Of a stretch of 31,834 nt of DNA, positions 1 through 31,834 are shown piece after piece. Made by a program: the position numbers and the translations under genes. Numbering within the stretch: the stretch's first letter is position 1; each line of letters starts with the position of its first letter. The notes beneath the pieces were generated by a model, which was not told where the DNA came from, made no database searches, and was given only the letters and a program-made list of their open reading frames with translations. This stretch comes from a virus. Taxonomy: Duplodnaviria > Caudoviricetes. The stretch covers positions 1 to 31,834 of IMG/VR virus record IMGVR_UViG_3300002907_000005, one strand, 5' to 3'.

Positions 1-331
<331 letters not shown>

Positions 332-335
<4 letters not shown>

Positions 336-640
336 GACGCGACTTGCATCTTCGCTACGCACTCGACGATTGCGCAGTTGAGGTCAGCATTCATGGCATG
401 TGAGCCAAAGGGCCCAGCCCCTCCTATTGTGACCGACCACTCAACTAGATCGCCAGAAGTGCGGATCGAGCGTATCCCAAACCTCTTCATCAGCGCCATC
501 GCCTGCGCATCGTCGTGGAGGGGTCTGTAAGTGATTGCAAATTCCGCTCCATATCTGGCGCGAACTAGTCCTTCAATCTCTCCAACGATGGTCAATCCCA
601 TCGCCTCTGCGCACAGCTTGGTCATCTCAAGGTCCGTCAC
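332..640 (-). CDS. Phage hypothetical protein (NinX/DUF2591-like)
   Basis: GTG start at 640 overlaps the upstream stop (GTGA). Motifs CAEAMG, YxPLHDDAQAMAL and AIVECVA resemble NinX-like phage proteins. Confidence 0.6.
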
Positions 641-945
641 ACCTTCCTCCCATAAACAATCCTCGGCACCCTCACGCATTTGCGCACCCATACGCTCTTG
701 ATGATCGCTCCGGAGGAGTTGCGCTCGTCGAAGCGCTGGGCGATCGTGAATCCGGTTTGGCACATAGGGTCAGCGATAGTGAAAGGAGCTGCGACCGCAG
801 GCACAACCGCAGGGAGCGCGGGATTTTGTTGCACTGACCTTTCCTGCGGCGCAGCATTGACATTCTCGCACATCAGCGCGAGAAGGAGGATTAGTCCTCG
901 CTCAATCCTGGCGAAATTTGTGCGCGTGACCACCATATTTTCCAA
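637..945 (-). CDS. Hypothetical protein containing the NAAPQ...PAVAAP module
   Basis: ORF coupled to the downstream gene; hydrophobic stretch LILLLAL; start uncertain. Confidence 0.5.
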   Translation of the reverse strand: MENMVVTRTNFARIERGLILLLALMCENVNAAPQERSVQQNPALPAVVPAVAAPFTIADPMCQTGFTIAQRFDERNSSGAIIKSVWVRKCVRVPRIVYGRKV

Positions 946-1112
946 TCCTCCTTCGTAAATCCTTTGGCAGCAAGATTTCCTGCTCCAGCTTCCGGTCCAT
1001 TAGCGCATCCGAGACACGCGCAACCAAGAGGCCCAGGTTCGCACCAGCGCATTGCAAACTCAACTGGCAATCGTCGCATCGCTGCATCAAACTGTTGCTC
1101 ACGCTCAGTCAC
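891..1112 (-). CDS. Small Cys-rich hypothetical protein
   Basis: GTG at 1112 overlaps the upstream stop; WCE..GCACLGCAN motif. Confidence 0.55.
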   Translation of the reverse strand: MTEREQQFDAAMRRLPVEFAMRWCEPGPLGCACLGCANGPEAGAGNLAAKGFTKEDWKIWWSRAQISPGLSED

Positions 1113-1231
1113 GTCATCATCAACGCCAAAATACACGCCGCCGCAATGAAGCACAGCGCTAAGCGGTATTGCCACCTGTTTGGACTCAGCCGCTCAAGGC
1201 GCTGGCGCGGAGTGATGGCGTCGCCGATCAT
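1109..1231 (-). CDS. 40-aa putative membrane peptide
   Basis: MIGDAITPRQRLERLSPNRWQYRLALCFIAAACILALMMT*, with ATGA/GTGA coupling on both sides. Below the ORF-track cutoff. Confidence 0.5.
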   Translation of the reverse strand: MIGDAITPRQRLERLSPNRWQYRLALCFIAAACILALMMT

Positions 1232-1527
1232 GCGCGGTCCTTGAGGGCAGCGTCGATGGCGGCGTCGAATTCAAGCCCAGCGATGCGCGCCTGCTGGCTA
1301 TCAATGATGGCAGTCCTCACCTTTGCGGCTTCGAGAAGTCCATCGAACGCGGCCTTCAGCTCATCCTCGACCCTCATGTGCCCCTTGATCTCGGTCTGGG
1401 CGAGTTCTATAGCACGACGGTCGTCCTGACGGCGCTGAATCTTGGTGATGCGCCGATCAGTCATATAGGCTCCATGATCGAATTCTAATGGCGGACTCGA
1501 CTCGGGCGTGGCAGGGCGGGAGGTCAT
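1228..1527 (-). CDS. Hypothetical protein (coiled-coil, DAAIDAA C-terminus)
   Basis: ORF in the operon; start at 1527 (coupled) or 1464 (GGAG RBS). Confidence 0.55.
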   Translation of the reverse strand: MTSRPATPESSPPLEFDHGAYMTDRRITKIQRRQDDRRAIELAQTEIKGHMRVEDELKAAFDGLLEAAKVRTAIIDSQQARIAGLEFDAAIDAALKDRA

Positions 1528-1694
1528 GGTGAGGATGTCCATAGATTTTGTGGATGGACTGCGAAGAAAATTTGGCGCAAGCAGTAACGGGCAACATCAT
1601 TAGCTTGCTCCTCCGTTTCGCACCAGCCACTTTCTGAGTAGATGCCATATTGAACATGCCATTCGAAACCCCCGTCTTTCGGTATGATATTCAC
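1524..1694 (-). CDS. 56-aa hypothetical protein
   Basis: MNIIPKDGGFEWHVQYG...; GTGA/ATGA overlaps with both neighbours. Confidence 0.5.
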   Translation of the reverse strand: MNIIPKDGGFEWHVQYGIYSESGWCETEEQANDVARYCLRQIFFAVHPQNLWTSSP

Positions 1695-2098
1695 GTCTTC
1701 CTCCCATCGGCTTCGGCGGCGGAGAGCGCAGCATGTAAGCCTTCAACGGCTGCGACGAAATTTGCCTTCAGTATCTCTCGGTCATTTTGCGTTAGAACAT
1801 GGTCGAAATTCGGGCTGTCGCGGAACATCGCCATTGCATCGCCCGCTTTCTTCCACGCTCGCGCAGCTTTGAGCACCTGGTCGCTCGACGGCTGGCGCTC
1901 GGCACATGCACGTTCCAGTTTCTCAGATAGTTTCCCGTGTAGAAAATGTTTTTCGGCATCGAATGCTCTTTCACTATCCGAGCGGCGCAGGGCGGCGATG
2001 ATTTGCTGGCGCTTCTCTATAGACGAAAATTTCCACCAGTCAATCCTGCCAGCTTCAAGCTCTCGCTCAATCTCGTCCGCAAGCTCAATGTTGGTCAT
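1691..2098 (-). CDS. Hypothetical protein
   Basis: 135-aa ORF with ATGA overlap and GGAG upstream. Confidence 0.6.
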   Translation of the reverse strand: MTNIELADEIERELEAGRIDWWKFSSIEKRQQIIAALRRSDSERAFDAEKHFLHGKLSEKLERACAERQPSSDQVLKAARAWKKAGDAMAMFRDSPNFDHVLTQNDREILKANFVAAVEGLHAALSAAEADGRKT

Positions 2099-2799
2099 GG
2101 GCGCTCCGGTGGGGGTGGGAGGGCATAGGTGTAGAACCAGTCGCTCGTATCTGTGTGCGTGTAGACGCCTTTTGCTCCAGCCGCAATGTAGACGTAACCA
2201 TTCGGCACTACGCTAACCGGATGCGCCCACCCCTGCCCGAGCTTCTCGATGAGGGCAGCGGCGTCGGCAATGGCTTCGTTCCAGACTGGAACGCCGGTGT
2301 CTATACAATTCAGCCGCTTCACCGTCGCTGCCGCGTCGGGTGCAGCAGCCGCAGGCGTAACAGACGCGCTATCGCCGTTATCAGTGATAGTTCTGACGGC
2401 GCTGCGTTCGATTTCGACCTCGGCAGAGTGCGCGCTCCTTGACTGCACCTGCGGCGCTGCATTCTGTTCCCCCAGCTGCTCCTTGGCTGCTCGTTCATTT
2501 TCCCATTTCATGTTTGCTCTGCAGTTAATTGGGGTGCAATCCTTTGTAGCCAGCAACATGGCCTCTGTCACTATCGCCTCCTCGCGCACGGATTCGAGCG
2601 AGAGGGCGCGCTGATTCCAATGTCGAGCAAGTTCTGCTTCGTCATCTAGATTTGGCCCGAACGTTTCGCATTTGAGGCACATCACATACTTCGTCTTAAC
2701 ACCGCGCTTGAGTTCAGCGCGTCCGCCGCAAAACGGGCACGGCAAGAGCGTAATATTTCCCATCTCCGCGTCCTTTCTCGTCAGTGCGTCATCGGCCAT
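2095..2799 (-). CDS. Lar-family restriction alleviation domain protein with C-terminal extension
   Basis: LLPCPFCGG...YVMCLKC..FGP...WNQRA zinc-ribbon signature of the Lar family. Confidence 0.7.
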   Translation of the reverse strand: MADDALTRKDAEMGNITLLPCPFCGGRAELKRGVKTKYVMCLKCETFGPNLDDEAELARHWNQRALSLESVREEAIVTEAMLLATKDCTPINCRANMKWENERAAKEQLGEQNAAPQVQSRSAHSAEVEIERSAVRTITDNGDSASVTPAAAAPDAAATVKRLNCIDTGVPVWNEAIADAAALIEKLGQGWAHPVSVVPNGYVYIAAGAKGVYTHTDTSDWFYTYALPPPPERP

Positions 2800-2980
2800 C
2801 GTGATGCCCCAGTCTTCTGCGTATCATTTTTCGGACAGAGCGGAGTATTCGCTCTGCATCCTTTCGCGCCGCGCGTTGAATCTCCCGTCGCCGAGCCCCA
2901 CGCCTCATGTCAAGGCATACCAAGTCCCAAGCTAAACGACGCGCCAAGTCATCGGCCATCGGGGCGGGCTTTCCGGTCAT
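2789..2980 (-). CDS. Small basic hypothetical protein
   Basis: Coupled ORF, Arg-rich. Confidence 0.45.
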   Translation of the reverse strand: MTGKPAPMADDLARRLAWDLVCLDMRRGARRREIQRAARKDAERILRSVRKMIRRRLGHHDGR

Positions 2981-3153
2981 GGCTTGGTCGCATCCTTGAG
3001 GTTCTTGAGCACGTCGCTGACAGCCTCGGCTGTATACGGTTTGTCTCGATCCGTAAGCGATCCGCCGAGCGTGACAATATCGGCAACGACAGCTACAGGA
3101 ACCGTAACCGTTCCAAGCGCAGCCTTAGTGAGTGATTGAAGCATCGCGAACAT
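2977..3153 (-). CDS. 58-aa phage protein
   Basis: MFAMLQSLTKAALGTVTVPVAVVADIVTLGGSLTDRDKPYT...; GAGGAG RBS; ATGA overlap. Confidence 0.6.
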   Translation of the reverse strand: MFAMLQSLTKAALGTVTVPVAVVADIVTLGGSLTDRDKPYTAEAVSDVLKNLKDATKP

Positions 3154-3156
3154 GGT

Positions 3157-3372
3157 CTATCTCCTCTTGGCCTTCGCTGCGGCGTGGGCGGCGCAGGCGT
3201 TGATAAACGTCTGCCATCTTGAGCGCTGCCAAGACTTAATGTGCAAATCTCCAATGCCATCCTCAGATAATCCTGGATAGCCCATGAGCGGCGCATCTAG
3301 AACATCATAAAGTCTCATCGCCGCCCGCTCCACCCTCCGCAGCGTGTTCCGGCTCTTGCGGGGAGAGGTCAT
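3157..3372 (-). CDS. Hypothetical protein
   Basis: ATGA-coupled 71-aa ORF with AAGGAG RBS. Confidence 0.55.
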   Translation of the reverse strand: MTSPRKSRNTLRRVERAAMRLYDVLDAPLMGYPGLSEDGIGDLHIKSWQRSRWQTFINACAAHAAAKAKRR

Positions 3373-3758
3373 CGCGGCTCCTTCGCGTCAGGCGGGAGGT
3401 CATATATCCATTGGCGAGCGATTTCACAGAGCGCAACGAACACGGCGTCCTTATCGCGCTCCAGTTGCCCAAGCTGCGCGTAAGGAACAAGGTCTGGATG
3501 CGTCTTGACCTCGCGGTCATACTTCTCGCCGAACGTCCAGCCCATCGCGAAATAAGCTTGCATCCAACTTCCGTGAAGCTCCTCGGGCGATGCGGAACGT
3601 TGCGGCCCGCATTGGCGCGAGATTACGGGCAGGAACTGACTGCGGAAGGCATCCTCACGTTCAGCCCATAGCACCGGAATGACGGGTGCACCAGCGGCCT
3701 GCGCGGCAAGCCTCGCGGCGTTATAGACAAATTCTGCACGGCGTTCATTCAAGATCAT
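3369..3758 (-). CDS. RyR-domain protein
   Basis: HGSW...GWTFGEKYD..KTHPDLVPYAQL...ERDKD matches the RyR repeat consensus; GGAGG RBS before ATG 3758. Confidence 0.8.
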   Translation of the reverse strand: MILNERRAEFVYNAARLAAQAAGAPVIPVLWAEREDAFRSQFLPVISRQCGPQRSASPEELHGSWMQAYFAMGWTFGEKYDREVKTHPDLVPYAQLGQLERDKDAVFVALCEIARQWIYDLPPDAKEPR

Positions 3759-3759
3759 C

Positions 3760-3972
3760 TCATCTCCTCCCTGTGCGCTTGCGCTTGAGAGCGGCGGCGC
3801 GTGTAATCTGCTCCGCAAGTTCCCATCCCACTTTGCGGACCGCCTCGTGCAAAATGTGTCCCGTAGCGTAGAGTCCGCGACGATGCGCCTCATGGTGAAT
3901 CGCTATCAGACGCGGAACGAAATCGTTGCGTGAGTCGTACAGCGCCCGCAAGGTCTTGGCGGAGGCGGTCAT
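3760..3972 (-). CDS. Hypothetical protein
   Basis: ATGA overlap with the exonuclease stop. Confidence 0.55.
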   Translation of the reverse strand: MTASAKTLRALYDSRNDFVPRLIAIHHEAHRRGLYATGHILHEAVRKVGWELAEQITRAAALKRKRTGRR

Positions 3973-4598
3973 GGGCACAGCGCAAGCAGCGCAGTATGCT
4001 GCGCGGCGACCTCTGCAAGAAATTGCGTGACAGTATCCTTGAGCTGCGCGATATAGAGTGGGTCGCGCGGGATGCGCTTGATATAGAGTTGCAGCTTAAC
4101 CGGCAGTCGCGGATCGAAGCTGATGAAGTCGCACCACTCGCGGTCAGTGATCCAGAGATAGCCCTGTATCTGGGCCAGATGCTCGCACTCCTCGGTGAGC
4201 ATCGTTTGCAGATGCGTCGCGCTCGTCGGGCACTTGATCTCTATGATGCCGTCCGCGTCGATCAGCCCATCCACTGAGCCGCCGACATACTGGATTGTCT
4301 TGTGATGCACGAAGCCGGTTTCCGTCACCATGCGGCCAGTCTGCGACTCATAGGCCATGCGGGCGAGCGGCTCCGTGTCAATGCCGTGCTGCATCGCTGC
4401 GGTGACATAGCGCTCGGTCGGATGCTGCGTCAGGCGCTCGATGACGAGTTCCCAAAGATACTTCTGGCGGTCTGCACCCGGCTTGCCCGACTTGAGCCTG
4501 TCCATGATCGCCGCGAACCGACTCCCGGTTGCGTGGCCTACGCGGGCCATAAGCCAATCTACGCCGCGTTGCTCGCCTTCTTCTAGGACTGCGCTCAT
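3969..4598 (-). CDS. YqaJ/lambda-type recombination exonuclease
   Basis: W..AR.G.ATGS, GI..EP.AR..YE, GSVDGLI, IEIKCP, QIQGYLW and CDFISFDPR motifs. Confidence 0.92.
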   Translation of the reverse strand: MSAVLEEGEQRGVDWLMARVGHATGSRFAAIMDRLKSGKPGADRQKYLWELVIERLTQHPTERYVTAAMQHGIDTEPLARMAYESQTGRMVTETGFVHHKTIQYVGGSVDGLIDADGIIEIKCPTSATHLQTMLTEECEHLAQIQGYLWITDREWCDFISFDPRLPVKLQLYIKRIPRDPLYIAQLKDTVTQFLAEVAAQHTALLALCP

Positions 4599-5407
4599 AG
4601 TTCAACCTCATGATCCTGATATTCCTTGATCGCCTTGACGACCTCCGAGAACTCGGAAATGTGTCCATATCTCTGGACGAAAGTAGCCAGCATTCCGCGA
4701 GCGTCTGTCTTGTCATTTATTTCCTTCTGAATCGCGCGCCGTTTCGCTTCCTCGGCCAATCGCAGGGTGCGTTCGGCCTGTTCCTTCGCCATACGTTCGG
4801 CGCGCTCCTTTTCCTCTTGCTCGCGCTTGGCCTTCTCAATTACAGCACGTTCAGCGCGTAGGCGTTCTTCCTCCTTGGCACGTTCGGCTCTCGCTTTGCG
4901 ATCTGCTTCCTCGCGCTCGGCGCGAGCCTGGTTCTCCGCAGCCTCAATCCGCTGCCGCGCCTCGCGCTGATCTGCTTCCAGTTTGGCGCGCTCTTTGGCA
5001 AGCGCGGCCCGTTCCTCCGCGAGTTTCTTTTCTTGCGCTTCCCGCGCCGCTCGTTGTTCAGCCTCGATGCGCGCTGCCTCTGCGCGGATTCGTTCTTCGC
5101 GCTCGCGTTCTGCCCGCTTCGTTTCCGTTTCGATCTGCTGCTTGATCGGAAGCCTCAGGGCATCCAACTTGTCAGCAATGCGCCGCGCCTCGGAATCCAC
5201 GAACCGTCCATAGGCAAGGCTTGCCTCTTTCTCTGCCGTGCGTGCTTTCTCCAGCGTGATGTTATGCGTATTGATGTCCTTGTAAGCGGCTTTTGCCTGC
5301 ATCATCCCGTCTGCCGTGGCAACAGCAAACACGACATCCTTATAACGCGACGCAAGATCGGCTATGACCGCTTCCGTCGATTTGTACGCCGCAATTTCCG
5401 TATTCAT
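4595..5407 (-). CDS. E/R/A/K-rich helical (coiled-coil) protein of the recombination module
   Basis: Long charged helical run between the ERF and exonuclease genes; coupled on both sides. Confidence 0.8.
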   Translation of the reverse strand: MNTEIAAYKSTEAVIADLASRYKDVVFAVATADGMMQAKAAYKDINTHNITLEKARTAEKEASLAYGRFVDSEARRIADKLDALRLPIKQQIETETKRAEREREERIRAEAARIEAEQRAAREAQEKKLAEERAALAKERAKLEADQREARQRIEAAENQARAEREEADRKARAERAKEEERLRAERAVIEKAKREQEEKERAERMAKEQAERTLRLAEEAKRRAIQKEINDKTDARGMLATFVQRYGHISEFSEVVKAIKEYQDHEVEL

Positions 5408-6156
5408 ACCTCGCTCTCCCGTTCCTTGAGTGATTTCAGCTTCTTCACCGCCGCATTCTTCAATTCATCGTAAGAGGGGATATCCCCCGCAGCCTGACAC
5501 GCGGCAACGATGGTTTTCCATGTCGCCTCCCACGCTTTCTTGTCCGCAGCCTTCTCGATGTCCTCCAGATACTTGAACTTGATGCTCTCCGCGAGCACAT
5601 GCGGTTCCGCACCATCTGTGTCAGCATCCTTTGGCGCAAGGCCAGTCGCGGCAAAGAGCGTGTACCGTTGCAAGTAAGAGGTCGTGCTTCCTATCGCCTG
5701 GATACTGTTCTTGCTGCCGGAGGTATCGGGGAGCGCGGACATGCTGACTTGCTCGCTATGCCCCTGAACATGCGTCAGGATGCAGGTTACGCGGATCATG
5801 CCGCCGTCTGCCTGCTCCACGTTCCAGCGGTGCGAGAGGCCGTGGGCTGAGAGTGCCGCGCCGATCAGTTCGGATGCGTTGTCGAGCGTGGCGTGCTTGT
5901 AGGAAGTCTTGCCAGCGCCGAAGGATACTGTTTTGTCCTTCATGATCTGCGGAGGATTCGCCTTGAACGCGGCCAGCGCGGAGACATAAGCCTTGCGCCC
6001 CTCGGACGCCTCCCATTTTTCCTTAACTTCCAAGAGCGCGGACAGCTTCGCCACATCGAACGCTGGATCACTTGCCGCCCGGTCAATGATCTGCATCAGC
6101 GAGCGCGAATCACTCTCGCGCTGCAATTCTTTTACGACTACCTCACGATTGCTCAT
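5404..6156 (-). CDS. ERF-family single-strand annealing protein
   Basis: YKHATLD, HGLS, VTCILTH..GHSE, Q.IGS..SY.QRY.L.A..GL...D.DG ERF motif; AAGGA RBS before ATG 6156. Confidence 0.9.
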   Translation of the reverse strand: MSNREVVVKELQRESDSRSLMQIIDRAASDPAFDVAKLSALLEVKEKWEASEGRKAYVSALAAFKANPPQIMKDKTVSFGAGKTSYKHATLDNASELIGAALSAHGLSHRWNVEQADGGMIRVTCILTHVQGHSEQVSMSALPDTSGSKNSIQAIGSTTSYLQRYTLFAATGLAPKDADTDGAEPHVLAESIKFKYLEDIEKAADKKAWEATWKTIVAACQAAGDIPSYDELKNAAVKKLKSLKERESEV

Positions 6157-6167
6157 TGCGTTCCTTT

Positions 6168-6386
6168 CTAATCCCAACAATACGGACACGTGCAATGCGC
6201 CCGCTTGCCGGATTCGCAGCCGCCGGATGCCTTATGGCTCGGGGCGAATACGTCAGTCGGAAGTCCCGGCGATTCATAGAACTCGCGGCAGCCCGGACAA
6301 TTCGGGTCGAGGCGCCCTTCGCGCTCCCAACGCAGGATCATTGTGGCACGGTCTTCGGGCGTCTCGTTCGGGATGAGCCAAGTCAT
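6168..6386 (-). CDS. Small Cys/His-rich (putative Zn-binding) protein
   Basis: CPGC...H...C...HCTCPYC; ATGA-coupled. Confidence 0.6.
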   Translation of the reverse strand: MTWLIPNETPEDRATMILRWEREGRLDPNCPGCREFYESPGLPTDVFAPSHKASGGCESGKRAHCTCPYCWD

Positions 6387-6673
6387 GATTTCTCCCGCTC
6401 GGCGAGCATGGCGTCGGCATAGAGATATGCTTTGTGAGCAATAAATGCGCGGAATTCTTCTATTTGATTTTTAGGGTCCTCAAATTGTTTTGCACTTTCT
6501 CCCATCCACTCATGCGATAGGAATGCCGGTAACGCCGCCGCCGCGAAATAATCGCGCAGGCTCATGCCCTGCGATTGAGAAGTCGCAGCCTTGAATTGCT
6601 CAAATGCATCGGGCGCATCTGCATCAAATACCGCATTCGCAATAGGAAACGCCGGTCCGCCATCTTGGCTCAT
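6383..6673 (-). CDS. Conserved phage hypothetical protein (GGPAFP...GMSLRDYFA...ADAML type)
   Basis: Recognisable motif set; GGGGAG RBS before ATG 6673. Confidence 0.8.
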   Translation of the reverse strand: MSQDGGPAFPIANAVFDADAPDAFEQFKAATSQSQGMSLRDYFAAAALPAFLSHEWMGESAKQFEDPKNQIEEFRAFIAHKAYLYADAMLAEREKS

Positions 6674-6880
6674 TTCTCCCCCTTCGCCGCCTCGGGCTGT
6701 GCAGCGCTCATTCGTCGCTCCAGCCAAGACACTCGACAGCTTCAACGCGATAGCCTTTAAGGAGCTTTGTCCGATTTGCCTTGCGGATAGCTTCCTCGAC
6801 ATTGCGGGCAACGACTGTCCGCGAATCGACATTTACTGCGCCATCCTTCGGGTAAAAGTAAGTTACCTTGAAAAGTCCGG

Positions 6881-7093
6881 TCATTTGATCCTCCAGATGC
6901 GCGCGCCGCCGTCAACGGCTCGCGAGGTGAATTTGCGATCCTTGGGCCAGTTTTGCGCCCCGAGCGAGCCTTTAGTGAAAATTGATTGCCCGACTTTGAG
7001 CGCACGAATCTTTCCTTGGAAGCTATTCGGGTCAGGCGCGCGACCGCCACTCCTTTTCGGTATCGGGATATTCGACTGTATCGTATATTTCAC
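6881..7093 (-). CDS. Small basic putative DNA-binding protein (IPIP...VGQS...RIWR type)
   Basis: Motif pattern common in phage early genes; AAGGAG RBS. Confidence 0.7.
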   Translation of the reverse strand: MKYTIQSNIPIPKRSGGRAPDPNSFQGKIRALKVGQSIFTKGSLGAQNWPKDRKFTSRAVDGGARIWRIK

Positions 7094-7308
7094 GCGCCCT
7101 CCTTCAACTTCTCCGCGCTCTCCCGTATCGCCCGGAACGAGTCCTCTAGCTCGGAGTGAGTGTAGCGGCGCTTGATTGGCACGTTATGTTCTACCATTAG
7201 CGCCTCCGCGAGCTTGCTGAACGCGATTCCGAGGTCATTGATGTCAAGTTGCGGTTCCATGTGCATCGCCTCCGGTGCCAGATATCCGTCGTACCAGTTG
7301 TCAACCAT
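7090..7308 (-). CDS. First gene of the leftward operon, hypothetical, probably leaderless
   Basis: ATG 7308 lies 7 nt after the -10 box; no SD. Confidence 0.6.
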   Translation of the reverse strand: MVDNWYDGYLAPEAMHMEPQLDINDLGIAFSKLAEALMVEHNVPIKRRYTHSELEDSFRAIRESAEKLKEGA

Positions 7309-7315
7309 TTGGCGG

Positions 7316-7344
7316 ACGATACTCGCCTGTTTCGAACTTGTCAA
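7316..7344 (-). promoter_or_regulatory. Leftward sigma70-type promoter
   Basis: TTGACA (7344-7339), 17 nt, TATCGT (7321-7316). Confidence 0.7.
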
Positions 7345-7381
7345 CGGTTATCGTTACATTGCGCCGCACAACGGATTCCGC

Positions 7382-7410
7382 TTGACTAGGACTTCTGCTT
7401 GTCGGATACT
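7382..7410 (+). promoter_or_regulatory. Rightward sigma70-type promoter
   Basis: TTGACT (7382-7387), 17 nt, GATACT (7405-7410); lambda PR/PL-like hexamers. Confidence 0.7.
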
Positions 7411-7419
7411 GTCGGCCTC

Positions 7420-7614
7420 ATGACCTATACTCAGCTTGTACGGCACTATGGGAGCGAAGCCGCTGCCGTCAGGGCGCTCGGCATACCGCAAAGCACCATC
7501 AACTTCTGGCGCAAGAACGGCATCCCACCTTGGCGTCAATCCCATATAGAACACGCAACGAATGGGAAACTCCAAACGAATAGATATCGTACGAAACGGG
7601 GCAACGACTCATGA
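7420..7614 (+). CDS. Cro-like HTH regulator
   Basis: MTYTQLVRHYGS.AAA.RALGI.QSTI..W...GIP..RQ..IE.AT.G.L is a P22 Cro/YdaS-like pattern; first gene of the rightward operon. Confidence 0.85.
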   Translation: MTYTQLVRHYGSEAAAVRALGIPQSTINFWRKNGIPPWRQSHIEHATNGKLQTNRYRTKRGNDS

Positions 7615-7811
7615 GTATGGCTGAAAGATTTACGTATACACGTTGCCCCAGAGATGGAAAATTCGTGCGCGAAAAAGATTATCTCGCCCTGCAAGCCGCC
7701 CTGCGAGAGGCTCTAGACGCTTGGGGGAACCATGCTGGCGTCCTTTCAACAATCTATGCGCCCGAGCTAAAGCGCATCGCCGAACTCCGCAAATTCCTCG
7801 ACGACAAATAG
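7611..7811 (+). CDS. Hypothetical protein
   Basis: ATGA-coupled; CP.DGKFV..DY..L pattern. Confidence 0.6.
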   Translation: MSMAERFTYTRCPRDGKFVREKDYLALQAALREALDAWGNHAGVLSTIYAPELKRIAELRKFLDDK

Positions 7812-7820
7812 GAGGCAGAC

Positions 7821-8144
7821 ATGGCATTCGTAGACACCGAAAAACGCTCAGCAGGCGAAGTGCAGCAGAAGGTGGGGAGGCTGAAGCTGAGCGAGGTCGT
7901 GAGGATGACTTCCAGACTCAACATAAAAGAGGAATGGATGAATTGCAATGTCTGCACCATGGGCCAAGTCTGCAAAATCATCGGCATTCCAACTGGCGGC
8001 GACCAGCGTGATCGCCTTTCGAATTACTTCAATATAGATTATGAGATAGTCAGAGAAGCGGAAATGATGGCGCGTCCGTTTAGGGAATATGCGAATAAAA
8101 CCCCGGATGAAATCGCCGACTGGCTCGCCGCGCAAGGTCTGTAA
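7821..8144 (+). CDS. Hypothetical protein
   Basis: AGGAGG RBS; 107 aa. Confidence 0.65.
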   Translation: MAFVDTEKRSAGEVQQKVGRLKLSEVVRMTSRLNIKEEWMNCNVCTMGQVCKIIGIPTGGDQRDRLSNYFNIDYEIVREAEMMARPFREYANKTPDEIADWLAAQGL

Positions 8145-8479
8145 TGTCCGACGCGATAGCTCGCATGGCCTTCTACTTGTCACAGGCTCCCGGCTGGGAG
8201 CCCGACCGCAGCACGTTCAAAGGCCACGCCGAGCGCGTGATCGTATCTGTGCCGCATCGGCCCGTCCGCACTCAGCCCGCCGCGATCAAGCGCAGGATCA
8301 TCACCGCGCTCGAAAAAGGCCCCGCGACCGGCGAGGAAATCGCCATGCTCACGCGCTGCAATCTGCATTCGGTGCATGCGAAGCTCTCGCGGATGTATGT
8401 GGAGGGCCTCGTCAAGCGTTCGTTATCCGCCGTGTCCCCGCAGACTGGGCGCATGGTGCAGGTTTATGAGTTGAAATGA
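8144..8479 (+). CDS. Putative winged-HTH protein
   Basis: II.AL..GP.TGEEIA......SV...LS.M...GLV.R wHTH pattern. Confidence 0.65.
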   Translation: MSDAIARMAFYLSQAPGWEPDRSTFKGHAERVIVSVPHRPVRTQPAAIKRRIITALEKGPATGEEIAMLTRCNLHSVHAKLSRMYVEGLVKRSLSAVSPQTGRMVQVYELK

Positions 8480-8480
8480 G

Positions 8481-9038
8481 ATGAATGTAGTTCATTTGAA
8501 CGCGGTATTTCCTAAATATCCCATCACCATTGAAGATAAGGGATGGGTATATGGCGTTTGGTACTGTGGGACGGCGTGGGATAAGGTCAGACTTCATGGA
8601 CAATATCCGCCTACGTTTCTTAAACGCGCGCTTGCGCTTTTCCCGGAAGCCAAAAACATTTTGCATTGCCCAAGCGGAACCGTAGAAGGACCGGGGATAA
8701 CTATTGACGCCAAGCGAGATGATATCCGTAAACCGCAAATAGTCTCCTGCGCGTCTTCATTGCCACTGAGTGACAGATCTCTTGACCTCATACTAAGTGA
8801 TCCTCCATATACTATTGCCGATAGTAAGAAATATGGGTGCGCCCCATTTCCATTAGGAAAATTTATGCGAGAGTGCAGGAGAGTGCTTCGCATAGGCGGA
8901 CATATGGGAATGCTCCACACTTACTATCCATCTTACCGGCGCAAGGAGTGGAGGCTCGTTGGACTTATCGCGGTTGTGACTGGGTTCCAGCGAGCCACGA
9001 GAATGTTCTCAATTTTTGAGAATCTCGAAGATGCCTAG
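8481..9038 (+). CDS. Orphan DNA amino-methyltransferase (N6-A/N4-C type)
   Basis: G.YP..FL, LH..SG motif I-like segment, DLILSDPPY catalytic motif, RVLR.GG. Confidence 0.8.
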   Translation: MNVVHLNAVFPKYPITIEDKGWVYGVWYCGTAWDKVRLHGQYPPTFLKRALALFPEAKNILHCPSGTVEGPGITIDAKRDDIRKPQIVSCASSLPLSDRSLDLILSDPPYTIADSKKYGCAPFPLGKFMRECRRVLRIGGHMGMLHTYYPSYRRKEWRLVGLIAVVTGFQRATRMFSIFENLEDA

Positions 9039-9065
9039 CTTCCCCAAATCCCGCCGCGATCGGCT

Positions 9066-9584
9066 ATGAGGCGCGCGGACTTATCCAAGCGTCTGCGCGA
9101 TCAGCTTGCAGAAGCGCGTGCTGGCAATGCGTTCGTCGATGCCATATACGGCGATGGCAAGCCGCCGCAGGTTGTGTATCCGCCCGAGAAGCCGAAGCGG
9201 GAGCGGAAGGTGCGTGACGAGCTGGTGCCGAGCGAGCATCAGTCACAATGCGCGGTCATTTCGTGGTGGCGCTTGGCTCATGCAGGCTATGGGCTGCCAG
9301 AGTTTGCACTATTCGCCATCCCTAATGGGGGTGCACGTGATCCAATCACCGGCTCGCGGCTTAAAGCCGAGGGCGTACGACCAGGTCTCCCTGATTTGAT
9401 GCTGGCGGTGAAGCGCGGGCATTACGGCGGCCTTGTCATCGAGATGAAGAAGATCGGCAACCAGACTAACACCACGCAAAAGGAAGTGCTCGCTTACTTT
9501 GGCCGAGCCGGTTATGCGTGGGAAGTGTGCTGGACAGCGGACGCGGCAATCGCCACAATAAAGAGTTATCTCGCTGCATCGTAG
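9066..9584 (+). CDS. VRR-NUC domain nuclease
   Basis: EH..Q, LFAIPNGG.R, LKAEGV.PG.PDL, IEMK, Q...L......GY. Confidence 0.88.
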   Translation: MRRADLSKRLRDQLAEARAGNAFVDAIYGDGKPPQVVYPPEKPKRERKVRDELVPSEHQSQCAVISWWRLAHAGYGLPEFALFAIPNGGARDPITGSRLKAEGVRPGLPDLMLAVKRGHYGGLVIEMKKIGNQTNTTQKEVLAYFGRAGYAWEVCWTADAAIATIKSYLAAS

Positions 9585-9782
9585 TAACCTAGGGGGGCGC
9601 ATGACCAATGGCGATCTGATAGAGGAACTATCGCGCTATCCTAAACACTTATCCGTCAAAGTCGTGATAAGCGAAATCTGGTCATGCCTCAACTAGGTTG
9701 TAACCGTCCAAGGGAGATAGACGATGGGCCATAGGGCTAGAATTGCCCACTATCTAGGGCGAATCCTCAGGGAGGATTGGTC

Positions 9783-10355
9783 ATGCGCAATTGGACGTAT
9801 TGGGATTGGATTGCTTACACGGGACTCGCGTTCTCTGTTCTTATTCCTGCGGCTAAAGATGGACTAAAGGAACTTTCGGTGGGCGCTACTCCGCAATATC
9901 TATTGTCGCCAATCTGGACATTCCTGCCTGCGATCCTCTTTATTGGGGCCACTTGCATTCTGATTGCAAGGGCGTTTGGGTGGATTGGCGGTAATTCATC
10001 TCGTCTAGGTTCATGGTCTGACAAGATGGAACCTATAAACGAACGAACTTATCTTAATGAGACGATAGAAATAGACGGGAAAAGTTTTAACCGATGCAAA
10101 TTTACCAATGTGAAATTTTTCTATCGCGGGACGGGACCAGTCGCGGTTATTGAGTGCGAAATTCAAGGCTCGCTAGCCATCGAAACTGATAGCAAAGGCG
10201 CCCATACCTATTACATGCTATCGGAACGTCTCCAGAGTTCTTCTTCTCGGGTTGTTATCGGCACGCGCAATCCCGTCTCCGGCGAAATTAAAGTCTTTAG
10301 CACGATGACTCGCAACCCCGAGCAAGCCGATCAATCCGATAAGCAGAAACGTTAA
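9783..10355 (+). CDS. Passenger membrane protein (two N-terminal hydrophobic segments, C-terminal beta-rich domain)
   Basis: Two TM-like stretches; NETIEIDGKSF..C.F.NV resembles a pentapeptide/beta-helix segment; lower GC than the flanks. Confidence 0.75.
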   Translation: MRNWTYWDWIAYTGLAFSVLIPAAKDGLKELSVGATPQYLLSPIWTFLPAILFIGATCILIARAFGWIGGNSSRLGSWSDKMEPINERTYLNETIEIDGKSFNRCKFTNVKFFYRGTGPVAVIECEIQGSLAIETDSKGAHTYYMLSERLQSSSSRVVIGTRNPVSGEIKVFSTMTRNPEQADQSDKQKR

Positions 10356-10433
10356 CACGCTCTAATTGTCGCGCCGAAAATGCTAGGGTTCATTCAGCTA
10401 GTTTCGCGATTCATATGATTTCCTCTCAAGCAT

Positions 10434-10462
10434 ATTATTCACTTTAAGAGGATTGTAGTCAA
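10434..10462 (-). promoter_or_regulatory. Leftward promoter inside the element
   Basis: TTGACT (10462-10457), 17 nt, AATAAT (10439-10434), followed by GAGAGGA SD and ATG 10414. Confidence 0.5.
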
Positions 10463-10526
10463 GCATAAAGTTCAGTTTAGAAAATACTAAACGTAAGTCA
10501 TTGAACCTGTTTACCTTTTATAGGTA

Positions 10527-10556
10527 TTGACGGGTTAACTAGAAGAATCAGATAAT
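10527..10556 (+). promoter_or_regulatory. Rightward promoter inside the element
   Basis: TTGACG, 18 nt, GATAAT, with an AT-rich upstream region. Confidence 0.6.
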
Positions 10557-10562
10557 TACAGA

Positions 10563-10801
10563 CGCAAAAAGAGGGCGGACCGGGGGAGACTCCAACTCCC
10601 GACTTCCCGCTTAGTAGGCGGGCACTCTATGCGACTGAGTTACCGGCCCTCCAAATGCAGCACCACCACGACCTACGCGAGTGATCTTTTCTAGGGACTT
10701 GCTCGCGTAGGTCTTCTCTTTCATGGCCCGCGCACGGTGGGTTACCGGACGATCAGATGGGCTAGCTGGTTCGTGTCTCTAGGGCGCTTTAAGCGGGCCA
10801 T
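10563..10801 (+). ncRNA. Candidate structured ncRNA (cloverleaf-like domain plus two long stems)
   Basis: GAGGGC/GCCCTC (10571/10651) closes three hairpins; 12-bp perfect stem 10670-10681/10702-10713; 9-bp stem 10723-10731/10793-10801; no ORF of 60 aa or more. Confidence 0.5.
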
Positions 10802-11168
10802 CCGAACATTCTATCCCGCACCTTCCAGGCTAGTCCCGCGCTGTTTCAATCAAACTGAGGCATGACCCGAAATCTATGGCGCGCAAGACCTCGCGGGCGA
10901 CTTCAACGATGAATACCGGATCGAGTTGAATAGGGAGGATGCCATAGAAGCGGAGGCGGTCATCCACATGGGCAACTTCCTCCTGATCGAGAGCAAATAG
11001 CATGACCACCGCATCCTCAGCTGCCGCAATTCTCCCGCGCGTTCATGCGGCACATGCTGTAGAATCTTAGCTTGCCGGTGACGGCTCGGTTTAAAGCGCG
11101 AATGGGTTGATCGCCCCGCCACGCCGCAACGTGGCTAGCGCCCGAACAATTACCTTTGCGGAGGTTCT

Positions 11169-11810
11169 ACGAACTTCTATAAGCACTATCTTGGTGACTA
11201 TGCCAGGGACACGGCGCATCTCTCAGTCACCGAACATGGCGTCTATCGCCTCCTGATGGACCATTACTACGCGCTCCTCAAGCCTCTACCTGACGATTTT
11301 GCCTATCTTTGCCGCGTTGCAAAATGTCACTCAAGGCATGAAAAGGCCGCTTTGAGATCAATTCGAGATCAATTCTTCGACATCATCAACTGTCAACTTA
11401 GACACACACGCATAGACCAAGAAATCCTTAAATATCAACAAAACTCCGATACGAACCGTAAAGCAATCGAATCGAGATGGAATACGAACCGTAATACCAA
11501 GCCAGAAGCCAGAAGCCAGATACCAGAAGAATCTAAGTCAACACCATTAGCTTCGAGCCCTAACGGGCTCTCGGCTGGTCTCAATGGCAAAAGCGTTGCT
11601 TACATTCCGCTAGTGGACGGAACTGAATTCGGGCTTTCAGAAGGTGAGTTGGACGAGCTAAAGAAGGCCTACCCGGCTCTTGACTGCAAGCAGACAATGC
11701 TTGAAATCAGGGCATGGTGCATAGCTAATCCAACAAGGAAAAAGACCAGGAGAGGCGCAATGCGGTTCATCAATTCATGGATGGCTAGGCTTCAGGATCG
11801 GGCGCGCTGA
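11169..11810 (+). CDS. YdaU/DUF1376-family phage replication initiator-like protein (ACG start)
   Basis: (M)NFYKHYLGDYARDTAHLSVTEHGVYRLLMDHYY is the family N-terminus; C-terminal W..ANP.R.KT..G..RFI.SW; GGAGG precedes ACG; in-frame TAG at 11136. Confidence 0.85.
   Translation, partial: TNFYKHYLGDYARDTAHLSVTEHGVYRLLMDHYYALLKPLPDDFAYLCRVAKCHSRHEKAALRSIRDQFFDIINCQLRHTRIDQEILKYQQNSDTNRKAIESRWNTNRNTKPEARSQIPEESKSTPLASSPNGLSAGLNGKSVAYIPLVDGTEFGLSEGELDELKKAYPALDCKQTMLEIRAWCIANPTRKKTRRGAMRFINSWMARLQDRAR
11449..11527 (+). repeat. Iteron-like repeats within the replication gene (putative origin)
   Basis: ATACGAACCGTAA at 11449 and 11482 (33-bp spacing); AGCCAGA x3 near 11500-11520. Confidence 0.5.
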
Positions 11811-12223
11811 TGGCATACGACAGACCAGAGCGGGAGGCGGAGCATAAAAAGGCCGCAGGACCCACCATGTGCGAATGGAATGAGATGGGGGCCAACTGCC
11901 CGCATCGCGGCATCCTTTCACCCGGTAATCTCGGCTATGGCCCCTGGTATTGCCGCGAGCATTTCTATGATCTGCGCGGCTATCCGGATATGAAAGCTGA
12001 GAACCTGCATGGCAACCAGCTGCCAAAGACGCCACTGCATTCGATTGCGGTTGACGAGATACACAAGAAAATACGCGAGAAATTCGCGGCCAGAACGGCT
12101 CCGGCGGTCAATCCTACCGCCTTCGCGCATCCCATTGAGGACGAGGAAACGGAGGCTGCGTTTGCGGCTTATATGGCCGAACCCGTAAAAGAGGACTCCG
12201 AAACGCCGCAGGAAGTATCCTAA
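11810..12223 (+). CDS. Hypothetical protein with Cys/His cluster
   Basis: Coupled to the replication gene; C...C...WYC..H. Confidence 0.7.
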   Translation: MAYDRPEREAEHKKAAGPTMCEWNEMGANCPHRGILSPGNLGYGPWYCREHFYDLRGYPDMKAENLHGNQLPKTPLHSIAVDEIHKKIREKFAARTAPAVNPTAFAHPIEDEETEAAFAAYMAEPVKEDSETPQEVS

Positions 12224-12246
12224 ACCGCGCCAGGATCACCCAGGAG

Positions 12247-12444
12247 CTAATATTGTCTCTTCCGTGGCTCCCACTGAGGGACCTTTTCCTTGACGGGGAC
12301 CTCAGCCCGCAAGCGCCTCTCAGCCAGCAGCCGATAGAACGAACTGGGCAGCACGCCTGCCTTCCGCGCCGCCGCATGAGCATTGACCCCGGCAGCATGT
12401 AGCCGCAGGGCTTCCTTCATCTCGGCGGAGCGTTTAGCGCCCAT
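12247..12444 (-). CDS. Small HTH-like protein
   Basis: MGAKRS.EM..AL.L...G.....AA..AGV..SS.YR pattern. Confidence 0.6.
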   Translation of the reverse strand: MGAKRSAEMKEALRLHAAGVNAHAAARKAGVLPSSFYRLLAERRLRAEVPVKEKVPQWEPRKRQY

Positions 12445-12604
12445 TAGGCAGGACTTGCTTGTAATGACAAAGCGCATTGACGGCCTCGCTCGCATCCATG
12501 CCGCGCAGAACCATTTCTTCAAGCGCCTGACGGCGAGGGACTGGCTGCGAATGCCCGCACAGCACCAGCTCATCAAGCCAGCGGTCCGTTATGGTCTTAT
12601 TCAT
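12434..12604 (-). CDS. 56-aa hypothetical protein
   Basis: MNKTITDRWLDELVLCG...; overlaps both neighbours. Confidence 0.4.
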   Translation of the reverse strand: MNKTITDRWLDELVLCGHSQPVPRRQALEEMVLRGMDASEAVNALCHYKQVLPNGR

Positions 12605-13034
12605 GCCGCACCTTCGTCAACACGGCGCGGGCAAGAATGCGAATGGCTCGGCTCAAAGCTAAGCCATTTGTTCGGTCGCACATAGCGTCTATCCGTTTCA
12701 GCGCCTCGACCAGCTCCCTGTTCTGCGCGGCGAGGGCGTCATTAGAATACTTCAAGTTGTCGCGTTCACAGACGAGCGCGGCCATAACAGACCCTTCACG
12801 CTCGACATTTTCCAGCGCCTCCAGCGATACGCCTTCAAGGGCATTGACGCAAGCCACGATACGCCGGGCGTTGGCGTTAGTATGTACGTCGGCTATAGGA
12901 TCAAGCGTGCCTCCAATAGTGTCTCCGTTACGATAAATCGTGTTTTCGGTGGCGACGTTTCCAGGCGAGCGTTTAACAATCCACTTACCGGGCGTATGCT
13001 CTCCCGCGCGGGGCTTTGCGTTAGGGGCGGTCAT
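12597..13034 (-). CDS. Phage protein (HTPG.W...ANARRI type)
   Basis: HTPGKW and ANARRIVACVNA motifs; GAGGGAG RBS. Confidence 0.75.
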   Translation of the reverse strand: MTAPNAKPRAGEHTPGKWIVKRSPGNVATENTIYRNGDTIGGTLDPIADVHTNANARRIVACVNALEGVSLEALENVEREGSVMAALVCERDNLKYSNDALAAQNRELVEALKRIDAMCDRTNGLALSRAIRILARAVLTKVRHE

Positions 13035-13092
13035 TTCGTTCTCCCTCATGGTTTCAAAGTAGGAATAGTCGCTGGGCCAGTAGGACATGGCG

Positions 13093-13266
13093 CTAGATAG
13101 CTGCCAGTCGGCGCAGTTGAGCGCGGCTGATGCCTTCCTTCGCCATGCGCTCCTTGCACAGCGCCACAGTTTCAGCGGAGTTCGCCTTCACGGTCGCGTC
13201 GGTGAAATTCCTGACGCGGGCTTCAGCCTCAGTAAGAATCTGCCACAATTCACGATAGGTCATCAT
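13093..13266 (-). CDS. Small hypothetical protein
   Basis: GGAGGA RBS, MMTYRELWQILTE... Confidence 0.55.
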   Translation of the reverse strand: MMTYRELWQILTEAEARVRNFTDATVKANSAETVALCKERMAKEGISRAQLRRLAAI

Positions 13267-13319
13267 TCCTCCCGTTTGCCTTACGTTGGAAATCATCCCC
13301 GGTGTAGCGACCGGCGGCG

Positions 13320-13772
13320 CTAGAGCCATTGCTGACGTGTCCTGATTCTGGAAATCTGCGTCTGTGATACCCCAAACTCTGCGGCGATAGCTTCCTGCGG
13401 CTTGGTCGAAGCTCTGATGGCGATGACTTGCTCCAAGGAGAGCTTAGCGTTGTAGTTGGCCGTTCCAGCCTGAACGCGTCCACGCGATCCGTCTGGATTG
13501 CCGCGACCGCGACCCTTGAGGTGCATATCGCGGTTATTGTCGCCGCGAGTCCCAAGGAATAGATGGGCTGGATTTACGCAGCATCGCACATCGCATGAAT
13601 GGCACACGCACAGAGCGCCAGTGATCTGGCCACGGTAAAGCGCATAGGCCATTCGATGGGCATACTGATTGAACCATTTCGCATAACCCTTCTCGCTGAG
13701 TTTGCGCATCCAAATCCAGCACCCAGAGAAGGGAATGCGCTCAATGGTGGCTTCAAATTGTTCAAGGTTCAT
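13320..13772 (-). CDS. HNH homing-type endonuclease with C-terminal HTH
   Basis: GCWIW, AHRMAY, VCHSCD..CCVNPAHLFLGT..DN..DM..KGR, AKL...V..IR...IA..FGVS. Confidence 0.92.
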   Translation of the reverse strand: MNLEQFEATIERIPFSGCWIWMRKLSEKGYAKWFNQYAHRMAYALYRGQITGALCVCHSCDVRCCVNPAHLFLGTRGDNNRDMHLKGRGRGNPDGSRGRVQAGTANYNAKLSLEQVIAIRASTKPQEAIAAEFGVSQTQISRIRTRQQWL

Positions 13773-13802
13773 CAGATTACCCCAATCGGACTGCTCACCC
13801 TC

Positions 13803-13831
13803 ACTGTAGCATTATGAACTAGCGCTGTCAA
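13803..13831 (-). promoter_or_regulatory. Leftward promoter for the HNH operon
   Basis: TTGACA (13831-13826), 17 nt, TACAGT (13808-13803), with a TG extension. Confidence 0.7.
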
Positions 13832-13985
13832 GCACTATTTGCGTCAGCACAAACAAAGGTGTAGAACGCAAGCATCACCAGAGCACAGCCGCCTGAACGG
13901 GCGTCCCCGGAGTGGGAATGGCTTTGGGGGGATAGGGGGGCCGTAACATGGAATTCCCACCATTTGCATTTTCTACTCCAGAAAG

Positions 13986-13994
13986 TGCTACGAT
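13986..13994 (+). promoter_or_regulatory. Extended -10 promoter for terS
   Basis: TGcTACGAT, 7 nt before ATG 14002. Confidence 0.45.
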
Positions 13995-14001
13995 AGACGC
14001 A

Positions 14002-14535
14002 ATGAACGAACACCACTACTCCCGCATTGATGCAGGACAATCACGGCAATCCATCACGAAGCCCATAGCAGCCATCCCGGTCGAAAACCCCGACCTGCCT
14101 TCAGCCAAAGCCCAGATCGTCGCACAGGCGATCTTAGATCACTCCGAAGGCAAATCTCTCCGTCAGATAGCCCAGCACCTCGATGTTAGCTACGAAGGAT
14201 TGCGCATCTGGATGCTTCAGGAGCAACCAGCTAACTACAAAGCCGCCCAAGAACTCGGGCTAATCTCAAGGATCGTCTATGCGGATAAAGAGTTGGATGA
14301 TGCCGCAAACAGCCTTGATATCGCACGCGCACGCGAGACTGGCAAGTTCGCTCGATGGGATGCAGAGCGCAGACTCCCTCACTTATTCGGTCAAAAGCAA
14401 GAGGTGACGCACAAGGGACACGCTCCGGTCCTGAGCATCACGATTGTGGATAACTCGGGCAAAATCGTGGATAACTTGGGTCAGGATCAACATAGCAGCG
14501 TTATGTTAAATACGCCTGAGCTGCCTCAGAAGTAG
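14002..14535 (+). CDS. terS: Terminase small subunit (Sf6 gp1-like)
   Basis: G.SLR.IA..L..S HTH; Y..A; RW.A....P..FG.KQEV.H.G; position ahead of the packaging module. Confidence 0.75.
   Translation: MNEHHYSRIDAGQSRQSITKPIAAIPVENPDLPSAKAQIVAQAILDHSEGKSLRQIAQHLDVSYEGLRIWMLQEQPANYKAAQELGLISRIVYADKELDDAANSLDIARARETGKFARWDAERRLPHLFGQKQEVTHKGHAPVLSITIVDNSGKIVDNLGQDQHSSVMLNTPELPQK
14445..14511. promoter_or_regulatory. Two DnaA-box-like 9-mers followed by a dif-like site
   Basis: TGTGGATAA (14445-14453), CGTGGATAA (14466-14474), exact XerD arm TTATGTTAAAT (14501-14511). Confidence 0.5.
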
Positions 14536-14735
14536 GCAAGCATCGGCTCGCCCCGGTTTCAAGACTCGCGCGGTCATGCGCTGTAAGCATGCTTTCCCTG
14601 CCAGGTTTTGACCCAGGGGGCTATCTTTCCGGCTTGACGGGCAAGGGGCTATGCTGGGTTACATACTCCCCATCCCCCAGAAAAATGAGCCCGGAGAGTG
14701 CTTGCAATTTAAAATCATGTGTGATTCAATATCGC

Positions 14736-14912
14736 ATGGAAGAAATTAAGCGGTTGCCGTGCGAGGAGCTTGGAAAATGCATCTACCCGAGTTGTTTGAA
14801 AAGTTGCCATGATCCAAACTGCAAGAGCTTATGCCACCTCGGGCCGTCGTGGCATCAAAGGCATCTGGTTATAGAAGCAGAACGCGCAGGAAAACTTCGT
14901 GCCGGAAATTAA
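14736..14912 (+). CDS. Small Cys-rich protein
   Basis: MEEIKRLPCEELGKCIYPSC..SCH..NC..LCH; preceded by TTGCAA, 17 nt, TTCAAT. Confidence 0.5.
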   Translation: MEEIKRLPCEELGKCIYPSCLKSCHDPNCKSLCHLGPSWHQRHLVIEAERAGKLRAGN

Positions 14913-15093
14913 GAATGCTGGGGCGCAGGCGGTTCGGACTCCTCCCTCCGATGCGGTGCTGCCTGCGACCTCAGCTTCGGTATCCGGGAAGAAGATTGGA
15001 AGGCCGAGGTTGAACCGGACTGCGGAAGAAAAAAAAGCGCTGAGGAGGGAGTATTTGAGGAAGTATCGGGCGAGGAAACGTGAGTCTGCTTGA
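14899..15093 (+). CDS. Small basic protein
   Basis: GRPR...RREYLRKYRARK; AGGA RBS. Confidence 0.55.
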   Translation: MPEIKNAGAQAVRTPPSDAVLPATSASVSGKKIGRPRLNRTAEEKKALRREYLRKYRARKRESA

Positions 15094-15256
15094 GTTGCTG
15101 ATGCAGCATCTGGTGCCTGCTGGTCCTGCGCCAGCGCAGAGGGTGGCGGGGGTGCTGCCTGGGAGGAGTCCATCGCAGGAGGATTTCCTGCTGCAGCAGT
15201 TGCGTGCTCAGAGCGATGTGAAGAGTCTGGAAGCGCTGTTCCAGAAGTACAAATGA
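15080..15256 (+). CDS. 58-aa hypothetical protein
   Basis: GAGGA RBS plus GTG; ATGA overlap with the epimerase gene. Confidence 0.45.
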   Translation: MSLLELLMQHLVPAGPAPAQRVAGVLPGRSPSQEDFLLQQLRAQSDVKSLEALFQKYK

Positions 15257-16122
15257 GGTACTTGGTTCTAGGCGCTTCGAGTTTCTACGGTTCGAATTTC
15301 TTGAAATTCCTGCAGGAAAAAGGTGAGGATGTCAAAGGACTCAGCCGCCCCGAGTTTGATCTGCGCAAGGATTTCATGGTCCCCAACGCAGATATCGTCG
15401 TCAACTTCATTGCCGAGAGTCTTGTTGCCGAATCTTGGGAAGACCCCGAGCGCTGGCTCGAAACGAACGTCGTATGCACCAACCGGCTATTTGAGGAAAT
15501 ACGCAAGAAGGAAATAGGCCTCTACATCCATATTTCCACGCCGGAAGTGTATGGGTCGAACACCCACTGGATGAAGGAGCGCCGCGACTACCTGCCGGCG
15601 ACGCCGTATGCGGTCTCCAGAGCCGCAGCGGATATGATGCTGCAAGCCTACTGGAAGGCTTACCGTTTCCCCATGATTATCACCAGGACTGCGAATATCT
15701 ATGGCAAAGGCCAACAAGATTTCAGGCTCATCCCGAAAGCGTTCTCCTTGCTGGCATCCGGAATGCCCTTTCCAGTCCGCGGGACTGGGCGTTCTCAGCG
15801 TAGCTTCATCCACGTTCGAGATGCAGCCCGAGCACTATATGTGCTTTCCAAAGACGGAAAAGCCGGAGAGCACTACCACATCTCGACCCGGAAGCAACAC
15901 TCGATCCTAGAAGTCGTGAGGATGATCTGCAAGATATTGGGTAAGGGCGAGGTTGAGTTTGAAAAAGACAGACTCGGGAAAGACCATGCCTACCTGCTGA
16001 ACTCGGACAAGATGAGGGCGTTGGGCTGGTACGATCAGATCGAGCTTTATGAGGGGTTAAGAGATTATGCAGATCATGGCGGTTTCCTTGAAGACAGCAG
16101 AAGATTTCTTGTCGAAACATGA
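15253..16122 (+). CDS. NAD-dependent epimerase/dehydratase (dTDP-glucose 4,6-dehydratase-like extended SDR)
   Basis: VLGASSFYG nucleotide-binding variant, AES.V..SW, ISTPEVYGS, PYAVSR (YxxxR), R..N.YG..Q, RSFIHV.D, DR.GKD..Y. Confidence 0.9.
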   Translation: MRYLVLGASSFYGSNFLKFLQEKGEDVKGLSRPEFDLRKDFMVPNADIVVNFIAESLVAESWEDPERWLETNVVCTNRLFEEIRKKEIGLYIHISTPEVYGSNTHWMKERRDYLPATPYAVSRAAADMMLQAYWKAYRFPMIITRTANIYGKGQQDFRLIPKAFSLLASGMPFPVRGTGRSQRSFIHVRDAARALYVLSKDGKAGEHYHISTRKQHSILEVVRMICKILGKGEVEFEKDRLGKDHAYLLNSDKMRALGWYDQIELYEGLRDYADHGGFLEDSRRFLVET

Positions 16123-16333
16123 AAGACACTATAAGGCTCCCGTTGAACCTGTCTGCGCCATAGGGGTTGGCGATGAAACCGGTCTCCATGGCGCAGCAGT
16201 CCTCGGAAGAAACGGCGAAGATGCAGAACTTGCCCATATCTATTGCGACGGAGCCTCCCAAGCCTATAGCCTCCTATACGGAGCTTGCTGGCGCACCCTC
16301 AAAGCCTTGGGGTACAAAAAGGCCGTTCTGTGA
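16067..16333 (+). CDS. Short XF1762/Mom-like GNAT-fold protein
   Basis: A..F...H.RH...P, G.A..GR, ..DG....S.LYGA.WR...ALGY pattern; shorter than typical members. Confidence 0.55.
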   Translation: MQIMAVSLKTAEDFLSKHERHYKAPVEPVCAIGVGDETGLHGAAVLGRNGEDAELAHIYCDGASQAYSLLYGACWRTLKALGYKKAVL

Positions 16334-16337
16334 GCGT

Positions 16338-16976
16338 CTGAGGGTTTTCGAGGAATATATCCTCGCGCATCTGGAAGAAATTCGCTGCCCAGTTCACCTT
16401 TCTCTAGGTCAGGAGCTTGTGTCAGAGGCTATCCATCGAAATATCCTTAAAGGCGATTGGCTATTCTCTACTCATAGAAACCATGGACATTATCTAGCGA
16501 AGGGCGGGAGCGAAGACAGGCTGTGGGATGAAATATGCGGTTTGGAGACTGGAATTAATCGCGGTATGGCAGGCAGTCAGTGTTTCTCCGATCCTGCGAT
16601 AAACTTTCACGCGAGTTCAATTGTCGGCGGATCGATCGGTATTGCCGTGGGCGCGGCTTTTTCGTTGAAGGGAAGCGGAAATCTGGTCGTGTGCTGCCTG
16701 GGAGATGCCGCCACAGAGCAGGGGGTCTTCTGGGAAGCATTGAATTTTTCTGCATTGAAAAAACTCCCCATTTTTTTTATCTGCGAAAATAATCGATTGT
16801 CCATTGATGTCCCCATTGTGGAGCGTCAGACTGTCGGCATAACCCGGAGGGTCAAGACCTGGATCGAGATAGCGCCGACCATAAAACAAGGTTTCGAGAT
16901 GGGCAGAATAGCCCCGATGTTTCACGAAGCCTTTGTAACCAGAGAGGGGAAGCATTGCTATTTTCAGAAGAAATAA
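16338..16976 (+). CDS. ThDP-dependent dehydrogenase E1 alpha-like subunit (shortened)
   Basis: R.FEE, PVHLSLGQE, STHRNHGHYLA, SSIVGG, GDAATEQG...CENN ThDP motif. Start uncertain: CTG 16338, or ATG 16221 overlapping the previous gene. Confidence 0.88.
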   Translation: MRVFEEYILAHLEEIRCPVHLSLGQELVSEAIHRNILKGDWLFSTHRNHGHYLAKGGSEDRLWDEICGLETGINRGMAGSQCFSDPAINFHASSIVGGSIGIAVGAAFSLKGSGNLVVCCLGDAATEQGVFWEALNFSALKKLPIFFICENNRLSIDVPIVERQTVGITRRVKTWIEIAPTIKQGFEMGRIAPMFHEAFVTREGKHCYFQKK

Positions 16977-17461
16977 ATAAGGCTCTGGACGAAGCCCTGA
17001 AGGATGAGAGGACACTGCTATGCGGACAACTCGTGAACTACGGTCATTCAGCCCTAACCCGTGGGCTGGAGAAGAAATATCCGAATCAAGTGGTGACCTA
17101 TCCGGTGGCGGAGAATTTGATGAATGCGAGTGCGATGGGGATGAGCTTGGCGGGCAAGAGACCGATTGTATTGCATGAGCGCTTCGACTTCGCCTTAGTT
17201 GGAATGGACGCACTTATCAACCATATTGCGATCTGGCCGAAGAAATGCGCAATGAAATTGCCTTTGGTGATGATGATAGTGGTGGGACACGGTAAAGGTC
17301 AGGGACCGCAGCAGAACAAGGATTTCACTGGATGGTTCAGGGAAATGGAGGGCTGGACTGTCCTTGAGCCGCGTCTTCCTGGATCGGCCTCCGTTGCTGT
17401 TCACGCTGCGACTCTTGCCGAGTCTCCGGTAATGCTCATTATCCATCGGGAGCTGTATTGA
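16955..17461 (+). CDS. ThDP-dependent E1 beta-like subunit (pyrimidine-binding domain only)
   Basis: KYP..V..YPVAEN...A.G.SLAG.RP...R.DF......N, GQGPQ; lacks the transketolase C-terminal domain. Confidence 0.85.
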   Translation: MLFSEEINKALDEALKDERTLLCGQLVNYGHSALTRGLEKKYPNQVVTYPVAENLMNASAMGMSLAGKRPIVLHERFDFALVGMDALINHIAIWPKKCAMKLPLVMMIVVGHGKGQGPQQNKDFTGWFREMEGWTVLEPRLPGSASVAVHAATLAESPVMLIIHRELY

Positions 17462-18057
17462 TCTTTCCCGATGGTTCGATGGCCGGATATAGCTGGGAGA
17501 ACGATCCGAAGCGCTTTGCCTTCACCTGCGCCAGATACAAATTCATTGCGAAGATGGTAGAGGGCATGGACAAGGTGCTGGAGGTCGGCTGTAATGATGG
17601 GTTTTTCTCACGCATCGTCAGACAGCATGTAAATCATCTGGTAGGAATGGACAATGACCCGAAGGCTGTTGAACTCGCCAAGGAGATGAACTCTGAGAAA
17701 TGGAACATCTACTTTCAGCAGTGGAGCATACTGGATTCGACAGTGTTGTCTCAGCCAGGGTTCGATGCTGTGTATTGCCTGGATGTATTCGAGCACATAA
17801 AGGAGGAGGATGTTCTTCTACAAAATCTCGTATTTTTTGCTCCTATGTGCATTATCGGCACTCCTAGCCTTGAGTCTCAAATATATGCTTCTCCGGTATC
17901 TAAAGCGGCGCATGTTAATACGGTTACGAAATCACAACTCCGAACCAAGATGAAGAAATATTGGAAGCATGTTATTTGCTTCGGGATGCAGGACGAGGTT
18001 CTTCATACCGGCAAAGACGAAATGTGCAATTATATTTTCGGTCTTGGGTTCAAGTGA
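17458..18057 (+). CDS. Class I SAM-dependent methyltransferase
   Basis: RYKF..KM, VLEVGCNDG, D.DP, FDAVYCLDVFEHI. Confidence 0.88.
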   Translation: MIFPDGSMAGYSWENDPKRFAFTCARYKFIAKMVEGMDKVLEVGCNDGFFSRIVRQHVNHLVGMDNDPKAVELAKEMNSEKWNIYFQQWSILDSTVLSQPGFDAVYCLDVFEHIKEEDVLLQNLVFFAPMCIIGTPSLESQIYASPVSKAAHVNTVTKSQLRTKMKKYWKHVICFGMQDEVLHTGKDEMCNYIFGLGFK

Positions 18058-19115
18058 AACTCCCTCGTCCTGAGCCTGCCCTCGGCATCTTGGCCTACGC
18101 CCAAGAGCGCGATCTGTGCGTCAACATGGATCGCAGGAAGGCCGATAACTGGCGCTCCTATATCCAGACTAAGAATCTAGGCTGGCGCTCGACGATTGGC
18201 TATTTACCGATCAAGCTCGATATCGAAAACTGCTCACGCTGCAATTTCGCGTGCACTATGTGCGCGGTATCGAAGTGGGCGCACGGCAAGCGCGCAGACG
18301 ACATGACGCTGGAGGAATTCAAGGCGCTCATCGATGAGCAATACGGTTTGGTCGAGATCAAACTGAACGGCCTGGGCGAGGCTTTGATGCAGGGGGATGA
18401 TTATTTCGAGATGGTCAAGTATGCGAGGGCCAAGCATATCTGGGTGCGGATGACCACAAACGCCTCGCTCCTGCATCTACGGGACAACTACAAAAAACTC
18501 ATCGACTCCGACGTGAACGAAATAGATATCTCGATAGACGGCGCAGACCAAAAGACATTCGAGGGGATCAGGATACAGTCTGACTTCGATCAGGTCGTAA
18601 AGAACGCGAAGCAACTGAACGATTGCTGCGCTGGGACGAGGACGAAGATGTGGACGCTGGTGCAGAAGGCCAATTATACCAATTTGGCCGAACATCTTCA
18701 TCTGGCTGACTATATGGGATTCAAGAATGTCGTGTTCTCCATGAATATGCACGGATGGGCCGACCCTGAATTGAAAAAGCGCAACGACGCCGAAATGGTC
18801 AATCTGAGCGAAGACTATATTTCGCATCTTATGGAGACCGCCAAAAACAAGAGAATTAAACTCGCGTTCTGGGATGTAAATGATAAATTCGATACCGATA
18901 TCATGCAGCACCGCTGCCCGTGGCCCTTCGAACGGGCCGTAGTGACCTCCGATCTGAGGACTGTTCCTTGCTGCATGATCGGCGATCCTGATAAATTCGA
19001 GATCGGGAAAGGCAAGACATTCCTGGTGAACTGGAAATCCGAGGAATATCGTGATTTCAGGCAGGCCCATATAGACGGAAATATTCCAGACGTCTGCAAA
19101 GCCTGCTACAAATGA
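18054..19115 (+). CDS. Radical SAM protein with SPASM/twitch domain
   Basis: CNFACTMC (CxxxCxxC), G.GE, TTNA, ISIDG; C-terminal CPWPF...VPCC...C..C; GTGA overlap. Confidence 0.92.
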   Translation: MKLPRPEPALGILAYAQERDLCVNMDRRKADNWRSYIQTKNLGWRSTIGYLPIKLDIENCSRCNFACTMCAVSKWAHGKRADDMTLEEFKALIDEQYGLVEIKLNGLGEALMQGDDYFEMVKYARAKHIWVRMTTNASLLHLRDNYKKLIDSDVNEIDISIDGADQKTFEGIRIQSDFDQVVKNAKQLNDCCAGTRTKMWTLVQKANYTNLAEHLHLADYMGFKNVVFSMNMHGWADPELKKRNDAEMVNLSEDYISHLMETAKNKRIKLAFWDVNDKFDTDIMQHRCPWPFERAVVTSDLRTVPCCMIGDPDKFEIGKGKTFLVNWKSEEYRDFRQAHIDGNIPDVCKACYK

Positions 19116-20260
19116 AGGTGCTGATTCTCGGCGGAGGATTCGCCGGAACGACGGCAGCTTATCTTCTCCAGAAAGAAGGCTATGAAGTTACCCTCATGGA
19201 GAAGGAGCCTCATCTGGGCGGCGGGTGCAGGACTTTCTTCTATGGCGGTCATCCTTTTCAATACGGCCCGAGGGTCTATTATGGATATAGCAAAAAAGTC
19301 TTTGACTGGGTTAATTCGTTCACGCCAATTCGCAGGTTTCCTTTTGAACTTAGAACCTTTGTTGAAAGCGATCAACGCTTCTACCACTACCCGATACATG
19401 AGGACGACTTGCCCTCAATGCGGGCATACGCACAGATTAAATCTGAACTCGCAGCCAGAGACAACTCCAAGGAACCCAAGGATTTCGAGGAATACTGGAT
19501 CAACCGAGTAGGGCGAACGCTCTACGATATGTTCGTCAACAACTACTCTAAAAAGATGTGGATGATCGATGACAACCGCATCTTCGACATCTTCAAATGG
19601 AGCGCCAAGGACAAGCCGATAGAGTCAGGGCCGAAGGGGACTTATAAGGATTCGATCATCGGCTATCCGTATGCCCATGATGGATACAACGCCTATTTCG
19701 ATGTGATGACGGAGAATGTCGAAGTTAGATTGAACGATTCATATTCTTGGTATGACAGGCACACTTTATCTTGCGAGGATTTCGATCTTTACATTAACAC
19801 AATTCCTATTGATGAATTTTTGGGATATGAATTTGGAGAGCTTCCATATGTTGGAAGAGATTTTCAAGTCATCATTCTGCCCTGCAAGCAAGTTTTTCCA
19901 GCGGATATCCGCTTCTGCCACTATGCGGGTTCAGAGCCGCACACCAGAATAACGGAGTTCAAAAAACTGACCTATCATGAGTCTGAAGATACCCTCTTGG
20001 TCATTGAGACCCCTTCGCATAAAAACAAGCTATATCCCTATCTCACCAAAGCAAATATGGCTACCGTGGGGAAATACCTGGATTCCCTACCACAAAACGT
20101 TTATTCCATTGGAAGGCTTGGCACGTACAAATATTCGACGATTGAGCAAACTATCTGCCAAGCATTTGAAGTGGTATCGAAGATTACGGGCAAGTCCAAT
20201 CCAATGGCAGATCAATTCTTTGGCATCGGCGACACTGCATTGATGAAAGATAGAAAGTGA
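19112..20260 (+). CDS. UDP-galactopyranose mutase (Glf)-like flavoenzyme
   Basis: GGGFAG FAD motif, LGGGC, YGP, F...YSKKMW, P..GY, TRITEFK, YP, GRLGTYKY. Confidence 0.85.
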   Translation: MKVLILGGGFAGTTAAYLLQKEGYEVTLMEKEPHLGGGCRTFFYGGHPFQYGPRVYYGYSKKVFDWVNSFTPIRRFPFELRTFVESDQRFYHYPIHEDDLPSMRAYAQIKSELAARDNSKEPKDFEEYWINRVGRTLYDMFVNNYSKKMWMIDDNRIFDIFKWSAKDKPIESGPKGTYKDSIIGYPYAHDGYNAYFDVMTENVEVRLNDSYSWYDRHTLSCEDFDLYINTIPIDEFLGYEFGELPYVGRDFQVIILPCKQVFPADIRFCHYAGSEPHTRITEFKKLTYHESEDTLLVIETPSHKNKLYPYLTKANMATVGKYLDSLPQNVYSIGRLGTYKYSTIEQTICQAFEVVSKITGKSNPMADQFFGIGDTALMKDRK

Positions 20261-21060
20261 CTAAAACGGTTCTATACGATCTATCGGTAATGCCTACTAC
20301 CTTTGATTTCGCCTGTACGGCAGTCATGGCGAAGACTTTGGGCTATGAGGAAATCAGGTTCGTCGTGGATAAGCCCATGACGGAATGGAAGTATCCGGCG
20401 AAGATAGGCTGGAGGCGTTGGGCGAATATCCTAGTTCCACTGTGCGAGTTGGCCGACCTCAGTTTCTCTGTGGGCCGCGAGATTCCCGGTGATACATTGG
20501 GTTATACGACCGGGAATGTCGAGGAGATATTCAAACGAACCGGCAAGATCACGAAATTGAGGCCAGTGGAACTGCCGGATAAGTCAGGTTATATAACAAT
20601 CACTCTAAGGCAATCATTCAGGAATGAATGGCGTAATTCAAGTCCCGATTGGCTCAAGGTCGCCGAATGGCTAAAATCAGAGGGTGAGGAAGTCTATATC
20701 CTCGAAGAATCTGAAGAAGTCCCTATCGCTATTGAAAAGCGCATGGGCATTTATTGTAATGCCAAGATGAATCTGGCCGTCGGTAATGGCCCGATGGTTC
20801 TATGTTGGCTATCCGAGGCCCCATATCTGACTTTCCAGCTTCCAAAGGGCCCGGAGAAGGAATACACCGCCTTGGTGGGACAGTGGGATCGCATGGGATT
20901 TCCAGTAGGCTCTCAACTGAGCTTTAAAAATGAAAGACAGGAAATCGTCTGGGATACTGATGACTATGAGATCGTTAAGACCCACTGCGAAAAGCACTTG
21001 TTTGACAAGAACTTAAAGAAAGGCGCAAACTCGCGCGCTAATGAACGGCATACGGCTTGA
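20257..21060 (+). CDS. Hypothetical protein, possibly GT-B glycosyltransferase-like
   Basis: Last gene of the sugar cluster; ITITLR..RN...W...A..L and A..NL.V.NGP..L loosely recall GT9-type C-terminal domains. Confidence 0.55.
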   Translation: MTKTVLYDLSVMPTTFDFACTAVMAKTLGYEEIRFVVDKPMTEWKYPAKIGWRRWANILVPLCELADLSFSVGREIPGDTLGYTTGNVEEIFKRTGKITKLRPVELPDKSGYITITLRQSFRNEWRNSSPDWLKVAEWLKSEGEEVYILEESEEVPIAIEKRMGIYCNAKMNLAVGNGPMVLCWLSEAPYLTFQLPKGPEKEYTALVGQWDRMGFPVGSQLSFKNERQEIVWDTDDYEIVKTHCEKHLFDKNLKKGANSRANERHTA

Positions 21061-22492
21061 GCCAAAGCAAGGTCAAGCTTTCCAAACATCCGCAACAGAA
21101 GTTCTCTACGGCGGCGCTGCCGGTGGAGGTAAAAGCTACCTCCTCAGAGTCTCAGCGATCAGATGGTGCATGGAGATACCCGGTATCCAGGTCTATTTCT
21201 TTCGTCGCACCTTGCCCGATCTTCGAGATAACCATTTAAGGGGTCCGACCTCGTTTTTTGTCATATTGGCTGATTTACTGCAAAGCGAGAACATCAAATA
21301 TCGGGCGCAGGAAAATGAATTCGAGTTCTGGAACGGTGCGATCCTGCATCTTTGCTATTGCGACTCCGAAAATGACGTGGAAAAGTACCGCGGGGCGGAA
21401 ATCCATGTGCTTTGCATAGATGAACTGACACACTTTTCCGAATATCAATATCGTTTCTTGAGGTCTCGCGTCCGTAGGGCCGGTCTCGAAGTGCCAGAGA
21501 AATACAAGAAAATGCTCCCGAGGATAGAAGCAGCTTCAAACCCTGGATCGATAGGTCATGCCTGGGTCAAGAGAACATTCGTAACGCCCAAGCCGTTCAA
21601 TGAGGTCTGGAGAGCTCCTTCGGAAGAAGGTGGGATGTTGCGGCAGTTCATCCCGGCGAAATTGTCAGATAATCCGCATTTGACCAACGATGATCCAGAC
21701 TATGCAAACCGCCTCAGAGGGCTTGGAACCAGCAGTCTGGTACGGGCAATGCTCGAAGGAGATTGGGACATCATCGCCGGTCAGGCTTTTGAGAAGCTGC
21801 GTCGAGAAACCCATTGTATCGATCCTCTATCTCCCCCTGAAGATTGGCTCGTCTTCGGTTCGTTTGACTGGGGTAGCTCCCGTCCGTTTAGTTATGGTCT
21901 GTGGTGCATCTCCAACGGAGAAAAACTCCCAGACGGAAGGTGCTATCAAGCCGGGGCAATGATCCGGTACGACGAGTGGTATGGCTGGAGCGGTAAAGCC
22001 AATGAGGGCTTGAGAATGGACGTGCGGGAGGTCGCCCAAGGCATCTTCAAACTGGAAAATGAGCGCGTTCCTGCTTACAGGATCGGCGATTCGAGCATGT
22101 GGGATGTGGATGGGGGACCTTCCATTGCGGAGCGCTTCAACAATAACGGTATTGTGATGCGGCCTGCGCCCAAAGGTAAAGGCTCGCGGCATAACGGCTA
22201 TGTGGAAGTGCGAAACAGAATCTCAGGAAATGACGACGGTCCGATGCTGTATGCCACCAAGAATTGTCATGCTGGCTTCTGGAGGACGATGCCGGAACTG
22301 GTGATGGATGAGCACCAATACGGTATGAAGTCTGAGCAGATAGACACCGATCAGGAAGACCATGTATCGGACGAAGTGATGTATGCCTGCATGAGCCGTC
22401 CATGGATGAGGCATATTGAGCCGGTAGTAGCGGTGCCTGAAAGATGGCTGGCATTCGAGGAAGAGGAGGCCGAAACGTGGCGGACAACATAA
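21041..22492 (+). CDS. terL: Terminase large subunit
   Basis: Walker A GGAAGGGKS, Walker B LCIDE, SNPG coupling motif, nuclease SFDWG and EDHVSD. Confidence 0.95.
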   Translation: MNGIRLEPKQGQAFQTSATEVLYGGAAGGGKSYLLRVSAIRWCMEIPGIQVYFFRRTLPDLRDNHLRGPTSFFVILADLLQSENIKYRAQENEFEFWNGAILHLCYCDSENDVEKYRGAEIHVLCIDELTHFSEYQYRFLRSRVRRAGLEVPEKYKKMLPRIEAASNPGSIGHAWVKRTFVTPKPFNEVWRAPSEEGGMLRQFIPAKLSDNPHLTNDDPDYANRLRGLGTSSLVRAMLEGDWDIIAGQAFEKLRRETHCIDPLSPPEDWLVFGSFDWGSSRPFSYGLWCISNGEKLPDGRCYQAGAMIRYDEWYGWSGKANEGLRMDVREVAQGIFKLENERVPAYRIGDSSMWDVDGGPSIAERFNNNGIVMRPAPKGKGSRHNGYVEVRNRISGNDDGPMLYATKNCHAGFWRTMPELVMDEHQYGMKSEQIDTDQEDHVSDEVMYACMSRPWMRHIEPVVAVPERWLAFEEEEAETWRTT

Positions 22493-24750
22493 CAGATGAG
22501 TTAGAAGTAGATCATGGGCTTTTGATACAGTGGGTCAATGAAGCCGAAGATGCCACCGATGATTCCCGCGCACTTTCCGAGAAATGCCGAGATTATTATG
22601 ACTCGAAGCAATGGACGGACCCAGAGATAAAGAAGCTCAAGACCCAAAAACAAGCACCGACAGTCTCCAATCGCATCAAGCCGAAAATTGACAGCTTGAT
22701 GGGAATGGAGACTACGAATAGAACGACCGCAAAAGCATTTCCTAGGACTCAAAAGCATGAAAAGGCTTCCGAAGCCGCCACGGAAGCTATCAGGTTCGTA
22801 TTGCAGGACAATACTTTTGAGAAGACCCGCTCGTCAGCTTTCGAGAATATGTTGATCGAAGGAATTGGCGGATGTGAGGTCATAGTCAAGCCGGTAAAAG
22901 ATGACTTCAAGGTCATCATCAATCAGATTCCTTGGGATAGGATGTTTTTTGATCCTCATTCAAGACGGAAAAATTTTTCCGATGCGCGTTACTTGGGCCA
23001 AATCGTATGGATGGATTTCGACGAAGCTCTGGAACTCTATCCAGAAGGAGAAGACCATCTTAATACTATGTCTTCTGGCTCAACTACCTTCGATGACAAG
23101 CCTCGCTGGCTAGACTCCAAGAGGAAAAGAGTAAAAATCGTTGAGATGTACTACGGCAAGGATGGCGACATTTGGTATTCGTGTTTTACCCGTTCAGGGT
23201 TCCTGAAAGAACCGAAGATATCACCCTACAAGGATGAAGAAGACAATACCGAATGGCCGTATGAATTCGCTTCTCCGTTTGTCGATAGAGAAGGTGGGCG
23301 CTACGGTGCTGTGAGACAGCTTTTGGATATGCAGGACGAGATAAACAAGAGGAGGTCGAAGGCACTGCATTTGATGTCAGTCAGGCAAGTGAGGGGAGAA
23401 CGCGGCGCTGTTGAGGACGTGAATAAGGCCCGCCAAGAACTTGCGAAACCCGACGGATATATTGAGACTACACCAGGCATGGAATTCGAGGTCCTGAAGA
23501 CCGGCGACATGGCGGCGGCTCAGTTCAACCTCTTGACTGAGGCCAAGCAGGAAATAGATGCGGTGGGGGCGAATGCGGCTCTCATGGGGAAAACTACGAA
23601 TCAGGATGCTTCCGGGCGCGCATTGCTCGCCAGAGAAGCAGCTGGCAAGACTGAGTTAGCCCCAGTTTTCGATACACTCAAAGGGTGGGATTACAAAGTC
23701 TATAGGAAGGTCTGGAACAGAATCCACCAGTATTGGAAGGCTGAGAAGTGGATTCGCGTCACCGATGACGAGCAAAATCTACGCTGGGTCGGATTGAATA
23801 AGCCCATGACCAAGGGCGAGGTCGTCCTACAGAATGCGCAGGAGCAAAATATTCCACCAGAGCAGTTGCAGCAACTACAGCAGCAAATAGATGCGAATCC
23901 TGCAATGAAGGAAATCGACCATACGCATAATGATGTCGTGGAAATGGACGTTGATATTGTCTTGGATGACGTTCCAGACGCCATTACTTCACAGATCGAG
24001 GACTTCCAGACATTGGGTGAGATGGTCAAATCGGGCTTCCCAATTCCTCCGCTGGCTGTAATCGAAGCCTCACCGCTCACGAACAAGACCAGGATTCTGA
24101 AGATGATGAAGGAACAGCCGCAAGTTCCTCCGCAACTTCAGAAGCAGATGGAAAAGATGCAGGAAGACCTCAAAAAGGCGAATGAAGAGAATCAACAACT
24201 GAAAGCTGGAACTCAGGCGAAGATGGCGCAGATTGATGCTGATAAGCAAGCATCTGGCGTGAAGATGCAACTTCACCAGCAGGAAACCGCAGCGAGCCTT
24301 GCTCACGAACGCGAAGCCAATGCCGCCAGATTGCAATTTGAGCGCGAGAAAGCCGCTCAGGAGTTGCAACTACAGAGAGAGAAGGCGCAGCAGGAAGCCG
24401 ACCTTCTTGTCTGGAAGGCGAAGTTGGAGGCCGAGACCAAAGTATTGGTCGCGCAAATCGCAGCCAAACAAGCTGGGGAGCAAGCATTACTCGAAGCTGA
24501 AACTGCCGCCGATGTCAATTTCGTCAAGGATGAGGGCGGCGCGACTGGCACCAAGCCAAAGATCAGAGATGTTATAGCTAGTCTCGCCGATGGCCTAAAG
24601 ACCATGCAGGACACCCACTCGAAAGGCATCCAGGAGCTTGCCAAGTCGCACCAGCAGTCCACTGAGAAACTTCTAGCCCATATCTCAAAGCCTCGGACTA
24701 TCACGGCGAAGAGTTCCAATGGCACGACGCTTACGGCAACCACGCATTAA
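22477..24750 (+). CDS. Portal protein (P22-like) with long C-terminal coiled-coil
   Basis: DYYD..QW, N.I...I....G.E, G.VR.L.D.Q..INKRRSK, SG.A; follows terL; GGAGG plus GTG 22477. Confidence 0.9.
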   Translation: MADNITDELEVDHGLLIQWVNEAEDATDDSRALSEKCRDYYDSKQWTDPEIKKLKTQKQAPTVSNRIKPKIDSLMGMETTNRTTAKAFPRTQKHEKASEAATEAIRFVLQDNTFEKTRSSAFENMLIEGIGGCEVIVKPVKDDFKVIINQIPWDRMFFDPHSRRKNFSDARYLGQIVWMDFDEALELYPEGEDHLNTMSSGSTTFDDKPRWLDSKRKRVKIVEMYYGKDGDIWYSCFTRSGFLKEPKISPYKDEEDNTEWPYEFASPFVDREGGRYGAVRQLLDMQDEINKRRSKALHLMSVRQVRGERGAVEDVNKARQELAKPDGYIETTPGMEFEVLKTGDMAAAQFNLLTEAKQEIDAVGANAALMGKTTNQDASGRALLAREAAGKTELAPVFDTLKGWDYKVYRKVWNRIHQYWKAEKWIRVTDDEQNLRWVGLNKPMTKGEVVLQNAQEQNIPPEQLQQLQQQIDANPAMKEIDHTHNDVVEMDVDIVLDDVPDAITSQIEDFQTLGEMVKSGFPIPPLAVIEASPLTNKTRILKMMKEQPQVPPQLQKQMEKMQEDLKKANEENQQLKAGTQAKMAQIDADKQASGVKMQLHQQETAASLAHEREANAARLQFEREKAAQELQLQREKAQQEADLLVWKAKLEAETKVLVAQIAAKQAGEQALLEAETAADVNFVKDEGGATGTKPKIRDVIASLADGLKTMQDTHSKGIQELAKSHQQSTEKLLAHISKPRTITAKSSNGTTLTATTH

Positions 24751-25397
24751 TGGCTTTCACCCTAGTACAACAAAATAGTGGTACGGCGAACGGAACTTCG
24801 ATCACTGTAAGTTATGGTTCCACGCCGACAAACGGGAATCTCTTAATAGGTGTTATTGGATCGAATGATGGAGGGGCTACCGATCCGACAGGATGGTCTA
24901 CAGCCGTTAACAAGGTCAATGTCACCGATGACGATTTCGTTAGGATTTCCTATAAAGTCGCCGGGGCCGCGGAGACTACTGCGGTCGCTTTTACCGGTCT
25001 TGTCGGCAATAGTCATGGTCTTGGAATTTTAGAGTTTGCCACGCCTACGGCTTCACCGATTGATGTTACGTCATCCGCTGGCGAAAGTCTGGCTGCTACC
25101 TCTCAGACATCAGGCACGACCGCAGCAACGGCGCAAGCCGATGAGCTCAGTATCGTAGGATTTCAGATACGCGCTGATGTTACCACTCCATCTCTATCCA
25201 ATGGCTTCACATTGCAGCACGATCTATTCAACGCCGTAACCGTTTTAGTCGGCTATAACATAGAAAGTGCCACCGGAACTAAGGAATCAACAGCTTCATG
25301 GACAGTCGCCGGGAACTCAATCGGCGTAATCGCTACTTTCAAGGCTGCGGCTGCGGTAGGCGATACTTCCACTCCAATTCTTAATTTCATGTTCTGA
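24750..25397 (+). CDS. Putative virion-associated Ser/Thr/Gly-rich beta protein
   Basis: T.GNLLI..., P.GW..., YKVA pattern seen in virion/surface modules; in the late operon. Confidence 0.6.
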   Translation: MAFTLVQQNSGTANGTSITVSYGSTPTNGNLLIGVIGSNDGGATDPTGWSTAVNKVNVTDDDFVRISYKVAGAAETTAVAFTGLVGNSHGLGILEFATPTASPIDVTSSAGESLAATSQTSGTTAATAQADELSIVGFQIRADVTTPSLSNGFTLQHDLFNAVTVLVGYNIESATGTKESTASWTVAGNSIGVIATFKAAAAVGDTSTPILNFMF

Positions 25398-26779
25398 TGG
25401 CCTCAGTCAGACACGCAACATCGGTTCAAGGTGCCGATGATCCTGGAAAGTCGGTACAGGCGGCACAATGGAATGAAGACCATACGCTTGTAGGCATCCC
25501 CGATCAGGCGTCATTAGATGCCGTCAGCGCAGCTGTCTCTGTTGTAGCGGCGAATCTTTCTGCATTGAGCGTCACAGTCGCCGGAATTGGCGGTGGCGAG
25601 GTTCATCCCACTTCGGCTGAGTTTGTCAGCCTTCAAGCTGACTTCTCCACTCTGAGCATTCAGGTCACGAACGTTTCCGCTGCCGTAAGCGTCGTGGCGG
25701 CAAATCTCTCCAATGAGATTTCCCTGCGTTCTTCGCAGATCAACACTGCATCCGGGGCCGTTAGTACGCTTTCTTTGGCCGTTTCAGTCGTAGCTGCTGC
25801 TCTTTCAAATGAAACCTCGGCACGTATAGCGGGCGACAACGCAGCTTCTGGAGCCGTGAGCACTCTAAGTCTTGCTCTTTCGGCTGAAACTGCCGCGAGG
25901 ATAGCGGGGGATAACACAGCCTCCGGCGCAGTGAGTACACTCAGCCTCGCAGTTTCGGTGGTTGCAGCTGCGCTCTCGAATGAAATTTCTCTCAGATCAT
26001 CCCAGATCAATACAGCTTCTGGTGCTGTAAGTACATTGTCTCTAGCTGTATCTGTGGTAGCGGCGGGACTGTCAAACGAAATCTCCGCAAGGAATGCGAC
26101 AAGCAATGCTATTAGCACTATGAGTCTTGCCGTTTCAGCAGCAGAGGCCCACGCCGCCGCCGCTTCCGCTGCTGTCAGCACTTTGAGCCTTGCGGTTTCG
26201 GTTGTGGCCGCGCAGCTTTCTGCTACTAGCGTTCAAGTAACGGCAGTCTCTGCTGCGGTGTCAGTGGTCGCTGCTGGCTTGAGCGCACTGAGCATTCAAG
26301 TCTCTACCCTTTCGGCGCAGATGACCTCACTTGTCGCATCCAAGATCGTAATGCTTGGAGCACAGACAATATCGGTATCGGCTCTAACCAATGTTTCCGG
26401 GCAAGCATTCTCGGTAGGGGCGAATAATACCTACGCTTTCAAGTATATGATTATTTACCAAGCCGCCTCGACTGCTACAGGGTTGGGAGTGAGCGTGACC
26501 TTCCCTGGGATGAAGACATTTGCGGCTACTGCCTATATCACTTCTGGTGCGACCGGAACTGCGAACACATTCTCTGGGCCTATAACGGCCTCTGGAACTA
26601 AGATTCAAGCTCTAAGCTGTCAGACTGCCGCGACGGACTTTTACGCCGTGATAGAGGGAGCTTTCCAGGTATCTACTTCAGGCACCTTGCAGCTTCAGGC
26701 CGACTCTGGAGTTGGCGGGACTTCTGCTCAGGTCATCATCAGGCCAGGAACATTCGGAATGGTATGGAGGGGCGCTTGA
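25397..26779 (+). CDS. Fibre-like protein with Ser/Ala/Val coiled-coil repeats and C-terminal beta domain
   Basis: N-terminal WN.DH; repeats AVSTLSLAVSVVAAALSNE; E..AR..GD; C-terminal GTLQLQ. Confidence 0.75.
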   Translation: MASVRHATSVQGADDPGKSVQAAQWNEDHTLVGIPDQASLDAVSAAVSVVAANLSALSVTVAGIGGGEVHPTSAEFVSLQADFSTLSIQVTNVSAAVSVVAANLSNEISLRSSQINTASGAVSTLSLAVSVVAAALSNETSARIAGDNAASGAVSTLSLALSAETAARIAGDNTASGAVSTLSLAVSVVAAALSNEISLRSSQINTASGAVSTLSLAVSVVAAGLSNEISARNATSNAISTMSLAVSAAEAHAAAASAAVSTLSLAVSVVAAQLSATSVQVTAVSAAVSVVAAGLSALSIQVSTLSAQMTSLVASKIVMLGAQTISVSALTNVSGQAFSVGANNTYAFKYMIIYQAASTATGLGVSVTFPGMKTFAATAYITSGATGTANTFSGPITASGTKIQALSCQTAATDFYAVIEGAFQVSTSGTLQLQADSGVGGTSAQVIIRPGTFGMVWRGA

Positions 26780-28110
26780 AGCGTCTTGATGTCCTAAAGA
26801 CGAAGGTCAATACCTCTTACTGCATTTCTGATGAGCGCAGGGATCAGCAGATGCGTCTTTCGAACGCGCGGATCAATGGCAGAGTTCAGCCAGCAACGCA
26901 GATTTATGACGAAGAAATAGCCATTGTCTGCTACGGGCCGTCCCTGAGAAAAACTTGGACAACAATAAAATCCTTCAAGAAGATTATGACTTGCTCTGGA
27001 GCGCATAAATTCCTCTTGGAAAGAGGGATCATGCCCACTTGGCACGTTGATCTAGACCCGCGCGAGCATAAAACTAAGATGCTCGGAGAGCCTCACAAAG
27101 ATGTCGAATATCTGATGGCGTCATGTTGCCATTCGAGCATGTTCGATAAGCTTGAAGGCTTCAATGTGAAACTGTGGCATATCTACGCCAATGAAACGAA
27201 TAAGGAGCTTCCCAGGACTTACCCGCGCGGCGACTGGATTCTGACCGGCGGCAATAATGTCGGGATGAGGTGTCTAGTGATGGCGCGTCTTTTGGGCTAC
27301 CGGAACTTCAATATCTTTGGCATGGACTGTTCCTTCCCCAAGCATGGTTCCCACCATGCTGATGCCCACCTGAATCCATCATCAAGGATTTATGAGACCC
27401 CATACGACGGGAAGATGTACTACTGCGAGCCAGTGATGCTTGACTATGCGCGTAATTTCTTCCATGAAGTAGAGCAGCTTCCAGATGTGACGATCAAGAT
27501 GCACGGCGAGGGCCTCTTGCAGCATATGGTCTACAAGAAAATGGGCGACCAGATAAAGGTCAAACCCAAGGCCGTGATTGCGTTTTCAACTCCAGTGACG
27601 ATCACGCCAGCATACGTAGAATTGAACAAGAAGATGCACCTGAATCCGATCTATGGGATCGGTGGAAGGGCGCGTAAGGAAGTAGTTTTGAAGCTCTCAG
27701 AGGCCCTGAACACGCGCTCCATTCTTGATTACGGCTGCGGGAAAGGAACCTTGGCCGCGAGCCTAGCTTTCCCTATTTGGGAGTATGACCCGGCTGTGCC
27801 CGGCAAGGATTCAGTGCCTCGTGCTGCTGATCTGGTCGTGTGCCTGGATGTGCTGGAGCACATCGAACCAGAGATGCTGGATAATGTCTTGGGCGATCTC
27901 GTCAGATGCTCGAACAAAATGCTCTTTGCCATCATAGACACCGGCCCAGCGGAAAAGGATTTGCCTGATGGCCGTAACGCTCACCTAATCCAGCAGGATA
28001 AAGACTGGTGGCAGGAGAGGCTGGGCAAATTCTTCAAGATCGGGGCAATCCTCCAGACCGGGCCTGAGCTTCATTGCGTCCTTGAGCCTAAGAAGATGGG
28101 GCCATTGTGA
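26776..28110 (+). CDS. Maf/DUF115 (MptE-like) domain fused to a SAM methyltransferase
   Basis: IVCYGPSL, GI.P..HV.LDPR, GG..VG, LGYR.F.IFGMDCS; C-terminal ILDYGCGKG, DLVVC.DVLEHIEP, GRNAHLI. Confidence 0.8.
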   Translation: MKRLDVLKTKVNTSYCISDERRDQQMRLSNARINGRVQPATQIYDEEIAIVCYGPSLRKTWTTIKSFKKIMTCSGAHKFLLERGIMPTWHVDLDPREHKTKMLGEPHKDVEYLMASCCHSSMFDKLEGFNVKLWHIYANETNKELPRTYPRGDWILTGGNNVGMRCLVMARLLGYRNFNIFGMDCSFPKHGSHHADAHLNPSSRIYETPYDGKMYYCEPVMLDYARNFFHEVEQLPDVTIKMHGEGLLQHMVYKKMGDQIKVKPKAVIAFSTPVTITPAYVELNKKMHLNPIYGIGGRARKEVVLKLSEALNTRSILDYGCGKGTLAASLAFPIWEYDPAVPGKDSVPRAADLVVCLDVLEHIEPEMLDNVLGDLVRCSNKMLFAIIDTGPAEKDLPDGRNAHLIQQDKDWWQERLGKFFKIGAILQTGPELHCVLEPKKMGPL

Positions 28111-28496
28111 CGGGCATCTTCAATTCGATAATTTTTGCCAACAATATCTTCAACGTTGGTACTGCGGGGCCGATACCGCCCGCTGTCGTGGCGGACGCCA
28201 AGCCCGGCGGGGGCGGGATCGAGGGGGTCTACAAGCCTACCGGGCTTACAAAGCGCAAAAAACTCAAGCTCAAAAAAGTAGACGAGCGGATCGAGGAATT
28301 TCAGGATGCGCAGATCGAGATTACGAGGAAACTCAGGCAGGAGTTCATTGAGGAGAGCCCTGCCACCATTCGCCAAATAAATATTATGTCGATGGCGGAA
28401 ATAGAAACGGAAATTGGAACTTTAATGCGAGAAAAAATTAGAACCGAGGAAGAGGAGCTAATGCTAATACTTTTAATTGCGCAAGCGTCTTCCTAA
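28107..28496 (+). CDS. Hypothetical protein
   Basis: GTGA-coupled; acidic then hydrophobic C-terminus EEEELMLILL. Confidence 0.65.
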   Translation: MTGIFNSIIFANNIFNVGTAGPIPPAVVADAKPGGGGIEGVYKPTGLTKRKKLKLKKVDERIEEFQDAQIEITRKLRQEFIEESPATIRQINIMSMAEIETEIGTLMREKIRTEEEELMLILLIAQASS

Positions 28497-28824
28497 GCAA
28501 TTTATGTAGAGCAATGTGACATGAACGGCACAGCCATTCAACCTCTAATGGTTTGGAGTAATCGTGATGGTGTTTCTGGCTATCAGGTGATTTACAGACC
28601 TCACAGGGCTGTTTCTTCAATTTTCCCCTCTTCTGATATTCATTGGCATAAGCTCTACAATTTGAAGCCTTGCGCTCGGCCTTGGATAGCAATCTATGAG
28701 GAGGGCGAGTTTGACGCATATTCGCCGCATGACATTTAGCACAGTAGCTCGCAAAACGTATGTGCTCAGATTCACGATAGCGGTTATGTTCCACGCCGCA
28801 TATCGCGCAAATGCCAATTTTCAT
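28438..28824 (-). CDS. HNH-like Zn-binding endonuclease, antisense to the late operon
   Basis: C..C, C..C, G.L.K.PCEVC, HH.DYSKPLEV.WLC..CH...H. Confidence 0.75.
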   Translation of the reverse strand: MKIGICAICGVEHNRYRESEHIRFASYCAKCHAANMRQTRPPHRLLSKAERKASNCRAYANEYQKRGKLKKQPCEVCKSPDSQKHHHDYSKPLEVEWLCRSCHIALHKLLRKTLAQLKVLALAPLPRF

Positions 28825-28830
28825 CAAGGC

Positions 28831-28839
28831 ATTATAGCA
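28831..28839 (-). promoter_or_regulatory. Consensus extended -10 promoter
   Basis: TGcTATAAT, 6 nt before ATG 28824. Confidence 0.65.
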
Positions 28840-28890
28840 TGTTTTAGTGGAACAATGTGCCGCCTACACGAAGGGCGTTAGGAGATTCAA

Positions 28891-29715
28891 ATGCCGGAAC
28901 AAATGACTTTGGACACCATACTAGATGACAAGCCGCCTGTTGACACCCCGCCAGCAGAAGAAGTCAAGATCGAAAGCGACAATGCCAACATCAGGCATCA
29001 GGAGAAGGAAGAAGCCGCCCAGGGTCGCGTCAGGGACGGTACGGGTAAGTTCGTCAAGAAAGAGGAAGTCAAGGCCGAAGTAAAAACCGAGGTCAAGACT
29101 GAAGTAAAAGAGCCGGAAAAGAAAGAGGTTCCAAAGCAGGAGTTCTCCGAAAAGGAGCGGGCTCTACTTGCTGCCCTGCAAGACGAAAGGCGCAAGCGAC
29201 AGGCTCTTGAACTCAAGTCCCAAGAGGTCAAAAAGCCTGAAAAGCCATTCTGGGAAGCTCCCGAGGACCATTTCAAGGCCGTAGAAGAGCAACACAAATC
29301 ATGGGAGCAGAAGCAGAATGAGCGCGAGACCATATCCCTCTTGCGTGTAGCAGAATTGATGGCTCGTAAAGAGCATCCAGATTTCGACGAGAAGATTGAG
29401 CATTTCGGCAAGATGGTGCAGGAAATACCTGGGCTTCACGCCCAATGGCTGCAAGCCCCTGATCCAGCCGAGTTCGCCTACAAAACAGCCAAACAACACA
29501 AGGATTTGCAAGAGGCTGGCAATATAGATACACTGCGCGAGAATATTAGGAAGGAAGAAAGACTTAAGGTAGAAGCCGAGCTTAAGTCCAAGGAAGAGCA
29601 GTTAAAGAAGGAGCGCGACGCATTGCCGGGCACTTTATCGGATGCTCGCGGTACGAAGCAGCAAAAGACCGTCTGGGGCGGGCCACCGTCACTTGACGAG
29701 CTTTTGAAAGGGTGA
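28891..29715 (+). CDS. Capsid scaffolding protein
   Basis: Charged helical protein, AL..ER.KRQ, RD..GKF, P.P..FAY; directly upstream of the capsid gene; AGGAG RBS. Confidence 0.8.
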   Translation: MPEQMTLDTILDDKPPVDTPPAEEVKIESDNANIRHQEKEEAAQGRVRDGTGKFVKKEEVKAEVKTEVKTEVKEPEKKEVPKQEFSEKERALLAALQDERRKRQALELKSQEVKKPEKPFWEAPEDHFKAVEEQHKSWEQKQNERETISLLRVAELMARKEHPDFDEKIEHFGKMVQEIPGLHAQWLQAPDPAEFAYKTAKQHKDLQEAGNIDTLRENIRKEERLKVEAELKSKEEQLKKERDALPGTLSDARGTKQQKTVWGGPPSLDELLKG

Positions 29716-29831
29716 CGCCGACCTAAAAGGGCGCATTTGTAGGGCCGCCTCCTTAAGGGCGATTGTAATTGTTATCCGCCGCCGGGTTTCCGGGCGAGAA
29801 ACAATTTATCAATTGAATTAAGGAGAGTGTC

Positions 29832-30926
29832 ATAGCACAGACATATGCCCAGCCGGGTTTAACTCCGCAAATCTGGGATTCGGACTTCTTTCGCGACTAT
29901 GTGCGTGCGAGTAGATTTCGCCGCTATATGGGGACTTCGGAAGCTTCAATCATCCAGCTGAAAGAGGAGTTGACCAAAAAGCGGGGCGATTCAGTTACCT
30001 TCGCCCTCGTCAATGAATTAGTAGGAAGCGGTGTTACGGGTAACAACACCTTGAGGGGCAATGAGGAAAGACTCGGCTCCCGGTCGATGAAGCTGACGGT
30101 TGACGTTCTGCGTCACGCCGTAGCGGTTGATGACTGGGATGACCAAAAATCCGTAATTGACCTTCGCATGGCGGCTCAGACCCAACTTCGGGAATGGGCA
30201 CAGAAGAAGCTTCGGGACGCGATCATCACTAGTTTGGGTGAGATCGACGGTACGGCGTTTGAATCGGCAACCGGCGCTGCGCGTACCACCTGGAATACGA
30301 ATAACGCTGATCGCGTATTGTTCGGGTCCAGCACAGCCAATTACACAGCCAATTTCGCCTCGGCGGCGGCTTCAATCGCAGCCAGCGAGCAGCTCGGGCC
30401 TCTTACCCTGAGCCTCATGAAACGGCTGGCACAAAAGGCTTCCCCGAAAATTAAGCCGATCTATGTCAAGGAAATGGATCAGGAGTGGTATGTGGCCTTC
30501 ATTGGGTCTCGCAGTTGGAGAAACCTGACGGAGAACAGCCCGACTACCAACGTCCTCACCTTGGCGAACCGGGATGCCCGTATCAGGGGTGAAGACAATC
30601 CTCTGTTCACAGGCGACTCCCTGGTTTGGGACGGTATTATCCTGCGGGAAATTCCTGAAATTCAGCCTCTTCTGGCGGTTTCTGGGTCTGCAGGTACTGC
30701 GATCGAGCCCGTTTATCTGTGCGGGGCTCAGGCTATTGGTATCGGATGGGCTCAGAGAACCAAGAGCACGACCGACCTTACCGACTATGGTTTCTTGCAT
30801 GGGGTAGGGGTCCAGGAAATTCGGGCTATCAAAAAGCTGCGGTTTGGGACTGATCCAACGGTGGATACGACTACGCCGAAGGATCATGGCATAGTGACGG
30901 CCTTCGTCGCAGCGGCTTCGGACTAA
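29832..30926 (+). CDS. Major capsid protein (N4-gp56/DUF4043-like; ATA start)
   Basis: GLTPQ.WD..FF..YVR..RF..YMG, KK.GD..TF.L, GV.G...L.GNEE, NPLF.G...WDG..L.E, L.GAQA; TAAGGAG, 6 nt, ATA; in-frame TGA at 29814. Confidence 0.92.
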   Translation: MAQTYAQPGLTPQIWDSDFFRDYVRASRFRRYMGTSEASIIQLKEELTKKRGDSVTFALVNELVGSGVTGNNTLRGNEERLGSRSMKLTVDVLRHAVAVDDWDDQKSVIDLRMAAQTQLREWAQKKLRDAIITSLGEIDGTAFESATGAARTTWNTNNADRVLFGSSTANYTANFASAAASIAASEQLGPLTLSLMKRLAQKASPKIKPIYVKEMDQEWYVAFIGSRSWRNLTENSPTTNVLTLANRDARIRGEDNPLFTGDSLVWDGIILREIPEIQPLLAVSGSAGTAIEPVYLCGAQAIGIGWAQRTKSTTDLTDYGFLHGVGVQEIRAIKKLRFGTDPTVDTTTPKDHGIVTAFVAAASD

Positions 30927-30936
30927 GGAGAACACT

Positions 30937-31404
30937 ATGGCTGTCTTCACAGCAAATGCAGCGCAAACGACCGCGATGCCGAAAGGCAATCGGACAGGCC
31001 TGGTGGCGGTTACTTCGTTCTGGTCGTGGGATCGATCCGTTTCTGTCGGGACTACGATTCAGATGGTCAAAGTACCTGCCGGCGGGACTCCGTTATTTGT
31101 TCAGGTGGGCTCCAACAATGCGGGTCAGTCTTCCGTGTCCGTTGGTGATGGGATCAACAATTCCAGATATCTGAACAACATCACCCTTTCCTCAGCAATG
31201 GGGATGGTAATTGGTGGTGCCAGCGGAACGGTAATGGCGGTAGCGGCGCCTTATACCTATAGCACGGATGACACTATCGACATCTTCGTGTCTCTGGTAT
31301 CCATCACAACTATCGGCGGGGCGTTCTATCTGACGACCATTATTTCCATGGACGTTCAGCCCACAGGTACAGTTGTCGGTCTTACTGGCGGTGTAGCAGG
31401 CTAA
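30937..31404 (+). CDS. Putative capsid decoration/cement protein
   Basis: Follows the capsid gene; G.TI.M..VP.G, VGD.....RY, Y.Y..DDTIDI pattern; TAAGGAG RBS. Confidence 0.7.
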   Translation: MAVFTANAAQTTAMPKGNRTGLVAVTSFWSWDRSVSVGTTIQMVKVPAGGTPLFVQVGSNNAGQSSVSVGDGINNSRYLNNITLSSAMGMVIGGASGTVMAVAAPYTYSTDDTIDIFVSLVSITTIGGAFYLTTIISMDVQPTGTVVGLTGGVAG

Positions 31405-31410
31405 AGGATT

Positions 31411-31430
31411 GGGGGCGAAAGCCCCCTTTT
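31411..31430 (+). terminator. Rho-independent terminator
   Basis: GGGGGC-GAAA-GCCCCC-TTTT. Confidence 0.8.
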
Positions 31431-31434
31431 CCCC

Positions 31435-31834
31435 ATGGAACTATTCGAGGAAGCTACAGAACTACATAAGGCAGGGAAATACAAGGAAGCAGAAGAGAAA
31501 TATGATCTGCTTTTCACTCAGAATCCAAACAATGCTGGGTTGATAGCAACCTACGCTACATTGTGTCTCCAGACCGACAAGATCGGGCTGGCGATCAGTC
31601 TCTATCACCGGGCACTGGAAAAACTGCCCAATCAGAGCGAAGTCCTCTCGAATCTAGGTCTCGCCTACAAAAAGGCGGGCATGAGGGACAAAGCCTTCCA
31701 ATATCTGGATAAGGCTTGCAAGTTCAATCCGACCGCCGAAGCCCTATCGAATTATGGCGGGCTCTATACTCAGACGAATAATCCTGACAAAGCTATCGAT
31801 CTTTGTTCTCGTGCCATTGCAAAGAATCCTGAAC
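31435..31834 (+). CDS. TPR-repeat protein (partial, runs off the window)
   Basis: MELFEEATELHKAGKYKEAE..Y...NP.N; ..SNLGLAY...G...A...L.KA...NP; ..SNYG..Y TPR consensus. Absent from the ORF track because there is no stop in the window. Confidence 0.85.
   Translation, partial: MELFEEATELHKAGKYKEAEEKYDLLFTQNPNNAGLIATYATLCLQTDKIGLAISLYHRALEKLPNQSEVLSNLGLAYKKAGMRDKAFQYLDKACKFNPTAEALSNYGGLYTQTNNPDKAIDLCSRAIAKNPE

Follow-up and report, generated by a model that had tools for sequence, protein, structure and literature searches.

Two questions are raised by a short insert in a small phage gene: how did a segment with transposon-like ends and no transposase gene arrive there, and what could be the role of the tRNA gene that it carries, whose anticodon does not agree with the identity predicted from its other nucleotides? 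The window analyzed here (the whole stretch of 31,834 nucleotides, positions 1 to 31,834 of IMG/VR record IMGVR_UViG_3300002907_000005) is a phage contig with P22-like portal, terminase, capsid and ERF/YqaJ genes.

A recent insertion in a small phage gene

The insert spans positions 9680–10867 (1188 bp), and its inverted ends agree perfectly over 12/12 bp and at 20/25 positions without gaps. The left terminal inverted repeat (9680–9704, + strand) corresponds to the transposase-distal end of the parent element and is of the type found in intact IS1-like relatives, and the right one (10843–10867, − strand) corresponds to the parent's upstream end and is present in other Logan contigs with different flanks. 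The sequence CGAAATCT lies on both sides of the insert as an 8-bp direct repeat, with the left copy of this target-site duplication at 9672–9679 and the right copy at 10868–10875 (both + strand). When the window was scanned for direct repeats flanking inverted repeats at a spacing of 200–6000 bp, this was the only 8-bp direct repeat around an inverted repeat longer than 6 bp; three pairs with an inverted repeat of at least 5 bp were found in all, and the two besides the insert have 6 and 5 bp.

Removal of the insert and one copy of the duplication restores a 67-codon ORF that starts at 9601. The N-terminal and C-terminal parts of this split gene (9601–9679 and 10876–11000, respectively, both + strand) encode polypeptides that are identical at 22/26 and 37/40 positions to residues 1–26 and 28–67 of P0002, an uninterrupted 67-aa homologue. 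The initial annotation of this DNA had described the same ends, duplication and restored ORF and had read them as a recent insertion into an intact phage gene; all three features are borne out at 9680–10867, and the reading is supported, with the uninterrupted homologue now in hand. Chimeric assembly, a doubt that it had raised itself, is answered by a single 1612-nt Logan contig that bridges both junctions with zero differences (runs X1 and X2), although these runs are possibly the window's own source, so the contig argues only against a chimeric join. No direct empty site was found in runs X1, X2, X3 and X7. The insertion is real and recent. Runs X1 and X2 also contain a related phage that has neither the 67-aa gene nor the insert (region 9559–10999) and has 39 other nucleotides there.

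Descent of the insert from an IS1-like transposon

A pattern made from the acceptor stem of the insert's tRNA gene (below) was used to scan metagenomes, and seven loci were found: three chance matches (L038, L041 and L042), one that is the window's own locus (L039) and three true relatives (L040, L043 and L044), which have the RNA, spacer and promoter in common with the window and then continue into a transposase gene. In L044 this gene encodes a 274-aa protein and is followed by a convergent passenger gene and an inverted end; the L040 transposase matches that of L044 at 67%. The best NCBIfam match of the L044 transposase is NF033558 (IS1) with an E value of 7.7e-13, its 48.8 bits being below the cut-off of 100, and its Pfam match, PF03400 (E 5e-4), is also under the cut-off. 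Plasmid proteins 51–56% identical to it are annotated as IS1 family transposases. Its matches at E ≤ 0.1 include no IS1595 family of Pfam or NCBIfam, so that of the IS1/IS1595 likeness proposed in the initial annotation the IS1 half stands and the IS1595 half does not; judged from these matches, the parent of the insert is IS1-like and not IS1595.

The window has the end features of the IS1 family, inverted ends that start with GGT and an 8-bp target duplication, and of the transposase gene of an autonomous IS1 element only the start and the tail persist. This relic (10390–10414, − strand) joins the first three codons to the last ~7 across a 6-bp microhomology at 10411–10406; its start matches L040, L043 and L044, and its tail codons correspond to the C-terminal end of the transposase of L044. 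Thus the earlier statement that the insert has no transposase is correct in that it contains no transposase ORF, but it overlooked the relic. The transposase ribosome binding site persists at 10426–10421, as does the orphaned promoter (TTGACT-17-AATAAT, 10434–10462, − strand; promoter scan), which precedes the transposase ATG in L040, L043 and L044. This promoter now faces the 3′ end of the cargo gene, and between 10462 and 10355 it would give an RNA antisense to the cargo.

A second deletion, near 10745, left a 19-codon relic of a small basic passenger gene (10742–10801, − strand). The relic matches the N-terminus of full-length ORFs of 70–80 aa that many relatives have close to their left end, and one Logan relative runs on into the full passenger ORF at 10745. 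Both internal deletions, of the transposase and of the small passenger, leave the tRNA unit whole. On these alignments the insert derives from an IS1-like transposon by two deletions, in agreement with the initial proposal of a nonautonomous element with IS1-type ends, and the transposase could have been lost by internal deletion after insertion. In another element, L108, the small basic passenger gene is also cut just before a hairpin and a tRNA, ~426 nt upstream of the transposase.

The initial annotation also proposed mobilization in trans, which would be expected to place the double-deleted form in other target sites; exact-pattern scans of viral, genome and metagenome sequences gave no further copy of it. 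Scans with the terminal inverted repeat pattern gave 15 viral and 19 genome matches; besides the virus itself (L001 and L002), none of the 41 neighboring ORFs scanned is a transposase, so these matches are mostly due to chance and were rejected as relatives. One contig has a 337-bp MITE-like pair (L022:6001–6337) whose ends resemble the right end of the insert and whose duplication agrees at 6/8 positions. Scans of viral contigs with the tRNA pattern returned the same virus only, and BLASTN with 10350–10875 gave no plasmid match and three unrelated phage tRNA-Asn matches.

We take the closest kin to be the IS1-family elements with passenger genes, presumably the ISMhu11-like group (name after Siguier, Gagnevin and Chandler), and presumably the insert is comparable to the nonautonomous mobile insertion cassettes of the same authors. 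Like the passenger-bearing elements it has GGT-type inverted ends and an 8-bp duplication, and its parents have an HTH+DDE transposase of ~275 aa with passengers up- and downstream; unlike them, it has lost the transposase and carries a tRNA plus predicted antisense unit. Phage-borne cassettes that lack a transposase are ordinary, and what is unusual here is the tRNA cargo.

The cargo protein

The initial annotation had proposed a protein plus RNA cargo, and this is supported: the insert has an ORF of 190 aa from the ATG at 9783 (9783–10355, + strand, convergent with the former transposase) and a tRNA gene. An AlphaFold2 model of the protein (pLDDT 90.8) has an N-terminal helical hairpin followed by a domain of short-strand repeats, and the hydropathy profile has one strongly hydrophobic segment, in the helical hairpin. 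A first homologue search returned the protein itself alone, and it is in fact a member of a large unnamed family (642 homologues at E ≤ 0.001) that matches phrog_26297, of unknown function. It matched no Pfam family and no PADLOC defense system, and fold comparisons gave a best Foldseek E of 0.12 (pentapeptide-like rows) and a best VIA Z of 6.3 that covers the helical hairpin only. The protein is absent from all other loci that were fetched, and L044 has a different one in its place; it looks like an exchangeable downstream passenger.

The tRNA gene and its predicted antisense RNA

The tRNA gene (10576–10649, − strand) is found by both Rfam (RF00005, 56.2 bits, E 5e-11) and ARAGORN, and its 7/5 cloverleaf is also the minimum free energy fold of 10576–10649 (−32.2 kcal/mol). 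The anticodon is ACU (A34 at 10615), which reads the serine codon AGU, and the gene has a 5-nt variable arm, A20, G3·U70 and G73 and does not encode CCA. Recognition by SerRS needs a long variable arm (PMC9976931), and the 5-nt arm is not that of a tRNA-Ser. Table 1 of the same source gives A20, C35, U/G36 and A/G73 as arginine determinants, C3-G70 as a minor one, and G3·U70 as the alanine determinant; all four nucleotides of the ArgRS set (A20, C35, U36 and G73) are present here, and the C3-G70 pair is replaced by the alanine pair G3·U70. According to PMC8007984, tRNA(ACU) is an isoacceptor universally missing from bacteria and phages, and phages lack the same isoacceptors as bacteria. The elbow of the window tRNA is swapped to C19/G56 relative to the universal G19-C56, and some Logan relatives have C56. 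We take bacterial tRNA-Arg(UCU) to be the nearest scaffold: it has the D-loop A20, C35, U36 and short variable arm in common with the window tRNA, which differs from it in A34 (which shifts decoding to the serine codon AGU), G3·U70, C19/G56 and the missing CCA. Any one of the C19/G56 elbow, the missing CCA or G3·U70 in place of an Arg-type C3-G70 could inactivate the window tRNA.

The missing CCA, the odd elbow and the forbidden anticodon would also be expected of a decayed tRNA pseudogene that is carried as a passive passenger. The tRNA, however, is nearly perfectly conserved (74/74 identical in L044, 74/74 in L043 and 73/74 in L040) while its 5′ flank has diverged (77, 56 and 55/81 in the three relatives), and compensatory changes are found in stems. 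Conservation of this kind appears already to have largely refuted the pseudogene reading, to which we give very little weight.

The tRNA lies on a predicted sense transcript. A U-run at 10566–10573 (− strand), kept in 4/4 members of the clade, would close it, and a weak sense promoter predicted from sequence and absent from the promoter-scan list (10808–10837, − strand; −10 TAGAAT at 10813–10808) has its −10 hexamer 7 nt before the ATG of the passenger relic and would also transcribe the tRNA. The 5′ leader of the tRNA is complementary to its 3′ trailer (10570–10652), both being invariant in 4/4 sequences, which would permit an acceptor helix that is longer or of another form ahead of the U-run. 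Folding of 10560–10867 as a single RNA gave z values of 0.01 and −0.83, and one large RNA is unsupported.

On the opposite strand, the promoter scan found a predicted promoter (TTGACG-18-GATAAT, 10527–10556, + strand) 19–20 nt beyond the tRNA 3′ end, both hexamers of which are invariant in 4/4 clade members; its predicted start is 13 nt past the tRNA 3′ end. A predicted terminator (10670–10722, + strand) consists of a 12-bp hairpin and a U-rich tail, and the hairpin (10670–10713) has compensatory changes in 4/12 pairs and none broken in a comparison of just four related sequences. The conserved promoter and covarying terminator together predict a second RNA, a ~160-nt cis-antisense transcript (10563–10722, + strand) that would be complementary to the entire tRNA and is a candidate antitoxin. 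Two earlier claims are modified by these results. The two divergent promoter sites exist, but they are the orphaned transposase promoter and the antisense promoter over the tRNA gene; and the structured RNA candidate is indeed an RNA gene, but a tRNA with mismatched identity that is paired with a predicted antisense RNA.

A survey of IS1-like relatives

Transposase loci were gathered from viral contigs (the second viral draw being the best 80 of 203) and in four phylum-level draws of 401, 401, 301 and 301 genomes, whose central loci carry the titles Acidobacteriaceae, Alphaproteobacteria, Desulfococcaceae and Nitrospiraceae; the loci are those of the matches that were fetched, a part of the total. 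Identical proteins, loci below 45% identity and loci with less than 300 nt upstream were left out, which gave 181 elements; two of these, from unpublished genomes (L087 in G157 and L177 in G788), have no tRNA and count in denominators only. By pattern, 23/181 elements have a tRNA on the transposase strand in the 600 nt before the transposase gene, and the count is 24 when one found by ARAGORN (L173) is added; an additional ARAGORN match, in L212, was false and was dropped. Since three of the 24 bearers had been located by way of their tRNA, the figure without this bias is 21/178. At control positions one tRNA was counted on the other strand, two and one on the downstream side, and zero and two farther upstream. 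In half of the bearers (12/24) the tRNA is enclosed by both ends and an 8-bp duplication. On a tree of the 179 transposases of at least 150 aa the bearers are scattered, with 17 changes across the tips compared with a shuffled mean of 22 and minimum of 17, and this recurrence of the same design in scattered lineages is a further argument against a pseudogene.

The simple rules used to assign identity cover five amino acids, namely Ala, His, Ser, Leu and Arg. A call was possible for 23 of the 29 tRNA genes, with none for the other 6/29, and in 23/23 the called identity does not match the anticodon or the anticodon reads a stop codon. Arg-type scaffolds have ACU in five elements and GCU in three, and UCU or CCU occurs in 0/29 of the tRNA genes; the anticodons of L073, L095, the second gene of L203 and L209 are uncertain. 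The anticodon loops are mostly canonical, and CCA is encoded in 6/29. Some elements (L095, L110, L111 and L203) have two to three irregular tRNAs each, and in several of these tRNAs the D-arm is reduced and the acceptor stem is Ala-type. The IS1-like elements L090, L108 and L136 (and L209 by one parse) have tRNAs of Ala- or Leu-type scaffold whose anticodons read stop codons. TGA is the stop codon in 3/3 of the UUA-suppressor elements counted (L090, L108 and L136) against a background of 68/111, which is not significant, and none of the internal stops in five transposases lies beside a matching suppressor.

An antisense promoter with a score of at least 9 lies just past the tRNA in 13/24 bearers, compared with 25/155 matched windows (p 1e-4); with the window's clade collapsed the count is 11/22 (p 8e-4), shuffles gave a mean of 2.05 and a maximum of 7, and the sense strand gave 0/24. 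An antisense hairpin with a U-run was found in 11/24 bearers and 3/60 sampled controls by a finder that misses visible cases such as L040. When 11 tRNA-less elements were chosen for their strong antisense hairpins, two had a hidden tRNA (L073 and L090) and nine had none. Some antisense promoter 70–190 nt upstream of the transposase is present in 16/24 tRNA-bearing and also in 62/157 tRNA-less elements, and a general divergent promoter may therefore account for some of the signal.

Such divergent promoters in tRNA-less elements would suit a reading in which the tRNA fold is a non-decoding RNA element (a signal for RNase P or other processing, or an insulator between passengers and transposase) and the opposite promoter is a general divergent one. 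The constant placement of the tRNA before the transposase gene and on one strand, the U-run after it, the encoding of CCA in so few of the genes and the altered elbow in the window agree with it as well. A structure-only role, however, predicts drifting or ancestral anticodons; instead the loops are mostly canonical, ACU/GCU recurs on Arg scaffolds, no identity call agrees with its anticodon (0/23), and some elements carry two to three tRNAs. The repeated choice of miscoding anticodons points to decoding activity, and we regard a non-decoding role as unlikely.

Many of the tRNA carriers are phage contigs, as might be expected if the tRNA were an anti-defense or stress factor (a nuclease decoy, a replacement tRNA or a source of beneficial mistranslation) that is switched on by release from the antisense RNA. 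Where anticodon nucleases cleave tRNAs, another tRNA could serve as a decoy or take the place of those lost. Cells can tolerate mistranslation or benefit from it (PMC9976931). A replacement tRNA, on the other hand, needs the right amino acid, and stop-reading or mismatched tRNAs would not rescue translation; that the isoacceptors missing from phages are those missing from bacteria (PMC8007984) also speaks against it. We consider this quite improbable, more so than a non-decoding role.

A candidate RNA-only toxin–antitoxin pair

The reading that we favor, at somewhat better than even chances, is that the mistranslating tRNA and the predicted antisense RNA form an RNA-only, type VIII-like toxin–antitoxin pair. 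It would work as follows: the promoter near the right end would transcribe the tRNA within a longer RNA, from which host RNase P and the CCA-adding enzyme would mature it; the tRNA, taken to be the stable partner, would be charged by ArgRS (through A20, C35, U36 and G73) or AlaRS (through G3·U70) and, lacking the long arm, would not be charged by SerRS; and arginine or alanine would be put at AGU serine codons, poisoning the proteome. The strong and probably short-lived antisense RNA would pair with the whole precursor and block miscoding, and the toxin would be freed when the element is lost or host transcription is shut off, with addiction or abortive defense as the outcome. Expression, maturation, charging and toxicity of the tRNA and its neutralization by the antisense RNA are all inferred from sequence.

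The codons that these tRNAs would target occupy invariant positions of the transposase, so an unchecked tRNA would damage the element's own enzyme, which argues that it is normally held down. Induced missense allo-tRNAs killed E. coli (PMC5389517), and according to the same source several irregular tRNAs are charged and unused in translation, or are inactive. AGU is rare (22/4852 codons in 14 phage genes), so toxicity could be limited, and it counts against the pair that automatic tests detect the promoter in just 13/24 bearers and the terminator in 11/24.

In the main rival reading the tRNA serves for recoding under dosage control: a low level of arginine at AGU would be needed for, or would tune, the element's own transposase, and the antisense RNA would set that level. 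AGT codons were predicted ahead of inspection to lie at basic columns of the transposase alignment, and they do so at position 77 of L040 (K/R 96%) and position 141 of L043 and L044 (80%); in the ACU elements 3/16 are so placed, compared with 3/226 in tRNA-less elements (Fisher p 0.004). These three matches, however, are two independent events, and L044 also has AGT at a 94%-Ser column. Out of sample the idea fails (0/4 in L210; best column 0.49 in L234), GCU elements gave 1/22 (p 0.34), and at the 0.5 cut-off there is no signal for UAG, GUA, AUA, AGU, UAU or Ala-type tRNAs. The AGT codons of the cargo fall outside basic columns, and the window has kept its tRNA without a transposase. Own-transposase recoding was rejected as unsupported out of sample, its support being confined to the window's clade, and it is in our estimation about as unlikely as a non-decoding role.

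If the toxin–antitoxin reading is extended to the survey, the elements could represent a new class in IS1-like transposons of several bacterial phyla and phages, in which a natural missense or nonsense suppressor tRNA as toxin is paired with a full-length cis-antisense antitoxin and would put Arg or Ala at Ser codons, Ser at Leu, Ile or Tyr, Ala at Gly, His at Thr, and Leu or Ala at stops; we put this wider claim at a little short of even.

Relation to known systems

Irregular tRNAs near transposons and toxin–antitoxin genes were already known (PMC5389517; PMC7609411). Those reported by Mukai et al. in 2017 (PMC5389517) are like the window tRNA in their mismatch between anticodon and identity and like the surveyed tRNAs in including UUA, UAU and G-1/Thr types, and the allo-tRNAs and polycistronic tRNA0/1/2 among them often have no CCA and are toxic in E. 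coli when active; a loose link to transposons and toxin–antitoxin loci is another likeness. The allo-tRNAs differ in having 8/4 or 9/3 folds and a long arm, compared with the 7/5 fold, short arm and Arg/Ala identity here. The link proposed in the text of that paper is to protein toxin–antitoxin systems and not to a tRNA as toxin with an antisense antitoxin. The window's D-arm motif is absent from its supplement, the text of which makes no mention of transposons, IS1, antisense RNAs or terminators, although its figures may name neighboring genes.

Type VIII systems with an RNA toxin and an RNA antitoxin on opposite strands are likewise known (TADB 3.0, PMC10767807). SdsR-RyeA and CreTA, as described there, resemble the proposed pair in that toxin and antitoxin are both RNA and lie on mobile DNA, and SdsR-RyeA also in its overlapping opposite strands, the second RNA of the window being predicted from its sequence. 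The proposed toxin is different, a miscoding tRNA and not a base-pairing sRNA or a tRNA-sequestering RNA, and no CRISPR-Cas is involved. A literature search that lay mostly outside subscription journals gave no report of an IS1-like element whose tRNA gene has a cis-antisense unit.

If the reading is true, it would give a function to the unexplained irregular tRNAs of soil metagenomes, add a tRNA toxin to the RNA-only toxin–antitoxin systems, and provide a route by which code-altering tRNAs (the missing ACU isoacceptor, stop suppressors) persist and spread between genomes, which bears on codon reassignment by way of an ambiguous intermediate. The genetic code itself would be the poison, with a mobile reservoir of code-changing tRNAs, and the ~200-nt tRNA units would be natural suppressor tRNAs with a built-in off switch.

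Other features of the phage contig

No tyrosine integrase was found in the 46-kb record, which is 35% complete. Just downstream of the split gene, the DUF1376 replication-protein gene (11160–11255, + strand) appears to begin at an ACG in frame (11169–11171) that follows a GGAGG site and precedes the first ATG by 29 codons, a start that is either mutated or non-standard. A cluster of sugar-nucleotide and modification genes lies between the small and large terminase genes (15253–21060) and includes an epimerase, a transketolase/E1-like pair, a methyltransferase, a radical SAM protein and UDP-galactopyranose mutase. The head region has an MptE-like/methyltransferase gene (26764–28110), and a phage protein with an RyR domain (PF02026, E 4.4e-9) is encoded at 3369–3893 (− strand).

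Follow-up and report, generated by a model that had tools for sequence, protein, structure and literature searches.

An IS1-like element in a temperate-type phage carries a tRNA gene that joins an arginine-type body to a serine-codon anticodon and is faced by a conserved promoter-like site

Architecture of the locus

The DNA analysed here, hereafter the window, is a whole virus record of 31,834 nucleotides (IMGVR_UViG_3300002907_000005; Duplodnaviria, Caudoviricetes). It represents a temperate-type phage: recombination genes occupy its left part, and it also has a replication region and P22-like portal, terminase and capsid genes. L036/L120/L145/L395/L492 contain a longer copy of this phage. 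Inspection of the region left of the replication genes revealed a transposase-less IS1-like element (Table 1), in which we found both end features of the IS1 family, 25-bp terminal inverted repeats and an 8-bp target duplication. The stretch 9560-11000 is missing in related phage contigs (joints 9559>10999 and 9574>11003). A complete element, L163, shares this end type and has, besides an 8-bp duplication, both a transposase and a GCU tRNA.

The transposases of L451, L163 and L208 have IS1 as their best NCBIfam model, but with 48.8, 67.0 and 94.8 bits they stay below its cut-off of 100; named transposase relatives at 63-69% identity are annotated as IS1 family transposases. Named relatives of the linked transposase are few and belong to Beta- and Gammaproteobacteria, a mere hint at the host. 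The window element retains the transposase promoter, which reads TTGACA-17-AATAAT in the three homologues L407, L429 and L451, together with the ribosome site and the first three codons; the rest of the gene is lost. Its passenger ORF has a weak match to phrog_26297, and a search for relatives of this ORF returned the ORF itself as the only match. By its anatomy, the tRNA unit described below is a passenger of the transposon and not a phage regulator.

Table 1. Features of the element and its insertion site (positions in the window)
Feature	Position	Strand	Details and basis
Phage gene (67 codons)	9601..10997	plus	split by the insertion; halves 9601-9679 and 10876-10997
Target-site duplication, left copy	9672..9679		8 bp, CGAAATCT
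IS1-like element	9680-10867		1,188 bp, transposase-less; inverted ends and target duplication
Terminal inverted repeat, left	9680..9704	plus	25 bp, begins GGTCATGCCTCA
Passenger ORF	9777..10355	plus	~190 aa; convergent with the lost transposase
Transposase remnant	10394..10414	minus	start and three codons as in homologues, then divergence and a stop; alignment with L407, L429, L451
Transposase promoter-like site	10434..10462	minus	TTGACT-17-AATAAT
Promoter-like site	10527..10556	plus	TTGACG-18-GATAAT (10527, 10551), facing the 3' end of the tRNA gene
Predicted antisense RNA	10563..10721	plus	~159 nt; start and end inferred from promoter and terminator
tRNA gene (domain 1)	10576-10649	minus	Arg-type body, anticodon ACU at 10613-10615; Rfam, ARAGORN
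Domain 2	10670..10721	plus	intrinsic-terminator-like hairpin with U-rich tail; z -6.0 and covariation
Domain 3	10723..10801		variable DNA past the terminator-like hairpin; no conserved RNA domain
Lone -10-like hexamer	10808..10813	minus	TAGAAT, without a good -35; sole candidate sense promoter inside this copy
Terminal inverted repeat, right	10843..10867	minus	25 bp
Target-site duplication, right copy	10868..10875		8 bp

A tRNA gene with a mismatched body and anticodon

The initial annotation had read positions 10527-10801 as a promoter-driven RNA of three structured domains, the first of them cloverleaf-like and "not a tRNA". The motifs it listed are in place (TTGACG, GATAAT, all domain 1 stems, the domain 2 stem and a 9-bp domain 3 stem at 10723-10731/10793-10801), and no ORF of at least 60 aa overlaps the region, which holds one small frame, a 42-aa GTG ORF starting at 10737. 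The minus strand of domain 1, however, is a tRNA by both Rfam and ARAGORN: it matches RF00005 with 56.2 bits (gathering score 29, E 1e-9), the very outcome named beforehand as removing the novelty, and ARAGORN gives the anticodon as ACT. The T-loop had been missed because it lies on the other strand and carries G56 for C56 (matched by C19 for G19), and the ACTCCAA loop proposed as a target-binding sequence is the reverse complement of that T-loop.

The minimum free energy fold of the tRNA is the cloverleaf, with z -2.0 on the minus strand; the plus-strand fold of domain 1 has z -1.2 (200 shuffles each). The gene specifies a perfect 7/5 cloverleaf with a 5-nt variable loop and a swapped elbow, C19:G56 (10631 and 10593); CCA is not encoded, and a run of five T follows the gene. 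The identity set given for tRNA-Arg consists of A20, C35, position 36 (pyrimidine/U36) and A/G73 (PMC9976931), and by these criteria it is complete here, with A20 (10630), C35, U36 and G73. SerRS, as described in PMC5389517, requires a long variable arm, an element of tRNA-Ser identity that is missing from this tRNA. By these marks, the tRNA has an arginine-type body with a serine-codon anticodon (ACU).

Alanine must be considered as well. Of the tRNA-Ala criteria G3.U70, G1-C72, G2-C71 and A73, the first three are present but position 73 is G; G3.U70 alone is stated to be able to confer alanine acceptance (PMC9976931). Among individual bodies the closest, at 72%, belongs to an Arg tRNA, and mean body identity is 0.60 with Ala tRNAs and 0.57 with Arg tRNAs, so alanine could be the amino acid carried, given this best mean identity together with G3.U70.

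An anticodon-blind search for the swapped elbow yielded 104 viral loci and 61 distinct, well-formed tRNAs, of which 30 are tRNA-Arg. A20 occurs in 29 of these 30 versus 1 of the 31 others, and the sole non-Arg exception also has a Ser anticodon. The 30 phage tRNA-Arg (anticodons UCU, CCU, ACG, UCG) share the D-loop G18-C19-A20 and the T-loop G56 with the window tRNA and are the likely source of its body; they differ in that their anticodons are cognate, the flanks obtained contain no IS1-like transposase, and antisense promoters are not in excess. tRNAs with the swap (L001-L104) are common in phage contigs, about half of them being Arg, and no account of C19:G56 in phage tRNAs was found in the literature searched.

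Bacterial TadA is reported to edit tRNA-Arg(ACG) alone, and unmodified A34 tRNAs can, according to the same source, read all four codons of a box (PMC3711424); the ACU anticodon would therefore read AGU, AGC and perhaps AGA/AGG. Variation within one study (contigs of runs X4-X6) affects T-loop positions 59/60 and D-loop position 16 of domain 1, with other variants in the promoter spacer and the linker and none in stems or anticodon. A micro-inversion of the tRNA between 6-bp flanking repeats was considered and rejected, as its orientation is identical in L407, L429 and L451; no strand-switch joint was seen in runs X3-X6 or among the phage-contig joints listed.

A promoter-like site and a covarying hairpin frame the gene

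The plus-strand promoter-like site agrees with the consensus at 10 of 12 letters. Between positions 7000 and 12500 there are 7 sites of this quality vs 3.9 +/- 1.9 in shuffles, so the consensus match alone is weak and conservation is needed to trust the site. All three homologues (L407, L429 and L451) keep both hexamers and the 18-nt spacing, with varying spacer letters.

Domain 2 consists of a perfect 12-bp stem (10670-10681/10702-10713) followed by TTCTCTTT, and its fold scores z -6.0 on the plus and -4.9 on the minus strand (200 shuffles each). Comparison across four sequences (three distinct, about two lineages) revealed that all 17 predicted pairs are kept, 4 of them by compensatory change, and that none is broken. 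Three U.G pairs are functional on the plus strand only, which is also where the U-rich tail lies. Because the promoter hexamers and spacing are conserved and domain 2 covaries with plus-only pairs, a plus-strand transcript of the region is likely, and it would end at domain 2. Computed fold and duplex make the predicted 159-nt RNA a perfect complement of the whole tRNA. If both RNAs are made, the predicted layout would put a small RNA on either strand of the locus, the arrangement that defines type VIII toxin-antitoxin systems.

Of the promoter-driven structured RNA originally proposed, the promoter-like site, the terminator-like hairpin and a small non-coding unit stand, and the three-domain RNA of 240 nt does not. 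Covariation, the check suggested at the time, was seen at 4 of the 17 pairs of domain 2; domain 3 varies among homologues, L407 and L429 diverging from the window after ~10728 and the X4-X6 contigs after 10745-10747. The fold of domain 3 is within chance (z -1.2 plus, -0.9 minus; 200 shuffles each) and it has no Rfam match, and domain 3 was rejected as a conserved RNA on these grounds and on the divergence of homologues. The search for loop targets returned no trans target above chance in the window: complementary 9- to 12-mers were fewer than in shuffles, and local 7-8-mers were at shuffle level. The guide-RNA reading finds no support, the cloverleaf being the complement of a tRNA gene and no trans target exceeding chance. 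An antitoxin-like RNA, also among the early suggestions, is the reading that stays live, with a conserved plus-strand promoter and hairpin framing the unit.

Distribution of the tRNA class and its linkage to transposases

The promoter-tRNA-hairpin unit recurs in the metagenome contigs L407, L429 and L451, each with an IS1-like transposase that begins ~165 nt beyond the tRNA on the same strand. In L407 and L429 a passenger-gene promoter lies upstream of the tRNA; the window copy would depend on a weak site or flanking read-through. More widely, Arg-type bodies with ACU or GCU recur at 40 viral loci and at 120 genome loci in many phyla (~170 estimated), and the C19:G56 type at 105 metagenome loci. 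The latter comprise 91 distinct copies, 78 with seven acceptor pairs and 55 with encoded CCA. Because an anticodon-specific pattern was used to gather this ACU/GCU set, part of its uniformity follows from the search itself. Among A34 short-arm tRNAs in viral contigs, ACT accounts for 2 of 120 sampled and AGT for 89, and ACU is therefore no dominant A34 type.

An IS1-like transposase match was found at 77 of 222 distinct loci of the tRNA class; at 67 of these loci it lies downstream, on the same strand as the tRNA. For the C19:G56/ACU type the proportion is 54/84, and 18 of the 30 misses have less than 600 nt downstream. No such transposase was found near the 104 anticodon-blind C19:G56 viral loci, 80 of which have 1.5-kb flanks and the rest possibly less. 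The IS-linked copies (n = 61) keep full stems, encode CCA in 42/61 and carry G3.U70 in 19/61, and their tRNA occupies a fixed slot, 93-280 nt ahead of the start of the transposase. Many phage copies not linked to a transposase (L106, L107, L110, L127, L142 and others) have an unpaired top of the acceptor stem, with D, anticodon and T arms intact.

Starting from the transposase alone, a slot tRNA was present at 1 of 22 viral loci (the other 21 without a tRNA) and at 2 of 13 genome loci (one already known; 10 without a tRNA). The slot tRNAs found in this way, at L493 and L516, are both mismatched between anticodon and body. That of L493 has a GCU anticodon on an Arg-like body. That of L516 (2552-2624, minus) has the anticodon AGC, no G3.U70 and U73, and is accompanied by the same downstream hairpin and an antisense promoter-like site.

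A search of 401 genomes from the phylum of G004 revealed no further copy of the exact unit. An exact-match pattern built for the leader of the other subgroup also returned 0/401; it is too strict, missing the copy of G001 itself. A search of annotated phages for the unit gave only three weak tRNA-Asn matches. L198, L515 and L527 derive from the unpublished G001, L198 being one of the 34 loci of the largest cluster and L515 the same place; the conclusions are independent of all three. L208, L213, L214, L243 and 30 more loci have a conserved structured leader of ~128 nt between tRNA and transposase, without an Rfam match in the members scanned, which contains the antisense promoter-like site and a hairpin able to hide the transposase start.

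The upstream ORFs scanned (41 of 49) included one Gp49/RelE-like, one weak ribbon-helix-helix, four helix-turn-helix and one TilS-domain match, with none for 34; with so few toxin-antitoxin matches, a link to protein toxin-antitoxin neighbours is weak. We also rejected a "private code" in which the transposase would need arginine at AGY: the AGY share of serine codons is 0.40/0.41 in tRNA-linked transposases vs 0.39 in those without a tRNA, and the six invariant Arg columns (excluding one group-specific column) are never AGY. At transposase Arg columns, AGY codons number 13 and TCN codons 5; most of these belong to a single clade, in a column where His and Lys occur as well.

Antisense promoters are enriched at transposase-linked tRNAs

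Promoters and terminators were scanned with simple consensus and hairpin rules made for this analysis, the promoter threshold being 9 or more of 12 letters. An antisense promoter between tRNA and transposase was found at 25 of 62 transposase-linked loci vs 1.5 expected or, counted by sequence cluster, at 11.1 of 17 vs 0.8. The controls gave 4/62 vs 3.6 expected for other phage tRNAs and 8/135 vs 4.0 for same-class tRNAs without a transposase. Antisense promoter and terminator occur together in 5 of 15 IS clusters and in 0/62 and 2/135 of the respective controls. Terminators taken alone are less distinctive: upstream of the tRNA they appear on the antisense strand in 8.1/15 clusters and on the sense strand in 5.5/15, and antisense ones also in 39/135 non-IS copies. 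Across the 34 loci that form the largest cluster, the antisense site mostly reaches only 7/12 and adjoins the transposase start; it could be an IS10-style pOUT. New here are the anatomy of the element and this controlled count of antisense promoters.

Comparison with known systems

Natural tRNAs whose anticodon is at odds with their identity have been described as allo-tRNAs, which act as missense suppressors and are toxic in E. coli (Mukai et al. 2017, PMC5389517). They and irregular-tRNA polycistrons occur in soil bacteria beside transposon and toxin-antitoxin genes, so the window tRNA resembles them in both its anticodon-identity mismatch and its transposon neighbourhood (PMC5389517). In structure the two differ: allo-tRNAs have an 8/4 or 9/3 acceptor branch, a long variable arm and Ser/Ala identity, whereas the window tRNA has a 7/5 branch, a short arm and Arg identity (PMC5389517). 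The direction of the mismatch is also reversed, arginine identity being placed on serine codons, and no antisense unit was found in the sections of that paper covered (PMC5389517). The window tRNA has a predicted one. Identity with allo-tRNAs was rejected on the 7/5 branch and the short arm.

The tRNAProX family (tRNAProA/ProT/ProN) likewise miscodes with A34 anticodons, impairing growth when expressed and bringing a benefit under antibiotic stress (PMC10404621). The window tRNA shares A34 with it, but tRNAProX has proline identity and an adjacent ProRSx gene, and the text describing it makes no mention of a transposase (PMC10404621); the window tRNA has no linked synthetase gene and an IS1-like element as carrier. 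Identity with tRNAProX was rejected, no synthetase being found among the 43 window ORFs or the neighbours scanned. In its predicted action, however, the window tRNA would resemble both allo-tRNAs and tRNAProX.

For the pairing of an RNA toxin with an RNA antitoxin, CreTA is presumably a fitting comparison beside type VIII SdsR/RyeA. In the type VIII system, the two RNAs come from opposite strands of one locus (PMC8610362). SdsR, however, is a base-pairing sRNA and not a tRNA (PMC8610362), while the window locus has a tRNA gene and a predicted antisense RNA. Transporter IS carry passenger genes, and Pout is an internal outward promoter near the transposase start (PMC9330008). The known Pout RNAs treated there pair with transposase mRNA (PMC9330008), whereas the antisense RNA of the window group would cover the tRNA, without overlapping the transposase transcript from its own promoter.

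A published IS-borne tRNA with Arg body and Ser anticodon, or an anti-tRNA antitoxin, was not found in open-licence main texts. The supplements of PMC5389517 cover irregular tRNAs of soil origin that neighbour transposon genes, and relatives may be among them.

A predicted miscoding tRNA and its putative antisense brake

Collectively, sequence and comparison establish the tRNA, its identity marks, the element ends and duplication, the promoter motif, the covarying hairpin and the antisense-promoter enrichment. The anatomy alone we hold to be nearly certain. Our main reading, to which we give a probability of roughly 0.5, is that the tRNA is predicted to miscode serine codons as arginine and is likely held down by the 159-nt cis-antisense transcript.

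According to this reading, read-through from upstream (from the passenger-gene promoter in L407 and L429; from a weak site or flanking transcription in the window) would yield the tRNA, which would be cut out, gain CCA and be charged by ArgRS, with AlaRS as a possible competitor through G3.U70. The copy in the window may be largely silent, because only the lone -10 box could drive its sense transcription. Where expressed, the unmodified A34 tRNA would read AGU and AGC (perhaps AGA/AGG), and arginine would partly replace serine across the proteome. Natural miscoding tRNAs are toxic in, or arrest, E. coli in published accounts (PMC5389517; PMC10404621), which gives a reason for a brake on such a tRNA. 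The facing promoter would lower tRNA levels through polymerase collision and pairing with the precursor, and we propose that the host thereby tolerates the element. Were the antisense RNA lost, or degraded under stress, miscoding would set in, in the manner of toxin-antitoxin pairs made of two RNAs.

An alternative that we consider unlikely, yet deserving of serious weight, holds that the facing promoter is an ordinary IS part, either a divergent passenger promoter or a pOUT. On this account the tRNA was captured in reverse and is weakly expressed, domain 2 stops a stray transcript, and the antisense RNA has no dedicated job. At tRNA-less transposase relatives, a divergent promoter is present at 6 of 18 distinct loci (two of the six near-duplicates; 1.3 expected over 19) and a divergent ORF starts within 140 nt at 11 of 18, so the promoter may be an IS feature that was inherited and did not arise for the tRNA. 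Antisense promoters of the Pout kind have been described for IS10, IS30, IS200 and IS1999 (PMC9330008), and the window copy has neither a transposase nor a clear sense promoter. Against this, the promoter of the window group is oriented away from that of the transposase and is unable to cover transposase mRNA; no ORF is under its control, yet promoter and terminator are kept with compensatory changes; and it is commoner at tRNA-bearing elements (9/15 cluster representatives).

It is improbable, in our estimate, that the tRNA shape serves processing or as a decoy and does not decode, with RNase P and 3'-trimming separating passenger and transposase transcripts or the fold drawing tRNA-cutting or tRNA-sensing proteins. 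The fixed slot before the transposase, the frequency of the swapped elbow in phage tRNAs and the broken acceptor stems of many non-IS members would fit such a role, as would the allo-tRNAs that are charged but unused, or inactive (PMC5389517). The IS-linked copies, however, keep full stems and mostly CCA, and a normal Arg anticodon would be processed free of risk, yet a transposase accompanies none of the 104 anticodon-blind viral loci.

We give still less credence to a benign or useful decoder, in which unmodified A34 reads the four AGN codons and supplies rare AGA/AGG arginine, or alanine charging causes mild Ser-to-Ala replacement. The restriction of TadA to tRNA-Arg(ACG) and the four-codon reading of A34 (PMC3711424), and the alanine acceptance that G3.U70 alone can confer (PMC9976931), agree with it. 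GCU versions (10/61 IS-linked, 22/40 viral), however, are not expected to read AGA/AGG, G3.U70 is missing in 42/61 IS-linked copies, and four-way reading would still misread AGU/AGC.

P4 CI and P1/P7 C4 RNA are small cloverleaf-like RNAs downstream of a promoter in temperate phages, processed by RNase P, whose loops are complementary to targets both upstream and downstream within their own transcript. That the plus strand encodes a stand-alone cloverleaf regulator of this kind with trans phage targets, as first suggested, is largely refuted: a conserved promoter-like site and terminator do lie on that strand, and in this copy it can fold as a four-way junction ending in CCA-like letters, but this end is not kept in L407, L429, L451 or X4-X6, the invariant tRNA letters sit on the minus strand, the unit travels with the IS while related phages lack it, and the plus strand has no Rfam match below E 4.9, none to P4 CI/P1 C4 up to E 10 (10300-11300), no loop targets, complementary 9- to 12-mers below shuffles, and no immunity or antirepressor operon. 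Identity with P4 CI/P1 C4 was rejected, the cloverleaf being the complement of a true tRNA.

If the preferred reading, a miscoding tRNA restrained in cis, is correct, transposons can spread regulated changes in the reading of the genetic code, and "tRNA-Ser" annotations of these genes name the wrong amino acid. Few families of natural miscoding tRNAs are known; this locus ties a predicted one to a mobile carrier and a specific control mechanism, a facing promoter and a terminator. A bolder generalization, which we regard as doubtful, is that a widespread group of IS1-like transposons would carry an RNA-only addiction or defence module, composed of a miscoding-tRNA toxin (serine codons read as arginine) and a cis-encoded anti-tRNA antitoxin, with a slot open to other mismatched tRNAs. 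Such a toxin-antitoxin type would have a working tRNA as its toxin and would be spread over many phyla and phages by transposition. If the anatomy alone holds, it defines a recurrent IS passenger not found in the literature searched.

Further observations in the phage genome

In several late genes (17961-20260, 22444-24750 and 26764-28110), AGY makes up a small share of serine codons, for example 4/33 in the portal gene. The DUF1376 replication gene (11169-11810, plus) seems to start at ACG, 4 nt past GGAGG and 29 codons before the first ATG; L146 has GTG there, and a non-standard start that limits the initiator is possible. Before this gene, the non-coding stretch ~11000-11165 (plus) is matched by many contigs of other soil runs, has no Rfam match up to E 10 and may be a leader RNA of the phage itself.

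Back-to-back promoter-like sites lie at 7316-7614 with a short Cro-like ORF (7399-7614, judged by eye) and no repressor-sized gene between them. A RyR-domain protein is encoded in the early left region (3369-3893, minus). The late region (15253-21060 and 26764-28110) contains a cluster of sugar- and cofactor-type enzymes, comprising an epimerase, an E1 dehydrogenase/transketolase-like pair, a methyltransferase, a radical SAM protein, a UDP-galactopyranose mutase and an MptE-like protein, which possibly serves virion or DNA glycosylation.
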